64,000 nucleotides of DNA. Origin: an uncultured Candidatus Rokubacteria bacterium (GTDB lineage Bacteria; Methylomirabilota; Methylomirabilia; Rokubacteriales; DASRDR01). The stretch lies in contig CAWDVE010000019.1 of the NCBI GenBank assembly GCA_963805625.1, positions 544,001 through 608,000 of the forward strand, read 5' to 3'. The position numbers were made by a program, and so were the translations under genes. How positions within the stretch are numbered: the first letter of the stretch is position 1; every line of letters begins with the position of its first letter. Below, one piece after another: positions 1 to 64,000 of this stretch. The notes below the pieces were generated by a model, which had not been told where the DNA came from, did not search any database, and saw only the letters and a program-made list of their open reading frames with translations.

Positions 1-1395
1 GGGAAGCGTGAACGCGAAGCAGCTGCCGTGCCCCTCCTGGGACTCGACCCAGACCCGCCCTCCGTGGGCCAGGACGAAGCCTTTCACGATCGCGAGGCCT
101 AGGCCCGTTCCGCCCCGCTCCGTGTGAGCCTGCTCGTAGCGCTCGAAGACGGTCGTCTGGAGATTGGCCGGGATGCCGATCCCGGTATCGGAGACCTTCA
201 CCACGACATCGTGATCGACGACCTCGGCGTGGAGGGTGATCAGCCCGGCGGCCTTGCTAAACTTCACCGCGTTCGCCAGGAGGTTCACCAGGACCTGGTG
301 AATCCGTTTCGCGTCCAGGACGAGCTTCGGGATCGAGTCCGACACCGTGACCTCCAGATGCAGGCTGCGGTCCTCGGCCCACGGCCGGATCTCGTCCACC
401 GCGTCCTGGATCAGGGAGGCCACGTCGGTGGGATCGAGGTCGAGCTGGAGCTTGCCGGTCTTGAGCTTGCCCAGATCGAGGAGCTGGTTCACCAGGCTCA
501 GGAGACGGGCCGTGTTCATCCGGATGTTCTCGACGAGCGACGCCTGACGGTCGCCCAGCACGCCCGGCGCTCCCTTCCCGAGCCGCTCGGCCGACCAGTC
601 GATGACCGTGAGCGGTGTCCGCAGGTCATGGGTGATCGCCGAGAAGAGGTGCTGCTTGAGGGTGTCGAGCTCCCGGAGCCGCGCTGCCATGCGGTTGAAG
701 CCGCTCGTCAGCTCGGCGATCTCGTCACTCCCGCGGACGGGGATGGGCTCGGAGACCTTCCGTCGCTCGACGTCCCACGCTGCGGCTCGGAGCTCCCGCA
801 GGGGGCGGGCGATCCTCAGGCTCGCGAACAGAGCGATTGCGAGGGACACCGCCAGGCTGGTGACGATCGCGAGGAGCGCCACGAGCCGGCTCTGCTCCTC
901 GAGGCGTCCCACCACGGCTCCGCGCTGGCGCAGCTCAGTGCTGGATTGCCCGTAGAGTCGCTGGACCAGCGTCTCGAGCTGCACCGCAGCCTGCTCGACA
1001 CCCGCTTTCTCGGCCGGTGGACGCTCGCCAACCATCCGGTAGCGGCGAAGCTGCTCGGCTGCGCCCGCAAGCGTCTGGCGCTCCTCCGGTGTCGAGACCA
1101 GGTCGCCCAGGGTGGACAGGTCGCCCTCGATTGCGCGAGCGCGCTCGGCGAAGAGCCGCACGTAGGCGGCGTCGCGGAGGACCACGTGGCGCGCCTCCAG
1201 GCGGCGAAGCGCGGCGACTCCCTCCAGAAGGCCGACCTCCAGTCGAACCGCGGGCAGCGCGCGCTCGATGATGGCGCGGTTCTCGGCCGTCAGCCGTCTC
1301 GTCGTGAGGAGGCTCCACCCGGCGAGGGACAGTACCACCCCCGTGAGCAGGGCGAAGGCCAGGAAGAGCTTGTGGCTCAATCTGAGTGCTGGCAC
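1..1395 (-). CDS. Membrane sensor histidine kinase (TM-HAMP-HisKA-HATPase), runs off the window start
   Basis: Read by hand (not in ORF track): GTG at 1395 after GGAGG; N-terminal TM (HKLFLAFALLTGVVLSLAGW), H-box FSAITHDLRTPL, G2 box GGTGLGLAIVKGFVLAHGGRVWVES. Confidence 0.9.
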   Translation of the reverse strand, partial: MPALRLSHKLFLAFALLTGVVLSLAGWSLLTTRRLTAENRAIIERALPAVRLEVGLLEGVAALRRLEARHVVLRDAAYVRLFAERARAIEGDLSTLGDLVSTPEERQTLAGAAEQLRRYRMVGERPPAEKAGVEQAAVQLETLVQRLYGQSSTELRQRGAVVGRLEEQSRLVALLAIVTSLAVSLAIALFASLRIARPLRELRAAAWDVERRKVSEPIPVRGSDEIAELTSGFNRMAARLRELDTLKQHLFSAITHDLRTPLTVIDWSAERLGKGAPGVLGDRQASLVENIRMNTARLLSLVNQLLDLGKLKTGKLQLDLDPTDVASLIQDAVDEIRPWAEDRSLHLEVTVSDSIPKLVLDAKRIHQVLVNLLANAVKFSKAAGLITLHAEVVDHDVVVKVSDTGIGIPANLQTTVFERYEQAHTERGGTGLGLAIVKGFVLAHGGRVWVESQEGHGSCFAFTLP

Positions 1396-1421
1396 CGGAC
1401 GGAGCCCTCCTGCACTCCACT

Positions 1422-1437
1422 TACAAGCCGGATGCCA
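1422..1437 (-). promoter_or_regulatory. Candidate sigma54 promoter of the kinase gene
   Basis: Minus strand TGGCAT-CCGGC-TTGTA, close to TGGCAC-N5-TTGCA but with GT instead of GC at -12. Confidence 0.35.
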
Positions 1438-1715
1438 GATGGCACCGGTATCTTGTGGGCCAGGAAGTCTTGGTCTCTCGCGGGGTTCGGCGCCAGGGAC
1501 ACTCGACGCTGGTACCTGCGCCGGCCGCCGGGGGGGTCTCTCCTGACGAAATACGGGAAGCGGCTGGCCCGAATGCGACCGGTATCATTGTCGGGGGGCT
1601 CGGTAGGAGTCGCCACAGGAGAAACCGGGGCGTCCCAGGGCCCAGGCTCTCGGGGCCATGGGTCCGGATGCTAGACTTCGTGGAGGGCCCGCGCCGTCGC
1701 GCGGTCCGGTACGCC

Positions 1716-2948
1716 ATGAGGAGCCGCGAGACCCAGACCGCACGGTCGTTCCGCGCGTCAGGAGGCCTCCCTGGGGCCCTCCGAGCCGATCCACGCACAG
1801 GGACGTTCTGGATCCGGCAGGCGGTCCTTCTCCTCGGGCTGGCTCTAGCCCTTTTGACGATCCCCGTCAGCTCCCTGGCTCAGGGAGGCGCGATCCTCCG
1901 GATCCTCGACCGTGCGTCCCTCCTCGATGACGGCGATCCGGACTCGCTCCGCACGGCGGTGGCGCAGAGCCTCGCCTGGCTCGACCGGCAGCCGGGCGGA
2001 CGCTGGCTCGCGTTCGGCCCGCGCCGCGTGACGGCCGGAGAGTACGCAGCGGGGCTGCGCCGGCTGCTCATGCTGCTCGCCGGGAATCCACCTCCGGAGA
2101 TGCTCGAGGAGCGTGTCCTCGCCGAGTTCGACGTGCTGTCGGCCATCGGGCGGGCCGACGGCGCGGTCCTCCTGACCGGATACCACGAGCCCGTGGTCGA
2201 CGCCTCGGACCGGCCGAGCCCCCAGTACCCCGTCCCGGTTCTCGGGCTGCCGGCGGGCTTCACCGGCGGCTGGCGATATCCCCGCTTCCTGAGCCGGGCG
2301 GAGATCGAAGCCGGCCGGCTCGGAGCGGCGGCCCGGCCTCTTGCGTGGGCCCGCGACCCGGTCGACGTCTTCTTCATGGAAGTGGAGGGGAGCGGCACCC
2401 TCCGCTTCCCGGACGGGCGCCAGATGCGCATCGGCCCCGCGGCCACCAACGGTCACCCGTACCGGTCGATCGGGCGCCTCCTCATCGACGAGGGGCGACT
2501 TACCGAGGAGACCGTTTCCATGGACGCGATCCGCTCGTGGCTCGTGGAGAATCCGTCGGAGCGCGCCCGCGTCCTCCGGTACAACCAGTCCGTCGTCTTC
2601 TTCAGGCGGCTCGAGGGGCCTCCTCTCGGGAGCCTCGGCGTGCCGCTCACCCCGGCCCGCTCCATCGCCACGGACGCGCGGCTGTTCCCGGCCGGTGGGC
2701 TTGCATTCGTCCGGACAGAGCGCCCGTTGCGGCTTTCCGACGGACGGGTAGGCTGGAGCCCGGTCAGTCGATTCGTCCTCAACCAGGACACGGGCGGAGC
2801 CATCCGCGGCCCGGGGCGCGTCGATCTGTTCTGGGGGCGCGGCGACGATGCCGAGCTGGCGGCCAGCCAGATGAAGCAGCTCGGCGAGCTGTACTTCCTC
2901 GTGCCCAAGCCCTCTCGCCGGGTCGTCGCGGCTCCCGCCCAGCCCTGA
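1716..2948 (+). CDS. mltA: Lytic murein transglycosylase MltA family (copy 1)
   Basis: TGYHEP, FFMEVEGSG, NGHPYRSIG and 3D-domain QDTGGAIRGPGRVDLFWG; hydrophobic signal segment; start uncertain. Confidence 0.88.
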   Translation: MRSRETQTARSFRASGGLPGALRADPRTGTFWIRQAVLLLGLALALLTIPVSSLAQGGAILRILDRASLLDDGDPDSLRTAVAQSLAWLDRQPGGRWLAFGPRRVTAGEYAAGLRRLLMLLAGNPPPEMLEERVLAEFDVLSAIGRADGAVLLTGYHEPVVDASDRPSPQYPVPVLGLPAGFTGGWRYPRFLSRAEIEAGRLGAAARPLAWARDPVDVFFMEVEGSGTLRFPDGRQMRIGPAATNGHPYRSIGRLLIDEGRLTEETVSMDAIRSWLVENPSERARVLRYNQSVVFFRRLEGPPLGSLGVPLTPARSIATDARLFPAGGLAFVRTERPLRLSDGRVGWSPVSRFVLNQDTGGAIRGPGRVDLFWGRGDDAELAASQMKQLGELYFLVPKPSRRVVAAPAQP

Positions 2949-3041
2949 GGAGTCGGCGACCGGCCCGCGGTACAATCGCGACGCGAGGCGCCGCGGGGAG
3001 CTGGCCCGTGACTGACGGCCCGCCCGAGGAGACTGCGTCCC

Positions 3042-3554
3042 ATGACGACACGAAGTAACCTCGACGAGGCGGAGCAGGCAGCCGTCGCGACGGCGGAGCG
3101 GCTCGGCGTGCCGCTCGAGCTGATCCCGTGCGATCCGGCATACGCGGATACCGCGGCCTTCTGTGCGCACTACGGGTACCCGGTCGAGCGGGCTGCGAAC
3201 ACGCTCGTCGTCGCCTCGAAGAAGGAGCCCAAGCAGTACGCGGCGTGCGTGGTCCTCGCCACGACCCGGCTCGACGTCAACCACGCGGTTCGCGACCTGC
3301 TAGGAGCGGCGAAGTGCTCGTTCGCCTCGTCGGAGGAGATGAGCGCGCTGACGGGCATGAAGGTCGGCGGCGTGACTGCCTTCGGGCTCCCCGAGGGCCT
3401 GCCGCTCTACGTCGACGCGCGAGTGCTGGATCTCGACTGGGTCATCCTCGGCACCGGAGGCCGGAACGGCAAGATCCGCATCACCCCCGAGGTGTTTCAC
3501 CGGATCCCCGGCGTCAAGATCGTGGAGGGGCTCGCGGTGGCCCAGCGGAGCTGA
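3042..3554 (+). CDS. YbaK/ProX-family aminoacyl-tRNA editing protein
   Basis: ANTLVV, LTGMKVGGVTAFGLP, LYVD and GTGGRNGKI pattern of YbaK/EbsC; RBS GAGGAG. Confidence 0.85.
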   Translation: MTTRSNLDEAEQAAVATAERLGVPLELIPCDPAYADTAAFCAHYGYPVERAANTLVVASKKEPKQYAACVVLATTRLDVNHAVRDLLGAAKCSFASSEEMSALTGMKVGGVTAFGLPEGLPLYVDARVLDLDWVILGTGGRNGKIRITPEVFHRIPGVKIVEGLAVAQRS

Positions 3555-3558
3555 GGGC

Positions 3559-3843
3559 GTGGCGGGCGCAGCGGGCATCGTGATCGTCGTGGGCCGCGAT
3601 CAGAGGGAGCTCTACGAGTACTTCCGGTGGGGCTTCGGCCAGACGGCCGGCGTGGAGGTCGTCCTCGACCGCCGGCTCGGAGAGCGCCGCGGCCGTCGGA
3701 ACGGTCACGGGCCGCCGGACGACCGCCGAAAGTCCGATCGGCGGCGGGCCGCCGCCACGCGAGCCGAGCTCCTCGCGCGCGGCTTCCTGATCGCCCGGCG
3801 CGATCCCCGCGCCGGGGCACGGGACTGGGGGACGCTCCGATGA
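3559..3843 (+). CDS. Small hypothetical protein with DRR/ERR basic motifs
   Basis: Fills the gap between ybaK and the amidase; IVIVVGRDQRELYEYF...VEVVLDRRLGERR; host-like codon use. Confidence 0.65.
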   Translation: MAGAAGIVIVVGRDQRELYEYFRWGFGQTAGVEVVLDRRLGERRGRRNGHGPPDDRRKSDRRRAAATRAELLARGFLIARRDPRAGARDWGTLR

Positions 3844-3941
3844 GCCCACAGGCCACCACAGACCGAAGGCCGTGCAATCGCCGTTCGATCGACTCCCGCA
3901 GAGCCCCACAGGCGGAAGGCCGTCCAAGGATAGCCCGATGA
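3840..3941 (+). repeat. 102-bp junction repeat, copy A (open 33-codon frame, ATGA overlaps at both ends)
   Basis: 84/102 identical without gaps (hand count) to the reverse complement of 31186-31287; contains two variants of an ACAGGCCGAAGGCCGT hairpin. Confidence 0.9.
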
Positions 3942-5335
3942 GCGACGTCGAGCTCGGGTTCCTCGGAATCGCGGAGCTCGGCCCCCGGCTGGCTGCCCGG
4001 TCGCTCTCGCCCGTCGAGCTCTGCCAGGCGCTGCTCCGGCGCTGTCAGCACCTCGAGCCCACGCTGAACGCGTTCATCACGCTGGACGCCGAGCGCATCC
4101 TGGCCGAGGCGCGCGTCGCCGAGCGAGAGCTCTCGGCCGGTCGCCCCCGGGGTCCGCTCCATGGCGTACCGGTGGCCGTCAAGGATCTCTGCTGGACGCG
4201 AGGCGAGCGCACGACCGGGGGCTCCAAGGTCTTCTCGGGTTTCGTGCCCGAGGAGGACGCGAGCGTCGTGGCCCGGCTCAGGGAAGCCGGCGCGATCGTC
4301 TTCGGAAAGACCAACACGCCCGAGTTCGCGTACGGTCCGCTGAACGCGTATCACTACGGACCGTCCCGGAACCCCTGGGATCCGGCGCGGTTCACCGGCG
4401 GCTCCAGCATGGGCGCGGCGGCAGCCCTGGCCGGTGGCCTGGCTCCGGGTGCGCTCGGGAGCGACACGGGCGGGTCCATCCGCGGTCCCGCACACTGGTC
4501 GGGGGTCACGGGGCTCATGCCGACGTACGGGCGTGTCCCGCTCCGCGGAGTCGTCGCGCTGGCGACGACTCTCGATCACGTGGGTCCGATGACCCGCTCG
4601 GCGCTCGACGCGGCCCTCCTCCTGCAGGTTCTCGCCGGCCACGACCCGCTCGACTCGACATCGGTGGACGTACCCGTTCCGGACTACGCTCGCGAGACCA
4701 CGCGGTCGGTGCGCCGCCTCCGGGTGGGAGTTCCCCGCGGGTACCTCTGGGATCTCGTCGCGCCCGCGATCGGAACCGCGGTCGAGGTGGCGCTCGACGA
4801 GCTCCGGCGGCTCGGACTCTCGACCGAGGACGTGGAGATTCCGGAATGGGAGGCGGCGGCCGACGCGAGCCTCGTCCTCATCCGCTCGGAGGCCGCGACC
4901 GAGTACCGGCGGGTCCTGATGGAGCGTCCCCAGGATTTGATTCCCGAGGTGCGGGAGCGCCTCGAGGCCGGCGTGCGGACGTCGGCGGTCGAGTACATCG
5001 AAGCGCGCCGCGCGGCGGACCGCTGCGCTCACGCCCTCCGCCGGCTCTTCGCCCGGGTCGATCTCCTGGCTCTCCCCGGGCGTGCCCAGACGGCACCCAA
5101 GATGGACCCGAGCGGGCGCCTGCTGGAGCCCCTGTCGCCGCGAAACTACACCGCGCCGCTGAACTATCCGGGCGTGCCGGCTCTAACCGTCCCGTGCGGC
5201 TTCGACGCGGAGGGCCTCCCCATCGGAATCCAGCTGGTCGGAAGCCACTGGGCTGAGAGCACCCTCTTGAACGTGGCGCACGCCTATCAGCAGGCGACCG
5301 ACTGGCACCGGCGCCGGCCGCCGCTCTGCGTGTGA
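3938..5335 (+). CDS. Amidase signature family (GatA-like) amidase
   Basis: GPLHGVPVAVKD, GKTNTPEF, GGSSMG and GSDTGGSIRGPA carry the Lys-Ser-Ser triad; no gatB or gatC nearby. Confidence 0.92.
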   Translation: MSDVELGFLGIAELGPRLAARSLSPVELCQALLRRCQHLEPTLNAFITLDAERILAEARVAERELSAGRPRGPLHGVPVAVKDLCWTRGERTTGGSKVFSGFVPEEDASVVARLREAGAIVFGKTNTPEFAYGPLNAYHYGPSRNPWDPARFTGGSSMGAAAALAGGLAPGALGSDTGGSIRGPAHWSGVTGLMPTYGRVPLRGVVALATTLDHVGPMTRSALDAALLLQVLAGHDPLDSTSVDVPVPDYARETTRSVRRLRVGVPRGYLWDLVAPAIGTAVEVALDELRRLGLSTEDVEIPEWEAAADASLVLIRSEAATEYRRVLMERPQDLIPEVRERLEAGVRTSAVEYIEARRAADRCAHALRRLFARVDLLALPGRAQTAPKMDPSGRLLEPLSPRNYTAPLNYPGVPALTVPCGFDAEGLPIGIQLVGSHWAESTLLNVAHAYQQATDWHRRRPPLCV

Positions 5336-5775
5336 CGAGAGCCGCGGTGGCGGACGCCGCGCCGACGTGCAGCGCGTGCGGCGGGCGCTGGCCGGATCCG
5401 TCGGACCGGATCGCGGAGCTTCGGGAGAGCATTCTCTACCTCCACACGGACCAGTTCTTCCCCGGCTGGTCGGTCCTCGTGCTTCGCCGGCACGCAACCG
5501 AGCTCTTCGATCTCGAGCGAGAGGAGCGGGCGCGGGTCATGGACGAGGTGAGCGACGTCGCCGAGACGCTCAAGTCGGCGTTCGACGCTCGCAAGGTCAA
5601 CTACGCGCTGTTCGGTAACATGGTTCCGCACATGCACTGGCACCTGATCCCGCGCCTCGCCACCGATCCGGCCGCGCACGAGCCCGTGTTCGCCGTCTTG
5701 CACGACCCGGTCCGGCTCCCGAGGATGGAGCGCGCGGACCGGATCGCCCGGATCCGCAGCCGGCTCGGCCGGTGA
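5332..5775 (+). CDS. HIT family nucleotide hydrolase
   Basis: Histidine triad VPHMHWHLIPR; N-terminal CxxC. Confidence 0.92.
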   Translation: MTRAAVADAAPTCSACGGRWPDPSDRIAELRESILYLHTDQFFPGWSVLVLRRHATELFDLEREERARVMDEVSDVAETLKSAFDARKVNYALFGNMVPHMHWHLIPRLATDPAAHEPVFAVLHDPVRLPRMERADRIARIRSRLGR

Positions 5776-7034
5776 GCGCTCGGTCCCTCTTCGTGCGCTT
5801 CCCGCTGGCGGGGGCGGTCGCGCTGGCCGTGAGCGTGGCGCTCGGCGCCGGCTGTGCCGCGTGGCGGGCGCCTGCCGTCATCGAGCCTGCCACGGCCTTG
5901 CGGCCGGTCAGGAACGCGCCCGCCCTCCGGGACGACGCCGATCCCGCCTCGCTCCGCGCGGCGGTCGTGGAGAGCCTCGCGTGGCTCGCGGCCCAGCCCG
6001 GAGACCACGTCTTCGTGGCAGGACCCCGCCGCGTCACGGTGGCGGAGCAGACGCGGGCGCTCCAGGGCCTGCTCGGCGTCCTGGTGGAGGCGTCGGGACC
6101 CGAGCGTCTGGCCGCGTACGTCCGCGAGACGTTCGAGCTGCTCGAGGCCGTGGGCGGACCGGAGGGACGGATGCTCGTGACCGGCTACTACGAGCCGGTG
6201 GTCGAGGCGTCCGAGCGTCCGAGCGCGGAGTACGGAGTGCCGGTTCTCGGACTCCCTGACGATCTGGTCGAGGTCCGCCTCGAGGCGTTCGATCCCCGCT
6301 ATCGCGGAGAGCGGCTATTCGGCCGAGTCGAGGGCCGGCGGCTGGTTCCGTACTGGCGGCGGGCCGACATCGCCGCGGGCCGCCTCGCCGGCCGCGGCCT
6401 GGAGCTCGCATGGGCGCGTGACCCGGTCGACGTGTTCTTCATGGAGATCCAGGGGAGCGGGACGCTTCGCTTTCCCGATGGTCGCGAGCGTCGCGTGGGC
6501 TACGCCGGCGCCAACGGCCGGGCGTACCGCGCCATCGGGCGCCTCCTGATCGACGAGGGACACGTCCCCCGCGACGCCATGTCGATGCAAGCGATTCGCG
6601 AATGGCTCCGTGTTCACCCGGGCGAGCGGCAGCGCGTGCTCCAGCACAACGAGTCCTACATCTTCTTCCGGCCGCTGTCGGGGCCGCCGGAGGGGAGCCT
6701 GGGCCGCCCTCTCACCCCCGGGCGCTCCGTCGCGACCGACGCGCGACTCTTTCCGCCCGGCACCCTGGCCTTCCTCGACACCGAGCAGCCGGAGCGGGCC
6801 CCGGACGGCACGGTCCGCTGGGTACCCCTCGCGCGCTTCGTCCTCAACCAGGACACGGGCGGCGCGCTCCGGGGCGCCGGGCGGGTCGACTTCTTCTGGG
6901 GACGCGGCGAGGCGGCGGCTTTCGCCGCGGGCCTGATGCGGCAGCCCGGCCGGCTCTACTTCCTCGTGCCCAGGGCGGCGGCCGTCGCCACGTCGGGACT
7001 GGTCCGTGAGAACGCAGGGAGCCAGGCGCCCTAG
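5772..7034 (+). CDS. mltA: Lytic murein transglycosylase MltA family lipoprotein (copy 2)
   Basis: Lipobox LGAGC; TGYYEP, FFMEIQGSG, QDTGGALRGAGRVDFFWG. Confidence 0.92.
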   Translation: MSARSLFVRFPLAGAVALAVSVALGAGCAAWRAPAVIEPATALRPVRNAPALRDDADPASLRAAVVESLAWLAAQPGDHVFVAGPRRVTVAEQTRALQGLLGVLVEASGPERLAAYVRETFELLEAVGGPEGRMLVTGYYEPVVEASERPSAEYGVPVLGLPDDLVEVRLEAFDPRYRGERLFGRVEGRRLVPYWRRADIAAGRLAGRGLELAWARDPVDVFFMEIQGSGTLRFPDGRERRVGYAGANGRAYRAIGRLLIDEGHVPRDAMSMQAIREWLRVHPGERQRVLQHNESYIFFRPLSGPPEGSLGRPLTPGRSVATDARLFPPGTLAFLDTEQPERAPDGTVRWVPLARFVLNQDTGGALRGAGRVDFFWGRGEAAAFAAGLMRQPGRLYFLVPRAAAVATSGLVRENAGSQAP

Positions 7035-7496
7035 GGGGCCGCCGGACCGTCGATGCCGATGACGCCGACGGCGAAGTGGAGCGTTATGCCGGCAAGGGGA
7101 TGGTTGAGATCGAGGCGCACACTGTACCCTCTCGGACCTCCTTGACCCGCACGACTCGAGTCGAGCCGTCGGGGCCCCGTAGGCCTCCTCCGGCGCGACC
7201 GTCACTCGCTTTTCCTCCCCGACACCCATTCCGACTGCGGCGCGCTCGAGCCCCACGGTGACCTGATGCTCGCCCTGCGTGAAGACGAGCGGGTCGGCCT
7301 CGGTGCTCGCGTCGCGGACCGCGCCCGCGTCGTCGCGCATCGTGTACTCCAGGCGCACGGAGCCTTCCGCCACGACACGTCCGCCGGGAGTGACGATTCC
7401 TGACGCCGGCTGGGAGGAATTGGGCAGAATACGGAGCCTCACCAGTCCTGTGGCCAGTCCACAAACCGCCAGCGCGATCAACGCTTTCCGGAACAT
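7031..7496 (-). pseudogene. SlyD/FKBP-type peptidyl-prolyl isomerase pseudogene
   Basis: FKBP blocks lie in three frames: VRLEYT...GLERAAVGMGVGEEKRVTVAPEEAYG, then GPDGSTRVVRVKEVREGTV, then LDLNHPLAGITLHF...stop at 7031. Confidence 0.8.
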
Positions 7497-7537
7497 GCGT
7501 CCCCACGTCGTCCGCGTTCCGGGCCGATGGATTTCTC

Positions 7538-7553
7538 GGGCACATGCTTTGCA
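7538..7553 (+). promoter_or_regulatory. Candidate sigma54 promoter of the receiver-pilB-like-pilT-pilU operon
   Basis: GGGCAC-ATGCT-TTGCA fits GG-N10-GC, about 55 nt before the first start codon. Confidence 0.5.
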
Positions 7554-7607
7554 CCCTAGATCAGGCCGGCTGTGGTGCGCAAACGCAAGAGTCACGGAGG
7601 ACAGGTC

Positions 7608-8027
7608 GTGTCTGATAGCGAGCTGGGTGCCGCGAGCGATCATCCCGACTCTCGCCCCTTGGCGATCGTCGCCGACGACGAGGCCGAGGTGCGCCGGCTG
7701 ATCAGCGAGGTCCTCGCGGAGGTGGGCTTCGAGACCCTTCCCGCCCGGGACGGGTTCGAGCTCCTCGACCTTGCCGCGCGACACCGGCCGCAACTCATCG
7801 TCGCGGACGTGATGATGCCCAGCATGGACGGCTACACGGCGGTCGCCCGCCTGCGGGGGCAGCCCGCGACGGCCGGTACCCCCATCATCATGATCACGGG
7901 CTGCACCGACCCCGCATACGGGCAGCTCAGCGAGGGTGTGGGAGCTTCGGCTCACGTGACCAAGCCGTTCTCTCCCTTCCTCCTCGGTGAGCTGGCTCAG
8001 GAGATGGTCCGGAGGTCGCGCGTGTGA
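7608..8027 (+). CDS. Single-domain response regulator (CheY/PilH-like receiver)
   Basis: IVADDE, LIVADVMMP, IMITG, HVTKPF; GTG at 7608 after GGAGG. Confidence 0.9.
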   Translation: MSDSELGAASDHPDSRPLAIVADDEAEVRRLISEVLAEVGFETLPARDGFELLDLAARHRPQLIVADVMMPSMDGYTAVARLRGQPATAGTPIIMITGCTDPAYGQLSEGVGASAHVTKPFSPFLLGELAQEMVRRSRV

Positions 8028-9424
8028 GCACGCGCCAGCGTCTGGGCGACGTGCTGTTGGAGCGCGAGCTCATCACGCGAGCGCAGCTCGACGAGGCGCT
8101 GGCGCGCCACCGATTGAATGGGCGCCGCCTTGGCGAGGTGCTCCTGTCGATGGGCGCCATCACCCAGGAGCAGCTCACCTGGGGCCTGTCCGAGGCCCTC
8201 CACATCCCCTTCGTCGAGCTATCGGACGAGATGGTGGACCTGGACGTCGCGCGGTCGCTGCCCGAGGCGGTGCTCCGCCGTCACGAGGCGGTGCCGATCC
8301 TCCGGGTAGCCGACGAGATGACGGTGCTCGTGGCCGATCCGACGAACCGCCAGGCCGCGATCGAGCTTGAGGCCCTGAGCGGCTCCCGGGTCTCCATGGC
8401 GCTGGCGGCCCGGGAGGCCGTGCTCCACTTTCTCGATCACGCCTTCCCGGATTCGAAGGGGGCAGGACACCAGGGCCCGGGTGCGAACGGGCAGACCGGG
8501 CAGGTCGTGGACCTCACCGGCGTCAGCCAGGTGTTCGCACTCCTCCTCGGGGCCGTCCGGGACCGGGCGAGCGAGCTGTACCTCGAGCCGGCCCCGAACG
8601 GCGTCCTCGTCCGCGTCCGGGTCGACGGCCGGCTGCTCGACCGTGCCTGGTTCGACCGCGAGCTGCTCGCGCCGATCACGTTCCGGCTCCGCGTGCTTGC
8701 GGGGCTCCGGGGCGAGCCCGCGCCGAGGCTGGCTCGTGTCCGGACCCGGCTCGAAGGACGCGACACCGAGCTCGAGTTCTTCTTCTTCCCGACGCTGTCG
8801 GGGGAGGCCGTCACGGTGCGCTTCCAGCCCATGGTCGTGGAGGCCCCCACGCTCCTGACGCTCGGCGCGAGCGAGCCCGTCCACCGGCTGCTCGTGGAGC
8901 TCGTCGGAGACGTCACGACACCCGCCAGCCCGGGCGGGCTCGTCGTCGTGGCCGGTCCTGACGCGAGGGCCCGGGCGGAGGTCCTCTACGCTCTCGCCCG
9001 GGCCGCCGCGGCGCCCGGGCGGCGCGTCCTGACCCTCGAGCGGCGCGCCTCGTTCGTGGTGCCCGGGTTCCTCCAGGTCGAGCTTCCCGTCGACTTCGGG
9101 ACGGAGGCCCCCACGGTGCTGAGCCAGCCGGCGGACGTGATCCTCGTCGAGGACGTCACCCCGCCGCCCCTGGCTGCCGCGGCCCTGGCCACCGCCGAGC
9201 AGGGCACGCTCGTCCTGGCCGGCCTCGGTCTCGGCTCGGCGCGGAGCGCGCTGACCTATCTCGCGACGGTCGACCTGCGCGGCCCGCTGCTCGGGCTGAC
9301 CCGGGGCGTCGTCGGCGTGCGGCGCCACGGGCGCGGTCTGACCGTCGATGCCCTCTCCCTTACCCCGGCCCTCCGCCGGGACCTGATCGAGCGAAAGGAC
9401 CCATGGACGTCGCCGAGCTCTTGA
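8024..9424 (+). CDS. PilB/GspE-like protein with N-terminal MshEN domain and degenerate ATPase motifs
   Basis: Tandem RLGxxLL MshEN motifs; RASELYLEP and VRVRVDG N2-domain motifs; Walker A position reads GPDARARAE; His box absent. Confidence 0.8.
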   Translation: MSTRQRLGDVLLERELITRAQLDEALARHRLNGRRLGEVLLSMGAITQEQLTWGLSEALHIPFVELSDEMVDLDVARSLPEAVLRRHEAVPILRVADEMTVLVADPTNRQAAIELEALSGSRVSMALAAREAVLHFLDHAFPDSKGAGHQGPGANGQTGQVVDLTGVSQVFALLLGAVRDRASELYLEPAPNGVLVRVRVDGRLLDRAWFDRELLAPITFRLRVLAGLRGEPAPRLARVRTRLEGRDTELEFFFFPTLSGEAVTVRFQPMVVEAPTLLTLGASEPVHRLLVELVGDVTTPASPGGLVVVAGPDARARAEVLYALARAAAAPGRRVLTLERRASFVVPGFLQVELPVDFGTEAPTVLSQPADVILVEDVTPPPLAAAALATAEQGTLVLAGLGLGSARSALTYLATVDLRGPLLGLTRGVVGVRRHGRGLTVDALSLTPALRRDLIERKDPWTSPSS

Positions 9425-10488
9425 TTCTCACGAAGGAGCGAGGTGGATCCGACCTCCACCTGTCCGCTGGAGCACAGCCGCTGATGCGACTCCACGGCCA
9501 ACTCACGCCCATCGAGGACCGCCCTCTCAGCCGGGACGAGGTCCACAAGATGGTCTACGAGATCCTCAACGACGACCAGCGGCGGCTGTTCGAGGAGCAG
9601 CGCGACCTGGACTTCGCCATCGAGATCGGGGAGCACGCGCGGTTCCGCGTCAACGTGTTCAACCAGCGGAACGGCGAGGGGGCGGTGTTCCGGGTGATCC
9701 CCACGCAGATCCGGTCATTCCAGGAGCTCGGTCTGCCGGAGGTCATGCAGACGCTGGCCCTTCGGGAGAACGGCCTGGTGCTGGTCACCGGTCCGACCGG
9801 CTCGGGCAAGTCGACGACACTGGCGGCCATGATCGACCTCGTGAACGCGACCCAGAAGAAGCACATCATCACGCTCGAGGACCCGATCGAGTTCGTCCAC
9901 CGGTCCAAGGGTTGCCTCGTGAACCAGCGGGAGACGGGGTCGCACACGAAGTCGTTCGCGGCGGCGCTCCGGGCGGCCCTCCGGGAGGACCCCGATGTCA
10001 TCCTCGTGGGCGAGATGCGGGACCTCGAGACGATCAGTCTCGCGCTGACGGCTGCGGAGACGGGGCATCTCGTCTTCGCCACGCTTCACACCAAGAGCGC
10101 GCCGAAGACGATCGACCGCATCATCGATGCATTCCCGCCCGCGCAGCAGCAGCAGGTGCGCGTGCAGCTGGCCGAGGCCCTCCAGGGCGTGGTCTCGCAG
10201 CTCCTGTTCCCGACGAAGGACAAGAAGGGACGGGTGGCCGCCTTCGAGATCATGGTGGCGACCGTGGCCATCCGAAACCTCATCCGGGAAGGGAAGACCC
10301 ACCAGATGCCTTCCTCGATCCAGACGGGCACACAGCACGGCATGCAGAGCCTGGAGCAGGCCCTCCGGAACCTCGTGATGCAGGGTCGGATCGATCGGGC
10401 GCACGCCGAGGGGGTCCTGCAGTCGTCCTCGTCTGGCTCTGGCGGTACGCTCGGTCCAGCTCCTGCCGCGGCCACGGGTGGTCGGTAG
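9403..10488 (+). CDS. pilT: Type IV pilus retraction ATPase PilT
   Basis: SDLHL, GPTGSGKSTT, EDPIE, LREDPDVILVGEMRD, AETGHLVFATLHT, AIRNLIRE. Confidence 0.96.
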   Translation: MDVAELLILTKERGGSDLHLSAGAQPLMRLHGQLTPIEDRPLSRDEVHKMVYEILNDDQRRLFEEQRDLDFAIEIGEHARFRVNVFNQRNGEGAVFRVIPTQIRSFQELGLPEVMQTLALRENGLVLVTGPTGSGKSTTLAAMIDLVNATQKKHIITLEDPIEFVHRSKGCLVNQRETGSHTKSFAAALRAALREDPDVILVGEMRDLETISLALTAAETGHLVFATLHTKSAPKTIDRIIDAFPPAQQQQVRVQLAEALQGVVSQLLFPTKDKKGRVAAFEIMVATVAIRNLIREGKTHQMPSSIQTGTQHGMQSLEQALRNLVMQGRIDRAHAEGVLQSSSSGSGGTLGPAPAAATGGR

Positions 10489-10494
10489 GACCCC

Positions 10495-11562
10495 GTGACG
10501 ACGTTCGACGCGGTGCTCACCGAGGCCGTCTCGAGCGGGGCGTCGGATGTCTACTTCCTGGAGGGCGTTCCCCCCGCGATCAAGGTGGATGGCCTCGTGA
10601 ACCCCGTCGCCGGCGCGGCCGCGCTCGATGCCGCGGCGATGCGCGGCATTCTCGAGCGGCTCCTGCCGGTGCGAGAGCGGACCGCCTTCGCGGAGGTCGG
10701 CGAGGCGAACCTGTCGCACATGCACCCCATCCTCGGCCGTTTCCGCGTGAACTGCTACCGGGCGATGGGAGTCTCGGGCGCGGTGCTCCGCCGGGTGAAG
10801 ACGGAGGTGCCGACGCTCGAGTCGCTCGAGCTGCCGTCGCTCCTGGGCACCCTGGCGCTGGAGCGCCAGGGGCTGATCCTCCTGGTGGGCGCGACGGGCG
10901 CGGGGAAGTCCACGACCGTCGCCGCCATGCTCCACCACCGCATCACGCGGTCCCGCGGCCACGTAGTGACGATCGAGGATCCGGTGGAGTTCCTGCACGA
11001 CTCGGATCAGAGCATCGTGTCGCAGCGCGAGGTGGGGATCGACACCGAATCCTATCTGGTGGGCCTGCGCAACGCGCTCCGACAGGCCCCCGACGCCATC
11101 TTCGTCGGCGAGCTCCGGGATCCCGAGACGGTGGCGGTCGCGCTGCATTCCGCCGAGACCGGCCACCTCGTCGTGTCCACGCTTCACGCGACGAACGCGA
11201 CGACGGCCATCGAGCGCCTGCTCAACTTCTTTCAGCCCGAGGTGCGGACCTCGACGCTCCTCCAGCTGTCGCTCACGCTCCGTGCCGTGGTCGCGCAGCG
11301 GCTCGTTCCTCGGGTCGAGGGAAAGGGTCGGGCCGCCGCCACCGAGATCATGTTGGTCACGCCGCGCATCCAGGCGCTGATCCGGCGCGGCGAGCTCGAA
11401 ACCGTGCGGCAGGCGATCGAGGAGGGCTCAAACGAGGGGCTCCAGACCTTCGACCAGGCGCTGTTCGACCTCCTCCAGCGTAAGGCCATCGGACAGGACG
11501 ACGCCGTCCGTTTCGCCGACAGCCCGAACAACCTCCGGCTCCGAATGAAGGGCATCCGCTAG
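10495..11562 (+). CDS. pilU: PilT/PilU family retraction ATPase (PilU-like)
   Basis: GATGAGKSTT, QREVGIDT, LRQAPDAIFVGELRD, QTFDQALF, ADSPNNLRL C-terminus; follows pilT. Confidence 0.88.
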   Translation: MTTFDAVLTEAVSSGASDVYFLEGVPPAIKVDGLVNPVAGAAALDAAAMRGILERLLPVRERTAFAEVGEANLSHMHPILGRFRVNCYRAMGVSGAVLRRVKTEVPTLESLELPSLLGTLALERQGLILLVGATGAGKSTTVAAMLHHRITRSRGHVVTIEDPVEFLHDSDQSIVSQREVGIDTESYLVGLRNALRQAPDAIFVGELRDPETVAVALHSAETGHLVVSTLHATNATTAIERLLNFFQPEVRTSTLLQLSLTLRAVVAQRLVPRVEGKGRAAATEIMLVTPRIQALIRRGELETVRQAIEEGSNEGLQTFDQALFDLLQRKAIGQDDAVRFADSPNNLRLRMKGIR

Positions 11563-11564
11563 GC

Positions 11565-11654
11565 GGTCGGCGGCCGTGCGGCCGCGATCAACCGCCCGGG
11601 CTCGGGCTCGGAGCTGAAACCGGGTGTGCGGGCGATGATCGACGGGCGCCGACC
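11565..11654. terminator. Imperfect long hairpin between convergent pilU and kinase genes
   Basis: GGTCGGCG...CGATCAACCGCCCG pairs imperfectly with CGGGCGATGATCG...CGCCGACC; no U tract. Confidence 0.3.
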
Positions 11655-11663
11655 TTCGAGGTC

Positions 11664-14051
11664 TCACTCACTCGAACTCGTGGATTCCGACCCAACTGGC
11701 AGGGTGAAGGTGAACGTGGACCCCTGGCCCACCTGGCTCCGGACCCACATCTGCCCCCCGTGTAACTCCACGAACTTCTTGGCCAGTGTCAGCCCGAGCC
11801 CCGTGCCCTCGGGCCGCTGGAGGCCAGCGACCCCCACCTGGCGGAACTCTTCGAAAATTGCTGCTTGATCCTCCGGCGCGATTCCGATCCCGGTGTCGCT
11901 GACCGAGATCTCGATGACGCCATCCGAGGGCGTTGCCGTGCTGGTGACCCGCCCACCCTCAGGGGTGAACTTCACGGCGTTGGAGAGGAGATTCAGCAGT
12001 ATCTGCTTGACCTTCCGCTCGTCAGCTACGATGTCTCCCACGCGCCCGTCCACGGCCTGGGCGAGGGTGATCCCGTGCCGGGTCGCACGCTCCCGAACCA
12101 GGGTCAGCGCATTGTCGAGGGCGGTGGGCAGGTGGAAACGCCCGAGCTCCAGCTCAAGCCGTCCGGCCTCCACCTTGGAAAGGTCGAGAATGTCGTTGAT
12201 CAGCGAGAGGAGATGACGGCCGGAGGCCAGAATGTCCCGGAGGTACTCGGCCTGCTTCTCGTTCACGTCCCCGAACATCTGCTCTGCCAGGACCTCCGAA
12301 AAGCCAATGACGGCATTGAGCGGCGTCCGCAGCTCGTGGGACATGTTGGCGAGGAACTCGGACTTGTGGCGGCTAGCCGCTTCGAGTTGTCTGCCCTTGC
12401 TCTCGATCTCTCGAAAGAGACGTGCATTCTCGATCGCCAGGGCCGACTGCGCGGCAAACGTCTCCAGCAGTCCGGTCAGTTCGGCCGGGAACTCGCCCGG
12501 GTCTCGTCGCCGCACGACGAGACCGCCGATGATCCGCTCCTCTCGCACGAGGGGCACGGCAAGGAGGGCGCGGACTCCGGACTTGACCGCGAGATCGTGT
12601 AGACGTCCACCGTATGCCCCGGGCGTCAGGACGTCGGCGACCTGCACGGGCTGTCCGGAGGCCACGGCCCGCCCCACCGCTCCTTCACCGTACCGTATGG
12701 GCACCGCGCGAAGCTCAGCCACGTGCTCGTCGGTCATCCCGTGGCTGACACTCACCATGAACTGCTGGGTCGTCTCGTCGTACTCGTAGATCGTGCCCTC
12801 GTCGGCCCCGACGAGCTGCACCGCGTGCATCACGATGCTGTTGAGCACTGCCTGGAGGTCGAGGGTCGAGCTGACCGCCCGACCTATCTCAGCGAGCGCG
12901 GTCAGCCGCTGTAGCGCCTCCATGAGGTCCCGCGTTCGCTCGGCGACCCTCCGCTCGAGATTCGCGTGTGACTCCTCGAGTCGCACCGCCGTCCGGTTGA
13001 ACTCGTCGCCGAGCGTCTCCAGCTCGTCGCCGGTCCGGACCTGTATGCGGTGACTCAGATCGCCTGCGCCGATCCGCGCGGCCCCGGTCTGGAGGACGCG
13101 GATCGGGGCAACCATGCGTCGGGCCAGGAGCACGCTCGCCAGAACCGAGAGCACGAGACCGAGAGCGAAGAGAATGATGCTGCGGACGATCGAGGCCTGA
13201 AGGGGTGCGAATGCCTCGCCGAGCGGCTGCTCCACGAACACGACCCATCCGAGCGGCGCGACGGGGGCATACGCGGCGAGGAACTGCCCACCGTGCAGGC
13301 CCGGGCCCACCATGCCGACTCGCTCGTCGCCCGAGGCCGATCGAGGGCCGCGTGCGGAACGGACCTGGGGCAGGGCGGATAGATCACGCTTCTGAAGGAC
13401 CAGGCTGATGTCCGGGTGGGCGACCAGGCGGCCGAGCGAGTCGACGACGTACGCATACCCCGCCTTGCCGATCCGGATCCGGGAGACCACGTCCCAGATG
13501 GCCTTCAGGTTGACCTCGGCGACGGTGACCTCTACGCGGTATTCGGTCACGGGCACCGCGATGGTCATGTAGGGTTCGGACTCGTTCCGGAAATACACTG
13601 GGCTGAAGTACGTCGTACCAGCTCTGGCCTCGAGAAACTTCGGCGCTCGCGAGTAGTCCTCCTCGCTGCCGATGGCGTCCAGGGCCATGCGGGACACTCG
13701 AAGCCGTTCTTTTCCGGACGCGTCGAGGTGACTGATCTCGGTAATCGCCGGGACGTTGCGGAGCAGCCGGAGATAGTCGATCTCCCGCTGCTCCTGTGCC
13801 GCCACCGGATCGTCGAAGGCGGCCTGGGTCGTCCAGCGCACCTGCCGCTCGATGTCTTGGACGAACTGCTCGATCCTCCCCGCCGCCGCTACCGCTTGCT
13901 CGTGCTCGATCCGGACGAGCGCCGCCTTGGTCTCCTGGTAGGAAAAGTAAAGGTCGACCGCGCTGCTGACCAGGAGTACGCCGCCGACCAGGAGGAGGAG
14001 GACGACGACGTACTTTCGGAAGAGTCGACCTCGCGACCCTGACTCGTTCAT
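11664..14051 (-). CDS. Sensor histidine kinase (Cache-HAMP-GAF-HisKA-HATPase)
   Basis: Two TMs around a Cache-like region (YFSPVY, GYAYVVDSLGRLVAHPD); H-box FLANMSHELRTPLN; NAVKFT; GTGLGL. Confidence 0.93.
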   Translation of the reverse strand: MNESGSRGRLFRKYVVVLLLLVGGVLLVSSAVDLYFSYQETKAALVRIEHEQAVAAAGRIEQFVQDIERQVRWTTQAAFDDPVAAQEQREIDYLRLLRNVPAITEISHLDASGKERLRVSRMALDAIGSEEDYSRAPKFLEARAGTTYFSPVYFRNESEPYMTIAVPVTEYRVEVTVAEVNLKAIWDVVSRIRIGKAGYAYVVDSLGRLVAHPDISLVLQKRDLSALPQVRSARGPRSASGDERVGMVGPGLHGGQFLAAYAPVAPLGWVVFVEQPLGEAFAPLQASIVRSIILFALGLVLSVLASVLLARRMVAPIRVLQTGAARIGAGDLSHRIQVRTGDELETLGDEFNRTAVRLEESHANLERRVAERTRDLMEALQRLTALAEIGRAVSSTLDLQAVLNSIVMHAVQLVGADEGTIYEYDETTQQFMVSVSHGMTDEHVAELRAVPIRYGEGAVGRAVASGQPVQVADVLTPGAYGGRLHDLAVKSGVRALLAVPLVREERIIGGLVVRRRDPGEFPAELTGLLETFAAQSALAIENARLFREIESKGRQLEAASRHKSEFLANMSHELRTPLNAVIGFSEVLAEQMFGDVNEKQAEYLRDILASGRHLLSLINDILDLSKVEAGRLELELGRFHLPTALDNALTLVRERATRHGITLAQAVDGRVGDIVADERKVKQILLNLLSNAVKFTPEGGRVTSTATPSDGVIEISVSDTGIGIAPEDQAAIFEEFRQVGVAGLQRPEGTGLGLTLAKKFVELHGGQMWVRSQVGQGSTFTFTLPVGSESTSSSE

Positions 14052-15046
14052 CGTTGCAACCTGTCGGCGCGGAGCAAGACCTTCCGCGGTACCGTCAGTC
14101 CGAGGAGGTTGGCGGTCTTGAGATTCACCACGAGGTCAATCTTGTCGGCCCCTTCCACGGGCAGGTCCTGGGGGCGTGCCCCTCGCAAGATCTTCGCCAC
14201 CAACCGCGCTGCCTGAACCCCCTGCGCGTAATAGTCGGGCCCGTAGGAGACGAGACCGCCGTTGCCGACCCAGAGCGCCGCCGGAAAGACGGCCGGTATG
14301 CGGGCCGCCAGCGACGCTTCCAGGAGCACGGCCGGTATGTCCATCGTCGCGATGTCCGGGGGCAACAGTGCGTCGCCGGGTCCAAGTTCCTTGAGGGCCC
14401 GCTCGAGGTCCTCCGCGGTGCGCACCGGGCGGTCCACCACCCGAAGCTTCAACCGTGGTCCCGCTTCCTGGGCCTTCCGGGCCGCTGCCACAGAGGAGGG
14501 GTCGCCAGGATAATAAATGACCCAGATACGCTGGACGGCCGGTACGAGCTTCTGCAGAGTCTCAATGCGCTTCGGCACCAGCTCGGTGGTCAGGTTCGAC
14601 ACGCCGGTGACGTTCCCGCCCGGATGCGCGAGCTGTGCGACGATTCCGACGGCCACTGGATCTCCCACAAGGGTGAAAACGATGGGGACTTTCTGCGTGG
14701 CGTGTTTGGCTGCCCGGGTAGCAGCCTCGTTGCTGGTAAAGAGCAGATCGACCTGCGCCTTTACCAGGGCGGCCGTGGCGGCATTCGTGGCTGACGGATC
14801 GCCCTTGGTGAAATGGATGTCGAATGTGACGTCCCGGTCCTCGTCGAGCCCCAGTTCCTTGAGGCCGGCCTTGAGTCCCTCAACGGTGGGGTGGTTCGCC
14901 GTCCACGCCTCGTTGAGCACGCCGACGCGGTAGGGACGGCGCCCTTCCTCGGCGTCAGCCTTCGCGGAGAGAAGCACAAGAACGACCGCGAGTGCCCCCA
15001 ACGCGCAAATCGAGAGGAAGCGAGAAGATCTCAGCGCTGATTCCAC
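14048..15046 (-). CDS. ABC-type substrate-binding protein (ABC_sub_bind/TrpX-like), no transporter genes adjacent
   Basis: Signal peptide; PIVFTLVGDPVAVGIV, LAHPGGNVTGV, GGLVSYGPD, LVVNLKTA..LGLTVP; ATGA overlap with the kinase. Confidence 0.9.
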   Translation of the reverse strand: MESALRSSRFLSICALGALAVVLVLLSAKADAEEGRRPYRVGVLNEAWTANHPTVEGLKAGLKELGLDEDRDVTFDIHFTKGDPSATNAATAALVKAQVDLLFTSNEAATRAAKHATQKVPIVFTLVGDPVAVGIVAQLAHPGGNVTGVSNLTTELVPKRIETLQKLVPAVQRIWVIYYPGDPSSVAAARKAQEAGPRLKLRVVDRPVRTAEDLERALKELGPGDALLPPDIATMDIPAVLLEASLAARIPAVFPAALWVGNGGLVSYGPDYYAQGVQAARLVAKILRGARPQDLPVEGADKIDLVVNLKTANLLGLTVPRKVLLRADRLQR

Positions 15047-15129
15047 GGGGGTGTCGGAGGGCGGGGCTTGCCAGGGTCCAGCTCCTCAGGCCACCCGATT
15101 ACGTTCTTGTCGTCCCGCCACTGGACCAT
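15031..15129 (-). pseudogene. C-terminal remnant of a LivJ-like amino-acid binding protein gene
   Basis: VQWRDDKNVIGWPEELDPGKPRPPTPPWNQR-stop resembles the QWQxGKxxxxWPxxxAxxKxxxPxPxW end of branched-chain-type SBPs; no upstream gene body. Confidence 0.55.
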
Positions 15130-15275
15130 GAGCGCCGCGCGATCGGAAGGCCGTCCTTGTTCGCCCGGGGGGCTGCCGATATGAATCAGTCCGCCGACCG
15201 CACGGTCACGATCAAAACTCACAAAGCCGAGGCCAACGATGGTGTCGCTGGTCTTCTTGGCGACGTAAATTCATT

Positions 15276-16271
15276 CTACTTGGTAACCCCGGCCTCTCTC
15301 ATCAGCACGCCCATCAACTCATCCTGCTCCGCCAGGAACTTGCTGAAATCGGCCGATCCCTTGTACAGGATACGGAAGGGACCATGATTCATGAGATCCA
15401 CGAACTCCTTGCTTCTGACGATCCTGCCGACAGCCTTCTCGTATACAGCCACGATTTCCGGTGAAGTGCCCTTGGGCAAAGCGATACCGCGCCACGTCCC
15501 CGTGCTGTAGTTGAGGCCCAACTCCTTCAACGTGGGGACGTTCGGGAAGGCCGGATCTCGCTTCTCCGCCATGGTCGCCAGGGCGCGAACTTTCCCGGCC
15601 TCGATCAGTGCGCGGCCCTCGACGAGGCTGGCCGTTACGACCTTTACACGGCCCGCGACCAGATCATCCAATGCGGTGGCTGCGCCCGTACTCGGGACGA
15701 ACGGCAAGGCATCAACCGGGATTCCTGCAGTCTTGAGCATGCCCGCCCGGGCCAGGTCCCAGATCCCGCCCTTGGCGGCTCCAGCGGCCCAAACTTTGCC
15801 CGGATTCGATTTCACGTAATCCAGGAGGTCTCTCAGCGTTTTCCAATCAGACGTGGTGGCAACTTGTACGCCGGCAGCATCGAGGTTGAGCAGGGCCACC
15901 GGCGTGAAGTCCTTGTAGGTGGGGATCTGTCGGAGAGGCGTCAAGTCCGTCCAGTGCAGCATGGCCAGGTCGACCGTCACCATCGTGATGGTATGGCCGT
16001 CCGGAGCAGCCGTTGCGCCAGCGGTATGGCCCAGCATGCCGCCGCCACCCTCGCGATTGACGACGGTGACCGGCTGGCCGAGCTCCTTCTCGAGGAGGGG
16101 CGCCATCATCCGGGCGATCCGATCTGTGCCGCCGCCCGCTGTCCAGGGAACGATGAATTGGACGGGTCGGCTGGGCACCTTTGGCTGAGCTGAGGCAAGC
16201 GCTGGCCATGTTGCAACCAGCGCAAGAGCCAAGATCGCAATCACCGCTCGGATTCTGATCCAGTGTCGCAG
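15276..16271 (-). CDS. Bug/TctC tripartite tricarboxylate transporter substrate-binding protein
   Basis: PVQFIVPWTAGGGTDRIAR, VVNREGGGG, APDGHTI, VPTLKELG, WRGIALPKGT; start is either CTG 16271 (after GAGGAAG) or GTG 16244. Confidence 0.92.
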   Translation of the reverse strand: MRHWIRIRAVIAILALALVATWPALASAQPKVPSRPVQFIVPWTAGGGTDRIARMMAPLLEKELGQPVTVVNREGGGGMLGHTAGATAAPDGHTITMVTVDLAMLHWTDLTPLRQIPTYKDFTPVALLNLDAAGVQVATTSDWKTLRDLLDYVKSNPGKVWAAGAAKGGIWDLARAGMLKTAGIPVDALPFVPSTGAATALDDLVAGRVKVVTASLVEGRALIEAGKVRALATMAEKRDPAFPNVPTLKELGLNYSTGTWRGIALPKGTSPEIVAVYEKAVGRIVRSKEFVDLMNHGPFRILYKGSADFSKFLAEQDELMGVLMREAGVTK

Positions 16272-16477
16272 GGCTCTTCCTCGCTAGTCTTAGTAACGCG
16301 CCATTTGGACGACAGCGCCCTTCTGGTCTTGGTGTGCTTCAAGCGGCGCCGGTCGCCCAGGTGCATCGGATTGGCCAGCTTCGCGTACTTCCGGAAGGTC
16401 GGCGATACAAGTGCTCTGTCTGCGACCCATACCCCCAGGCAAGCATAGCCCAGCCGCTGCGCGTTACCAAGAGAGCG

Positions 16478-17915
16478 TATCGCGCCATCTAAAATGTTAC
16501 CGAGCGGAAAGAGACGCGCCATCTGGAATGTAACCCTCGAGGGCCCCGTGGCCGGAGGAGGGTTACATGATGAGTCGCCGTGCGCGGTGGGAGGTCCTCA
16601 CGGCTGTCTACCCGCGCTACCGGGGCGCGGCCCGGGTCGAGCGGGGGAGGATCCTCGATGAGTTCTGTGAGACCACGGGCTACCAGCGCAAGTACGCGCT
16701 GCGGCTTCTCAACGGGCCGCCCCCGGGCCCCGAGCGGCCCCGTCGTCGGCGGCGCCCCGCCACGTACGGGCTGGCGGTGATCCAGGCGTTGACCGCGATC
16801 TGGGAGGCCGCGGGGTATCCCTGGTCTGTGCGGTTGAAGGCGCTGCTCCCCCTGTGGCTGCCCTGGGCACGCCGGCGCCTCCGGCTGTCCGCCACCGTGT
16901 GCCAGCAGCTCCGCGCGATCAGCCCCCGCCAGATCGACCGGCGCCTGGCCGCAACCAAGCGGCAGCGCACGACGCGCCGCTATGGCGGGACCCGACCGGG
17001 CACTCTCCTCAAGCACCACATTCCGCTGAAGACCGATCACTGGGATGTGACCGTGCCGGGCTTCACCGAGCTGGACTTGGTCGCGCATGCGGGCCATCGG
17101 GCCGATGGCGAGTTCGCCCATTCCCTGAACGTCACGGACATCCACACCACCTGGGTGGAGACCCGGGCGGTCCTCGGCCGCGGCGAACGCGGCGTCCAGA
17201 CGGCCTTGGACGAGATCCGGCAGGTCCTGCCCTTCCGCCTCCGGGGGATCGACTCCGACAACGGGTCCGAGTTCATCAACCATCATCTCTACCGCTACTG
17301 CCAGGCGCAGGAGATCCAGTTCACACGCGGCCGACCGTACAAGAAGGACGACAACGCCCACATCGAGCAGAAGAACTGGACGCACGTCCGGAAGCTCGTA
17401 GGCTACTGGCGCTACGACACGCCGGCGGCGGTGACCGCGCTGAATGCGCTCTATCGGCACGAGCTCCGGCTCTTGCACAACCTCTTCCTGCCGTCGGTCA
17501 AACTCCTCAGCAAGGAACGGGTCGGCGCGCGGTTGCGCCGTCACTACGATGCTCCGCGCACGCCCCTCGAGCGGGTCCAGAGCTGCCCCGAGGCGGATTC
17601 CCAGGCGGTGCGCGAACTCGTCCGCCTACGCGATCAGCTGGATCCCTTCGCCCTGGCCGAGGCCATCGATCGGAAGATCGAGCGGCTCGTCGCCTTGGCC
17701 ACGCCCGCGCGGGTGGCGGGCGTGCCCATCCCCACGGCGGCGAACTTCCCGCCCATCATCCCGGCACCGCCGAAGCCGCACCCGGGCCGCCCGCCCGGCA
17801 CCCCGGACTTCACCTTTGCCAACCACCTACGCCGGCCCCAGGCTCGGTCTCCGAGGGTTACATGTTAGATGGCTCGACGATTCACCCCTCGGTATCTTTC
17901 TTAGATGGCTTGACA
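16478..17915 (+). mobile_element. Insertion sequence (about 1.44 kb) with rve/DDE transposase and doubled subterminal repeats (IS481/ISNCY-like)
   Basis: Left end TATCGCGCCATCT and right end (rev. comp.) TGTCAAGCCATCT; about 21-bp GCCATCT...ACC repeats at 16484, 16518, 17853 and 17888; no perfect target-site duplication. Confidence 0.85.
16567..17868 (+). CDS. DDE (integrase-core) transposase
   Basis: ILDEFCETTGYQRKYALRLL, ELDLVAH, DSDNGSEFIN, RPYKKDDNAHIEQKN. Confidence 0.93.
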   Translation: MMSRRARWEVLTAVYPRYRGAARVERGRILDEFCETTGYQRKYALRLLNGPPPGPERPRRRRRPATYGLAVIQALTAIWEAAGYPWSVRLKALLPLWLPWARRRLRLSATVCQQLRAISPRQIDRRLAATKRQRTTRRYGGTRPGTLLKHHIPLKTDHWDVTVPGFTELDLVAHAGHRADGEFAHSLNVTDIHTTWVETRAVLGRGERGVQTALDEIRQVLPFRLRGIDSDNGSEFINHHLYRYCQAQEIQFTRGRPYKKDDNAHIEQKNWTHVRKLVGYWRYDTPAAVTALNALYRHELRLLHNLFLPSVKLLSKERVGARLRRHYDAPRTPLERVQSCPEADSQAVRELVRLRDQLDPFALAEAIDRKIERLVALATPARVAGVPIPTAANFPPIIPAPPKPHPGRPPGTPDFTFANHLRRPQARSPRVTC

Positions 17916-18122
17916 GGGAGAGTGGCGCCAGGAGGGCGAGCCGAGGTAGAAGGAGTAGGCGCGATAGCTGTCCTTGTAGGCTTCGAAGCTGTTGGGCGCG
18001 CCGAGAGTGCACAGGGCGAGTAGCAGCACAGCGGGAACGAACAGGCGAGCAGCGTACGGCTCGAGCATCTCCCGGATGCGCCAGTGCGCCAGGATGACCG
18101 CGCTCGGAAACCCGCCGAGCAA

Positions 18123-18332
18123 TCAACCGGGCGAGCCCGGGCTCGAAGCAGAATCCGGACGCACGGGCGGTTGACGGCGGACGACCGTGACTACCACCTC
18201 GGACGGCTGGCTCTTCCGTCCGCGTGCATCGACGACCTCGAGCCGGAATCGGTGCCGGCCCAGCGGCAGTCCGGCATCGACGACCACTGTGGGCCTTCGG
18301 GTCTCAACGGGCCGGTTGGGCTCGAATCGCAT
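18123..18332 (-). CDS. Small Ig/beta-sandwich-like protein, paralog of the N-half of the upstream gene
   Basis: LPLGRHRFRLEVVDARGRKSQP aligns with LPVGAHIFQLEVIDDSGNRSQP. Confidence 0.7.
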   Translation of the reverse strand: MRFEPNRPVETRRPTVVVDAGLPLGRHRFRLEVVDARGRKSQPSEVVVTVVRRQPPVRPDSASSPGSPG

Positions 18333-18338
18333 ACCGGC

Positions 18339-18665
18339 CTATTGCACGAGGGTCCAGATGTACCGGACGATCGTGCCGCCGCCGACGTCCCGTGACTCCG
18401 TGCCGCTGAGCGTGAACTCCTGGCCGAAGGGCACGGTTCGCGGTGCGCTGATGATCGCCGACGGTGCTTGAGTATCCAGGACGACGACGCGTGCCTGCAC
18501 GGGCTGAGAACGGTTGCCCGAATCATCGATGACCTCGAGCTGGAAGATGTGGGCGCCCACCGGTAGCGGACGGCCGGGATCGACGGCGACGACCAGGGTC
18601 GCGTCGGGCGCGGCGGCTTCGACCGGCTGGTTCACTTGCAGGTCGGCGGACGTGATGCGCGGCAT
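18339..18665 (-). CDS. Small PKD/Ig-like domain protein without signal peptide
   Basis: RBS AAAGGAG; PKD-like FTLSGTESRD...IVRYIWTL. Confidence 0.75.
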   Translation of the reverse strand: MPRITSADLQVNQPVEAAAPDATLVVAVDPGRPLPVGAHIFQLEVIDDSGNRSQPVQARVVVLDTQAPSAIISAPRTVPFGQEFTLSGTESRDVGGGTIVRYIWTLVQ

Positions 18666-18752
18666 GGGCGTGGCTCCTTTCTGCGGGCCGGCGGCGACAC
18701 GGCTTCGCCGCATACCCTGAAGGACGTCGTCATCCGAGAGCCCGGTCCGGTG

Positions 18753-19388
18753 TCACGGGCGGCCGAGCGCCTGACGTACGACGGGCAGGAGGCGCTCGGC
18801 GAGGATCACCTGGCCCTGCTCGTCTGGGTGGAGCCCGTCGTAGGTGTGGCCGGGGACCACACCGTCGAGGAAGTCCTCGACCAGCGTCGCGCCCTCCGCC
18901 CGCGCGATCTTGCGGAGATGCCGTCGGTAGCCGTCGCCACCCACGCTGGGCAGACTGATGTGGACGAGGATCACGCCGGCCCCCTGCGACCGAATCCGCT
19001 GAGTGATCGTTCGGAGATTCGCGACGGTGCGCTCGGGTGGCCACTGTCCGAACATGTCGTTGACGCCCAGTTCGACGACGACCAGTCGGGGGCGGTGGGC
19101 CAGCACGTCCCGGTCGAGACGCAGTAGGCCCCCCTCGGTCGTGTCGCCCGAGATGCCCGCGTTGACGACGGGGAGCCCGAGCGCCTGTCCCAGCCGGTGC
19201 GGGAACGCCACGTCCTCGGAGAGCCGGTGTCCCGAGGTGATGCTGTCGCCGAGGAACACGACGGTCGGACCGATCGACGGCGCACCAGCCTCCTGGGACC
19301 GGCGCGTCGCGTGGGGCCACAGGGTCCAGCCGACGCCGATCAGGAGCACTGCGACCAGTAGGTACAGCACGCCTCGACGCGAGCCCAC
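18753..19388 (-). CDS. SGNH/GDSL arylesterase (TesA-like), membrane anchored
   Basis: VFLGDSIT, NAGISGDTT, ELGVND, DGLHP; start uncertain (19388 or 19370). Confidence 0.9.
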   Translation of the reverse strand: MGSRRGVLYLLVAVLLIGVGWTLWPHATRRSQEAGAPSIGPTVVFLGDSITSGHRLSEDVAFPHRLGQALGLPVVNAGISGDTTEGGLLRLDRDVLAHRPRLVVVELGVNDMFGQWPPERTVANLRTITQRIRSQGAGVILVHISLPSVGGDGYRRHLRKIARAEGATLVEDFLDGVVPGHTYDGLHPDEQGQVILAERLLPVVRQALGRP

Positions 19389-19485
19389 GCTAGGATCTTG
19401 CGGCGATCCGGGATTTCGGGCAACCGGCGGCGGCGACGCCGGCCACGGCAGCGGTTCGCGGCGCCGCGTCTGGTACCATCGGGAC

Positions 19486-20340
19486 ATGGAGACCGGGCAA
19501 CCCGGCGAGCGAGTCGGCGCGCGGACGGGGGATGGCCATCCGTCGCTCGGCCGCCGGACCGTGCTCGGGATGGCGCTCGCGTGGGCGATCGCCCGTCCCC
19601 GCCGCGCCGCCGCAGAGACCGAGGCCCGCAAGGGCGCCTTCAGCGCGCGGGCCGCCATCCTCTTCGGCGCCTTCCGATTCGAGGAGAGCGGTGTCATCGA
19701 GGAGACGATCGACCGCGGCGCCGGTCGCTACGAGGTGCGGATCACCGGCGGGGGTCTGGAGATGACCACCGAGATCGAGTCAACCGGCATTCTTCGCGAG
19801 GGGCGCTGGGCGCCGCTCCGGTTCACGGACCGTTTCGTGGTCTACGGCCGGGAGTCGCGGCTCGAGATCACCTATGACCATGCGCGCCGTCTCGTCCAGT
19901 ACCGGGGCCGGAGCGAGACGTTTGTCCTCCGGCGCCTCCGGATGACGGACGACACGCTGGCGGTGCCCGCGGGCATGCACGTGGACGACGTCGTCAGCGC
20001 GACCCTGAACTACGCGGAGGGCCGGTGGCCGGCGGAGGCTGACGGCAGGCTCGTCACCCAGGTCGTGCGCCGACAGCGAACCCGGGGCGAGCGCCCGGAC
20101 GACGCGGAGCGTCGCTACCGTGCGGAGCTGGTGCCCTTCGAGCTCCGCGTGGGGTCGGACGCGAGCGGCCGGGCGACCGCGGTCCTGGACATGACGCCGT
20201 TCTCGTCGTGGGCGCGTGAGGAGGAGCCGGCGCGGATCGTCTTCGGCGCCGACCGGCGTCCCGAGTCGATCACCGCCACTCTCATCCTGGGAACCAGCCT
20301 GGCGATCAGGATCGGACCGGCGCCCGTCGTAGCCTCGTAG
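19486..20340 (+). CDS. Exported hypothetical protein with Tat-like signal
   Basis: LGRRTVLGMALAWAIA...AAA signal; beta-rich body; extended -10 TGG-TACCAT 6 nt upstream. Confidence 0.65.
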   Translation: METGQPGERVGARTGDGHPSLGRRTVLGMALAWAIARPRRAAAETEARKGAFSARAAILFGAFRFEESGVIEETIDRGAGRYEVRITGGGLEMTTEIESTGILREGRWAPLRFTDRFVVYGRESRLEITYDHARRLVQYRGRSETFVLRRLRMTDDTLAVPAGMHVDDVVSATLNYAEGRWPAEADGRLVTQVVRRQRTRGERPDDAERRYRAELVPFELRVGSDASGRATAVLDMTPFSSWAREEEPARIVFGADRRPESITATLILGTSLAIRIGPAPVVAS

Positions 20341-20355
20341 GGCGCCCGACCGGCC

Positions 20356-22659
20356 CTACGCGGCCGGCAGGCGGATCGTGAACGTCGTGCCGCGCCCGAA
20401 CTCCGAGTCGACGTCGATGGTCCCGCCGTAGCTCGAGATGATGCCGGAGACGATGGAGAGCCCGAGCCCCGTTCCGCTTTCCTTGGTCGTGAAGAACGGC
20501 TCGAAGATCCGCCGCCGCACGTCCGGGGGGATGCCGGTTCCGGTATCGGTGATCGACAGCAGGACCCAGTCTCCCTCGTGGCGCGTCTCGAGGGTTATGG
20601 ACCCTCCCCGTGGCATGGCGTCGACCGAGTTCAGCACGAGGTTGATCAGGGCCTCGCGGAGCTCCGCTGCGCGGGCCTGGATTCCGGGCACCGAACCCAG
20701 CTGCTGAGTGACCATGATCGGCGTGCCCTTGAGGTCGCTCTGCGACCAGCGCGGCCGCACGATCTCGATCGCCTGGCGGACGACCTCTCTGAGGTCCACG
20801 TGCTCGAGCCGGCGATCGACGTCCCGGCGGGCGAAGCGCCGGATGCGGCCGACCGTCTCCACGCCATCGCGGACGGCCTGCTCGATCGTCGACAGACCCC
20901 GCTGGAGGCGCTCGGGTGAGGGCTCGCGGGCGATGAGCTGCGTGTGTCCGAGGATCGCCTGGAGCAGGTTTGTGAAGTCGTGGGCCATGCCCATGGCCAG
21001 CTGACCGAGAGCGGATAGCTTCTCGGACCGGGCCAGCTGCTCCTCCCACCGACGCTGCTCGGTGACGTCGCGGACGATCAGGAGAAGCCCCGTCTCCTGA
21101 CGCCCGCCCCAGGGGATGGGCGAGCAGGTCGCGGTGAGATCCTGGACGGCGCGGTCGCCCTCCGCCTGGAGGCGCAGCACCACCGTCCGGCTTGCCCGCG
21201 GGGCCGCCAGCACCGGCTCGAGCTGTACCATCACGGCCGGCGGCATCGCGTCGCCGACGAGCTTGCCGCGCGCTTCGTCGGTTCCGCGGCCGAACATGCG
21301 CTCGGCCGCGGGGTTCCACGTGACGACCCGGCCCGCCGGATCGACCGCCACGATGGACTCGGCCGCCGACTCGATGAGGTTCTCCAGGAACGACTTGGCC
21401 TCCGAGAGCTCCCGGTGCAGGTTCGCGTTCCGGACGATCAGGGCGACCGACTCCGAGAACATCCGGAGCAGTTCCCGCTCGCTCGGGTCGAGCTCGCGGC
21501 TGGTTCCGACGACAAGCGCACCGAGGTGCCGTCCCTGCGCGACCAGGGGGAAGACGGCCCGTTCGGCCGTCTCGCTCCCCGCCGGCTCTCCCGGGTCGAG
21601 GAGGACCTGGACGCGCTCGTAACCTGCGCCCTGCTGGAGGTGATCGGTGATCGCGGCGAGCGTCCGGTCGAGCGCGGGGTCGACGAGCACGGCCGTGGAG
21701 ATTTGCCGCAGGATCTCGCCCTGGACCGCTCTGAGCGACTGCTCCGAGGCCTGGCGGGCGGCGGCAGTGAGGAGGGCAGACGTGCGCACGGCCGTGACCA
21801 TCAGATCCATCACGGGCCGGAGGGCTGCGAGGTCAGTACCGCCGGGCGCCGTCCGGCGATGGTAGAGCGCGAGGTGGGCCCACACGCGAGGCAGCCCCTC
21901 GTCCACCGTCGGCACGACCATGGCCGCCTCGAAGCCAAGGGCATCGAGCTCGGCCGGCCACGGCAACGGCCAGGCGAGGCCCGGCCGGCTGCCGACGGGC
22001 TCCCGGACGCCGTGTAGCGCCGTCCGCCAGGCGGCAACCACCGCGTCGCCCACTGCCGCCGGCAGCTCGGAGTGCACGATCGCGGCCGGTTCCGTGCTCA
22101 GGAAGGACGCCGCGGCGGCACCCGTCACGCGCTGGGCTTCGTGCAGCATGGCGCGCAGGAGTCTGGCGAGGTCGCCTCCCTGCACGGGATCCCGCCGCTG
22201 CGCGAGATCACGCATCTTTCCGATCAAGGGCGCGAGCGCGACCCCCGGGCCTTCCGTGCGCTGTCGCCGTCGGGCGAGGGCCCGCTCCGCGGCTTCCTGG
22301 AGCTCCCGGGGCGCGAATGGCTTTACCAGGTAGTCCATCGCGCCGAATCGCATCGCCCGTTGGACCGTGTCGAGCGACGCGTAGGCCGTGATCATCACGA
22401 CCTCCACGCCGGCATCGATCGCCTTGACGCGCTCGAGGAGCTGGACGCCATCCATCCGCGGCATCTTCACGTCCATGAAGATCACGTCCGGGCGAAGCCC
22501 GGGCAGGACCGCCAGCACCTCCTCGCCGCTCCCGGCCGTGAAGACCTGGTAGCGCGGCTTGAGGATCATGCGGATGGCCTCGCGCGGGCCTTCCTCGTCG
22601 TCCACGACCAATACGCGCGGCTCGGTCATGCGGGAGCCCCCCCCTGGGTCTCGGCTCAC
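20356..22659 (-). CDS. Cytoplasmic hybrid histidine kinase (REC-GAF-like-PAS-HisKA-HATPase)
   Basis: VLVVDDE, IFMDVKMP and DYLVKPF intact receiver; H-box MAHDFTNLL; DTGTGI, FEPFFTTK, GTGLGL. Confidence 0.92.
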   Translation of the reverse strand: MSRDPGGGSRMTEPRVLVVDDEEGPREAIRMILKPRYQVFTAGSGEEVLAVLPGLRPDVIFMDVKMPRMDGVQLLERVKAIDAGVEVVMITAYASLDTVQRAMRFGAMDYLVKPFAPRELQEAAERALARRRQRTEGPGVALAPLIGKMRDLAQRRDPVQGGDLARLLRAMLHEAQRVTGAAAASFLSTEPAAIVHSELPAAVGDAVVAAWRTALHGVREPVGSRPGLAWPLPWPAELDALGFEAAMVVPTVDEGLPRVWAHLALYHRRTAPGGTDLAALRPVMDLMVTAVRTSALLTAAARQASEQSLRAVQGEILRQISTAVLVDPALDRTLAAITDHLQQGAGYERVQVLLDPGEPAGSETAERAVFPLVAQGRHLGALVVGTSRELDPSERELLRMFSESVALIVRNANLHRELSEAKSFLENLIESAAESIVAVDPAGRVVTWNPAAERMFGRGTDEARGKLVGDAMPPAVMVQLEPVLAAPRASRTVVLRLQAEGDRAVQDLTATCSPIPWGGRQETGLLLIVRDVTEQRRWEEQLARSEKLSALGQLAMGMAHDFTNLLQAILGHTQLIAREPSPERLQRGLSTIEQAVRDGVETVGRIRRFARRDVDRRLEHVDLREVVRQAIEIVRPRWSQSDLKGTPIMVTQQLGSVPGIQARAAELREALINLVLNSVDAMPRGGSITLETRHEGDWVLLSITDTGTGIPPDVRRRIFEPFFTTKESGTGLGLSIVSGIISSYGGTIDVDSEFGRGTTFTIRLPAA

Positions 22660-24674
22660 TGATGAGTTCGCGGCAGCGTCAGGACGAAGCGGATCTCGCC
22701 CTCCTGGCCGCCGAGCGTCAAGGTCCCGCCGTGGCCTTCGACGATCTTCTGTGTCACGCCTGGACCGACGTCGAGTAGCTTGTCCGAGGCGATCGCGAGC
22801 GGGCTGAACAGGTGCTCGCGCTCGAGAGTCGAGAGCTGAGCGGGGCGTCCCGTGAGTGAGAGGCGCACTCGGCCGGGATCCTCCGGGGACGTCTGCAGGT
22901 GGATGGCCACGCGACCATCCGCATCGACGCGGTTGGCGAGGAATCGGACGAGGTAGCCGATCGCCTTGGTCAGTTGCTCGCGATCGGCCTTGACGACGAG
23001 GCCCTTCTGCGGCGCATAGAGGATCGCCGTCAGCTGCTCGGTGCGCTCCGGGACCTGGAGCAGGAAGAGCGCGGCGTCGCTCGGCCCCTTCGACCGCTCC
23101 AGGCGGACCGAGAGCTCCTCCAGCGCGTCGTGCAAGAGCTGCCGGACGTCGCAGAAGTCCACCTTGTAGTCGCGGTCACCGGCGAGTGTGATGAGCTTGT
23201 CGACGAGCGAGATCAGGCGCTGGGTGTCCTTGCCGACGACTGTGAGGAACGTTTCCCGGAACTCAGGGTCCTCGTACCGGTGCGGGAGCAGCTCGAGGAA
23301 CGTGTAGATCGACACGAGAGGGTTCTTGATCTCGTCCGTCAGGCGGAGCAGCACCCGGTTGAGGAGATCGAGCGTCTGGCTCGTCTGGCGCTCCCGGTGA
23401 AGCTTGTGCCGTGGCGTCGGGTCGTCGACCAGCATGACGGCGCCGCACGGGGTGCCGGTGGCGTCGAGGATCCGGGATGTGCTGAGCTCGAGCGTGATCT
23501 GGCGGCGGGGTAGCTCCACCTCCACTAACCGGAGCTCCCGCCCGCCCCGCACGGTCTCGTAGAGCAGGTCGCCGAGCGGCGAGGGCAGGACGCGGAGGTC
23601 CTGCCCGAGGACGTCGCCGAGGGAGAGCTCGAGAATCTGCTCCGCCCGGCGGTTGAATCGGGTCACCCGTCCGGAGGCGTCGATGGTGATGGCGCCGCTC
23701 TGGAGGTGGGTCAGGACCTGCTCGATGAAGCTGTGCTGGGCCCGGACGGTGTTGAAGAGGGCGATGTCCTCGACCGCCATGGCGACCTGGCTCGCCAGCG
23801 TGAAGAGCCGCTCCAGATCCTCTGAGCCGTAGGGCTGTCCCGTGACCCGCGGCCCGAGCACGAGGATTCCGACCAGCTTGGCCTGGACCCACAGCGGTAC
23901 CGCGACCTCGCCTCCCAGGAGCGCGAGCTCCCGGGCCGCCTCGAGCCAGTCGGGCTCCCGCTCGAGCTCGCCCCGCACGGCCAGCCGCACGTGCTGTCGA
24001 AACCAGTCGGCGAGCCCCTCACCGCTCTCCAGACGGAGCCGCTCGGCCAGATCGGGGTTGAGCCCCCGGAAGCCACGCGGCCGGTACCGGTGCTCGTCGT
24101 CGACCAGGAGGAGCGCCACTCGCCCCGGCCGCACGAGCTCGGTGATCGCGTCCAGGAAGAACTCGACGACACGCTCGATGTCGAAGTGCGCGGAGAGGAG
24201 CTTGCCCAGCTCCTTCAGCACCGTTCCGAGCGCCGTCGAGCTTCCATGGCCGTTCGTCGCAGCCGGGGCCGAGGCCGGCTCCCGCCGCGTCCGGTCCCGC
24301 CGAAGCGAAGCGACCTCCAGCTCGAGGCGCCGCACGCGGAGTCCCTGGTCGATCGCCAGCCGGAGCGGGGTGTCCGGTGTGTCGCGGGGCAGCGCGAGGT
24401 CGCAGCGGTCCACTCCCGGGGGAACCGGATCGTCGGGAGCCAGGAGCCCGACCAGGAACGGTCGCGACGCGATGGCGGCCGCTGTCGCCAGCTCGTCCGG
24501 GTCCACGTTGGCCGACCCGAAGTCCAGGAGGAGCAGGTCGGCCTGGCCGGCGGCACCCGGCTCGAGAGCCCGGGCCAGCGATCCGCTGGCCCCGAAGTCG
24601 AGGCTGCCGTTCAGGAGCCGGCGCAGGCGGGCGGCCAGGCCGGCATCGCGCGAGAGCACGCGGACCGTTCTCAT
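22656..24674 (-). CDS. Histidine pseudokinase (degenerate REC-GAF-PAS-HisKA*-HATPase*)
   Basis: H-box reads LTDEIKNPL (His to Asp); N, G1 and G2 boxes eroded (LLDVGPGVTQKIVEGHGG). Confidence 0.82.
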   Translation of the reverse strand: MRTVRVLSRDAGLAARLRRLLNGSLDFGASGSLARALEPGAAGQADLLLLDFGSANVDPDELATAAAIASRPFLVGLLAPDDPVPPGVDRCDLALPRDTPDTPLRLAIDQGLRVRRLELEVASLRRDRTRREPASAPAATNGHGSSTALGTVLKELGKLLSAHFDIERVVEFFLDAITELVRPGRVALLLVDDEHRYRPRGFRGLNPDLAERLRLESGEGLADWFRQHVRLAVRGELEREPDWLEAARELALLGGEVAVPLWVQAKLVGILVLGPRVTGQPYGSEDLERLFTLASQVAMAVEDIALFNTVRAQHSFIEQVLTHLQSGAITIDASGRVTRFNRRAEQILELSLGDVLGQDLRVLPSPLGDLLYETVRGGRELRLVEVELPRRQITLELSTSRILDATGTPCGAVMLVDDPTPRHKLHRERQTSQTLDLLNRVLLRLTDEIKNPLVSIYTFLELLPHRYEDPEFRETFLTVVGKDTQRLISLVDKLITLAGDRDYKVDFCDVRQLLHDALEELSVRLERSKGPSDAALFLLQVPERTEQLTAILYAPQKGLVVKADREQLTKAIGYLVRFLANRVDADGRVAIHLQTSPEDPGRVRLSLTGRPAQLSTLEREHLFSPLAIASDKLLDVGPGVTQKIVEGHGGTLTLGGQEGEIRFVLTLPRTHQ

Positions 24675-27160
24675 CGCGCCACCTCGGGCCGCACGGTCTC
24701 GGCCACGGAGCCGACGAGCGCGGGGAACTGCACCACGAAGGTGATGCCGAGCCCGGCCGGACCGGGATCCGCCCAGAGCGCCGCGCGGTGCGCGTCCGCG
24801 ATGCTGCGGCAGATCGCGAGCCCGAGGCCCGTTCCGCTGGACTTCGTCGTGAAGAACGGCTCGAAGACCCGGGCGAGATCCTCGCGCGGGATCCCGGGGC
24901 CGGTGTCCGTGACCCGGACCGTCACCAAGCCGCGGTCCGCGCGCTCGCGATCGGCCCGGACGGTCACCGTCAGGGTGCCGCCCGCGGTCATGGCTTCCAG
25001 GCCGTTCAAGAACAGGTTCAGGAAGAGCTGCTTGAGCTGGTCGAGCTCGCCCAGGATCGGTGGCAGATCACGCTCGATCTCGACCACCGAGCGCACCCGC
25101 CGGCGATCGGCCTCTCCACGAAGCAGGTCGAGCGTCTCCGCCAGGGGCACCTGGAGGTCGAGCGGGCGCAGCGGGAACGCAGTGGGGACCGCCAGGGCCC
25201 GGAGCCGCCCCAGGAGCTGTTCGATGCGGTGGATCTCCTTGACGGCGACCTTCGCGAAGGTCGAGCGGAACTCGTGGTCGTCGGCTCGCTCGGGCAGGAG
25301 CTCCGCGAACGTCTTGATCGCCACGAGCGGGTTCCGGATCTCGTGAGCGATGCCGGTTGCCATCGCGCCGAGGGCGGAGAGGCGATCGGTGCGCCGCTTG
25401 TCCTCCTCGAGCGCCTTGAGCCGCGAGTGGTCGTTGAGCACGGCGATCGCTCCGCTGACCGCCCCCTTGTGGTCGTGAAGCGCCGACGTGTGGACCACCA
25501 GGGGCAGAATCCGCCCCTCGGGATGGCTCACCGTCACCTCCGTCTCGGACTCCGACTGCTCGACGAGGCTCGACCGGAGGACGGCTCGAATGGCGGGGTC
25601 CAGCACATCGAGCGGCCGGCCCACCACGCGGGCGGCCTCGATCCCGAGAATGCGCTCTGCCGCCGGATTGAGGGTCATGACGACGCCGTCTTCCCGGGCG
25701 GCGATGACGCCCGAGTCCATGCGGCCGAGCAGACGCTCGTTGTACTCCTTGATCGAGACGATCTCGTGGTAGAGCTGCGCGTTCTTGAGCCCGATGGCGA
25801 GCTCGCTCGCCAGGGTCTCCAGGAGGTCGAGCTCGTCGCCAAAGAACGAATCGCCGGAGAGCTTGGGGCCGATCAGGATGATCGCCATCAGCCGGCCGTC
25901 CCGGACCGGCACGGCCGCCTCGGCACCCCAGGCCCGGAGATCCTGGAGCACGGTAGTCGGGTCCACGCTGCCGGGCCGAGCCCCGACAAGATCCCAGACG
26001 AGCGCGGCCGTCCCGTCCGACAGCTCCTGGACGAGCGGGCTCGTCCCTGACACCGGCTCCGCAGGCCACACGAAGGTCGGATCGACGTGCCGGGCCACGA
26101 GGGGTGTAAAGGCGTCGCGGTCCCGGATCCGCACGAGGATGGCAAGGCTCTCGAGACGGAGGGCACGGTCGATCAGGTCCGCCATGGCCATCGCAACCCG
26201 CGCGGGGTCGGCAAAGGTGCCCATCGCCCGGCTCCCCTCGCGGACGAGGGCACGCGTGTCGTAGGCCGGCCGGTACAAGTACCGGTCGGCGAGATGGCGC
26301 ATGCGCGGCGCGAATCCGAGGAACAGAGCGGAGGCGGCCAGGCCCAGCACCACCGCGCCGGCGGGCGAGAGCGTCGGGTTCGCCTCGGGGAAGAGCGCGT
26401 CCAGGAGGATCTCACCCCCGATCAGCAGGGCCGCCGTCAGCAGCCAGCCCGCCGCGTAGGCCGCTGACCGGCTGATGACGACCCGCACGTCCATGAGCCG
26501 GTACCGCAGGATGCAGTGGGCAGTAAAGCCGAGCCAGAGTAGCGTGAAATAGGGCCCGTACACGCCGAGCCGCGAGGATCCGGTGACGAGCGGCACGACG
26601 ACGCCGAGCGTGAGGGCGCCCGCCGCCGTGAGCCCGGCCCCGAGGAAGACGTAGTGGAGCTGGGCCCGGGCGAAGCCCGTGGTGTGTCGGAGCTTGCCCG
26701 CCAGGTGGGCGAGGGCCCAGGCAGAGCACAGGATCATGTACGCTCCGAGCAACCGGAAGGCCGGTCCGTACACCGGCTGCAGGTAGTTGGCCTCCTCGAG
26801 CCGCACGTCGGCCACAATCCAGGGCGAGAACGACAGGCCCGACATGAACAGGCCGAGGAAGGTCACCACCTGGGCGAGGGCCGGCCGGCGGGCCGCCGGC
26901 CGCGGGAACACCACCGCGAAGTGAGCGAACGTCACCGGGACGAGGGCTGCTGTCGCCCAGAGCACGCGCACCACGGCGAGGACCACCACCGGGTCGACCA
27001 GGCTCCGGCGGATGCCGACCAGGGTGCCCCACACAGCGAGGGTCGTCGCGAACGCCGCAAACCACCGGTTCACCGCGCGACCGGGGTTTCGCACCCAGAC
27101 CACGACCGCCAGCGCCACCTCGATCAGCGCGACCAGAAAGAGGCCGACGATCGGCGTCAT
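24671..27160 (-). CDS. Multi-TM (HisKA_7TM/PrsK-like) sensor histidine kinase with GAF and PAS
   Basis: Many N-terminal hydrophobic helices, ILRYRLMDVR; H-box IAHEIRNPL; NGLEAM, DTGPGI, GTGLGL. Confidence 0.92.
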   Translation of the reverse strand: MTPIVGLFLVALIEVALAVVVWVRNPGRAVNRWFAAFATTLAVWGTLVGIRRSLVDPVVVLAVVRVLWATAALVPVTFAHFAVVFPRPAARRPALAQVVTFLGLFMSGLSFSPWIVADVRLEEANYLQPVYGPAFRLLGAYMILCSAWALAHLAGKLRHTTGFARAQLHYVFLGAGLTAAGALTLGVVVPLVTGSSRLGVYGPYFTLLWLGFTAHCILRYRLMDVRVVISRSAAYAAGWLLTAALLIGGEILLDALFPEANPTLSPAGAVVLGLAASALFLGFAPRMRHLADRYLYRPAYDTRALVREGSRAMGTFADPARVAMAMADLIDRALRLESLAILVRIRDRDAFTPLVARHVDPTFVWPAEPVSGTSPLVQELSDGTAALVWDLVGARPGSVDPTTVLQDLRAWGAEAAVPVRDGRLMAIILIGPKLSGDSFFGDELDLLETLASELAIGLKNAQLYHEIVSIKEYNERLLGRMDSGVIAAREDGVVMTLNPAAERILGIEAARVVGRPLDVLDPAIRAVLRSSLVEQSESETEVTVSHPEGRILPLVVHTSALHDHKGAVSGAIAVLNDHSRLKALEEDKRRTDRLSALGAMATGIAHEIRNPLVAIKTFAELLPERADDHEFRSTFAKVAVKEIHRIEQLLGRLRALAVPTAFPLRPLDLQVPLAETLDLLRGEADRRRVRSVVEIERDLPPILGELDQLKQLFLNLFLNGLEAMTAGGTLTVTVRADRERADRGLVTVRVTDTGPGIPREDLARVFEPFFTTKSSGTGLGLAICRSIADAHRAALWADPGPAGLGITFVVQFPALVGSVAETVRPEVAR

Positions 27161-27172
27161 GGCAGTGCGGGG

Positions 27173-28402
27173 CTAGTTGTCGTCCGGGCGGCCGAGGATG
27201 ACCGCCGAGTGTGTGGGGCCGATGGCGCGCGAGGTGACCAGGACGCGGTTCACCCGGGCGGGCCGACCCCGGCCGGGCACGTAATCGAGGTCGCACTCGG
27301 GGGCGGGGATGTCGTGGTTCATGGTCGGAGGAACGAACTGCTCCGCCAGCGAGAAGCAGGCAGCCACCACCTGGAGGGCCCCACCCGCCGCGAACGGCTG
27401 GCCGATCATCGCCTTGATCGAGGTCACCGGGACGTTGTACGCGTGCCGGCCGAGCACGGCGCGATACGCCGCGCTCTCGGCCCGGTCGTGGCACGGTACG
27501 CCACCCCCGTGCGCGTTGACGTGGTCGATCTCCCCCGGGTCCAGGCGCGCTTCCTTGAGCGCCGCCCGCATGGCGGCCTGGAGTGACGCGCCCTCGGGGT
27601 TCACCGTACGGAGATCCAGGCCGTCGGTGCCGCTGCCGTACCCCAGCACCTCAGCGTAGACGTGGGCGCCCCGTGCCCGCGAGTGATCGAGATCTTCCAG
27701 CACATACATCCCGGCGCCCTCGCCCAGGACTGAGCCGTCGCTGAGCGCGTCGTAGGGGCGCAGCGCCTGCGCCGGCGGGCCGCTCCAGCGCGAGAGCCAA
27801 CCGAGCTTGCCCCAGGCCGCATGCACGGAGGTCGCCAGGGGTGCGTCGGCGGCTCCGGCCAGCGCGCCGACGATGCGGCCGGCGCCGATTTGGGCACACG
27901 CCCACTGGATCACGTCCACACCCGAGGCACAGCCGGAGCCAAGCGTCATGGTCTGGCCCTGGAGGCCCAGATCCACGGCCGCATGGTTCGTCAGGGCGTG
28001 CCCGATGCTCTCGACGACCATCGAGGCATCGCGCCGGCGCATCGACCGGCCCTGCAGCCGCTCGAGGACCTCCTGGAACTCGGCCACCGCGCTGGCGCCG
28101 CTCGCGACGCAGACCGCGAACCCGCTGGCAGCCCGGAGGCCTGGCAGGCCCGCGTCGTCGTACGCCATTCGGGCGGCGGCCATGCCGAACTGGGCGAAGC
28201 GCCCCGCAGGCGTGAGCCGCTCACCGGCCAGCTCGAAGCCCTTGACCTCGGCCGCGACCCGGCAGGCGAACGGCGCCGGGTCGAAACGGGTGATCGGTCC
28301 CACCCCGAGCGCTCCTTCACGGAGTCCGTGCCAGAACGGCTTGACGCCAATCCCGATCGGCGTCACGGCTCCGAGGCCGGTGATGACGACGCGACGTCTC
28401 AC
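27173..28402 (-). CDS. FabF-like ketosynthase with Cys-His-Gln active site
   Basis: RRVVITGLG, SGCASG (Cys), NAHGGG (His), SIKAMIGQPFAAGG (second His replaced by Gln). Confidence 0.88.
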   Translation of the reverse strand: MRRRVVITGLGAVTPIGIGVKPFWHGLREGALGVGPITRFDPAPFACRVAAEVKGFELAGERLTPAGRFAQFGMAAARMAYDDAGLPGLRAASGFAVCVASGASAVAEFQEVLERLQGRSMRRRDASMVVESIGHALTNHAAVDLGLQGQTMTLGSGCASGVDVIQWACAQIGAGRIVGALAGAADAPLATSVHAAWGKLGWLSRWSGPPAQALRPYDALSDGSVLGEGAGMYVLEDLDHSRARGAHVYAEVLGYGSGTDGLDLRTVNPEGASLQAAMRAALKEARLDPGEIDHVNAHGGGVPCHDRAESAAYRAVLGRHAYNVPVTSIKAMIGQPFAAGGALQVVAACFSLAEQFVPPTMNHDIPAPECDLDYVPGRGRPARVNRVLVTSRAIGPTHSAVILGRPDDN

Positions 28403-28653
28403 CCAGGCGCCTGTTTGAGGCGGCTCTCGACCAGAGCCACCATGTCCGCCACCGTCTTGAGCTTGGTCAGCTCCTCCTCGGGCACCTCGATGTCAAACTT
28501 GCGCTCGACCGAGATGGCGAGCTCGACCGCGTCGAGGGAATCGAGGCCGAGATCCTCGACCAGCTTCGCCTCCGGCACCAGCTGCTCCGGCGGCAGTCCG
28601 AGCCGTGCTGACATGATCTCCCGAAGCCCATCCGCGACGTCTTGCGCCGCCAC
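28399..28653 (-). CDS. acpP: Acyl carrier protein
   Basis: EDLGLDSLDAVEL phosphopantetheinyl-Ser motif; acidic, 84 aa. Confidence 0.93.
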   Translation of the reverse strand: MAAQDVADGLREIMSARLGLPPEQLVPEAKLVEDLGLDSLDAVELAISVERKFDIEVPEEELTKLKTVADMVALVESRLKQAPG

Positions 28654-29883
28654 TCATGCCTCCCCGCGGCTCAGGACCAGGATCGAGTTGGTCCCGCCGA
28701 ACGCGAACGAGTTCGACATCGCTACCCGGATCGGGACACGGCGGGCCTGGTTTGGCACGTAGTCCAGGTCGCACGCGGGATCCGGCGTCGTGTAGTTGAT
28801 CGTGGGGGGCAGGACTCCGTGGTGGAGAGCGAGCGCCGTCGCGATGGCTTCCACGCCTCCGGCGGCTCCCACGAGGTGGCCCGTCATCGATTTGATCGAG
28901 CTGACCGCCAGGCGCCGGGCATGCTCGCCGAAGACGGCCTTGATCGCCTCGGTCTCGTGCTGATCGTTCAGCGGGGTGGACGTCCCGTGCGCGTTGACGT
29001 AGTCCACCGCTTCCGGGGCGAGCTTCGCGTCCGCGAGGGCGAGCCGCATCGCCCGGGCGGGCCCGTCGGACGACGAGGCCGTCGGGTGGTTGGCGTCGGC
29101 CGAGAGCCCGTACCCCACCACCTCGGCGTAGATGCGGGCGCCCCGCGCCCGCGCCGCCTCCAGGATCTCGAGGACGAGGATCCCCGCGCCCTCCGCGAGG
29201 ACAAACCCGTCGCGATCCTTGTCGAATGGGCGGCTGGCAAGAGTCGGGGCATCGTTCCGTGTCGACAGCGCCCGGATCGACGAGAAGCCGGCGACGACCA
29301 GGGGATGGATGAGGGCGTCGGTTCCCCCGGCGAGCATGACGTCGGCGTCGCCGCGCTGGATCGTCCGGAAGGCGTCGCCGACGGCCTGGCTGCTCGCGGC
29401 ACAGGCCGTGGTGGGGCTGAAGATCGGCCCGCGTGCCGCCGTCCGCATGGACACCCACCCGGCCGCCATGTTGGGCAGGCTGCCCGGCAGCGCGTACGCG
29501 CTCACGGCCGCGATGCCCTCGCGCTGGAGCAGGTCCCACGAGGATAGGAGGAGAGGCACTCCGCCCATGCCGGTTCCGATCGACACGCCGACCCGGTCGT
29601 TCTGGCCATCGATCTTGACGCCGGAGTCCGCGAGCGCCGCTTGCGCGGAGATGAGCGCGTAGTGGATGAACCCATCGGTCCGCACGATGTCCCGCCGGGG
29701 TAGGTGAGCGGCGGCGTCGAAGTCAGGAATCTCTCCCGCGATCTGGCTCGGGTAAGGTGAGGGGTCAAATCGAGTGATCCGGCGGACCCCGCTCCGGCCG
29801 TGAGTCAGCCCGTCCCAGAAGGCGTCGATGCCGACGCCCAGGGGTGAAACCACGCCCAGACCGGTGACCACGACGCGCCGCAT
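28654..29883 (-). CDS. fabF: 3-oxoacyl-ACP synthase II
   Basis: TACAAS, NAHGTST, KSMTGHLVGAAG, SNSFAFGG; complete Cys-His-His triad; RBS GGAGG. Confidence 0.94.
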   Translation of the reverse strand: MRRVVVTGLGVVSPLGVGIDAFWDGLTHGRSGVRRITRFDPSPYPSQIAGEIPDFDAAAHLPRRDIVRTDGFIHYALISAQAALADSGVKIDGQNDRVGVSIGTGMGGVPLLLSSWDLLQREGIAAVSAYALPGSLPNMAAGWVSMRTAARGPIFSPTTACAASSQAVGDAFRTIQRGDADVMLAGGTDALIHPLVVAGFSSIRALSTRNDAPTLASRPFDKDRDGFVLAEGAGILVLEILEAARARGARIYAEVVGYGLSADANHPTASSSDGPARAMRLALADAKLAPEAVDYVNAHGTSTPLNDQHETEAIKAVFGEHARRLAVSSIKSMTGHLVGAAGGVEAIATALALHHGVLPPTINYTTPDPACDLDYVPNQARRVPIRVAMSNSFAFGGTNSILVLSRGEA

Positions 29884-30109
29884 GCGCCTCCTGGAGCGAG
29901 CTCAGAGTGCGTGAAAGTCCGACGTGACGCTAAGTTACACCTAAAATCTCGTGTTGGACCGAAAAGAAAATGGCGCCACCAGATCGAGTGGGACGGCTGG
30001 GGAAGGACCCCATGTGAGGGGCGCTCGTCACGTGTTCGGTCGGATGGACCCCGCCCTGCATCCGCCCAGCGTGTTGCCGCCGAGTCGCCGGCCCCAGAGC
30101 TCGTCGCGA

Positions 30110-31189
30110 TCAGGCTGGCCCGGGCGACCCGGTGGCGCCGGCGCGAGCGAGGATCTCGGCCACGAGCTCCCGATGCTCGGCGCAGCCGATGACGTCCAGG
30201 TCAGGGCAGGGCCGCGTCCGCTCGACCCACCGCCGGAGAGCCGCCCGGCGCCCGCACGCCGCCTGGGCGGCGTCCGGGGTCAGCGCCCCGCTCGCGAGCG
30301 CTTGGCCCACGGCCGCGACCGCCTCAGCTCGTGTCTCGGGCTCACGGCAGACGAGGGCGAGATCGCCGCCCACGGTGAGGAACCGCGCGGCCGCGATACC
30401 GACGCCCCAGGCGCTCCTGACTGCCGCCATCTCGAGATCGTCGCTCAGGACGAGGCCCCCGAAGTCGAGCTCCCGCCGCAGGAGTCCCGCGACGACGCCG
30501 GTTGACAGCGAGGCGGGCCACTCCGGATCGAGGGCCGGGTACCGCACGTGGGCCACCATGACTGCGGGGCATCCGGCCGCGAGGGCTCGGCGGAACGGCA
30601 GCAGCTCCGTCCGTTCGAGCTCGCCGACCGGGGCGTCCACCTCTGGGAGGGCCACGTGGGAATCGAGGGGCGTCCGCCCATGACCCGGGAAATGCTTGGC
30701 CACTGGTATGAGGCCTTCCGCCAGGGCTGCGCGGGTGAACGCCGTGCCGCAGGCCGCGACCGCCTCGGCGTCCTCCGCGTACGCTCGGTCGCCGATGACG
30801 ACGCTTTCCGGGTCCGTCCGGCAATCGAGGACCGGCGTGAGCCCGGAGTCGAACCCCGCGGCGCGCAGTTCGCGGGCCATCGCTCTGGCCACGCGCCCGG
30901 CGAGCGCGGGCTCGCCCGTCCGGCCGATCGTCGCCGCGGGAGGAAAGCACGTGAATGGCGGCGGGAGGCGATGGACGCGCCCGCCCTCGTGGTCTACGAG
31001 CACGAGCACGTCTGGGCCGAGCTCGCGCGCTGCCGAGGTCAGCGAGAGGACCGCGTCGAGGGTGGGGCAGTTTCGCGCGAAGAGCACGACGCCGCCCAGC
31101 CCAGCTTCGGCGGCCAGGTCGGCGATGGCCTCCGGCAGCGCGGTGCCCTCGAACCCGAGCGCGAGGAGCTCTCCGGCGCCGGTGCTCAT
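30110..31189 (-). CDS. nagZ: Beta-N-acetylhexosaminidase (GH3)
   Basis: DHEGGRVHRL, KHFPGHG...DSH, SDDLEM; downstream of ampG. Confidence 0.92.
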   Translation of the reverse strand: MSTGAGELLALGFEGTALPEAIADLAAEAGLGGVVLFARNCPTLDAVLSLTSAARELGPDVLVLVDHEGGRVHRLPPPFTCFPPAATIGRTGEPALAGRVARAMARELRAAGFDSGLTPVLDCRTDPESVVIGDRAYAEDAEAVAACGTAFTRAALAEGLIPVAKHFPGHGRTPLDSHVALPEVDAPVGELERTELLPFRRALAAGCPAVMVAHVRYPALDPEWPASLSTGVVAGLLRRELDFGGLVLSDDLEMAAVRSAWGVGIAAARFLTVGGDLALVCREPETRAEAVAAVGQALASGALTPDAAQAACGRRAALRRWVERTRPCPDLDVIGCAEHRELVAEILARAGATGSPGPA

Positions 31190-31287
31190 TGGGCTACCTT
31201 TGGACGGCCTTCGGCCGGTGGGGCTCCGCGGGCGTTGATTCGACGGCGATTGGACGGCCATCGGCCTGTGGCGGCCTGCGGGTTCAC
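31186..31287 (-). repeat. 102-bp junction repeat, copy B (GTGA and ATGA overlaps)
   Basis: Ungapped homolog of 3840-3941; an extra hairpin unit lies at about 31302-31322 inside the ampG 3' end. Confidence 0.9.
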
Positions 31288-32558
31288 TGGCCCGCCCTGT
31301 CGGACGGCTTTCGGCCTGTTGGCTCGCCTCGCCCGGCTGTCGGGCTGGGGGGGAGCCAGGATGCGATGAGCGGGACGAGACAGAGGCCGGGGAGCGACGC
31401 GAGAAAGGTGAGCGCGAAGTACGGGCCGTAGCCCCACCGCTCGGCGCCGATGCCGCTCACCGCGCCCGCGAGGCGGCCCGTGAACGAGAAGAGCGAGGAG
31501 AGGAACGCGTACTGGAGCGTGGCTCGCTCTGGATCGCAGACGGCTAGGAAGAATCCGAGGAACGCGGCGGTCCCGAGCCCGCCCGCGAATGAGTCGATCA
31601 TGGACGCCGCGTACAGGGCCGGCCAGGGCAGCTCCCACAGGGCGACCGCAGCGTAGCCGAGGTTCGAGACCGCCTGAGGCACGCCGAGCGCCCACAGGGC
31701 GGTCAGGGTGCCGTAGCGCTGCATGAAGGCGCCACCCGCCAGGGCCCCGGCGATCGAGAGCCCGATGCCGAGAGCCGTCGGGACCAGCCCGATCTCGAAG
31801 AGCGAGCGCCCACGGTCCACCCAGAATGGCTTAACCATCGGGCCGATCGCGAACTCGCCCAGCTTGTAGGTGAGGACGAAGAGGATGAGCGGGACCGCGC
31901 GCCAGGTGCCGATCCAGCCCACGAAGGGGGCGAGCCAGTGCCGGCGCGCCTCGGCGGGGACGTCGACCCGCGGGATCCGTCGGACTGCCAGGCCGAGCCC
32001 GGCGAACACGACCGCGGCAGCTTCGAAGAGAACGCTCCAGGGCAGCCACTCGGCGAGGGTGACCATGCCGCTGCCGATCAGGACCAGCGCCACGCGGTAC
32101 GCGGAGGCGCGGACGCCGTTCGCCGCGCCCTGCTCCTCCTGGTTCACCAGCGCGACGGTGTAGGCGTCGATCGCCATGTCCTGGGTGGCCGCGGCGACCG
32201 TCAGGACGAGGATCAGGACGATGAGGACGACCAGGCCGCGCGTGGCGTCGGTCATGGGGAGAAGGGCGACGACGAGCGCGACCACGAGCATGGCGCCGGT
32301 GACCCAGTCGCGGCGGTCGCCGAAACGCTGGACCAGCGGCGACCAGATGAACTTCAGAGAGAACGGCAGTTCGAGGAGACGGAGCCCGCCGATGGCGCGG
32401 AGCGACGTGCCCTGTCGGCGGAGGTAGACGGGCAGCACCTCCCACAGGACGCTCACCGGACTGCCCTCGATGAAGTAGAGGAGCCCCACGATCCCGAGCT
32501 TGGATCGCGACGCCTCGGGCAGCCGGCTGGCGCCGAGCAGCGTCCACAGAAGGCGCAT
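31284..32558 (-). CDS. ampG: AmpG-family muropeptide MFS permease
   Basis: LPFSLKFIWSPLV, AATQDMAIDAY, YKLGE, ATLQYAFLSSL; adjacent to nagZ. Confidence 0.88.
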   Translation of the reverse strand: MRLLWTLLGASRLPEASRSKLGIVGLLYFIEGSPVSVLWEVLPVYLRRQGTSLRAIGGLRLLELPFSLKFIWSPLVQRFGDRRDWVTGAMLVVALVVALLPMTDATRGLVVLIVLILVLTVAAATQDMAIDAYTVALVNQEEQGAANGVRASAYRVALVLIGSGMVTLAEWLPWSVLFEAAAVVFAGLGLAVRRIPRVDVPAEARRHWLAPFVGWIGTWRAVPLILFVLTYKLGEFAIGPMVKPFWVDRGRSLFEIGLVPTALGIGLSIAGALAGGAFMQRYGTLTALWALGVPQAVSNLGYAAVALWELPWPALYAASMIDSFAGGLGTAAFLGFFLAVCDPERATLQYAFLSSLFSFTGRLAGAVSGIGAERWGYGPYFALTFLASLPGLCLVPLIASWLPPSPTAGRGEPTGRKPSDRAGQ

Positions 32559-32630
32559 CGCGCGCATTGTACCCGAGCCCAGTTCGTGGGCCGCCGTAGA
32601 AGCGCGGGCCCACGCCTGCTCGCGCGGCTG

Positions 32631-34589
32631 CTAGGCTCCCGGACGCTCCCGAGGGATGTCGAGGACGAACGTCGCGCCGCCGCCCGGTGTGTCCTCGAGG
32701 CGGAGGTTCCCTCCGTGCGCCTGCAGGATCTCGCGCGAAACCGCGAGACCCAGGCCCGTGCCCTCGCCGGGCGGCTTCGTGGTGAAGAACCAGTCGAAGA
32801 TCTTCGCCTTCACCTCGGCCGGGATGCCGGGCCCATCGTCGATGACCTGGATGTCGACCATCTCCCCGCGCTGGCGGGTGCGCACGGTGAGGTTCCGGCC
32901 CTTGTCAGCGGACTCCATTGCCTGCCGCGCGTTCCCCAGGAGGTTCATCAGCACCTGACCGAGGCGGTGCGGGTCGGCCGTGACGCGGGGCAGGTCGGTC
33001 TGGAAGTCCCCGACGAGCTTGATCCCGGCCACGGAGCACTGGGGGCGCTCGAGGTCCATCGTCTGCTTGATCAGGGCATTGAGGTCGACGGCCTCGAACG
33101 TGGGCGGGCGCGGCTTGGTCATGGTCAGGAGCTCGCGCACGAGGCGCTGGGCACGCTGGGCGGCGTGGATGATCTGGCCGGACCGTTCGCGGCTGGTCCC
33201 ATCGGCCTTCGGATCGGACTGGATCATCTGTGCGAGCGTCATCAGCGCCGTGAGCGGGGCATTGATGTCGTGGACCAGCCCGGCCATGCTCTGGCCGATC
33301 GTCGCGAGACGCTCGACCTCCACGAGGTGCGCGCGCGCCTGGCTGACCTGGTCCTGGAGGGCGCCCGCCACCGCGGCCCGATCCTCGCGCGCCAGCGCCA
33401 CCCCGATCTGGCCGGCCAGTCCCGCCAGGACCCGCAGCTCCTCGGGAGGCAGATCGAATCCGGGGTCATCCCACGACAGCGCCAGGAGGCAGCGCGGGCT
33501 GGCCTCGCCGGAGGGGATCGGGAGCACGAGCCACGGCGTGCCCGCGTGGCGGAGCCAGGCCGGCGCACCCGTGAGTGGGATCCCCGCGATCCAGGCGGGC
33601 TGGCCGTGCTCGAGAAGGCGGGTCAGGTCGTCGTTCAGCGGGAGTGTGGTTCCTTCGAGTGCTCCCTGGTCGAGGGGACCGGTGTCCCAGCCCGCGACCG
33701 CGGCGAGTGTGGCACTGTCGGGCGCGGACGCGAGGAACGCCAGCGCCTGGCTGGAGCGGAACGCCGTCGCCAGCCGCGGCATCACGGCTCTGAGCGCCCG
33801 TGCCGGCTCGGCGCCCGTCACGAACGCGTCGACGACAGCCAGCAGCGCCTCGATGGCGCGGGTGCGAGCCTGGGCGCGCTGGAGGAGATTCGCCTGGTCG
33901 ATCGCGAGGGCTGCCGTGCCGGCGAACAGCCGGAGGACGGCGAGGTCGCTCGAGGTGAAGCGGGGCCTATCCGCGAGGCGGTTGGCGTTGAGAACGCCCA
34001 CCACCCGGCCGCCCACCTCGAGCGGGACCGACACGGCCGACTGGATGCGGCCTCCCTTGGGGACGAGGTTCGGGAACCGCGAGAGGTCGTCGCCCTCGCT
34101 CAGCAGCACCGGGCTGCCGGTCTGGGCTACCCAGCCCGCCACGCCTTCGCCCAGGCGCGATCGCTGCTGCCACGTCTCGGCCTCGCCGGCCGGGGTACGC
34201 GTGGAGGATGCGACGCGCAGTTCGTCCCCCTCCACGAGCATCAGCGAGGCCTCGTCGGCGCTCAGCGAGTCGGCGGCGCCGTCGACGACGTGGCGAAACA
34301 GCTCGTCGGGGGTGACCTTGTTCGAGAGGAGGCTGAGCGTGAGCTCCTGGACCCGGAGGATCTCGTCCCACCGCTCGCCACCCTGGCTTCCGGTCCCCGA
34401 CCCTGAGCCCGCGGCCCCTTCGACCTCTGCCGCGGACGGCCGTCCGGCGCCGCGGCTGACCCTGGCGAGCCAGTCCCTCAACCGCTCGATCAACGGGTGA
34501 TTCTGGAGCGCCACCCAGCCTCCATGGTCAGGAGTAACCGCCTTCCCAGGATCCTGCCCCAGTCTACCAGGGGGGCTCGGTTTGTACAT
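32631..34589 (-). CDS. Cytoplasmic GAF-GAF sensor histidine kinase
   Basis: LGEGVAGWVAQTG GAF; H-box LVHDINAPL; NARQAM, DDGPGI, GTGLGL; the true start is probably downstream of 34589. Confidence 0.9.
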   Translation of the reverse strand: MYKPSPPGRLGQDPGKAVTPDHGGWVALQNHPLIERLRDWLARVSRGAGRPSAAEVEGAAGSGSGTGSQGGERWDEILRVQELTLSLLSNKVTPDELFRHVVDGAADSLSADEASLMLVEGDELRVASSTRTPAGEAETWQQRSRLGEGVAGWVAQTGSPVLLSEGDDLSRFPNLVPKGGRIQSAVSVPLEVGGRVVGVLNANRLADRPRFTSSDLAVLRLFAGTAALAIDQANLLQRAQARTRAIEALLAVVDAFVTGAEPARALRAVMPRLATAFRSSQALAFLASAPDSATLAAVAGWDTGPLDQGALEGTTLPLNDDLTRLLEHGQPAWIAGIPLTGAPAWLRHAGTPWLVLPIPSGEASPRCLLALSWDDPGFDLPPEELRVLAGLAGQIGVALAREDRAAVAGALQDQVSQARAHLVEVERLATIGQSMAGLVHDINAPLTALMTLAQMIQSDPKADGTSRERSGQIIHAAQRAQRLVRELLTMTKPRPPTFEAVDLNALIKQTMDLERPQCSVAGIKLVGDFQTDLPRVTADPHRLGQVLMNLLGNARQAMESADKGRNLTVRTRQRGEMVDIQVIDDGPGIPAEVKAKIFDWFFTTKPPGEGTGLGLAVSREILQAHGGNLRLEDTPGGGATFVLDIPRERPGA

Positions 34590-34684
34590 ACTTGGACTTT
34601 GTATGAAATCGCTTGGTGTGCACGGCGGTTCGTGCTACGGTCCAGGCGCTGGCCGGGGTCTCGGTCCTGTCGACCGGAAATGGC

Positions 34685-34699
34685 TGGCACAGGCACAGC
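34685..34699 (+). promoter_or_regulatory. Weak candidate sigma54 promoter of the lipoprotein gene
   Basis: TGGCAC-AGGCA-CAGC keeps GG-N10-GC but lacks the TT. Confidence 0.25.
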
Positions 34700-34725
34700 C
34701 GGGGCGCCCGGCAGGGGGAGGAGCG

Positions 34726-35139
34726 ATGCGCACGAGACATCTGATCATCCTGGGGGTGGCCGCGGCCATCGGCATGGGCTGCTCGGCCAACAGTCTGAGG
34801 ACACAGAAGGACGACGGGTTTGCCCACGTGTCCCAGTCGCTGCCCGATGGGGAGTGGATCTACAATCCGTCCCTCCCCACTCTGTCGAAGCTTCCGGACC
34901 CGACGTGGGTGGGGTTCTCCTCGACCCCGAGCGCCTACGGGCACCCGTTCCGCCCGCTCGCGTTTGTCGTTTACCCGTTCGCCGTGGCGTTTGACTGGGC
35001 GGTGGTGAAGCCCCTCTACATGCTCGGTGGGCTGGCGCCCGAGTGGTTCGGTCTCAACTCGGATGACGCCCAGACCTACCAGAGCCACATGCCGGAGCTG
35101 ACCATCTCAAAGGACGCGCCGCGCAACCGCTTCGAGTAG
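34726..35139 (+). CDS. Hypothetical lipoprotein
   Basis: RBS GGAGGAG; MRTRHLIILGVAAAIGMGC lipoprotein signal. Confidence 0.75.
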   Translation: MRTRHLIILGVAAAIGMGCSANSLRTQKDDGFAHVSQSLPDGEWIYNPSLPTLSKLPDPTWVGFSSTPSAYGHPFRPLAFVVYPFAVAFDWAVVKPLYMLGGLAPEWFGLNSDDAQTYQSHMPELTISKDAPRNRFE

Positions 35140-35202
35140 GCGCCCCCCGTCGAGCGAGATTCCGGGAAGGACAGGGAGCCGTTTGCCCACGAGAGGCACC
35201 CT

Positions 35203-35811
35203 CTATTCGCGGCGCTTGTGGGCCTGGAGGCCGCGTTCCCAGAGGTACTCGGGCTCTCCTAGCCGCCGAGCGGTCCATCGCGAGAGCACGAACAGGAGAT
35301 CGCTCAGCCGGTTGACGTAGCGGAGCGGCCACTCCGAGACGGGCTCTCCCCGCGAGAGCCGCAGGATCTCTCGCTCGGCGCGGCGACACACCGTCCGGGC
35401 CTGGTGGAGAAACGCTCCCACCCGGCCGCCTCCCGGGAGCACGAACGACTTGAGCGGCTCGAGCTCCTTCTGGCAGCGGTCGATCAGCTTCTCGAGCTCG
35501 GTCACGTCCGCCGCCCCGACCCGATACATCCCCTCGTAGACGGCGTCCTCGGGCGTCGCCAGCTCCGACCCAAGGTCGAACAGCTGGTTCTGCAGCCGGC
35601 GGAGCGTCTCGTCGAGCCACCGGGGGCCTTCGCCTTCCGCGAGCCGCTCGGCATTGAAGACCCGCGCCAGGCCGAGGATCGCGTTCAGCTCGTCGACCGT
35701 CCCGTAGGCCTCGATCCGGGGCGCGTCCTTCGGCACGCGGCGGCCGCCGACCAGCGCCGTCTGCCCGCGGTCGCCGGTGCGCGTGTAGACGCGCGTGATG
35801 CGGATCGCCAT
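35203..35811 (-). CDS. pduO: PduO-type corrinoid adenosyltransferase
   Basis: VYTRTGDRGQT, RIEAYGTVDELN, ARTVCRRAER, YVNRLSDLLFVLSR. Confidence 0.95.
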   Translation of the reverse strand: MAIRITRVYTRTGDRGQTALVGGRRVPKDAPRIEAYGTVDELNAILGLARVFNAERLAEGEGPRWLDETLRRLQNQLFDLGSELATPEDAVYEGMYRVGAADVTELEKLIDRCQKELEPLKSFVLPGGGRVGAFLHQARTVCRRAEREILRLSRGEPVSEWPLRYVNRLSDLLFVLSRWTARRLGEPEYLWERGLQAHKRRE

Positions 35812-35942
35812 GGCTTCCTCTCCTCCTCGCGTCGACGCTCGGTGGCCTCCACGCATACCGCGTCACCGACGCGACGTCAACGCGCCCGGGTGCACTGGCC
35901 AGTGGATCGACCGCGCCGGTACGGCCGGCCGCCATGGCCGGC

Positions 35943-35972
35943 TTGACGCCACCCCGCGAGGCTCTCGATACT
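35943..35972 (+). promoter_or_regulatory. Candidate sigma70 promoter of the cupin-LLM-HAD-coxL-like operon
   Basis: TTGACG-N18-GATACT. Confidence 0.4.
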
Positions 35973-36013
35973 AAACGGGCGCCGCGCCGAACCCCATCGG
36001 AGGAGACTCGCGA

Positions 36014-36382
36014 ATGTCGAAGCCCGAGCTCGAGTTCTTCGCGCCCGACCACATTCCCTGGCAGCCCGTCGCCGGCTCGACCACCGGCGGGGCGGGGGGG
36101 CCGGGCGTCGAGCAGAAGATCCTGGCCCTCGATCCGGAGAGCGGAGACGTCACCCGCCTCCTCCGGTTTGCGGCGGGCGTCGAGACCCGGGAGACGATCA
36201 CCCACGACTTCTGGGAGGAGGTCTGGATCCTCGCCGGCGAGCTGATCGACCTCGGGAAGGAGCAGACGTTCACGGCCGGGATGTACGCGTGCCGCCCACC
36301 GGGCATGGTCCACGGACCCTACCGCGTGCCGCGTGGATGCACCACCCTGGAGCTCCGTTACGGGAAGACGACGGCGCGATGA
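36014..36382 (+). CDS. ChrR-like cupin protein
   Basis: THDFWEEVWILAG, GMYACRPPGMVHGP. Confidence 0.85.
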   Translation: MSKPELEFFAPDHIPWQPVAGSTTGGAGGPGVEQKILALDPESGDVTRLLRFAAGVETRETITHDFWEEVWILAGELIDLGKEQTFTAGMYACRPPGMVHGPYRVPRGCTTLELRYGKTTAR

Positions 36383-36426
36383 CGTCGCCATGCTCCGGCT
36401 CGGCCGGGTAAGGGGGATAGGGAGAC

Positions 36427-37434
36427 ATGGCCAAGCTCAGATTCGGCGTGTGGATTCCGACCTACGCGTGGGCGGACGACCCCGGGACCCCCGACAGCGT
36501 CCGGGAGAACGCGGCCAAGGTCCGGGACTCGGTACTCAAGTGCGAGGAGCATGGGATCGACGTCTGGGTGATCGATCATCTCCTCTCGGCGCCCGGGCTC
36601 TACGGCAACGCGTGGCTCGAGCCGCTCAGCGTGCTGTCGTACGCCGCCGCGCTCACCGCGCGCGTCAAGCTGGCGACCGGGATCCTGGTCCTGCCCGTCA
36701 GGCACCCCGTGATGCTCGCGAAAGAGATCTCGACGCTGTGCCATCTCTCGCAGGGCCGCTACCTGTTCGGCGTGGGGCCGGGCTGGTACGCGCGGGAGTA
36801 CGAGGTCACCGGCACTCGGATCGAGGAGCGCGGGAAGCGGACCGACGAGCTCATCGAGGCGGTGCTCCTCCTCCTCTCGCGGCCCAACGCGACCTTCCAC
36901 GGCCGCTACTACCGCTTCGACGACGTGACGATTGACCCGAGACCGCCGGAGCTGCCGGAAGTGTGGGTCTCGGGCGGGTCGCGGATCCCGGATCCCGGAG
37001 AGCACGACGTGCCGAAGCTCGCCACGACCGTGGCCGAGCGGATCGTGCGGGCGGGCAACTGGATCTCGCGATGCTCGGGCAAGCAGGAATGGGTGAAGCG
37101 AGACTGGGAGGACCTGCAGCGCCACGCGGTTCGGATGGGACGTGACCCGAAGGCCCTGGCGTTCGGGCACTGCAACTTCACGCACCTCGTGGAGACGGCG
37201 ACGCACGAGCGGGCGGTCGAGGCGTCCAGGGCGCCGTTCCTGCGCGCGATGGGGACGCATCGGAGCTGGGAGCACTTGCAGGAGTGCTACATGGTGGGCT
37301 CCGTCGACCGGATCAACACGCGCATCGCCGACCTCGTGTCCGCCGGGATGGAGTATATGGTCCTCGGCCCGGTCAGCGACGACCCGAGGCAGATCGACCT
37401 CATCGCCAAGCACGTCATGCCCGCGTTCGCATGA
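36427..37434 (+). CDS. LLM-class flavin-dependent oxidoreductase
   Basis: VWVIDHL, LPVRHPVMLAKE, GRYLFGVGPGW, EERGKRTDE. Confidence 0.92.
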   Translation: MAKLRFGVWIPTYAWADDPGTPDSVRENAAKVRDSVLKCEEHGIDVWVIDHLLSAPGLYGNAWLEPLSVLSYAAALTARVKLATGILVLPVRHPVMLAKEISTLCHLSQGRYLFGVGPGWYAREYEVTGTRIEERGKRTDELIEAVLLLLSRPNATFHGRYYRFDDVTIDPRPPELPEVWVSGGSRIPDPGEHDVPKLATTVAERIVRAGNWISRCSGKQEWVKRDWEDLQRHAVRMGRDPKALAFGHCNFTHLVETATHERAVEASRAPFLRAMGTHRSWEHLQECYMVGSVDRINTRIADLVSAGMEYMVLGPVSDDPRQIDLIAKHVMPAFA

Positions 37435-38069
37435 GCGTGCCGGCTGCCGCCCGCACGCCCATCAAGGCGGTGATCTTCGACATCGGCGGGATCCTCGAGC
37501 CGCCGTTCGACGACGTCCTCTTCGCCGACCTGGCGGGGATGTTCGACATGCCGGAGCCGCGGCTGCGGCAGCACCGCGCGGCGGAGGCCATCACTCTCAG
37601 CGAGGGCCGGATGACGCTCTGGGAGTTCTACGCGCGGGTCGCCCCCGACAGTGGGCGGCTCGTGGACCCGGACGCGGCCGTCGCGCGGCACCTCACGGTC
37701 TACGGGGCGGCAACGGCCCGCCTCGACGCACGCGTGCTCGGGCTGATCCAGGAGCTCAGGCGGCGGCATCTCGTCGCGTGCCTCACGAACACCGAGGTGG
37801 AGGTCGGGCGGTTCAACCGGGAGCGCGGCCTGTTCGCCCCCTTCGACCGGGCGTTCCTGTCCACCGAGCTCGGCCTTCACAAGCCGGGCCGCGCCATCTT
37901 CGAGCGCGTCCTGGCCGAGCTCGGCTGTGCGCCGTCGGAGGCCGTGTTCACCGACGACAAGCTGGAGAATGCCGCGGGGGCTCGCGCGGCCGGCATGCAC
38001 GCGATCCACTACCAGGATTTCGAGGGCTTCTCGAGGGAGCTCGCGGAGCTGGTGAAACCGGGAGCCTGA
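37431..38069 (+). CDS. HAD-family phosphatase
   Basis: AVIFDIGG, LTNT, KP, FTDDKLEN; ATGA overlap with the LLM gene. Confidence 0.9.
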   Translation: MSVPAAARTPIKAVIFDIGGILEPPFDDVLFADLAGMFDMPEPRLRQHRAAEAITLSEGRMTLWEFYARVAPDSGRLVDPDAAVARHLTVYGAATARLDARVLGLIQELRRRHLVACLTNTEVEVGRFNRERGLFAPFDRAFLSTELGLHKPGRAIFERVLAELGCAPSEAVFTDDKLENAAGARAAGMHAIHYQDFEGFSRELAELVKPGA

Positions 38070-38073
38070 GCCG

Positions 38074-40416
38074 ATGGGGGCGAAGTACGTCGGAGCCGAG
38101 GTCCGCCGCCGCGAGGACCCGCGCCTCCTGATCGGGCGGGGGTGCTACGTCGACGACCTCCGCCCGTCCGCTTGCCTCCACGCCGCGATCCTCCGGAGTC
38201 CGCACGCCCACGCGCGGATCCGGGGGATCGGCGTCGATCGCGCACGCACCCACCCCGCGGTGATCGGTTGCTTCACGTATGCGGACCTGGTTCCGCCGCT
38301 CCGGCCGCTCCCCCTCGCCGGTGCGCCCCCGCCGTCGCTCCAGGCTCGCGTCGGCTTCCGCCTGAAGACGGCCGCGCAACTCGCGCTCGCCCACGAGAGG
38401 GTCCGCTACGTCGGCGAGCCGGTGGCGGTGATCGTCGCCACCGACCCGTACGCGGCGGAGGACGCGCTCGACCTGATCGAAGTCGACTACGAGCCGCTCC
38501 CGGCCGTCGTCGACGTCGAGACAGGGCTCGCCCCCGACGCGCCCCTCCTCCACCAGGACTGGGGCGACAACGTGGGCGTCGCCTTCAAGGTGCGGATCGG
38601 GGATCCGGAGCGCGCGCTGGCGGACGCGTCGGTGCGCGTGGGCGCCCGGATTCGCGTGCCCCGCTACGCAGGGATGCCGATGGAGCCCCGTGGAATTCTC
38701 GCCGAGCCCGCCGCGCGCGGTGGGGGCCTGACCGTGTGGGCCTCCACCCAGGTGCCGCACTGGCTCCAGCGCACGCTCTGCGAGATGCTCGATCTTCCGG
38801 CGCACAAGCTGCGCGTCGTCGCGCCCGAGGTCGGTGGCGGCTTCGGGACGAAGGCTTCGATCTACCAGGAGGACGTCCTGATCCCCGTGATCGCGACGCG
38901 CCTCGACCGTCCCGTGAAGTGGATCGAGACCCGACGGGAGCATCTTCAGAGCGCGACCCACTCGCGGGAGCAGCTTCACGACGCCGAGCTCGGCGCGACC
39001 CGTGACGGCCTGATCGTGGCGTTTCGGGACCGCTTCCTGCTGGATCTGGGCGCGTATAACCCCTGGGGCATCGTCCAGCCGTACAACACCGTTGGCCACA
39101 TCCTGGGCCCGCACCGGATCAGGAACGCGGCGTTCGACGGCCAAGCCGTCGTGACCAACAAGACGCCCCACGCGCCGTATCGCGGGGCCGGGCGGCCCGA
39201 GGCCGTCTTCGTGATGGACCGTCTGCTCGACATGCTCGCCCGCGAGGTGGGACTCGATCCAGGGGAGCTTCGCCGGCGGAACCTGGTCAGGCCGGACGAG
39301 ATGCCCTACGACGTGGGGATGCTGTACCGCGACGGGAACCCCCTCGTGTACGACGGGGGCGACTTTCCCGACGGGTTAGCCCGGGCGCTCCGGGCGGCCG
39401 ACTACGACGGCCTGCGCGCCGTGCAGGCCGGGCTCCGGGCGCGGGGGATCTATCGGGGCGTGGGCATCTCCTCGTACGTCGAGGGCACCGGGGTCGGACC
39501 GTACGAGGGCGCGACCGTGCGACTCGACGCCTCGGGCAAGGTGCTGGTCGCGACCGGCGCGTGCTCGCAGGGGCAGGGGCACGAGACCGTTTACGCCCAG
39601 ATCGCGGCGGATGTGCTCGGCGTCGGTCTCGAGGACATCACGGTGATCGGCGGCGACACGGACGCGATCCCGTTCGGCATCGGGACGTTCGCGAGCCGCA
39701 GCACGGTCCTCGCGGGGAACGCCGTGGCGGCTTCGGGGGCGACCGTCCGGGCCAAGCTCGTCCGGGCCGCGGCCCGGCTTCTCGAGGCCGCCGAGGCCGA
39801 TCTCGAGGTGGAGGATGGCCGCGTGTTCGTCCGCGGCAGCCCGGGCCGCGCGCTCACCTTCGCGAGCATCGTGCGCGGGAGCCTGCCGACGTTCCAGGCC
39901 CTGGGAGCCGTCGACCCCGACTTCGAGGCGACCACGTACCAGGGTGTGCCCACCGTGACCTACGCGAGCGCGGTCCACGTGGCGGTGGTCGAGGTCGATC
40001 CCGAGACGGGCCGCATGCGCCTCCTCCGCTACGTGGTCGCCCACGACTGCGGCCGCGTGATCAACCCGATGCTCGTGGACGGGCAGATCCACGGCGGGGT
40101 CGCCCAGGGGATCGGCGGTGGCCTCGGCGAGGAGATCGTCTACGACTCGGCGGGGCAGCTGCTCACCGGCTCCCTGATGGACTACGCCGTACCGCGGGCC
40201 GACGAGCTACCGTTCATCGAGACGGTCCACCTCGAGCATCCCTCGCCGCGCAACCGGCTCGAGGTCAAGGGCGTCGGGGAAGGGGGCGCCATCTCACCGC
40301 CGGCGGCCCTCGCCAATGCCATCGAGGACGCCCTGGCGCCGTTCGGCGTGCGCATCACCGAGGGCCCGGTCACCCCGGCCCGGATCGTCGCGCTTCTGAA
40401 CGGGGTCAGACTTTGA
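38074..40416 (+). CDS. Xanthine dehydrogenase family molybdopterin-binding large subunit (CoxL-like)
   Basis: RREDPRLL, VGGGFGTK, PYRGAGRPE, QGQGHET, GQIHGGVAQGIG, KGVGEGG. Confidence 0.93.
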   Translation: MGAKYVGAEVRRREDPRLLIGRGCYVDDLRPSACLHAAILRSPHAHARIRGIGVDRARTHPAVIGCFTYADLVPPLRPLPLAGAPPPSLQARVGFRLKTAAQLALAHERVRYVGEPVAVIVATDPYAAEDALDLIEVDYEPLPAVVDVETGLAPDAPLLHQDWGDNVGVAFKVRIGDPERALADASVRVGARIRVPRYAGMPMEPRGILAEPAARGGGLTVWASTQVPHWLQRTLCEMLDLPAHKLRVVAPEVGGGFGTKASIYQEDVLIPVIATRLDRPVKWIETRREHLQSATHSREQLHDAELGATRDGLIVAFRDRFLLDLGAYNPWGIVQPYNTVGHILGPHRIRNAAFDGQAVVTNKTPHAPYRGAGRPEAVFVMDRLLDMLAREVGLDPGELRRRNLVRPDEMPYDVGMLYRDGNPLVYDGGDFPDGLARALRAADYDGLRAVQAGLRARGIYRGVGISSYVEGTGVGPYEGATVRLDASGKVLVATGACSQGQGHETVYAQIAADVLGVGLEDITVIGGDTDAIPFGIGTFASRSTVLAGNAVAASGATVRAKLVRAAARLLEAAEADLEVEDGRVFVRGSPGRALTFASIVRGSLPTFQALGAVDPDFEATTYQGVPTVTYASAVHVAVVEVDPETGRMRLLRYVVAHDCGRVINPMLVDGQIHGGVAQGIGGGLGEEIVYDSAGQLLTGSLMDYAVPRADELPFIETVHLEHPSPRNRLEVKGVGEGGAISPPAALANAIEDALAPFGVRITEGPVTPARIVALLNGVRL

Positions 40417-40506
40417 CTTCCCGACATTTCCTCTTCCGGAATCAGATCGTGCTTCCGGACCACTCAGCGGAAAAATGTCGGGGAATGAAAGTCTGACCCC
40501 ATTCAG
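40396..40506. repeat. Long imperfect inverted repeat (REP/MITE-like) spanning the stops of two convergent genes
   Basis: GGGGTCAGACTTTGACTTCCCGACATTT versus rev. comp. GGGGTCAGACTTTCATTCCCCGACATTT (25/28), extending outward with CTGAA(C/T). Confidence 0.85.
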
Positions 40507-40998
40507 GGCTTGATGCCCAGCAGGCGGGCGTCGCCGCTCAGCCTGAGCTCGATGCGGAGGCGCACGGTGCCCGGGCTGCGATCGTTCCCGAAGAGGTAGG
40601 AGTAGAAGCCGGGGGCGTCGGGCGCGCAGCGAACCGTCGCGCGGGCTGCCGCCCCCTGGGCGAGGACAACGAAGGTCGCCGGCGACTCCTCCACCGGATG
40701 GGAATGGAGGTTCCAGGTCACCTCGCCGCCCTCCGCCGTGACCTCGGCCACCGCCTCCGCGCCGGCGGCGAGCCGGAGATCGATCTCGGCCCACATCCCG
40801 GGATAGAGCGTCCACGAGAAGACCATGCTTCGCGGCGCGTCCGGCGTGCCCGCCGAGGTCTGCGCGAGCACCGGCCCGCCGCCGGGGCCCGCCGCCACCG
40901 CGGGGCTGCCGGTCGCCGCCAGGGGCGGCGAGGATCGACGCCAGGAAGGGCAGCCGCACCGCGCCAGCTTGCCAGCGATCCCCGGGCGCCGCTACCAT
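40503..40998 (-). pseudogene. Exported hypothetical beta-sandwich protein with apparent +1 frameshift in the signal peptide
   Basis: Removing one base of the G4 run at 40922-40925 joins MVAAPGDRWQAGAVRLPFLASILAA to LAATGSPAVAAG...WNLHSHP; could be a sequencing error. Confidence 0.55.
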
Positions 40999-41083
40999 GT
41001 GTTGGCGGCCCTCGGGGGCGTGGGCGGACAGACCGGCATTCCCGGTCGGACGGCTTCCGGCGGCTCGAAGGGAGCAACACCTC

Positions 41084-41776
41084 GTGCGTGTCGTCCGTGG
41101 CATCCTCGGGGCGATCCGGGGACACCCATGGGTGTTCCTGGCCATTGCCGTGACCGTGGTGGGGCTCTCGATCCTGGGCCCGCCGGCGCTCCTCTCCGTC
41201 GCGCGCCGGCCCGTCGACTACTTCGCCTTCAATCCCTGGCTGAAGGGTCTTCCGGCGTACGTCCTCTCGTCGACGATCCCGCTCGAGCAGAAGCTCCAGA
41301 AGCTCCCCGCTCTCGCCCTCTTCTGGTTCTCTTCGGACAGCCCCTACGGCGGCACCGAGTGGGGCTTTGCGGTGGACGTCACTGACATGGCGCGCATCCT
41401 GCTCCTGGCCGGCCTCTTCGGCGCGTACTTCGCCCTCCTCGCGCGCCGCCGCGAGGCGTCGGCCGCCCGGGGTGCGGGCTTGGCGGCCACCCGCCGGGGC
41501 GGCATCGCGGGGATGCTGACGAGCGTCGTGGGGCTGTCGACCGGGCCGTGCAGCGTCATGGGCTGCGGCGCGCCGGTGCTCCCCGTCGTCGGGCTCGCGT
41601 TCGCGGGGCTGTCCAGCGGGACGCTCGCCTTCCTGGCGGGCCTGTCGCGGGTCACGACGCTGCTGGTCTTCCTGGCGCTCGCGGCGGCCGTCGTCATCCT
41701 GGGCTGGCAGACCGGCCCGGCGCGGGGCGCTCCCGCTACACCGGCGCGCACTCCCGTCCCGCGAACCTCTCCCTGA
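41084..41776 (+). CDS. Hypothetical integral membrane protein with CxxxxC motif
   Basis: RBS AAGGGAG; several TM segments; STGPCSVMGCGAP. Confidence 0.75.
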   Translation: MRVVRGILGAIRGHPWVFLAIAVTVVGLSILGPPALLSVARRPVDYFAFNPWLKGLPAYVLSSTIPLEQKLQKLPALALFWFSSDSPYGGTEWGFAVDVTDMARILLLAGLFGAYFALLARRREASAARGAGLAATRRGGIAGMLTSVVGLSTGPCSVMGCGAPVLPVVGLAFAGLSSGTLAFLAGLSRVTTLLVFLALAAAVVILGWQTGPARGAPATPARTPVPRTSP

Positions 41777-42368
41777 CCCCGGGGAAGCGTCCGAGGAGGT
41801 CTCGGATCGCGTCGCAGCCCGCGACGCTGCCCGGCTGCGGGGGTTGGCCCGAGGCGGTGGCGGTGCGGTGAATGGCGAGGAGCCACGCGTACATCTCCTC
41901 CAGGGCCTCGCTCTCGGACAGCCCCTTGACCTGGACCAGGATGTCGACCGCCTGGGCGTTCCCGTCCAGAGCGATCTGCGCGCGTTCGCGCTCCCGATCC
42001 GCCAGCGAGGTGGCCTTGCTGGGCGCGCGGAGGATCTCGTAGCCGAGCGCTGTCGCGATCACGAGGTCCCGGTTCGTGGCCCGTAGCAGCCGGCGGTTCA
42101 GGTAAAGTCCCCCGCGCGTGTACACGGCCGGGCTCGATGCGTACTGCTGCACGGAGCTGCTCCCGACCCACGACGCGACCGAGACCTCGAGCGGCGCCAC
42201 CATCCGGTAGCGCTGGGCCGCCGCCCGGACGAAATCGCGGATCTGCTGGAGGCTTGCCTCCTCGTCGGGGGCCAGCGGGCCGGTTCCCTGAGCGAAGGCG
42301 GCACACGGCATCGCGGCAAGACAGGCGAGGGCGAGCACGCGGAGGCAGGAGCGGGCGGATGGCCGCAT
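41736..42368 (-). CDS. Exported protein resembling an M48-like metallopeptidase that lacks HEXXH
   Basis: Signal peptide; LVIATALGYEIL at the expected AHELGH position; LDGNAQAVDIL at the ExxAD position. Confidence 0.6.
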   Translation of the reverse strand: MRPSARSCLRVLALACLAAMPCAAFAQGTGPLAPDEEASLQQIRDFVRAAAQRYRMVAPLEVSVASWVGSSSVQQYASSPAVYTRGGLYLNRRLLRATNRDLVIATALGYEILRAPSKATSLADRERERAQIALDGNAQAVDILVQVKGLSESEALEEMYAWLLAIHRTATASGQPPQPGSVAGCDAIRDLLGRFPGVRERFAGRECAPV

Positions 42369-42393
42369 GGAACGATCTCCTCGAGTCCGGGCG

Positions 42394-43161
42394 TTACCCC
42401 CGAAGCGTGCGCATGACCTCCTCGTTCGCCATCGCGGCGCCCGGATCGCCGTGGAAGATGATCTCGCCGCGGTCGATGGCGTAGAGCCGGTCGGCGATCC
42501 GGCTCGCGGTGGCGAGGTTCGACTCGGCGATCAGGAGCGAGATCCCCATGTCCTTGATCCGCCGCGCCGTGTCGATGAACCGGCTCACGACGACGGGGGC
42601 GAGCCCCTCGAACGGCTCGTCCAGCAAGAGGATCGATGGCGACAGCGTCAGGGCCCGGGCGATGGCCACCATCTTCTTCTGGCCGCCGGAGAGGTTGAGG
42701 CCACGGCGGCTCAGGAACTGCCGCACCTCGGGGAACAGGTCGAACACGCGCTGGTCGACGCTCGTTCCCGCCGCGATCGAGCCCCTCCGCGCGGCGGCGA
42801 CGAGCGACTGGCTGATCTCGAAGTTCTCGGCGACCGTCAGGTCAGGGAAGATGCCGGCGTCCTCAGGCGCGTAGCCGATTCCGAGGCGGGCGCGCTCGTA
42901 CGTGGGGAGCCGCGTGATGTCCCGGTCATTCAGGAGGACCCGGCCGCTCCGCACCGGGAGGATCCCCATCGTGCTTTCGATCGTCGTCGTCTTGCCGGCG
43001 CCGTTCCGCCCCACCAGGCAGACCGCCTCGCCCGCGCCGACGCGAAGGGAGACGCCCTGAAGGACGTGCGCGGCGCCCCGGTACGTGTGGATGTCGTGCA
43101 GGTCCAGCGCGTTCATTGTGCCCGCCTTGTCCGGCGGCGCGCCGCGGGCTGAGGCGCTCAC
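42394..43161 (-). CDS. livF: Branched-chain amino acid ABC transporter ATPase (LivF-like)
   Basis: GRNGAGKTT, LSGGQ, LLLDEPFEGLAP; alternative start ATG 43116. Confidence 0.92.
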   Translation of the reverse strand: MSASARGAPPDKAGTMNALDLHDIHTYRGAAHVLQGVSLRVGAGEAVCLVGRNGAGKTTTIESTMGILPVRSGRVLLNDRDITRLPTYERARLGIGYAPEDAGIFPDLTVAENFEISQSLVAAARRGSIAAGTSVDQRVFDLFPEVRQFLSRRGLNLSGGQKKMVAIARALTLSPSILLLDEPFEGLAPVVVSRFIDTARRIKDMGISLLIAESNLATASRIADRLYAIDRGEIIFHGDPGAAMANEEVMRTLRG

Positions 43162-43164
43162 GCT

Positions 43165-43926
43165 CTAGCCCTGAGGGGCCGCATGGGTACCGAGAAGCGT
43201 CATGGCAACCTGCTCGTTTCGCCGGATTTCATCCGGCGTGCCGGAGGCGAGAACCGCTCCCTGGTGCATGGCGACGATGCGATCGGAGTAGCGGAACACG
43301 ATGTCCATATCGTGCTCGATCACCACGGCGGTGATCCCCTCGGCTCGCACGACGGCCGTGATGATGTCCATGATCGGCGCCTTCTCCCGTGTGCTGACGC
43401 CGCTCGTCGGCTCGTCGAGGAACAGGAGTTTCGGGCGGAGCGCGTAGGCCACGGCGACGTCGAGGAGCTTCCGCTCGCCCTGCGAGATGGAACCGGCCAG
43501 CACGGGAGCATGGGCCTCCAGACCGAACTGGCGGAGCACGGCGACGGCCTCGTCTCGCACCGCGCCATCCCGGTCCGCCAGCGTCCACAGCCAGCGCGTC
43601 TTGCCCTGGCGCGAGAAGATCGTCAAGGCGATGTTGTCGAGAACCGTCAGATGGTCGAAGAGGTTCACCAGCTGGAAGCTGCGCGCGATGCCGACGCGGA
43701 TCCGCTCGTTGATCGACTGGCGCGTGATGTCGTGCCCGTCGAACACGAGGGCGCCGCGGTCCGCCGGGAAGAAGCCGCTGATGAGGTTCACGAGCGTGGT
43801 CTTCCCGGCGCCGTTCGATCCGATGAGACCCAGGAACTCGCCCCGCTGGATCGTGAGCGTGACGTCGTCGACGGCCCGGTTGTCCCCAAACGCCTTGGTG
43901 ATGTTGCGAATCTCGAGGAGGCTCAT
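43165..43926 (-). CDS. livG: Branched-chain amino acid ABC transporter ATPase (LivG-like)
   Basis: GSNGAGKTT, GIARSFQ, LFLDEPTSG, IEHDMD. Confidence 0.92.
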   Translation of the reverse strand: MSLLEIRNITKAFGDNRAVDDVTLTIQRGEFLGLIGSNGAGKTTLVNLISGFFPADRGALVFDGHDITRQSINERIRVGIARSFQLVNLFDHLTVLDNIALTIFSRQGKTRWLWTLADRDGAVRDEAVAVLRQFGLEAHAPVLAGSISQGERKLLDVAVAYALRPKLLFLDEPTSGVSTREKAPIMDIITAVVRAEGITAVVIEHDMDIVFRYSDRIVAMHQGAVLASGTPDEIRRNEQVAMTLLGTHAAPQG

Positions 43927-44948
43927 GCCCGGCGGCTCCTTCGCAGCCACGCGAGCAGCTGCCCGGCGGTCCCCACGAGCCCCGTGGGCATCGTCAGGAC
44001 GAGGGCGACGAGGATGACCCCCAGGACCAGCTGCCAGTAGACGGTGGCGCTGACCGCGAACACCTCCAGGTAGTTGAAGACGAAGGCCCCCACCACCGGG
44101 CCCCAGAAGGTGCGGAAGCCCCCCAGCACGGCCATGAAGACGATGCGGCCGGAGAAGGGCCAGTAGAGGACCTCCGGGGTCGTCAGCCCGTTCAGGGGGA
44201 CCCAGAGGACGCCCGCGAGGCCCGTGAATGCTCCCGAGACCAGGAAGGCGACGTACCGGTAGCGCCGGACCTGAACGCCGACGAACTCTGCCCGCACCTC
44301 GTTGTCGCGGATCGCCTGCAGCGCCTTCCCGAACGGCGAGTGCACGATCACCCACATGACTGCCGTCGCCACGACGAAGACCGCGAGGACGTAGTAGTAG
44401 TAACGGTACGCCAGGAATTCGATCTTGTCCGCCTGGACGCCGAAGGCCTGCGTGAAAGCGCCGCCGAGCAAGGTCGGGGTGGGCACGCGGAGGCCGTCGC
44501 TCCCTCCCGTCACCCAGAAGAGCTTCATCGCGAGGCTCCAGAGCACCTGCGAGAGGGCCAGCGCGAGGATCCCGAAGAAGATCCGCGTGTAACGGACGCA
44601 TACTGCCCCGATCAGCGCGGCCACCAGCAGAGAGGCCAGCACCCCGCCGACGATGAAGGCCTCCATCGACCGGATGCCCCAGTACTTCACCAGAAACGCC
44701 GCGGCGTAGGCGCCGGTGCCGAAGAAGGCCGAGTGCCCGAACGACAGGAGCCCCGTGTACCCGAGCAGGAGGTTGAAGCCCAGCGCCGCGATCCCGAGGA
44801 TCAGCCCGTACGACACCTGGAGGGTGTCGAACGGGGGCAGGATCAGCGGGAGCACGCCGAGAACCAGGAGGCTGAAGGCCACGCCCGCCAGGCGACGGGG
44901 CGTCAGGAGCGCCTGGGTGGCGGCCGCGACCGATCCGCGGGCGCTCAT
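43923..44948 (-). CDS. livM: Branched-chain amino acid ABC permease (LivM-like)
   Basis: GYTGLLSFGHSAFFG, TGGSDGL, SPFGKALQAIRDNE. Confidence 0.93.
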   Translation of the reverse strand: MSARGSVAAATQALLTPRRLAGVAFSLLVLGVLPLILPPFDTLQVSYGLILGIAALGFNLLLGYTGLLSFGHSAFFGTGAYAAAFLVKYWGIRSMEAFIVGGVLASLLVAALIGAVCVRYTRIFFGILALALSQVLWSLAMKLFWVTGGSDGLRVPTPTLLGGAFTQAFGVQADKIEFLAYRYYYYVLAVFVVATAVMWVIVHSPFGKALQAIRDNEVRAEFVGVQVRRYRYVAFLVSGAFTGLAGVLWVPLNGLTTPEVLYWPFSGRIVFMAVLGGFRTFWGPVVGAFVFNYLEVFAVSATVYWQLVLGVILVALVLTMPTGLVGTAGQLLAWLRRSRRA

Positions 44949-45820
44949 GCGCGTCCGAACAGGCCGGCCGGCCGGAAGAAGAGGACGACCGCCGCGATGA
45001 GATAGAGGAGGGCGAGCTCGACCTCCGCGAAATACGTGATGCCGACCGTCCGGACCGCGCCCACGATCACCGCACCTACCAGCGCCCCTTCCAGCGACCC
45101 GAGGCCGCCGATGACCACGACGACGAACGCGAGGATGAGGGCCTCGACGCCCATGCCCAGCACCGCCCCCGAGATGGGCATGACCACCGCGCCGCCCAGA
45201 CCCGCCATGAAGCACCCGATCGTGAACGCCTGCACGTAGACACGTTTGACGTTGACCCCGAGGGCCGCCGCCATGCGCATGTCCTGGGAGGTCGCCCGGA
45301 GCATCACACCGAAGCGGGTCTTGTACACGAAGGCCCAGAGGCCCGCGGCGGCAAGGGCGCCGACCAGAATGACGAAGATGTTGTAGCCGGGGTACGTCGC
45401 CCCCAGGATGGTGATGCTGCCGAGCGCGTCCGAGAGCGCACTGGCCGTGAGGGGATGCGGCCCCCAGACGAGGCGGAGCAAGTCTTCGAGAATCAGGAGG
45501 AGCCCGAACGTGATGAGGAGCTGGTACTCCTCCGCCCGCCGGTAGAGCGGCCGCAGCATCGTCGGCTCGAGGATCGCGCCGGCCAGCGCGGCGGCCCCCG
45601 CCCCGATCAGCAAGAGCAGGAAGAGGGCGGCTGGCGGAAACACGCCCGCCAGGAGGCCGACGATCCACGCGGCCACGTAGGCGCCGAGCGCGTAGAGGTT
45701 GCCGTGGGCCATGTTCACGATGCGCATGACGCCGTAGACCAGGGTGAGCCCGCATGCGATGAGGAAGAGGATGGACGCGTAGAAGAGCGAGTTCAGGATG
45801 TGGATGACTAGCGTGTCCAC
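44945..45820 (-). CDS. livH: Branched-chain amino acid ABC permease (LivH-like)
   Basis: GLTLVYGVMRIVNMAHG, TRFGVMLRA, FVVVVIGGLGS. Confidence 0.93.
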   Translation of the reverse strand: MDTLVIHILNSLFYASILFLIACGLTLVYGVMRIVNMAHGNLYALGAYVAAWIVGLLAGVFPPAALFLLLLIGAGAAALAGAILEPTMLRPLYRRAEEYQLLITFGLLLILEDLLRLVWGPHPLTASALSDALGSITILGATYPGYNIFVILVGALAAAGLWAFVYKTRFGVMLRATSQDMRMAAALGVNVKRVYVQAFTIGCFMAGLGGAVVMPISGAVLGMGVEALILAFVVVVIGGLGSLEGALVGAVIVGAVRTVGITYFAEVELALLYLIAAVVLFFRPAGLFGRA

Positions 45821-48060
45821 GGGACCACCTTCACGGGCAGGTTGGTGCGGTTGTCGTCGACGGCGAGCGCGACGAGGGCCACATAGTGGCCCGGTCGGTC
45901 CACCGCGCGGAGGTCGATGCGGTAGTCCCCAGGGTCGCTCGCCTCCACGGTTCCCGCGGCGGCCACCGCGCCGTCCGGCCCCACCACGACGTAGTGGCCG
46001 ACCGGCAGGCTCCGACGATCCTGCTCGAGGACGCGCTTGACGAACGGCTCACGGACGATCTGGTACTCGCGACCGAAGCGGTCCAGCCGCTCCACCTCGG
46101 CCTTCAGCACGAGCTCGTCGGCGCGAGCCTCGACCGCCGTGACGAAGGCACGAAGCGGGAGCGCGTGGCTGTTGAAGGCGCCGAGGCCCCTCGGATAGGA
46201 GAGATCCCGGAACACCTGGAGAACGCTCGCGTCCTCCGTCCAGCTCGCGAGCCGGTACGGCCCGTTCGTGACGAGAAAGTGTCCCGACGCGTCGTGGAAG
46301 GCGCGGAGCGCCGCCCACCGCGCCTCTGCCTCCTCGGGCGTGACCCGGCCGACGAGCGCGGCCGGCACGTGCCGACGCGCGGCCAGCTCGTCGAGGAGCG
46401 CGCGAAGCCGCGGACCGAGCGCTCGGTCACGGACCAGATCGAGCCAGGGCACGCCGCGCGCCTGGGCGTTCTCGCGCGAGAAGGCCGCGAGGCCGCGGGC
46501 GACCGCCTCCTCCGCGAGGGCCAGCAGGGGCCAGGGTACGGTCGTCCAGGGCGGTGCGATCAGGGCCGTCTCGGCCGGGTTTGCTGACGGCCGGTCGACG
46601 AATACCTCCACGATCGGCACCTCGTAGGTGAGCTTGTCCTCGCCGAACGCGAGCACATCGGTCTCGGTCCGCAGGATCCGCAGCGCCGCCAGGCGCTCGC
46701 GCATTCGTGCCGTGGCACGCATCACCGCCGGATCCTGGGTGCGCCAGGCGAGACCGAGCGCGTAGAGGAGGTCCGTGGCCTCGAGCTTCGTGTTGTCGTG
46801 GAAGCGGGAGGCGAGCACCCGGTAGACCACGCGCGCGCCGGCACGCCGGCCGGGACCGACCGCGCGGAGGGCGCCGGTGCCCCGCTCGACCGCGAGCGCC
46901 TCCTCGGGCACCGCCACGTCCGGGGCGCCGAGCTCCACCGAGGCGACGGTCACGCGGTTCGGGATCCAGCCGGTCCCGTGGGGGGAGGGGAAGAGGGCGG
47001 GATCGCCGAGCGTGAGCCAGAGGAGCCGGCCGGCCGGATCGGTGAAGCCTGCCACCGGGTTCCAGGCGGCCGAGGGGGGCTCCGGCACGCCGACCGTCAG
47101 CCAGCCGTTCCACGGAAAGTCCTTGAGCTTGACCGTTCGCGGGAAGATCGCCGAGCCCAGGCCGGCCTGCGCGTCGTAGGCGGCGTTCTCGATGCCGCCC
47201 GAGTAGTCCGCGTTCAACGATTCCGCTCTGAGCGTGTAGCCGGCGATGGTGCGCTCGCACCCTGCGCGCAGCGTCGAGACCAGCTCGCGCTGGAGCGTCA
47301 ATCGCTGGCGCTCTGGCACGTTCTCGCCGGCCGCGAGCCGCTCGTGGAGGGCATCGGCCCGCCGCCGGGTGTCCAGATCGCCCACGCCGTCGCGGAGGAC
47401 GAGGTAGGCGTGGTGCCAGCCCATCTTGAGCCCCGGAGCGCCCGGGCTCCCGTTGGGCCCCACCGCGGCCTCTGCCCACAACGGCGCGATCTCCACGGTC
47501 TCGACGGCGGCGTCCCAGTCGGCACCGGCGGCCCGGTGCGCCGGCGGGATGAGCGCCGCGGCGCTGGGATCTCCCGCCCGGACGCGAAGCGGAGGGCCGT
47601 CCCACCCGACAGGGGCGCTCGCCGCGGCGGCGAGGTCGGCGTGCTGGAGATAGTCGGGGTGATACGGGGTTACCGGGTACGGATGCGGCCGGTACCCGGG
47701 GGCGGCTGTCAGAGCCTCGGCCACCGCGCGAGCCGCGGCGCACCGGCGCCCGGGATCGCCCGGGAACCGAGCTGTCGGGTTGAGCGCGATCACCACGTAC
47801 GCGGCCAGAGATTCCGCTCGAGCGACGGTGGGCGGGACGGGGCTGCCGGCGAAAGGGTCGGCCCCGAGATAGGCATGAAGCGACCCATCGGCGAGCTTTG
47901 CGGGGACTGCGGCTTGGCTGAGCACGCTGAGCGTGATCTCCTGCGGATAGTAGGAGGGATAGAAGGGGAACTCGTGCCCGGCCCGCGCGGGGAGGGTGGG
48001 ATAGAGCCACACGGCCAGCGCCGTGGCGAGGAACGCGGCACGGCGCGGACTCGGTCTCAT
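45808..48060 (-). CDS. Large exported protein, possibly a family-5 (Opp/Dpp-like) SBP homolog, inside the Liv operon
   Basis: Signal peptide ending ARA; WNPVAGFTD...GDPA, FHDNTKLEATDLLY and NGPYRLASW resemble SBP_bac_5 N-lobe motifs. Confidence 0.6.
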   Translation of the reverse strand: MRPSPRRAAFLATALAVWLYPTLPARAGHEFPFYPSYYPQEITLSVLSQAAVPAKLADGSLHAYLGADPFAGSPVPPTVARAESLAAYVVIALNPTARFPGDPGRRCAAARAVAEALTAAPGYRPHPYPVTPYHPDYLQHADLAAAASAPVGWDGPPLRVRAGDPSAAALIPPAHRAAGADWDAAVETVEIAPLWAEAAVGPNGSPGAPGLKMGWHHAYLVLRDGVGDLDTRRRADALHERLAAGENVPERQRLTLQRELVSTLRAGCERTIAGYTLRAESLNADYSGGIENAAYDAQAGLGSAIFPRTVKLKDFPWNGWLTVGVPEPPSAAWNPVAGFTDPAGRLLWLTLGDPALFPSPHGTGWIPNRVTVASVELGAPDVAVPEEALAVERGTGALRAVGPGRRAGARVVYRVLASRFHDNTKLEATDLLYALGLAWRTQDPAVMRATARMRERLAALRILRTETDVLAFGEDKLTYEVPIVEVFVDRPSANPAETALIAPPWTTVPWPLLALAEEAVARGLAAFSRENAQARGVPWLDLVRDRALGPRLRALLDELAARRHVPAALVGRVTPEEAEARWAALRAFHDASGHFLVTNGPYRLASWTEDASVLQVFRDLSYPRGLGAFNSHALPLRAFVTAVEARADELVLKAEVERLDRFGREYQIVREPFVKRVLEQDRRSLPVGHYVVVGPDGAVAAAGTVEASDPGDYRIDLRAVDRPGHYVALVALAVDDNRTNLPVKVVPWTR

Positions 48061-48163
48061 GACGGAGTGAATTGGCTCCTCACTGGCTCGGTCAGGTCGG
48101 ATCGGGTCCCGGTGGGACGCGGGTCCCGGCAGGCATCGCCCGCCGGGACCCGGAGGATCTCAG

Positions 48164-49537
48164 CTACGCAGTCGCCTGCGGCCAGGTCTCCTCGATCCAC
48201 TTGAAGGTCGCCGTCGGCTCGCCTTTCGGCCAGCCCGGCGGTGCCGTGACGTTGCGGATCGGCACCGTGATCACTCGCTTGGGGTCCATGACCGGGAAGG
48301 GATAGTCCGGTGAGTTCCAGAGATATCCGGTGATGGCGTCCTTGTACCCCTGGTGGTTGTCTGGTCGGATGTGGATGTAGCCGGCCGGTGACTCCCAGGA
48401 CAGACCCTCGAGCATGGCGATGATGGCGTCCTCGTCGGGCCAGCCGCCCATCAGCCGGTTCGCCTTTTCGATCGCGAGTTTCAACATGTACAACGCGGTG
48501 TACGCGCCCTCCGCCTCGAAGTTCGGGTACTCCTTCCAGCGCTCGTGGAACTTCTTGACGAATTGCACGTTCAGTGGCCACCGGTTGCCCGCTGGGTGGA
48601 GGAAGTGGTAGTTGGCGTGGACGCCAGCCACGATCCCCTCCGGGTGGTCTTTGCCGATGGCGTGGGGAGCGATGCCGAAGGCCAGACTGGTGGCCACCTT
48701 CATCTTCTTGAAGAGGTCGTAGCGGAGCGCCTGCTTGTAGAAGGCGATGTAGTCGCCGCCCCAGACCGAGACGTAGAGCAGGTCGGGCTTAGCCGAGATC
48801 GTCTTCGTGATGTGGGCCGTGAACTCGGTCGTGCCAAGCTTGGGCCACGCCTCCGATACGACGTCCAGCTTGCCCGGGATGAGCTTCTTCATCACGATGT
48901 TGAAGTGATCGAATGCGTTCCGGCCGTACGAGTAGTCGGGGTGGAGGTGGGCGATCTTTCGCGACTCGGGCCAGGCGGTGGCGGCACCGATGGCGGCCAT
49001 CGCGCCGTCCGCTGACTGGATGTTCGTGAGGCGGAAGACGTAGTGCGGATCCGGGACGGCCTTCTCGAACAGGAAGTCCGTGCAGCCGTCGGTGAAGAGG
49101 GTCAGGCACTTCACCTCCTCGGCCACGGGGCCGAGGGCCGGCGTGTTGCCGCTCGAGATGACCCCGGTGAAGCAGTCGATCTTCTCCGACAGCTTCATCC
49201 GGCGGAGCTCCTTGACGTTCGCATCGGTCCCAGCCGCCTCGTCGGCCTTGATCGTCTCGATCTGGCGCTTGCCGAGGAGCCCGCCCTGCGCGTTGATCTC
49301 CTCCGCGGCGAGGATGTGGCCCTTGTAGCTCTGCTCGCCGAGCACGGCGGCGGGGCCCGTGAAGAAGGTCATGTGGCCGGTCTTGTAGGGCGTGCTCGGG
49401 ATGTTGCCCTTCGGGGTGAACTTCTGCTGCGCCTCCGCCGCCTTCGGCGTCACGATCGAGCCGGCACTGGCGGCGGCGGCTCCGATCGTCACGCCCAGGC
49501 GCTTGAGGAGATCGCGTCGGGTGACCTGCTCTGCCAT
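48164..49537 (-). CDS. Tat-exported LivJ/K-like ABC substrate-binding protein
   Basis: TRRDLLK Tat motif; AAEEINAQGGLLG, DYSYGR; RBS AGGAGG. Confidence 0.92.
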   Translation of the reverse strand: MAEQVTRRDLLKRLGVTIGAAAASAGSIVTPKAAEAQQKFTPKGNIPSTPYKTGHMTFFTGPAAVLGEQSYKGHILAAEEINAQGGLLGKRQIETIKADEAAGTDANVKELRRMKLSEKIDCFTGVISSGNTPALGPVAEEVKCLTLFTDGCTDFLFEKAVPDPHYVFRLTNIQSADGAMAAIGAATAWPESRKIAHLHPDYSYGRNAFDHFNIVMKKLIPGKLDVVSEAWPKLGTTEFTAHITKTISAKPDLLYVSVWGGDYIAFYKQALRYDLFKKMKVATSLAFGIAPHAIGKDHPEGIVAGVHANYHFLHPAGNRWPLNVQFVKKFHERWKEYPNFEAEGAYTALYMLKLAIEKANRLMGGWPDEDAIIAMLEGLSWESPAGYIHIRPDNHQGYKDAITGYLWNSPDYPFPVMDPKRVITVPIRNVTAPPGWPKGEPTATFKWIEETWPQATA

Positions 49538-49639
49538 TGGGTGTCCTCCTTGCGTTGCGCTGCTATCGCGGGCCTGGGGCGCGGACCCTGGGGGATGGGG
49601 CCTCTTCGAGCCAGCTGGGGCGATCACGGAATGTTCGGC

Positions 49640-49669
49640 ATTGCACCACGGCACCTTCCGGGGTGTCAA
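49640..49669 (-). promoter_or_regulatory. Sigma70 promoter candidate for the Liv-type operon
   Basis: TTGACA-N18-TGCAAT with TGn extension. Confidence 0.55.
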
Positions 49670-49796
49670 GGCCACGGGAAGGGCCCCCCGAGTGCCGTCC
49701 GCTCGGCCCACGCCTTGCGCCTCCACCGCCGGGCGCGCTAAGGTCCCGTGGGGTCGCCGGGCTGCCGGGACGATCCCGGACGGGAGGGCGTGGCTC

Positions 49797-50894
49797 ATGA
49801 AGGCTGTCGTGCTGCCCGCGGTCGGGGCGCCGCTCGTGGTCGAGGACATCCCCGTCCCCGAGCCCCGGACCGGCGAGGTCCTCATTCGCGCCCGCGCCTG
49901 CGGCGTGTGTCACACGGATCTTCACGTCGTCAAGGGCGAGGTGAAGTTTCCCGTCCCGGCGGTGCTCGGGCACGAGGTGTCGGGGACGGTGGAAGCGGCC
50001 GGGGCGGGGGTAGCTGGGCTCGAGCGTGGCGCCCGGGTGGTCGCCTCCTTCATCATGCCGTGCAACCGCTGTCGCTTCTGTGCCGTCGGTCGCGACGACC
50101 TCTGCGAGACCTTCTTCGCGCTGAACCGCCTCAAGGGCGTCCTCTACGACGGCGAGAGCCGCCTCCGCCGCGCGGACGGCACCGTCCTGGCCATGTACAG
50201 CATGGGCGGCCTAGCCGAGTACTGCGTCGTGCCCGCCACCGACGTCTTCCGGGTCCCGGACGCGCTTCCGCTGGAGGAGGCCTGCATCCTCGGGTGCGCG
50301 ATCATGACCGCGTACGGCGCGGTGAAGCACCAGGCAGCGCTCCGGGCGTCCGAGACGGTGGCGGTCGTCGGCGCCGGGGGAGTGGGGTCGAACGTGATCC
50401 AGCTGGCGCGGCTGTTCGGCGCGCTGCGGGTCATCGCTGTCGACGTCCGGGCAGAGAAGCTCGACGCGGCCCGTCAGCTTGGGGCGACGGACGGTGTCGA
50501 CGCGAGCGCCGGGGATGCCGTCGCCGAGGTGCGGCGGCTCACCGGCGGCGAGGGCGTCGACGTCGCCTTCGAGGCGCTGGGGCGGCCCGAGACGGTGACG
50601 GCCGCCTTCAAGATGGCGCGGGACGGCGGTCGCGTCGTGGTGATCGGCATCGCGGCCGGTGCCACGCCGGCGCCCATCGAGATCACGCACCTCGTGCGCC
50701 GGGGGATCCGGCTCCAGGGATCCTACGGCGCGCGCGTGCGGGGCGACATGCCGGAGATCGTGAGCCTGGCGGCCGCCGGGCGGATCAGCGTGACTCAGCC
50801 CATCTCCCGTCGCTACCGCCTCGACCAGGCGGACGAGGCCTACCGGGCGCTCGATCGCGGGCAGATCACGGGGCGCGCGATCGTGGTGATGTAG
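49797..50894 (+). CDS. Zinc-dependent alcohol dehydrogenase (MDR family)
   Basis: GVCHTDLH, GHEVSG, CNRCRFC...C structural Zn, GAGGVG. Confidence 0.94.
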   Translation: MKAVVLPAVGAPLVVEDIPVPEPRTGEVLIRARACGVCHTDLHVVKGEVKFPVPAVLGHEVSGTVEAAGAGVAGLERGARVVASFIMPCNRCRFCAVGRDDLCETFFALNRLKGVLYDGESRLRRADGTVLAMYSMGGLAEYCVVPATDVFRVPDALPLEEACILGCAIMTAYGAVKHQAALRASETVAVVGAGGVGSNVIQLARLFGALRVIAVDVRAEKLDAARQLGATDGVDASAGDAVAEVRRLTGGEGVDVAFEALGRPETVTAAFKMARDGGRVVVIGIAAGATPAPIEITHLVRRGIRLQGSYGARVRGDMPEIVSLAAAGRISVTQPISRRYRLDQADEAYRALDRGQITGRAIVVM

Positions 50895-50915
50895 TCTGGC
50901 TGGCAGGAGGCGGCG

Positions 50916-52763
50916 ATGACCGGATACGGGGGACGGACGCTTCACGTGGATCTCACCAGCGGGCGGAGCGAGGTGCGCCCGCTCGACGAGCGGACGGCGC
51001 GAGCCTTCCTCGGCGGGAACGGGCTGGCCGCGCGCCTCCTGTGGGAGGCGGCCGTGCCGGGAACCGACGCCTTCGATCCCGGCAACCCCGTTGCCCTCGC
51101 AGTGGGCCCGATCACGGACACGCTCGTTCCCGGCAACAGCCGCGCGTGTGTCGCCACCAAGTCGCCCCAGACGGGCCTGTTCTTCGACTCGACGTTCGGC
51201 GGCCGGTTCCCGGCCACGCTCAAGCGCACCGGCTTCGACGCTGTCGTGGTGACCGGGCGCGCCGAGCATCCGGTCTACCTCGCGGTGGACGAGGAGGGGG
51301 CGACTGTCCGGGACGCGCGGGGTGTGTGGGGAAAGACGACGCGTGACACGGTGGAGGCGATCCAGGCCGCCGACGGCGCCGAGACTGACGTGCTGGCCAT
51401 CGGCCCGGCCGGGGAGCATCGCGTTCGCTTCGCATGCCTCGCCCACTACTGGAAGAACCGCGAGGGCGTCGCCGGCCGCGGGGGCATCGGCGCCGTCTGG
51501 GGGGCGAAGCATCTGAAGGCCGTCACCGTCCGGGGGAGCCGGAAGACCGCTGTCGCCGACCCCGGGCGGCTCAAGCGGCTGGTGGACGAGACGCGCGAGC
51601 CCATGAAGAAGGGCACCGCCAACCTCTCGACGTACGGCACGCCGTTCCTCACCGGGCCCATCAACGCCATCGGCGCGCTCGGCGCCTACAACCTCAAGCA
51701 GGAGATCTACGCCGAGTGGGAGGCGATCGACGGGCGCTCGCTCAAGGAGCACTATCACGACCGGGACACGACCTGCCTCAAGTGCCCGGTCGCGTGCGGC
51801 AAGCAGTTCGCCGTCCCGGCCGACGTCCCGGTCTACGGCGGCGTCCGGGGGAAGATGCCCGAGTACGAGACCCTCTTCGCCTTCGGCTCGATGCTCGGCA
51901 ACGCGAACGCCCCCAGCATCGTCCACGCGAACATCCTGTGCGATCTTCTCGGGCTCGACTCGATCTCCATGGGCGTGACGCTTGCCTTCGTGGCCGAGTG
52001 CCTCGAGAAGGGGCTCCTGGCGCCGGACGACGTCGGCGGATCGTTCGGATGGGCGGACCACGCGGGAATGATCCGCCTGCTCGAGCAGACCGCGCGCCGC
52101 GAAGGATTCGGTGACCGTCTGGCCGAGGGCTCCTGGCGGCTGGCCCGGGAGATCGGGCGCGGGGCCGAGCGCCTGCCCTACGCGGTCAAGGGGCTCGAGC
52201 TACCCGCCCACTCGGCGCGCGCGCTGAAGGGCATGTCGATCGGGTACGCCACGGCGACTCGGGGCGGGAGCCACCACGACACCCGCCCCACGCCCCAGTA
52301 CGCGCAGGGGTTCGACCGCCGCTCGACGGGGGACAAGCCCGCCTTCGCGGCGAAGAGCCAGCACTTCACCGCGGTGGACGACAGCCTCGTCATGTGCCGG
52401 TTCACGTCGGAGCGCGGCTTCGGGCTCTTCCTGAACGAGGCCTACGCGGGGCTCCTCTCTGCGGTGACCGGCTGGACGGTGGACGTCGCGGAGCTCGAGC
52501 GGATCGGCGAGCGCATCGTCAACCTCGAGCGGCTGTTCGGCGTCCGGGAGGGGGTCCGCCGGAAGGACGACGTCCTACCGTGGAAGGTGATGCACGAGCC
52601 GATCCCGGACGGCCCGTCGGCGGGCATGCACTGCCCGCCCGAGGAGCTCAGCGAGATGCTCGACGCCTACTACGCGCTACGCGGCTGGGATGCCGACGGC
52701 GTGCCCACGCGGGAGCGCCTCACCGACCTCGGTCTCGACGCCGTGCCGGGTGTCCTCGGCTAG
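50916..52763 (+). CDS. aor: Tungsten-dependent aldehyde:ferredoxin oxidoreductase family protein
   Basis: KSPQTG, IGPAGE, AGRGGIGAVWGAKHLKA, CLKCPVAC, PEYET, DLLGLD, YYALRGWD. Confidence 0.93.
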   Translation: MTGYGGRTLHVDLTSGRSEVRPLDERTARAFLGGNGLAARLLWEAAVPGTDAFDPGNPVALAVGPITDTLVPGNSRACVATKSPQTGLFFDSTFGGRFPATLKRTGFDAVVVTGRAEHPVYLAVDEEGATVRDARGVWGKTTRDTVEAIQAADGAETDVLAIGPAGEHRVRFACLAHYWKNREGVAGRGGIGAVWGAKHLKAVTVRGSRKTAVADPGRLKRLVDETREPMKKGTANLSTYGTPFLTGPINAIGALGAYNLKQEIYAEWEAIDGRSLKEHYHDRDTTCLKCPVACGKQFAVPADVPVYGGVRGKMPEYETLFAFGSMLGNANAPSIVHANILCDLLGLDSISMGVTLAFVAECLEKGLLAPDDVGGSFGWADHAGMIRLLEQTARREGFGDRLAEGSWRLAREIGRGAERLPYAVKGLELPAHSARALKGMSIGYATATRGGSHHDTRPTPQYAQGFDRRSTGDKPAFAAKSQHFTAVDDSLVMCRFTSERGFGLFLNEAYAGLLSAVTGWTVDVAELERIGERIVNLERLFGVREGVRRKDDVLPWKVMHEPIPDGPSAGMHCPPEELSEMLDAYYALRGWDADGVPTRERLTDLGLDAVPGVLG

Positions 52764-52823
52764 GACACTCCGACCGCGCGGCGCGGGCGGTGCGGGCGTC
52801 GCCTCTCGCGAGTCGAATCGGCC

Positions 52824-53213
52824 CTAGCAGCGGTTCGCGTCGTCGATGACGAGGGTGACCAGACCGGTCGCCGGCTCGTACCGGTAGTCGTTCCCCTCGC
52901 ACTGGAAGGACGGCGGCGGGTTCAGGAGCGTCGCCACGACGTCCTTGCTGGGGGGGTACGTGCCATGCTGGCCGAAGTACAGCGTAAGCGACGTCCGGAT
53001 CGAGGCCACGGTCGCGCGGTCGGCGGCGAGCCGCGCCGCGGACATGGGCTTCTGCTGCTGGATGGTCTCGACGGTCTTCGTCGTCGAGACGAAGTACTGG
53101 TAGAGGAACGCCCCGGCGACGGCGAGGATCACGGCCACGACGAGGATCTCCACCAGCCCGAAGCCGGACTGGCCGCGCCTGGCCCGAGACGTGAGAGCGC
53201 CGCCCCGATGCAC
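52824..53213 (-). CDS. Type IV pilin/pseudopilin-like protein
   Basis: Class III signal RRGQSG/FGLVEILVVAVIL with E5; later LYFGQHGTYP. Confidence 0.85.
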   Translation of the reverse strand: MHRGGALTSRARRGQSGFGLVEILVVAVILAVAGAFLYQYFVSTTKTVETIQQQKPMSAARLAADRATVASIRTSLTLYFGQHGTYPPSKDVVATLLNPPPSFQCEGNDYRYEPATGLVTLVIDDANRC

Positions 53214-53219
53214 GCCGCC

Positions 53220-53249
53220 ATCTTGAGTCGGCGCGTCCAGACGTGTCAA
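53220..53249 (-). promoter_or_regulatory. Sigma70 promoter candidate, probably leaderless, for the pilin gene
   Basis: TTGACA-N18-CAAGAT, 6 nt before GTG 53213. Confidence 0.5.
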
Positions 53250-53260
53250 GAAAAGCGGGC

Positions 53261-53302
53261 CCGGCCTAGCAGTTCCTCCCCGGGGAGGGTCCGCTAGGCC
53301 GG
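53261..53302 (-). terminator. Hairpin downstream of yjbQ
   Basis: CCGGCCTAGC...GCTAGGCCGG stem with inner CTCCCCGGGGAG; short T run follows on the minus strand. Confidence 0.5.
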
Positions 53303-53318
53303 AAACCGGCCGCGGCGG

Positions 53319-53747
53319 TCACTCCCCGACGATCTGGACCTGGAGCCTCCGGTCACGCGGCCCGTCGAGCTCGGCCAGGATGACGCGCTGGTACTGGCCG
53401 AGCAGGACCTCCCCGTCGGCCATGGCCAGCGCGATCGGACGTCCGAGCAGCGTCGCCCGCAGGTGCGCATGGGCGTTGGCGCGGTCGCAGTCCGAGTAGC
53501 GCGGATCGTCGTGACGATATCCGTCCCGTCGCGGGACCAGCTTCTGCAGCACGGCGCCGAGGTCGTCGAGGAGGGCCGACTGGAACTCGTTGATGAAGAC
53601 GGCGATCGTCGTGTGGAGCGAGTTGATCAGGAGCGTGCCGTTCTGGATGCCCGATCGGCTCACGGCGTCGCGGACCTGCTTCGTGACGTCGAGGAACTGC
53701 TGATTCTCTTCCGTCCGGATCTCGATCGTGTCCCGGAACACCTTCAT
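53319..53747 (-). CDS. yjbQ: YjbQ/UPF0047 family protein
   Basis: HTTIAVFINE, YRHD, NAHAHLRATLLG, LGQYQRVILAELDGPRDR. Confidence 0.92.
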   Translation of the reverse strand: MKVFRDTIEIRTEENQQFLDVTKQVRDAVSRSGIQNGTLLINSLHTTIAVFINEFQSALLDDLGAVLQKLVPRRDGYRHDDPRYSDCDRANAHAHLRATLLGRPIALAMADGEVLLGQYQRVILAELDGPRDRRLQVQIVGE

Positions 53748-53858
53748 CTGCCGCCTCCCTTGCCTACGTTCGAATGACACGCACGTGCGGCCCTGCCGCA
53801 TCCGTGCGCGTCGACGCCCGGTCTCGTGGAGCCCGGGCTCCGCCAGCTGCGGTGGAGC

Positions 53859-54155
53859 TCAGGCTGCGGGCGGTGCCCGCGGCAGCCGGCGAGGGAGGGG
53901 GGCCGGATCAGGCGGAGTCGCCCGGGAGCCGAGCTCCTCGAGGACCGCGCTCGAGTGACAGCCCGCGTCGAGCGGGATCGCGAGCGAAACGACGGCATCG
54001 AGCGCGGTGGTGGCCTGGGAAGGACCGGCGAGAGTGACTCCTGCGGTCGGCGCAGGCGCGAAGGCAAGGACCTGATCCAGTCCGAGGTGCTGGACGACGA
54101 GGAGAATGATGACGATGCGGCTCGCCCGGGTCAGCCCCCATCCCCTGAGCTGCAT
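53859..54155 (-). CDS. Small exported/membrane peptide ending in RAPP (candidate ribosome-arrest leader)
   Basis: Basic-hydrophobic N-terminus, Ala/Pro linker, C-terminal LPRAPPAA-stop; TATCCT 7 nt upstream of the ATG. Confidence 0.6.
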   Translation of the reverse strand: MQLRGWGLTRASRIVIILLVVQHLGLDQVLAFAPAPTAGVTLAGPSQATTALDAVVSLAIPLDAGCHSSAVLEELGSRATPPDPAPLPRRLPRAPPAA

Positions 54156-54235
54156 GCTCATCAGGATACCGGAGGTGCGCTATACTGCTCGCGTCCAGGA
54201 CGTCACGATCGGGAGCCGCCAACCCGGAGGGTCCC

Positions 54236-54556
54236 ATGCCGCTCTACATCATGCTGTCCTCGCTGTCCGAGACGGGCCGACAGGTGCTCCGCAAGCTGCC
54301 CGGCTCCATCCGCAAGGTCAACGCGGAGGTCGGCCGGATGGGGGCGCGGGTCATCGCCCAGTACGCCGTCCTGGGGCCCTACGACTTCGTCACGGTGCTG
54401 GAGGCTCCGGACAACGAGACCGTCTCCCGGATCTCGGTCGAGCTTGGCGCCCGGGGTTCCGTTCAGATGATGACGATGCCGGCCATCCCGGTGGACGACT
54501 TCATCAGCCGTCTGGCCAGCCCATCTCGCCGGGGCGGCGCCCGCCGGCGCCGCTGA
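54236..54556 (+). CDS. GYD domain protein
   Basis: YIMLSSLS, YAVLGPYDFVTVLEAPD, GSVQMMTMPA; RBS GGAGG. Confidence 0.88.
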   Translation: MPLYIMLSSLSETGRQVLRKLPGSIRKVNAEVGRMGARVIAQYAVLGPYDFVTVLEAPDNETVSRISVELGARGSVQMMTMPAIPVDDFISRLASPSRRGGARRRR

Positions 54557-54700
54557 GATCACCCGGCCGCCGGCGCGGCCGACTGCCCTGCGTCTGACCG
54601 AGTGGGCACGCGTCGGACCGCCGTGACGAGCTGGGCTGGTCCCCGCAATTCCGGGAAGCGAAGCGTGGCCCTCGAGGGCCGGACCGAACGCGACTGACCC

Positions 54701-56026
54701 GTGCTCCTGCTTCCCGAGCGCTGCTACGCGGCGGGGGCTGTCCACGACGGCTGGGCCGTCCGTCTCGAGGACGGTCGGATCACTGCCTTGGGGCCGCGGG
54801 CGGCGCTCCCGCCGTACCCGGCCGTCGAGGCCAACGCGCCGGAGGCGGTCTGCCCCCTCCCCGGGCGGCTTCTCCTCCCCGGTGGCGTCAACGCCCACAA
54901 CCATTCATTCCAGTCGCTCCTCCGCGGGCTCGGCGACGATCTCGACTTCATGGGGTGGCGCGACCGCGTTCTCTATCCCTTCTCGCGGCGGCTGGACGCC
55001 CGGGGAATCGAGATCGGGGCGGCCTTCGCCTTCGCCGAGATGCTGCGCCACGGCATCACGACGGTCGTGGACTTCTTCTACGTCCAGGGCGGCGGCAACG
55101 CGAACGCGGAGGCAGCCATCCGGGCGGCGAAGCAGGTCGGGATCCGCCTCGTCCTGGCCCGCGCCTTCTACGACTGGTCCGGGGCGCCGCCGGAGTATCG
55201 CGAGACGGTACCGGAGGCGACCGCGCGCTGCCGGGAGCTGATGGCCCGGTACGCCGGCGATCCGACGGTGAGCGTCCAGCCGGCGCCCCACAGCCTTCAC
55301 GCGGCCTCGCCCGAGATGATCCGCGCCGCGGCGGCGCTCGCGGACGAGGTTCGCGTGCCGTTCCACATCCACGTCGCCGAGTACCGCGCCGAGCGCGAGC
55401 AGATCGAGGCCCGCCACGGAGTCACCCCGGTGCGATACCTCGACCAGCTCGGCGTCCTGGGTCCGCGGCTCATCGGCGTCCATTGCGTGTGGGTCGACGG
55501 CGGCGAGGTGGAGCTCCTGGCCGAGCGGGGCGCCCGTGTCGCCTACTGCCCGTCCTCGAACATGATCCTGGGTGACGGGGTGACCAGGCTGCGGGAGATG
55601 CGCGCCATCGGTGTCCCCGTGGCGCTCGGCACGGATGGCGGCTGCACGAACAACCGGCTGTCCATCTTCGAGGAGATGCGGATGGCCGCTCTTCTCCAGA
55701 AGGTCACGCACCTCGACGGGACCGCCTTCAGCGCCGAGGAGGCATTCTGGCTCGGGACGGCCGGTGGCGGCGAGGTGCTCGGCCTTCCCGTCGGCGAGAT
55801 CGCGCCGGGCCGCTTCGGGGACCTGGTCGCGCTCGATCTCGAGCATCCGTCGCTCCACCCGCCGAACGCGATCATGAAGAACGTCGTCTACGCGCTCTCG
55901 CCCCAGGCGATCACGGACGTGTGGGTGCACGGCCGTCCGGTCGTGCGGCAGGGGCGCATCGCGACCCTCGACGAGGCGGAGCTCCTCGGGGAAGTGCGGG
56001 CCCTCACGCGCGACTGGCGCGTCTGA
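54701..56026 (+). CDS. Metal-dependent amidohydrolase (SsnA/AtzA/MtaD-like deaminase)
   Basis: PGGVNAHNH, APHS, HIHVAE, HCVW, CPSSN, LGTDG. Confidence 0.92.
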   Translation: MLLLPERCYAAGAVHDGWAVRLEDGRITALGPRAALPPYPAVEANAPEAVCPLPGRLLLPGGVNAHNHSFQSLLRGLGDDLDFMGWRDRVLYPFSRRLDARGIEIGAAFAFAEMLRHGITTVVDFFYVQGGGNANAEAAIRAAKQVGIRLVLARAFYDWSGAPPEYRETVPEATARCRELMARYAGDPTVSVQPAPHSLHAASPEMIRAAAALADEVRVPFHIHVAEYRAEREQIEARHGVTPVRYLDQLGVLGPRLIGVHCVWVDGGEVELLAERGARVAYCPSSNMILGDGVTRLREMRAIGVPVALGTDGGCTNNRLSIFEEMRMAALLQKVTHLDGTAFSAEEAFWLGTAGGGEVLGLPVGEIAPGRFGDLVALDLEHPSLHPPNAIMKNVVYALSPQAITDVWVHGRPVVRQGRIATLDEAELLGEVRALTRDWRV

Positions 56027-56091
56027 CCGCGGCCGTCAACCACCTCGGCCCGTGCGTCACGGCACGGTGACGGCCGTGCTATAAGAGCGCG

Positions 56092-57084
56092 ATGCGATTC
56101 GGGTTCATTCCCACCGAGGGCGGGCACCTCGCGCGCGAGGCGCTGGCGGAGGTCGACCGCGCGGAGACGTTCGGCCTCGACTCCGTCTGGATGGAGGAGC
56201 ACCATGGCGTTCGCGGCCACTACTGGCCGTCGCCGCTCGTGGTGCTCGCAGGCTTCGCCACCCGGACGTCGCGGCTGCTCCTCGGCACCGACGTGGTGGT
56301 CCTGCCGTTCTACGATCCGGTTCGTGCGGCCGAGGATGCGGCGATGGTCGACGTGCTCTCGGAGGGCCGGCTCGTGTTCGGCGCCGCGATCGGGTACCGG
56401 CCGGACGAGTTCGCCCTCTATCGCACGCCGCTCGAGAAGCGGGGGGCGCGGTTCGAGGAGGCCCTCGCCGTGATCCGGGCGCTCTGGACGCAGGAGACGG
56501 TCACGCTTCCGGGGCCCCACTATCCGCTCGAGGACGCGCGTATCGAGCCGAAGCCCGTTCAGCGGCCGCACCCTCCGATCTGGATCGGCGGCTGGGGCGA
56601 GCTGATGATCCGGCGGGCGGCGCGCCTGGCCGACGCGTGGATTCCCGGCCCGACGGCGCACCTCCAGAAGCTGCTCGACGGCAAGGCGCGCTATCAGGCC
56701 GAGCTGCGGGCGGCGGGTCGGCCGGACCCGGCCGAGTGGCCGCTCACGCGCGACACCGTGATCGCCGACACCGACGCGGAGGCGCTCGAGCTCGCCGAGC
56801 GCCATCTCCTGGTGAACTACCGCGACGAGTACGGCGGCGGCCGCTGGAAGCACCCGCTCATCGGCGCAGAGGATGCCACGCCGGTGGACCAGCTCGACGC
56901 GCTCGGGCGCGACCGCTTCGTGATCGGCGGGCCCGAGCGGTGCAGGGCGCAGGTGCGGCGCTTCATCCAGGCGTTTGGCGCGACCCACATCATCTTCCGG
57001 CTGTACTTTCCCGGGATGCCGCACCGCCATATCCTCCGGGAGCTGGAGCTCCTGGCCCGCGAGGTCGCGCCCGCCTTTCGCTGA
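56092..57084 (+). CDS. LLM-class flavin-dependent oxidoreductase
   Basis: SVWMEEHH, LPFYDPVRAAED, GYRPDEF, PKPVQRPHPPIWIGG. Confidence 0.92.
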   Translation: MRFGFIPTEGGHLAREALAEVDRAETFGLDSVWMEEHHGVRGHYWPSPLVVLAGFATRTSRLLLGTDVVVLPFYDPVRAAEDAAMVDVLSEGRLVFGAAIGYRPDEFALYRTPLEKRGARFEEALAVIRALWTQETVTLPGPHYPLEDARIEPKPVQRPHPPIWIGGWGELMIRRAARLADAWIPGPTAHLQKLLDGKARYQAELRAAGRPDPAEWPLTRDTVIADTDAEALELAERHLLVNYRDEYGGGRWKHPLIGAEDATPVDQLDALGRDRFVIGGPERCRAQVRRFIQAFGATHIIFRLYFPGMPHRHILRELELLAREVAPAFR

Positions 57085-57143
57085 CCCGCCGCCCGGGCCC
57101 GCGTGGCGAAAGGGCCCGCGCGGCCAGGCGTACAATACCGGAG

Positions 57144-59621
57144 ATGCGCAGGAACGCGCTCTTCTGGGGCATCCTCGGGCTCGCACTCGCCGTCGGTGTC
57201 GTCACCACTCTCGATCGGTACCAGCGCCAGGGCCGGACCTTCGCCGGCTTCTGGGTGATGGAGAACCTGCTCGTCGCGATCGGCGGACCCGAGCGTGGGC
57301 CGCTCGAGCCGTTCGACGTCGTCCGGGTCATGAACGGGCAAGTGCTCAAGAGCGGCCGGGACATCCAGACGACGATCGAGAGCCAGGATCCGCAAACGAC
57401 ATTCCACTACATCGTCTACCGGCGCGGCCAGCTGGTCGAGGTAGACGTCAAGACTCGCCTCTTCGCGCGTCGAGACTTTCTGCGGTTCGTGGCCGAGTCC
57501 CTCCTGTCAGGCTTGTTCCAGCTTGCGGTGGGTGCGGTCGTGTTCCTGATCCGCCCGGGGCGGTCACAGAGCTGGCTGTTTCTCACCTTTGCACTGATTG
57601 CGTATCTAGTCAGCGTCACCTTTGCCGACGCGCACACGACGTACCGCTTCTCCGGGTTGTTCCTGACTGCCTGGGCCTTCTGGCCGGCGACGCTGCTTCA
57701 CCTCGCCCTGACGTTCCCGCAGCGCCGCCGGATCCTCCGGCGCTTTCCGCGGGCGGTCTGGCTGCCCTACTTGATCTCGGCGGCCATCGCCGCGCTCCTT
57801 CAGCTGCCGGGGGTCTACCAGCAGCTGCCGGGGGTCTACCAGCTGCCGGGACTCCAGGGTGACGTCCGGCTCCTCCTCGCCGTGCCCGCCACCGGAGCCG
57901 CGTACTGGGGAGTGGCGCTGATCCTGCTGGTCCTTTCGCTCGCCCGGGCCAGCGTGGTGGGCGGTACCCCCTTGATCCGGCAGCGGGCACGGATCCTGTG
58001 CGCGGCGTTCGTTCTCGGCTACATCCCGCCGATCCTCGGGACGGCGACCGAGGCTCTCTTCCAGGTGACGGTCCCCTATCTGAATGCGATGTGGAGGCTG
58101 ACGCTCCTCTTTCCCATCGTCATGGCCTACGCCATGGTTCGCTACGACCTGTTCGACGTACGCGCTGCGCTCCGCGCCGGCGCCGTCTACTCGGCGGCCA
58201 CCGGAGTCGTGGTGCTCGCCTACACGGGCGCCATTGCCGGCACGGACATCCTCCTGGCCAACTGGGAGGCCGCGCAGTCGCCCGTCGTCGCCGCCGCCGT
58301 CATGGCGGTGCTGGTCGTGGTGCTGCTGAACCCGCTCTACCTCCGATCGCAGCGGCTGGTCGACCGTCTGTTCTTCCGACAGCGGGTGGACGTCCAGCGG
58401 TCGATCGAGCACGTTTCGGAGGTCATGAGCGGGCTTCTCGACCTCCGGCGGATCGTCGAGCTGCTCACCCAGACCGTCGAAGAGCAGCTGCACCCCTTGC
58501 GGCAGGAGTTGTATCTCCTCGACGCGGGCCGCCAAGGCTACGTGCGCGCGGAGCAGGAGGAGGCGGACGAGCAGGACGGCCGGCCCCCGATCGACGGCGG
58601 CTCGCCGCTGGTGCGGTGTCTCGAGCTGCGCCGCCAGCCGCTGACGCGGGAGCGGGTCGAGGAGGATCCCGCGCTGGAGGACTACCAGGCGGGGTGTCTC
58701 ACGGCGATGGACGGCCTCGGGGCGACCCTGGCCGTGCCGTTCCTCTTCCAGGGTCGCGTGACGGGCTTCCTCGCCCTGGGTTCGAAGCGGTCTGGCCTCG
58801 GTTACTCGAGCCAGGACCTCGGACTCCTCCGGCTCCTGGCGAATTCGAGCGCCCTGGCCCTCGAGCACGCGCAGGCGTACGCGGCCCTCCAGGACACGAA
58901 CGCGGAGCTGCGAGCGGCGATCCGGCGTGTGGAGATCCTCGAAAGCATCCGGACGAACCTCGCCAAGTTCGTTCCCCGCACCGTGCAGGACCTGATCGAG
59001 CGCGCGCCGGAGGCCCCGGAGCTGGACAAGCGCGAGGTGGACGTGACCGTGCTGTTCGTCGACCTGGTGGGCTACACGCGGCTCACCGAGCGGCTCGACC
59101 CCACCCGCGTCAACGAGCTGGTCGAGCGGTGCTTCGGCGCTTACCTCGACGAGATCCTCCGGCGAGGCGGGGACGTGAACGAGACGGCTGGCGACGGCCT
59201 CATGGCCATCTTCCACGATGCGGATTCGCGGCGCCACGCCCGCCAGGCGGTGAGGTGCGCGCTCGGGATCCTGCGCCGGACACGTGAGCTGAACGAGACG
59301 CTGCACGGGCTGCCCGAGCCGCTCGCCGTCCATATCGGCGTGAACTCCGGCCTCGCCACCGTGGGCGCCACCAAGATCGAGGGCGCGAACGGCACGCGAT
59401 GGACGTACACCGCCTCAGGGCAGGTCACCATCGTGGCGGCTCGTCTCGCCGCCCTCGCCCGGAGGGACGAGATCCTGGTGGGGGCCGGAACCAGGGAGCG
59501 GCTGGGCGACGAGTTCTCGTTCGAGACCCTCGGCGAGCGGCCCTTGCGGAACGTCGAGATGCCGGTGAAGGTGTTCCGGCTGATGCTGGCCCAGCCCGTT
59601 CCCGCGACGGCCACGGCCTGA
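57144..59621 (+). CDS. Membrane class III nucleotidyl cyclase (PDZ-like, multi-TM, GAF, cyclase)
   Basis: TVLFVDLVGYTRL, NETAGDGLMAIF, HIGVNSG, YTASGQVTIVAARL. Confidence 0.9.
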   Translation: MRRNALFWGILGLALAVGVVTTLDRYQRQGRTFAGFWVMENLLVAIGGPERGPLEPFDVVRVMNGQVLKSGRDIQTTIESQDPQTTFHYIVYRRGQLVEVDVKTRLFARRDFLRFVAESLLSGLFQLAVGAVVFLIRPGRSQSWLFLTFALIAYLVSVTFADAHTTYRFSGLFLTAWAFWPATLLHLALTFPQRRRILRRFPRAVWLPYLISAAIAALLQLPGVYQQLPGVYQLPGLQGDVRLLLAVPATGAAYWGVALILLVLSLARASVVGGTPLIRQRARILCAAFVLGYIPPILGTATEALFQVTVPYLNAMWRLTLLFPIVMAYAMVRYDLFDVRAALRAGAVYSAATGVVVLAYTGAIAGTDILLANWEAAQSPVVAAAVMAVLVVVLLNPLYLRSQRLVDRLFFRQRVDVQRSIEHVSEVMSGLLDLRRIVELLTQTVEEQLHPLRQELYLLDAGRQGYVRAEQEEADEQDGRPPIDGGSPLVRCLELRRQPLTRERVEEDPALEDYQAGCLTAMDGLGATLAVPFLFQGRVTGFLALGSKRSGLGYSSQDLGLLRLLANSSALALEHAQAYAALQDTNAELRAAIRRVEILESIRTNLAKFVPRTVQDLIERAPEAPELDKREVDVTVLFVDLVGYTRLTERLDPTRVNELVERCFGAYLDEILRRGGDVNETAGDGLMAIFHDADSRRHARQAVRCALGILRRTRELNETLHGLPEPLAVHIGVNSGLATVGATKIEGANGTRWTYTASGQVTIVAARLAALARRDEILVGAGTRERLGDEFSFETLGERPLRNVEMPVKVFRLMLAQPVPATATA
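57801..57851 (+). repeat. In-frame tandem duplication QLPGVY(Q) inside the cyclase gene
   Basis: CAGCTGCCGGGGGTCTACCAG-CAGCTGCCGGGGGTCTAC-CAGCTGCCGGGA. Confidence 0.85.
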
Positions 59622-59681
59622 GCGGCCGAGGCGCCCCACACCGACCCGGGCGGACCCGGATCCGTCAGACCGGTCGCGTCC

Positions 59682-60254
59682 TCATCCGCGTTCCATCGAC
59701 CAGAACTCGGGGCCGAAGTGGTCCCACGGCAGGCGCCACTCGTCGGTCCGATCGCGGTCCGCGGTGAAGAACTGGTTGACCGCGTAGAGAATCGACTGGG
59801 GCTCCGTCCCGAGGTTCGCCACCCCGTGAGCCACGCCCCGGGGGATCAGCAGGCGGTGGCAGCGCCCGGCGCCCAGGACCAGGCGCTGCGGGGTCGGCCG
59901 TGTCTCGGAATGGACGTCGCGTCGAAGATCCGCAAGGCCGACGAGGAGCGTCGCGTTGGGTGGCACGACGAAGAGGTCTTCCTGGTCGAGGTGGAGGTGC
60001 CAGGCCTTGACCGCGCCGGGCTGGAGCAAGCTCCAGTTCCACTGGACGGGCCGGAAGGCCTCGAGCCCCTGGATGCCGCCGCTCCCTCCATCGATCCGCG
60101 CGATCTCCGCGAATAGTCCGTCCGCGCTCCGCGAGACGGCTACCTCCGAAAGCACCACGCCGGCGATCGGCGCGCGCGGTGCGTAGGACTGACGGGTCAG
60201 ACGCTGCCGCGCCTCGTCGACGAGGTCATCCGGATCGAGGGGACGCGGCTCCAT
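59682..60254 (-). CDS. RmlC-like (dTDP-4-dehydrorhamnose 3,5-epimerase family) cupin
   Basis: DGLFAE, PGAVKAWHLH, LADLR, LLIPRGVAHG. Confidence 0.85.
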   Translation of the reverse strand: MEPRPLDPDDLVDEARQRLTRQSYAPRAPIAGVVLSEVAVSRSADGLFAEIARIDGGSGGIQGLEAFRPVQWNWSLLQPGAVKAWHLHLDQEDLFVVPPNATLLVGLADLRRDVHSETRPTPQRLVLGAGRCHRLLIPRGVAHGVANLGTEPQSILYAVNQFFTADRDRTDEWRLPWDHFGPEFWSMERG

Positions 60255-60314
60255 ACCCGCGGCATTCTATCATCCATCGTGTCCGATGTGCGGCCCTGAC
60301 GGCCTTCGTCCTGG

Positions 60315-61208
60315 TCAGGAGGACGGATGCGGACTCGTCGCCTCCGCAAGGTAGAAGGCGTCGAGTGCGGCGACGGCGATCGGCTCCGCCAGGGTTGGCG
60401 CATGGCCAACTCCCTCGACGTCGACGTGGCGGAGACGCGGCTGCCGCACCTGCATGGCCGCCGCCGTCTCTCGAGAGAGGATGTCGCTCTCGGAGCCGCG
60501 GAGGACGAGGACGGGACATCGAAGGGCTTCGAGGGCCGCCCACCATGCCTGGCTCGCGGCGCGGGTGGCCTCCGGCGTCGGGCGGGGGGCGCGCCCGATC
60601 GCCGGGTCGAACTTGAGCCGCCATGCGCCATCCGGCGCCCGCCGGACCGCCCAGCGGATCGCGTCGGTCACCGTCTCGGGCGGAAGCCCCGTGAGCCAGG
60701 GATACTGCGCGAGGGCCCACGCGATGGCGGCGGCGAGGTCCGGGAAACGCTCCGGGACGGCAGCCGTGTACGTCGCGACGCGCGTGGCGCCGCGCGGGTC
60801 GATCTCGGGCCCGATGTCATTGAGAGCGAGGGAGCGGAGCCGCCCCGGCGCCGCCCGGGCGAGCGAGAGCCCGATGAGCCCGCCTAGCGAGGTGCCGAGG
60901 ACGTGGACGGCGTCCAGCCCGAGCGCGTCGAGCAGTGCGAGCACGTCGGCGACGTACTGCGGGATCGCATAGGTATCCGCCGCCCACCCGCTCTCCCCCC
61001 GGCCCCGGAGATCGAGCGCCACGCAGCGGTGGCGCCGAGCCAGCCGTGCTGCGACGGCGTCGAACGCGTGGCTTTGCTGCGTGAGCCCGTGGAGGAGGAG
61101 GACGGTTTCCGCCCCGGCTGCCCCGCCGCCGACCCCATCCCGCCGACCCTGCCAGTCCTGAAAATGGAGCCAGACCCCGTTGAGGTGGAGCCACTCGTCC
61201 GTGTACAT
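60315..61208 (-). CDS. Alpha/beta fold hydrolase
   Basis: LLHGL, DLRGRGES, GTSLGG nucleophile elbow, SDIL, GHAP. Confidence 0.92.
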   Translation of the reverse strand: MYTDEWLHLNGVWLHFQDWQGRRDGVGGGAAGAETVLLLHGLTQQSHAFDAVAARLARRHRCVALDLRGRGESGWAADTYAIPQYVADVLALLDALGLDAVHVLGTSLGGLIGLSLARAAPGRLRSLALNDIGPEIDPRGATRVATYTAAVPERFPDLAAAIAWALAQYPWLTGLPPETVTDAIRWAVRRAPDGAWRLKFDPAIGRAPRPTPEATRAASQAWWAALEALRCPVLVLRGSESDILSRETAAAMQVRQPRLRHVDVEGVGHAPTLAEPIAVAALDAFYLAEATSPHPSS

Positions 61209-61351
61209 GGGCGCCCGCCATGATGCGGAGGGCGTCGTGTCCTGTCAATTGCGTGGGCGGCGATGGGCGCACCCGAGCCGGTGAGTCGACGCATGATCCA
61301 GGCGCTCCTTCGATTGCGAGCCTCCAGGGCGCCGGGTAGGATGGGCTTGGG

Positions 61352-62083
61352 ATGGGTGCGCTCCTCTCCTTCGATGCCCTGCTCGGTCTGGCGACGCTCA
61401 CCCTCATGGAGATCGTGCTGGGCATCGACAACGTCGTGTTCATCGCGATCCTGGTGGCGAAGCTGCCGGCCGCCCAGCAGAACCTCGCGCGCCGGCTGGG
61501 CCTCACCCTGGCGCTCGGCATCCGCATCCTCCTGCTCCTGGCGATCTCCTGGATCATGGGGCTCACGAAGCCGCTCGTGACCTTCGGGGAGAGCGAGATG
61601 TCGGGACGCAGCCTCATCCTGCTGGGCGGGGGGCTCTTCCTCATGTTCAAGGCGACGCGGGAGGTGTACGAGAAGGTCGAGGGGCACGCCCACGAAGCGG
61701 CGCACGGCAAGTCGCGCGCCATGTTCGGCTGGGTCCTCTTCCAGATCCTCCTGCTCGACATCGTGTTCTCGCTGGATTCCGTGATCACCGCGGTGGGCAT
61801 GGCGAACCAGGTCTCGGTCATGATCACGGCGATGGTCCTCGCCATGCTCGTGATGCTCGTGTCGGCTGGAGCCGTGAGCGGCTTCGTCGACCGGCACCCG
61901 AGCGTCAAGATCCTGGCGCTGTCGTTCCTCCTCCTCATCGGGGTGATGCTGGTGGCCGAGGGGATGGGCACCCACATGGCGAAGGGGTACGTCTACTTCG
62001 CGATGGCGTTCTCCCTCTTCGTCGAGATGCTGAACCTGCGCTACCGGCAGCGTGACGTGGCCCGACGCCGTGCGCGTGCCTGA
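61352..62083 (+). CDS. TerC family membrane protein
   Basis: EIVLGIDNVVFI, LDIVFSLDSVITAVGM, GYVYFAMAFS. Confidence 0.94.
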   Translation: MGALLSFDALLGLATLTLMEIVLGIDNVVFIAILVAKLPAAQQNLARRLGLTLALGIRILLLLAISWIMGLTKPLVTFGESEMSGRSLILLGGGLFLMFKATREVYEKVEGHAHEAAHGKSRAMFGWVLFQILLLDIVFSLDSVITAVGMANQVSVMITAMVLAMLVMLVSAGAVSGFVDRHPSVKILALSFLLLIGVMLVAEGMGTHMAKGYVYFAMAFSLFVEMLNLRYRQRDVARRRARA

Positions 62084-62086
62084 CCC

Positions 62087-62824
62087 ATGCGATCGGATGG
62101 GCGGACCGCCCTGGTCACCGGCGCCGCGCGCGGGATCGGCCTGGCCATCGCCCGGCGGCTCGCCGAGGACGGGCTCCGGGTCGCTCTCCTCGATCTGGAC
62201 CGCGACCGAGTGGACGCGGCGGCGCGCGACGTGGGCGCGGGCGCCGTCGCCTTGGTCGCGGACGTTACCCGGAGCGCGGAGGTGGATGTCGCCGTGCGGA
62301 CCACCGTGGAGCGCTGGGGCCGGCTCGACGTCCTCGTGAACAACGCCGGCATCACGGGGCGCTCGTTCCCGATCTGGGAGCTCGACGACGCGGACTGGGA
62401 GCGCGTCTTGGCGGTTGACCTCACGAGCGTCTTCTACTGCTGCCGGGCGGCGATCCGGGTCATGCTCCGGCAGGGATCGGGGCGGATCGTCAACATCGCC
62501 TCGATCGCCGGCAAGGAGGGGAACCCGACCCTGGTCCCGTACTCCAGCGCGAAGGCTGGGGTGATCGGGCTCACGAAGGCCCTCGCGAAGGAGGTCGCCA
62601 CCCGAGGGATCCTGGTGAACGCCGTCGCGCCGGCCGTGATCGGCACCGAGCTCCTCCAGCAGATGGAGCGGAGCACGGTGGATCTCCTGATCTCCAAGAT
62701 CCCCATGGGCAGGGTGGGGCGGCCGGAGGAGGTCGCCGCGCTCGTGGCCTGGCTCGCCTCGGAGGAGTGCTCCTTCAGCACCGGCGCCGTGTACGACCTG
62801 TCCGGCGGCCGGGCGACCTACTAG
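62087..62824 (+). CDS. SDR family oxidoreductase (FabG-like)
   Basis: TGAARGIG, NNAG, YSSAK. Confidence 0.93.
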   Translation: MRSDGRTALVTGAARGIGLAIARRLAEDGLRVALLDLDRDRVDAAARDVGAGAVALVADVTRSAEVDVAVRTTVERWGRLDVLVNNAGITGRSFPIWELDDADWERVLAVDLTSVFYCCRAAIRVMLRQGSGRIVNIASIAGKEGNPTLVPYSSAKAGVIGLTKALAKEVATRGILVNAVAPAVIGTELLQQMERSTVDLLISKIPMGRVGRPEEVAALVAWLASEECSFSTGAVYDLSGGRATY

Positions 62825-62951
62825 GCTCCGTGGCAGAGCGCTGAGGGCGAGGCTTGGGATCACCGAGGCTCGCGAGAAGATCCACGGCTGAAGGGCTAAC
62901 GCGCTCCAACACGATTCCGTGTCGAGGCGATCTGAACCAGGAGGCGACGCG

Positions 62952-63254
62952 ATGGCGGGTGTCCTGACGGTGGTGGCGAGGATCCATCCGAAGGGGGGCC
63001 GGGAGAGCGAGGTCGAGGGCCTGCTCGTGAAGATGGCGGCGGCCGTGCGGCAGCACGAGCCCGACTGCCTGGTCTACCGGCCGCACCGCTCCACAGGTGA
63101 GCCGACGGTCTTCTACTTCTACGAGCAGTACCGCACTGACGCCGCGTTCGAGCTCCATCGGACCGCGTCGCATCTCGCCGGGTACCGGGCCGAGATGAAG
63201 GAGCTGGTCACGCGGCCGTCGGAGATCGAGCTCTACCGCTCGCTCACGGCCTGA
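62952..63254 (+). CDS. ABM (antibiotic biosynthesis monooxygenase/quinol monooxygenase-like) protein
   Basis: EPDCLVY, FYFYEQY, HRTASH; RBS AGGAGG. Confidence 0.88.
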   Translation: MAGVLTVVARIHPKGGRESEVEGLLVKMAAAVRQHEPDCLVYRPHRSTGEPTVFYFYEQYRTDAAFELHRTASHLAGYRAEMKELVTRPSEIELYRSLTA

Positions 63255-63256
63255 CG

Positions 63257-64000
63257 TCAGGCGGGGGCGGCGCTCGTCCGGGGGGCGGGCGCTTCCGATA
63301 TCGCCCACGCCATGAAGGCGGCGGTGCCCGAGAGCGCCGCGCCGGCGATGAAGAACGCCGTGTAGCTGCCGGTGAGGTCGTGGATGAGCCCGCCCGCGTA
63401 CGAGCCGACGGCGGACCCCAGCTGGTGGGTCAGCGACACCAGGCCGAACACGGTCCCCGCCGAGCGGCGGCTGAAGAGGATCGTGGAGAGCGCCGTGGTC
63501 GGTGCGACCGTGGAGAAGTCCACGATGCCGTACGCCACGGCGAAGACGAAGAGCGACGTCGGGTCCGTTGCGAACACGAGGTACACGAGCGTCACCGCGC
63601 GACCGGCGTAGATCCAGCCGAGCAGCCGCGTGTAGCCGAGCCGGTCGGAGATGGCGCCGGAGAGCGTCGTGAAGACCATGTTCACGAGCGAGAGGACGCC
63701 GAACGCGCTGGCGGCCGTCACGGCGGAGATGTGGTGGTCCTGGGCGTGGGGGATGAAGTGGGTGTCGATCAGCCCCCCCGTCGTCACGCCGCACACGAAG
63801 AAGGAGAGCGCGAGCCACCAGAAGTTGGCGTGGCGGAGGATCTCGTTCACGGCCATCGGGGATTCCGCGCGGGCCGCGGTCGCGCGGGCGCGGCCCGCGG
63901 CCTGGCCCGGGTCATCCCGGAGCAGGAGGAGGACGACCGGGAGCGCCACCACGAGGATGCCGACGCCCAGCCAGGCGAATGCGGCCCGCCAGCCAACGAC
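63257..64000 (-). CDS. MFS transporter, 5' part outside the window
   Basis: FWWLALSFFVCG, GAISDRLG, HQLGSAVG, GLIHDLTGSY. Confidence 0.9.
   Translation of the reverse strand, partial: VVGWRAAFAWLGVGILVVALPVVLLLLRDDPGQAAGRARATAARAESPMAVNEILRHANFWWLALSFFVCGVTTGGLIDTHFIPHAQDHHISAVTAASAFGVLSLVNMVFTTLSGAISDRLGYTRLLGWIYAGRAVTLVYLVFATDPTSLFVFAVAYGIVDFSTVAPTTALSTILFSRRSAGTVFGLVSLTHQLGSAVGSYAGGLIHDLTGSYTAFFIAGAALSGTAAFMAWAISEAPAPRTSAAPA

Follow-up and report, generated by a model that had tools for sequence, protein, structure and literature searches.

The closest described counterparts of the repeat reported here are MIRUs, interspersed repetitive units of mycobacteria (Supply et al. 1997, as summarised in the cited parts of PMC12548453 and PMC3184786). 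MIRUs insert at start codons, which brings an internal ORF into -4 coupling and leaves expression little changed (PMC12548453, cited part). They are 40-100 bp long, occur in 40-50 copies, and are known from empty and filled sites and from tetranucleotide direct repeats (PMC3184786, cited part). Three other types of dispersed element share some of these traits. GTAG/CGTC REPs and RAYT REPtrons combine a short GC-rich hairpin with modular arrays and contact with stop codons (PMC3733652, cited part). Non-autonomous elements of the IS605/ISC type have RTGA-type targets, including GT/GA and N/ATGA, carry a small hairpin without terminal inverted repeats, and insert without duplication (PMC4810608, cited part). 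Pneumococcal BOX is a modular dispersed repeat with a variable number of subunits, some copies of which carry ORFs (PMC3184786, cited part). Finally, termination-reinitiation coupling at ATGA relies on a -4 overlap and an SD in the upstream ORF (PMC6728339, cited part).

We analysed a 64,000-nucleotide stretch of Rokubacteria DNA (the window) and the repeat family to which two sequences within it belong. Like MIRUs as described in these sources, the Rokubacteria repeat is dispersed, exists in tens of copies, lies between co-oriented genes as MIRUs do between co-transcribed ones, inserts at start codons, and contains an ORF with -4 spacing to the gene. Short direct repeats at filled versus empty sites and tandem copies are likewise common to both. 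Unlike MIRUs, the repeat occurs in a different phylum, couples through its tail in all three frames, is built of 10-, 14-, ~21- and ~50-nt modules, and is associated with duplications of 3 to ~30 nt. Its core, moreover, also occurs inside unrelated repeat families. The earlier note mentioned neither MIRUs nor these other occurrences of the core. Among 200 sampled genomes of an actinobacterial class, mycobacteria perhaps not among them, there was one 26-nt match at chance level and no real similarity. In its mode of action the element is MIRU-like; the sampled genomes gave no support for common descent.

The remaining systems resemble the repeat in fewer respects. It shares with REPs a GC-rich hairpin, modules and stop-codon contact, and has GTAG in its tail and CGTC after its hairpin. 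Unlike in REPs, however, these tags are not at the 5' foot of a terminal stem, and the repeat is strand-biased with the genes, supplies start codons and flanks no RAYT gene. The likeness to IS605/ISC elements extends to the RTGA-type target, the small hairpin and the lack of terminal inverted repeats, but TGA plus 0-30 nt is repeated in the Rokubacteria element. BOX, compared by description only, is modular with variable subunit number but is not described in the cited part of PMC3184786 as targeting stop/start overlaps. Termination-reinitiation is a host mechanism rather than a mobile element, and the repeat rebuilds its -4 overlap and SD.

On these grounds, and on those presented below, we interpret the sequences as a genus-specific, MIRU-like and likely non-autonomous mobile repeat that occupies NTGA overlaps in operons, rebuilds the downstream start and is likely non-polar through a mini-ORF relay. 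We assign this reading a probability of about 0.72. It is a real repeat family and apparently undescribed: no account of it was found in the open-access literature searched. Its new features are the three-frame coupling tail, the variable-length junction duplications, and a ~21-nt hairpin core that also occurs within unrelated repeats. Thus, the MIRU lifestyle of hiding in stop/start overlaps behind a relay mini-ORF arises in a distant phylum with apparently unrelated sequence. To the MIRU reviews, as far as their cited parts go, the family adds dozens of recent filled/empty pairs and numerical evidence that what persists is the coupling and not the peptide. In practice, an inserted element provides a start codon, replaces the ribosome-binding site, lengthens protein ends by extra residues and leads the annotation of start sites astray. 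The three-frame tail constitutes a natural frame-proof coupling part.

Two copies in the window

Copy 1 occupies 3840-3943 on the plus strand, as delimited from the sequence and from filled and empty relatives. It belongs to a double-core subfamily and contains a 33-codon relay mini-ORF at 3840-3941. At its left junction (3837-3845), the ATG of the mini-ORF overlaps the upstream stop, and this 9-nt stretch recurs at 3935-3943. Core module 1 (3857-3873) is a mini-hairpin of the GGCC-GAA-GGCC type with one mismatch; core module 2 lies at 3907-3923. The tail (3926-3943) includes a purine-rich, putatively SD-like stretch, a second-frame TAG at 3931-3933, and an ATG at 3938-3940 overlapped by a TGA at 3939-3941. 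Upstream is a plus-strand hypothetical gene (3559-3843; 94 aa) without a Pfam match, whose TGA forms the left junction. The gene downstream (3938-5335, plus strand; Pfam Amidase) takes its start codon from the tail of copy 1. Paralogous ORFs at 1854-2948 and 5793-7034, which are 70-71% identical over long stretches and which we take to be MltA-like lytic transglycosylases, flank the amidase cluster.

Copy 2 occupies 31184-31287 on the minus strand. Its relay mini-ORF, again of 33 codons, runs from 31287 to 31186; the two cores lie at 31254-31270 and 31204-31220, and the tail at 31184-31200. It separates an ampG-like MFS permease gene (31284-32567, minus strand) from a nagZ-like GH3 gene (30110-31189, minus strand; Pfam Glyco_hydro_3), whose start codon comes from the copy 2 tail.

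The earlier note had described this pair from the letters of the window, and its description was borne out. The recounted ungapped identity of 3840-3941(+) and 31186-31287(-) was 84/102, each 102-bp copy contained 33 open codons, and, with the ATG/GTG start set aside, 2 of the 15 changed codons were synonymous. Both copies begin with RTGA on the stop of the upstream ORF (3559-3843; 31284-32567) and end with ATGA as the downstream start. The flanking gene pairs are unrelated, and each copy holds the two core modules that the note had described as mini-hairpins. In a protein comparison, the amidase and GH3 starts at the element tails matched proteins in a public collection, and the longer N-terminal variants of these genes had no match there.

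Allowing up to 3 mismatches, the 17-nt core was matched 6 times in the window against 0.42 expected, and 5 of the 6 matches were inside the two elements. A third core module, at 31304-31320, lies within the ampG C-terminus. Together with a degenerate tail, it appears to represent an older short copy (31284-31326, minus strand) that now forms the last ~14 ampG codons and whose tail TGA is the present ampG stop. Since most relatives with an empty site end ampG earlier, this older copy was likely absorbed into the AmpG protein.

An Illumina contig from a public RNA library, run X1, reproduced 3783-4054, which spans the element and both junctions, without difference at a depth of 2; this is a check of the sequence and not proof of transcription. 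Based on this exact match, copy 1 is not an assembly artefact. Two further RNA runs (X2 and X3), of which a small share was covered, yielded short pieces only and no evidence of expression.

Dispersal, empty sites and junctions

A BLAST search with both window copies returned 45 loci in the host genome, G000. A profile built from 20 copies was then searched against G000 using the reversed genome as a control. About 77 matches were obtained at E<=1, versus 0 in the reversed genome, and the matches at E<=10 merged to 82 loci. The window pair thus belongs to a dispersed family. The downstream gene was on the strand of the element at 72 of the 82 loci, and 63 loci lay between genes on that strand. 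For 45 genes beside 20 atypical G000 copies, Pfam pointed mainly to metabolism and transport. An IS630-type ORF lay about 1.1 kb from one of these cores, which does not flank it.

Family members follow a common order: a short left end after TGA, a variable number of 10-nt units, a core of 17-21 nt, a variable number of 14-nt units, and the tail. The core carries the GGCC-GAA-GGCC mini-hairpin and the tail ends in GGTAG-N4-RTGAGC. The earlier note had taken 102 bp to be a fixed length; the family spans 45-202 nt, and 102 bp is one length variant. The double-core subfamily to which the window copies belong is also present in G003, and the two window copies share a 3-nt deletion.

The core motif was present in 13 of 14 same-genus genomes, and 494 cores were counted in G019, from another genus of the same family. 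Within the phylum, 16 of 251 genomes held an exact 18-mer, in one case as a single match. Outside its genus, the repeat is nearly absent elsewhere in the phylum. Among the loci listed from a named collection, 74 of 80 were Ca. Rokubacteria/Methylomirabilota records, from both short-read and long-contig assemblies; two named matches outside Rokubacteria were set aside as they look like chance hits in coding DNA. The exact core had 0 matches in the viral contigs searched. One tail-less copy in G000 (contig C11, about 55036-55075) is antisense to its neighbours and near a phage prohead protease gene. At one G010 locus (contig C229), core-bearing repeats form an inverted, REPIN-like doublet that is absent at the orthologous G000 site.

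For both window junctions there are relatives in which the orthologous site is empty and stop and start overlap in a single NTGA, as the earlier note had anticipated. The ampG/nagZ junction was compared at 13 loci: 7 had a direct RTGA overlap and 2 were filled (G000 and G013). The other 4 comprised one with a TAG four bases before the start and three with short unrecognisable relay ORFs. At this junction, G003, G009 and G014 carry independent core-less relay mini-ORFs of 10, 4 and 18 codons, respectively. Similarly, among 14 loci at the hypothetical/amidase junction, 5 had a direct NTGA overlap and 3 were filled, the filled relatives being G013 and G002; at the others, the upstream gene was not intact or the locus was uninformative.

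Insertions are highly polymorphic between close genomes. From the relatives, 135 copies were examined, of which 104 mapped to G000: 27 were shared, 65 were single-gap pairs and 12 fell into other classes. Many of the 65 single-gap pairs had weak flank identity and were excluded from the definition of the junctions. The closest genomes, G013 and G010 (flanks 88-98% identical), contained 78 copies. Of these, 36 were common to G000, 9 had no ortholog, and 33 corresponded to G000 sites at which the core was absent, which indicates that turnover is fast. Some empty sites could be precise losses between short direct repeats (e.g., locus L021) and not pre-insertion states.

The junctions differ in their base composition. 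Across 80 sites, the base before the left TGA was G in 40, A in 31, C in 6 and T in 3, and follows the target; the base before the right TGA was G in 73. GC followed the right TGA in 66 of 80 sites and the left TGA in 46 of 80, as compared to 120 of 586 directly coupled junctions. Based on these counts, TGA(GC) is the preferred target and the element brings its own start. The duplicated junction consisted of TGA alone or was longer: 6 nt at L197 and L388, 9 nt in window copy 1, 16 nt at L021, about 25 nt at L397 and 32 nt at L217. A fixed 5-6-bp target duplication was rejected. The variable length is probably better explained by strand exchange, or by target-primed synthesis with microhomology, than by a cut of the DDE type. 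In G003 (contig C3), a full 56-nt copy lies antisense at a gene start, and the coding strand still has a stop/start relay via a TTGA overlap; this antisense insertion suggests targeting at the DNA level.

Frame and proposed relay through the element

In the mechanism that we propose, a DNA-level strand exchange or a target-primed event that recognises the hairpin core would insert the element at TGA(GC). Ribosomes terminating at the upstream TGA would reinitiate on the mini-ORF and be handed on to the downstream gene, so the insertion would likely be non-polar. Translation of the mini-ORF is inferred from termination-reinitiation at -4 overlaps. Depending on the frame, a ribosome would stop on the overlapping TGA of the tail, stop at the TAG four bases before the start, or run into the gene. 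Purifying selection would remove copies in which the relay is broken or the N-terminus of the downstream product lengthened, and modules would afterwards expand and contract by slippage.

The coupling survey covered 195 core groups in seven genomes of the genus (all of G000 and the fetched loci of the others), a few of the G000 matches being chance matches in coding DNA. The frames of flanking genes were assigned with a purpose-made hexamer gene caller. Of 157 groups scored, 115 had the stop of the upstream gene no more than 60 nt from the core. These 115 stops were TGA in 111 cases and RTGA in 95; genome-wide, RTGA accounted for 1535 of 5218 (29%). A tail could be recognised in 123 of the 195 groups and not in 72, about a third. 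Of 113 cases scored, 105 had the tail RTG in the reading frame of the downstream gene.

Collapsing orthologous sites left 80 unique sites with both ends, which are not fully independent as the genomes are related. By TGA-to-TGA length modulo 3, the overlapping TGA closes the frame at 48 sites, 23 sites use the TAG frame and 9 are fused in frame to the gene (binomial 9e-7). An exact -4 overlap ended the element at 41 of the 80 sites. Both window copies have orthologs in G013 that now lie in the TAG frame. Accordingly, the earlier claim that length, frame and junctions are kept stands for the coupled junctions and falls for strict frame, all three frames being used, and for fixed length. Its predictions for other copies fared similarly: the frame bias and the link to RTGA were found, and lengths varied. 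What persists is the coupled end, not the length.

An alternative account is that the element merely supplies its own ribosome-binding site and start. Initiation downstream would then be de novo, and the mini-ORF would be open because the target is a TGA, the master sequence is GC-rich and poor in stops, and two master lengths were successful. This account fits the tails of 123 of 195 copies, which combine an SD-like stretch with RTG, and the presence of some tailed copies at operon starts without an upstream stop. The two master lengths (56 and 80 nt) indeed carry part of the frame bias, which without them was weaker, at 28/23/9 (p=0.02; permutation p=0.03); counted by distinct lengths, the split was 18/18/7. 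Moreover, stop-creating changes were not significantly rarer in the translated frame (5/193 versus 22/426, p=0.2). Against it, the lengths of the left and right parts co-vary so as to keep the frame (permutation p<5e-5). Simulated reinitiation at NTGA overlaps found an unbroken path at 58 of the 60 sites at which both genes could be identified, more than in any of 500 random-frameshift trials (mean 47.1, maximum 54). When only ATG and GTG starts were allowed, the relay was intact at 47 of 60 sites versus a mean of 38.6 and a maximum of 46 under random frameshifts. With shuffled interiors, 33 paths were obtained as compared to the 57 observed at 59 sites. Post-insertion length changes also favoured multiples of 3, which made up 17 of 31 non-zero differences between orthologous filled sites (p=0.011), in windows that take in some flanking coding DNA. 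Finally, the TAG four bases before the start tended to be kept where it is used, in 13 of 23 TAG-frame sites versus 16 of 48 (p=0.08). We therefore consider de novo initiation alone to be unlikely. A mobile repeat, likely non-polar by a mini-ORF ribosome relay as the earlier note had proposed, is supported by the empty sites and the relay-path statistics. Internal stops, moreover, numbered 0 in the frame of the terminal TGA, versus 15 and 16 in the other two frames.

The peptide itself appears unselected, as the earlier note had surmised. Substitutions were even over codon positions (95/88/104 over 915 codons), and only 2 of the 15 changed codons between the window copies were synonymous, where about 27% of random single changes would be. 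Neither mini-ORF peptide was present in the protein collection. A peptide function was rejected on these three counts.

Relay mini-ORFs running from RTGA to RTGA are not confined to this family. In G000, 164 such mini-ORFs, 2-59 codons long, separate co-oriented genes (odds ratio 2.0 versus CTGA controls), and only 17 of them contain a core. Relay spacers may be characteristic of this lineage in general.

The hairpin core and the search for a mobiliser

In G019, the core behaves differently. Its copies there had no strand bias and the junction tail was at control level. At the G019 loci L083-L102, the core was at fixed positions within at least three other repeat families of which core-less twins exist; these hosts include a repeat with GC-rich terminal inverted repeats and a poly-C/poly-G hairpin repeat. 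Such a distribution would be expected if the mobile unit were the ~21-nt hairpin core alone and the element a mosaic of junction duplication and core, the core having been copied through recombination or templated repair into relay spacers already in place or into duplicated junctions. Within the genus, too, cores have joined older relay ORFs at orthologous sites (L185, L394, L191, L181) and are flanked by junction duplications of 25-32 nt (L397, L217), and most of the relay mini-ORFs in G000 are core-less. However, many clean filled/empty pairs gained a whole core plus tail, with the same tail at unrelated sites (L001, L390, L396, L409, L197, L184), and the 3' R is G in 73 of 80 sites whatever the target. 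As a full explanation the core alone is improbable, although it can coexist with a mobile repeat that is relayed at operon junctions.

One more speculative scenario, which we regard as doubtful, extends this idea. The ~21-nt GNA-loop hairpin core would be a minimal mobile unit, moved by an undescribed host or phage enzyme that leaves variable-length duplications, and would invade several repeat families. In the genus, it would have captured a three-frame coupling tail, allowing silent colonisation of essential operons and rewriting gene termini such as the ampG C-terminus. If so, enzymes of this class could also account for the mobility of MIRU-type repeats, for which a mobiliser is missing.

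Candidate enzymes were sought in 4-25 genomes, all metagenome assemblies; linkage to the motif would not be required of an enzyme that acts in trans. The check proposed in the earlier note, for a RAYT/TnpA(REP) gene flanked by the hairpin, was negative: the motif flanked 0 of 15 Y1_Tnp loci in the 25 genomes searched. Y1 genes occurred in 8 of 14 same-genus genomes, and G013 and G019 had no Y1_Tnp match. GIY-YIG frames of 627-711 aa, presumably UvrC, were found once per genome in 5 of 5 genomes without linkage to the motif; a core-bearing repeat near one G019 GIY-YIG locus is expected at ~500 core copies. DUF559 was found in 0 of 5 genomes. Reverse transcriptases occurred in 2 of 5, none of them in G003 or G019, with no convincing motif nearby. 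The 25 IS110 loci had weak partial motif matches only, and the motif was at 0 of 26 DDE_Tnp_1 loci and 0 of the 30 tyrosine recombinase loci fetched from the 59 matches listed. TnpB had no match in 5 genomes, and the RRXRR domain of IscB none in 5, with the control equally silent. As no mobiliser is named for MIRUs in the cited parts of the sources, and none of the enzyme families that we tested was linked to the motif, the repeat family is a tractable lead.

Folding analyses bear on the nature of the core. Whole elements folded no better than shuffles (z -1.04 to +0.61), RNAalifold gave -1.2 kcal/mol with 0 covarying pairs for 26 copies, there were almost no compensatory stem changes among 246 cores, and Rfam contained no match to the element. 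Its only structure was a 4-bp mini-hairpin of the stable C-GAA-G type, the middle base of the loop being among the commonest variants. A structured-RNA coupling element, the other possibility raised in the earlier note, was thus abandoned: a hairpin this short, near-zero covariation and the lack of an Rfam match make the core more likely a DNA recognition signal than an RNA structure.

A repeat of the REP/PATE type, mobilised by a Y1 (HUH) transposase, or a structured RNA selected for a regulatory role at operon junctions is highly improbable: the stable mini-hairpin, the IS605/ISC-like target and the Y1 genes of the genus speak for it, but the motif-free Y1 loci, the genomes without Y1 or TnpB, the duplicated junction bases, the folding results and the polymorphism of the insertions between close genomes all argue against it.

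Membership of the described classes was rejected on similar grounds. The REP/MITE-like assignment of the earlier note did not survive the lack of terminal inverted repeats and of a RAYT gene flanked by the motif. Specifically, a DDE-mobilised MITE was discarded as the element ends are direct repeats and not complementary, only 2 of the 14 sites whose 3' end is non-consensus have the same two bases behind both TGAs, and the DDE_Tnp_1 loci are without the motif. A REP/REPIN with RAYT was discarded given a 4-bp mini-hairpin without a terminal GTAG/CGTC-tagged stem-loop and a strong strand bias in the genus. A non-autonomous IS200/IS605 or ISC element was discarded given the duplications and the failure to find TnpB or, with its silent control, IscB in any of 5 genomes.

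Elsewhere in the window, 40396-40506 contains a pair of 34-bp inverted repeats, 88% complementary and 43 nt apart. By eye, this pair resembles sequence upstream of the Y1/RAYT-like genes of the genus, i.e., a separate family of the REP/TIR type.

What the first reader, a model, noticed from the sequence alone, without database searches (positions are those of the whole stretch)
20356..29883. Candidate lipid-signal synthase/sensor operon: FabF-ACP-variant KS coupled to a 7TM kinase, a pseudokinase and a hybrid kinase
Seen: six minus-strand genes that abut or overlap (fabF stop directly before the ACP GTG; GTGA; a 12-nt gap; ATGA; GTGA), which points to one transcript. A minimal acyl-condensation module (two KS and an ACP, with no FabD, FabG, FabZ or thioesterase) sits directly upstream of a kinase whose input is an intramembrane multi-helix domain, followed by two cytoplasmic relay proteins. 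Known: synthase-plus-membrane-receptor layouts define CqsA/CqsS and LqsA/LqsS signalling, and ketosynthase-made signals exist (photopyrones via PpyS, dialkylresorcinols via DarB), but those use FabH-type enzymes and LuxR solos. Inference: this is an undescribed autoinducer-like system making an unreduced beta-keto or condensed acyl product that the membrane kinase senses.
Basis: partly seen in the sequence, partly recalled or inferred. Interest (0 to 1): 0.85.

Follow-up and report, generated by a model that had tools for sequence, protein, structure and literature searches.

The report
Lipid-signal synthase with matched receptor kinase
A reshaped fatty-acid-building enzyme sits directly in front of a membrane receptor kinase across a large group of uncultured bacteria, and the enzyme and the receptor's sensing part have been exchanged together between relatives, which likely marks an undescribed chemical language in which cells make a lipid signal and listen for their own version of it.

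Summary
The six-gene operon is real, and the genome has a separate housekeeping fabG-acpP-fabF. The conserved core is not KS1-ACP but the variant ketosynthase KS2 + HisKA_7TM kinase + His-less pseudokinase + REC-kinase. KS2 keeps Cys/His/Lys, lacks FabF's pantetheine threonines and usually the second His, and has a new Glu-His pair. It lies directly before the first 7TM kinase in 68 of 68 metagenome loci with upstream DNA. KS1-ACP is a family-level add-on (10 of 40 informative loci). KS2 and only the seven-helix sensor domain share one tree; the kinase core, pseudokinase and hybrid kinase share another, with a breakpoint inside the kinase in three lineages. In Nitrospirota and Omnitrophota the same receptor family mostly follows other acyl or methyl enzymes. 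The sensor model has a GPCR-like fold. Best reading (0.6): a synthase-receptor pair for a self-made lipid signal with allelic dialects. No product, secretion, binding or single transcript is shown. This scan noted the same system on other DNA (e1-9954034 and related notes). Five literature searches found no description.

The parts
28654..29883 (-). KS1: intact FabF paralogue (C161, H299, H336). Met replaces FabF's back-gate Ile108 and gating loop 2 is shortened. Family-specific accessory, likely supplies a short or medium acyl or beta-ketoacyl chain
   Evidence: TIGR03150 569 bits vs cut-off 494; 55% identical to housekeeping FabF; nests with canonical FabF in the tree; GxxMGG in 18 of 18 KS1 copies vs GSGIGG in housekeeping FabF; does not follow the KS2/7TM grouping
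28399..28653 (-). Dedicated acyl carrier protein (Ser39 in DSL); family-specific accessory
   Evidence: TIGR00517 74 bits vs cut-off 70; 40% identical to housekeeping AcpP; present in 11 of 11 same-family loci and 0 of 9 other-family loci
27173..28402 (-). KS2 (KS*): FabF-fold variant ketosynthase and conserved core gene. C158, H298, K330 kept; second His is Q335; both pantetheine Thr lost (G300, V302); conserved E131 and H135; R392 (His in most relatives). Candidate specificity-setting signal synthase
   Evidence: Own clade, support 100; of 73 copies lying directly before a 7TM kinase: C 73, H298 72, K 73, Q335 54/H 19, no Thr at 300, Thr at 302 in 2, E131 69, H135 71, H392 62/R 9; model TM 0.94 to FabF
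26486..27160 (-). Seven-helix sensor domain (PF16927, residues 1-225) of the membrane kinase; the part that is exchanged together with KS2
24671..27160 (-). Membrane histidine kinase: 7TM + 2 further helices + GAF + PAS + HisKA (H606) + HATPase
   Evidence: ancestry switches at about residues 200-250 in three relatives
22656..24674 (-). Pseudokinase: degenerate receiver-like N-terminus, GAF, PAS, HisKA with Asp447 in place of the phospho-His, degenerate ATP-binding domain
   Evidence: match in 144 of 251 genomes of the phylum at E<=1e-60, 138 of them at E<=1e-130. The receiver-like reading of the N-terminus is my reading of alignment A3, with no family hit
20356..22659 (-). Hybrid kinase REC(D63)-GAF-PAS-HisKA(H560)-HATPase; true start may be 22629; no DNA-binding domain
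   Evidence: tree agrees with the pseudokinase tree (rho 0.92-0.94)
19495..20340 (+). Linked gene of unknown function (DUF3108-like lead; start uncertain), convergent here and divergent directly upstream of KS* in other families; possible accessory, not shown to belong
   Evidence: adjacent in most of the 20 loci and many; no Pfam or NCBIfam hit; Atlas hit DUF3108 0.95 with low recognition score

Best explanation
KS2 likely makes a small lipid signal that the seven-helix domain of the next gene likely binds in the membrane, and the two are exchanged between relatives as one block while the downstream relay stays. Shown: gene order, conservation, altered KS active site, the co-inherited block and its breakpoint, and the pseudokinase. 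Inferred chemistry (about even odds within this reading): KS2 loads an acyl chain on Cys158 and, having lost the malonyl and pantetheine residues, joins it to a second acyl or beta-ketoacyl chain without decarboxylation. E131/H135 near the dimer interface would serve as base, as Glu does in OleA and PpyS. Most relatives would draw acyl-ACP from housekeeping fatty-acid synthesis; this family added a FabF copy and an ACP as a dedicated, probably shorter-chain supply. Inferred relay: ligand binding changes autophosphorylation at H606; the His-less pseudokinase acts as heterodimer partner or scaffold; the receiver of the hybrid kinase (a REC/HD-GYP protein in other lineages) takes the phosphate; the final target lies elsewhere.
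For: Linkage from three directions: 20 of 20 KS2-picked loci, 68 of 68 7TM-picked loci with upstream DNA, and 13 of 13 pseudokinase-picked loci with enough DNA have a KS with a 7TM kinase; in 2 of these 13, KS* and its kinase moved away together. Tree distances in 16 loci outside this family: KS~7TM1 rho 0.94, KS~pseudokinase 0.54, pseudokinase~hybrid 0.92, pseudokinase~second 7TM 0.91 (14 loci), pseudokinase~upstream DUF 0.90 (12 loci); partial KS~7TM1 0.92 vs KS~7TM2 0.14. AU tests are reciprocal: three clades of the pseudokinase/hybrid trees are rejected by KS and 7TM1 (p 5e-6 to 0.004), and two KS/7TM1 clades are rejected by pseudokinase, hybrid and the kinase's own core (p<=0.002). In L190, L044 and L200 identity switches partner at about residues 200-250, the end of the seventh helix, so the cytoplasmic GAF, PAS and kinase do not travel with KS. 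The same pattern appears weakly inside this family. In this genus KS changes (G300, R392) coincide with receptor changes (W68, L185, G186): 9 of 9 vs 0 of 64 rows, one lineage event. The same receptor family follows other acyl or methyl enzymes in 21 of 30 top Nitrospirota loci (LuxD-like transferase + methyltransferase 8, HMG-CoA-reductase-like 4, acyl-ACP-reductase-like 2, PilZ-methyltransferase 2, ICMT 2, ALDH 1, BioF/SPT-fold 1, KS-ACP-reductase 1) and in 19 of 29 top Omnitrophota loci. Where the pseudokinase relay has a soluble PocR-type input instead of 7TM, no KS was in the fetched DNA (9 of 11 loci). Related KS domains are fused to PilZ, REC, PocR and GGDEF domains. The known Phc operon has the layout synthase, sensor kinase, REC+kinase protein (PMC8578825, passages). 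PpyS and OleA use an interface Glu for head-to-head condensation, and PpyS makes a quorum signal (PMC4578411, first third read).
Confidence: 0.6

Rival explanations
1. KS2 is a non-catalytic or acyl-trapping sensor subunit. [quoted passage not shown]
For: Cys is kept in 73 of 73 while condensation residues decay; most loci have no ACP or tailoring gene (30 of 40 informative loci); KS domains occur fused into signalling proteins; direct contact also predicts co-inheritance.
Against: The swapped block excludes all cytoplasmic domains of the kinase. Unrelated enzyme folds occupy the same slot before this receptor family, which fits a diffusible product better than a docking surface. Sensing one's own acyl pool gives no evident reason for repeated allele exchange.
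Confidence: 0.15
2. KS2 is a chain-length-factor-like partner. It heterodimerises with an active FabF (KS1 here, the housekeeping FabF elsewhere) and reshapes its tunnel, so that the pair makes an unusual acyl product which the receptor senses.
For: An intact KS gene lies upstream of the degenerate one in this family; a FabF/degenerate-FabF heterodimer is shown for anammox bacteria (bioRxiv 10.64898/2026.05.19.726425, abstract and passages).
Against: CLFs and amxFabF-mut lack the triad, and amxFabF-mut has Val or Thr for the Cys, whereas KS2 keeps Cys, His and Lys almost invariantly and has gained conserved polar residues. KS1 is absent in most loci, and its tree does not follow KS2.
Confidence: 0.12
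3. The enzyme makes or remodels a membrane lipid of the same cell and the kinase monitors it inside the bilayer: a homeostatic or developmental circuit rather than cell-to-cell signalling.
For: Near-core presence in the order (f1 18 of 20, f2 120 of 159 genomes); no exporter in the operon; one relative inserts a fatty-acid desaturase between its two kinases (L195).
Against: Repeated exchange of enzyme plus sensor domain and a low-GC3 block (0.63 vs 0.89-0.92 in 25 loci outside this family) point to diversifying, between-cell selection; a second, vertically inherited 7TM kinase is kept beside it in many relatives.
Confidence: 0.1
4. The genes are neighbours by history only: KS genes serve specialised lipid synthesis and the kinases sense something unrelated.
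For: ampG and nagZ are also conserved upstream within this family without an evident link; some 7TM homologues have no enzyme neighbour.
Against: 68 of 68 adjacency, joint relocation in two genomes, and joint exchange with an intragenic breakpoint.
Confidence: 0.03

Closest known systems
Phc quorum sensing of Ralstonia (phcB-phcS-phcR-phcQ)
   Same: One operon with a fatty-acid-derived signal synthase, a membrane sensor kinase and a soluble receiver + kinase protein without DNA-binding domain (PMC8578825, passages). Strains fall into signal-type groups by PhcB and PhcS sequence (same paper).
   Different: The synthase here is a FabF-fold ketosynthase, not a SAM methyltransferase; the kinase His is at 606 behind 7TM-GAF-PAS (PhcS H230, PMC11960443 passages); a His-less pseudokinase is present; no PhcQ. 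Homology of the sensor domains was not tested.
PpyS photopyrone synthase / OleA / DarB head-to-head condensing ketosynthases
   Same: Thiolase-fold enzymes that keep the acyl-Cys and join two acyl chains; an interface Glu acts as base in OleA and PpyS; photopyrones and dialkylresorcinols are signals (PMC4578411, first third).
   Different: Those have a Cys-His-Asn triad and PpyS signals through a LuxR-type receptor. KS2 is FabF-type (TM 0.94), gives no DarB hit and pairs with a membrane kinase.
FabF (KAS II) and KS/chain-length-factor heterodimers, including anammox amxFabF2/amxFabF-mut
   Same: Fold; KS1 is a full FabF; adjacent intact and altered KS genes in this family.
   Different: KS2 fails the FabF cut-off, keeps the Cys that amxFabF-mut lacks, and usually occurs without a partner KS.
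CqsA/CqsS and LqsA/LqsS (recalled)
   Same: Acyl-derived autoinducer synthase next to a multi-helix membrane kinase; one Nitrospirota 7TM kinase follows a PLP enzyme of the BioF/SPT fold.
   Different: No PLP synthase at this locus; that homologue scores 216 against the 428-bit cut-off of the alpha-hydroxyketone synthase model.
Staphylococcal agr specificity groups (recalled; two searches returned nothing)
   Same: Signal-making gene and only the receptor's N-terminal sensor domain vary together while the kinase core is kept.
   Different: agr uses a peptide, with unrelated proteins; cross-inhibition is untested here.
HisKA_7TM (PF16927) sensor kinases
   Same: Domain over cut-off; named as a sensor domain of archaeal kinases (PMC5847659, passages).
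   Different: The passages I read give no ligand and no link to biosynthetic enzymes.

Membership tests
FabF/KAS II (KS1) | TIGR03150 cut-off, Cys-His-His triad, HGTST | tested here: met
   569 vs 494 bits; C161, H299, H336 and HGTST
FabF/KAS II (KS1) | Back-gate Ile108 | tested here: not met
   Met in 18 of 18 KS1 copies; gate described in PMC9006962 (passages)
FabF/KAS II (KS2) | TIGR03150 cut-off | tested here: not met
   324 vs 494 bits
FabF/KAS II (KS2) | Second catalytic His and pantetheine Thr305/Thr307 | tested here: not met
   Q335, G300, V302; in the family Q 54/H 19, no Thr at 300, Thr at 302 in 2 of 73
FabF/KAS II (KS2) | Elongating-KS fold with catalytic Cys | tested here: met
   TM 0.94 to P. 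aeruginosa FabF 4b7v; Cys in 73 of 73
Chain length factor / amxFabF-mut | Loss of the catalytic triad including Cys | tested here: not met
   Cys 73 of 73, first His 72 of 73
Chain length factor / amxFabF-mut | Encoded beside an active KS | tested here: inconclusive
   True in this family (11 of 11 loci); KS1-ACP seen in 10 and absent in 30 of 40 informative metagenome loci
Chain length factor / amxFabF-mut | Forms a heterodimer | not tested
PpyS/OleA/DarB | Cys-His-Asn (FabH-type) ketosynthase | tested here: not met
   FabF-type hits only; DarB model 18.8 bits for KS1, no hit for KS2
PpyS/OleA/DarB | Interface Glu acting as base | tested here: inconclusive
   E131 in 69 of 73 and H135 in 71 of 73; position known from alignment only
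Phc system | SAM methyltransferase synthase PhcB | tested here: not met
   No methyltransferase among the six genes
Phc system | Operon of synthase, membrane kinase and REC+kinase protein without DNA-binding domain | tested here: met
Phc system | Sensor domain homologous to PhcS | not tested
   No PhcS sequence was fetched
Cqs/Lqs system | PLP-dependent alpha-hydroxyketone synthase | tested here: not met
   No such family among the six genes
HisKA_7TM histidine kinase | PF16927 domain plus intact HisKA His and HATPase | tested here: met
   36.9 vs 28.6 bits; H606; HATPase E 4e-24
Histidine pseudokinase | No phospho-His and a degenerate ATP-binding domain | tested here: met
   DEIKNPL in 116 of 120 homologues; no HATPase hit; His kept in distant copies L051, L148, L166
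Quorum-sensing synthase-receptor pair with specificity groups | Synthase and sensor domain inherited and exchanged together | tested here: met
Quorum-sensing synthase-receptor pair with specificity groups | Secreted product, cognate binding, density-dependent response | not testable with these tools
   Needs bench work

The most novel reading that the evidence does not exclude
HisKA_7TM kinases are a widespread family of GPCR-fold lipid-autoinducer receptors, each paired with an interchangeable acyl-processing synthase. In this order of abundant uncultured bacteria the synthase is a new non-decarboxylating FabF-type ketosynthase, and synthase plus sensor domain are swapped as a cassette to create strain dialects: a near-universal, undescribed quorum-sensing language with a new signal class.
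Probability: 0.45. Interest if true: 0.92.

Novelty: new variant of a known kind. Interest (0 to 1): 0.8.

Why it matters
If true, it gives a ligand class and ready-made synthase partners to an orphan receptor family found in 54 of 201 Nitrospirota and 120 of 151 Omnitrophota genomes searched. It would add a FabF-type ketosynthase with non-standard chemistry to the known signal synthases, and reveal cell-cell signalling in a lineage known almost only from metagenomes. The natural matched and mismatched synthase/sensor alleles make the idea directly testable in E. coli without culturing the organism.

Tried and rejected
A scan of GTDB contigs with the KS2 alignment used generic patterns and returned mostly ordinary FabF and PKS loci; 2 of 80 had a 7TM gene nearby. 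A GC3-filtered ORF caller missed the low-GC genes and was replaced by tblastn. RNA evidence was uninformative: three runs with word shares of 0.06-0.24, contigs only, longest listed pieces about 200-700 nt; no habitat or expression claim is drawn. The promoter/terminator scan found 0 promoters and 2 terminator-like sites against 1.8 expected. No 7TM match in plasmids. Foldseek found no match at E<=0.001 for the 7TM model. The first tree run timed out; FastTree was used for the KS overview, so its deep branches are weak. Complex prediction (KS1+KS2, or 7TM+KS2) was not available, so neither heterodimer nor docking was examined. The idea that R65 marks a carboxylate ligand is not supported, since it is also kept beside methyltransferases. 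ampG and nagZ were rejected as parts: they are upstream only in this family and separated by more than 200 nt. Rows dropped in the tree test: 73 loci had KS and 7TM1, 35 had all five parts, 24 remained after removing near-duplicates, 16 outside this family were used for AU tests. Literature searches without a describing paper: 0 papers; 2 archaeal kinase papers; 1 paper, passages unrelated. The library lacks most subscription papers, and no supplements were read. Look-ups of earlier findings by sequence and by place gave nothing relevant.
Full report
OBSERVATION. The six genes are present and open at the stated coordinates, with the stated junctions. The hybrid kinase may start at an ATG 30 nt downstream of the GTG, leaving a 26-nt gap instead of an overlap. 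KS1 is a full FabF; the ACP passes its cut-off; KS2 has the FabF fold but fails the cut-off. The kinase is PF16927-GAF-PAS-HisKA-HATPase, the fifth gene has no HATPase hit and Asp for the phospho-His, and the sixth is REC-GAF-PAS-HisKA-HATPase. The genome (7.27 Mb, 70% GC) has a housekeeping plsX-fabD-fabG-acpP-fabF on contig C10 and a third KS cluster on C4, and only one PF16927 gene. Homologues of the pseudokinase are labelled Methylomirabilota / Rokubacteria; the lineage is inferred from those labels.

WHAT IS CONSERVED. KS2 had a full-length close match (E<1e-90) in 27 of 40 relatives. I fetched 20 of these loci, and all 20 have the 7TM kinase directly after KS2. The 11 from this family also have KS1-ACP; the 9 from other families do not, one of them with little upstream DNA. 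From the receptor side, 75 metagenome loci were fetched: 7 lacked upstream DNA and 68 of 68 had the KS directly upstream; an ACP preceded it in 10, was absent in 30 and could not be judged in 28. From the pseudokinase side, 144 of 251 genomes of the phylum match (138 strongly; 18 of 20 in this family, 120 of 159 in the largest sister family, 0 of 65 in six other families). Of 20 loci I chose from these (not at random; four were picked because no KS2 match was known), 7 end before the KS position, 9 have KS* directly before the first kinase, 2 have KS* and its kinase relocated together, and 2 from another order have an intact-triad KS, an SDR (only remnants in one) and an ICMT-type methyltransferase before the kinase. 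Five near-complete genomes gave no full KS*: in one a fragment lies at a contig end beside the usual neighbour, in four nothing was found, and in all five the contig ends in or just before the kinase gene, so absence is neither shown nor excluded. The core is therefore KS* + 7TM kinase (one or two) + pseudokinase + REC-kinase. KS1 nests with housekeeping FabF while KS* forms its own clade, so KS1-ACP is best read as a later, family-level addition.

THE ENZYME. Among 73 KS* copies directly before a 7TM gene, the catalytic Cys (73), first His (72) and Lys (73) are kept. The second His is Gln in 54 and His in 19. FabF's Thr305 is never Thr and Thr307 is Thr in 2. New conserved residues are E131 (69), H135 (71) and a His just before the gating loop (62; Arg in this genus). 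A review states that both histidines catalyse the decarboxylative condensation and that mutating these threonines impaired two PKS enzymes (PMC9006962, passages). So KS* is under strong constraint as an acyl-Cys protein but not as a normal elongase. OleA and PpyS join two acyl chains with a Glu reaching in from the other subunit, and the PpyS product is a quorum signal (PMC4578411, first third). E131/H135 align to the FabF helix that follows 'SPFF', which I recall as part of the dimer interface; that they act as base is inference. KS1 carries Met at the Ile108 gate in 18 of 18 copies; bulky residues there shorten or split chain-length preference in other KSs, which suggests a dedicated shorter precursor.

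CO-INHERITANCE. In 16 non-redundant loci outside this family, KS* distances follow the first 7TM domain (rho 0.94) far better than the pseudokinase (0.54) or hybrid kinase (0.44). The pseudokinase, hybrid kinase, second 7TM domain and the divergent DUF gene on the other side of KS* agree with one another (0.81-0.92). AU tests reject each set's clades in the other set (clades chosen after first trees; one of the kinase-core tests gave p 0.056). A sliding window shows L190, L044 and L200 changing nearest partner at about residues 200-250 of the first kinase, at the conserved end of helix 7. Inside this family KS2 and 7TM group L035+L036, whereas kinase core, pseudokinase and hybrid group L036+L038; KS1 follows neither firmly. 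Outside this family the KS*-kinase block has GC3 about 0.63 against 0.89-0.92 for the downstream genes (25 loci, near-duplicates included); here it is ameliorated. This is the pattern I recall from agr specificity groups. Adjacency alone could carry two genes together, but the flanking controls do not travel and the breakpoint spares the cytoplasmic domains.

WIDER FAMILY. A Nitrospiraceae genome has KS-ACP-thioester reductase-7TM kinase-pseudokinase orthologue-REC/HD-GYP. In the 30 best Nitrospirota receptor loci, 21 have an acyl, redox or methyl enzyme directly upstream, most often a LuxD-like transferase fused to a SAM methyltransferase (PilZ-fused in two of the four full-length copies scanned); 9 have none. 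In 29 Omnitrophota loci 19 do (11 methyltransferases, 2 acyl-ACP-reductase-like, 1 altered KS, 5 others); 22 of the 29 were scanned and 7 judged by eye. These loci are kin and no background rate was computed. Nine of 11 Nitrospirota loci fetched for a pseudokinase-like gene have a soluble PocR-GAF-GGDEF input and no KS in the fetched DNA (one scanned, the rest by similarity). Top KS hits among 50% representatives include PilZ-, REC-, PocR- and PocR-GGDEF-KS fusions, which fall outside the KS* clade.

MECHANISM AND RIVALS. Most likely (0.6) KS2 makes a lipid signal and the 7TM domain is its cognate receptor; two-chain condensation is my preferred chemistry at about even odds within that. Rivals: KS2 as a docked acyl sensor (0.15), as a CLF-like partner of FabF (0.12; compare bioRxiv 10.64898/2026.05.19.726425, abstract and passages), a same-cell membrane-lipid circuit (0.10), or chance (0.03). 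No complex could be predicted, so docking and heterodimer remain open.

COMPARISON AND NOVELTY. It works like Phc (PMC8578825, PMC11960443 and PMC6989110, passages) and like PpyS, but fails the defining features of each: no methyltransferase, no FabH-type triad, no PLP synthase. Five searches of the held library found no description of the system; most subscription papers are not covered. The scan noted the same or related systems on other DNA three times. Verdict: a real, conserved and apparently undescribed variant of synthase-receptor signalling; interest 0.8.

Noticed in passing
L319:9444-12305, L321:8053-10068, L325:9350-11662, L327:8861-11191: LuxD-like acyltransferase-SAM methyltransferase fusions (PilZ domain detected in L319 and L321) directly upstream of HisKA_7TM kinases in Nitrospirota; would make a fatty-acid methyl ester, close in logic to PhcB.
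   Followed up: partly
P0037, P0084, P0130, P0087, P0076, P0086, P0083, P0090, P0098, P0121: Ketosynthases fused to PilZ, REC, PocR or PocR-GGDEF domains; genomic context not examined.
   Followed up: partly
L222, L224, L227, L235, L376: HMG-CoA-reductase-like genes directly upstream of 7TM kinases in Nitrospirota and Omnitrophota.
   Followed up: no
L357, L358, L360, L364, L366, L374, L377, L379, L380, L381: A family of about 340-aa SAM methyltransferases with a shared C-terminal motif precedes 7TM receptors in many Omnitrophota.
   Followed up: no
L195:6216-6824: A fatty-acid desaturase gene is inserted between the two 7TM kinases of one KS* operon.
   Followed up: no
L114:3187-4863: GH3-family protein directly upstream of a distant 7TM kinase, with a divergent KS close by.
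   Followed up: no
window 56085-59621 (+): Membrane protein with a weak match to the 7TM profile, a GAF and an adenylate/guanylate cyclase domain; no PF16927 hit.
   Followed up: partly
window 30110-32567 (-): nagZ (GH3) and ampG-like MFS genes upstream of KS1, conserved in this family only; a GAF-GAF kinase precedes them in this genus.
   Followed up: partly
window 16567-17868 (+): Transposase/integrase-like ORF (recognised by eye) about 2.5 kb beyond the operon's end; no match was sought in relatives.
   Followed up: no
G000 C4:23773-29814: Third cluster with three KS-like genes, an ACP-like ORF and a lipid acyltransferase-like gene.
   Followed up: no
L328-L330 (G029, G034, G021): A separate 7TM kinase clade in family f2 preceded by methyltransferase and GNAT genes.
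   Followed up: no
L037 (G014:C5:535500-555400): All genes of this locus, including flanking ones, show many frameshifts, likely sequencing error rather than decay.
   Followed up: no
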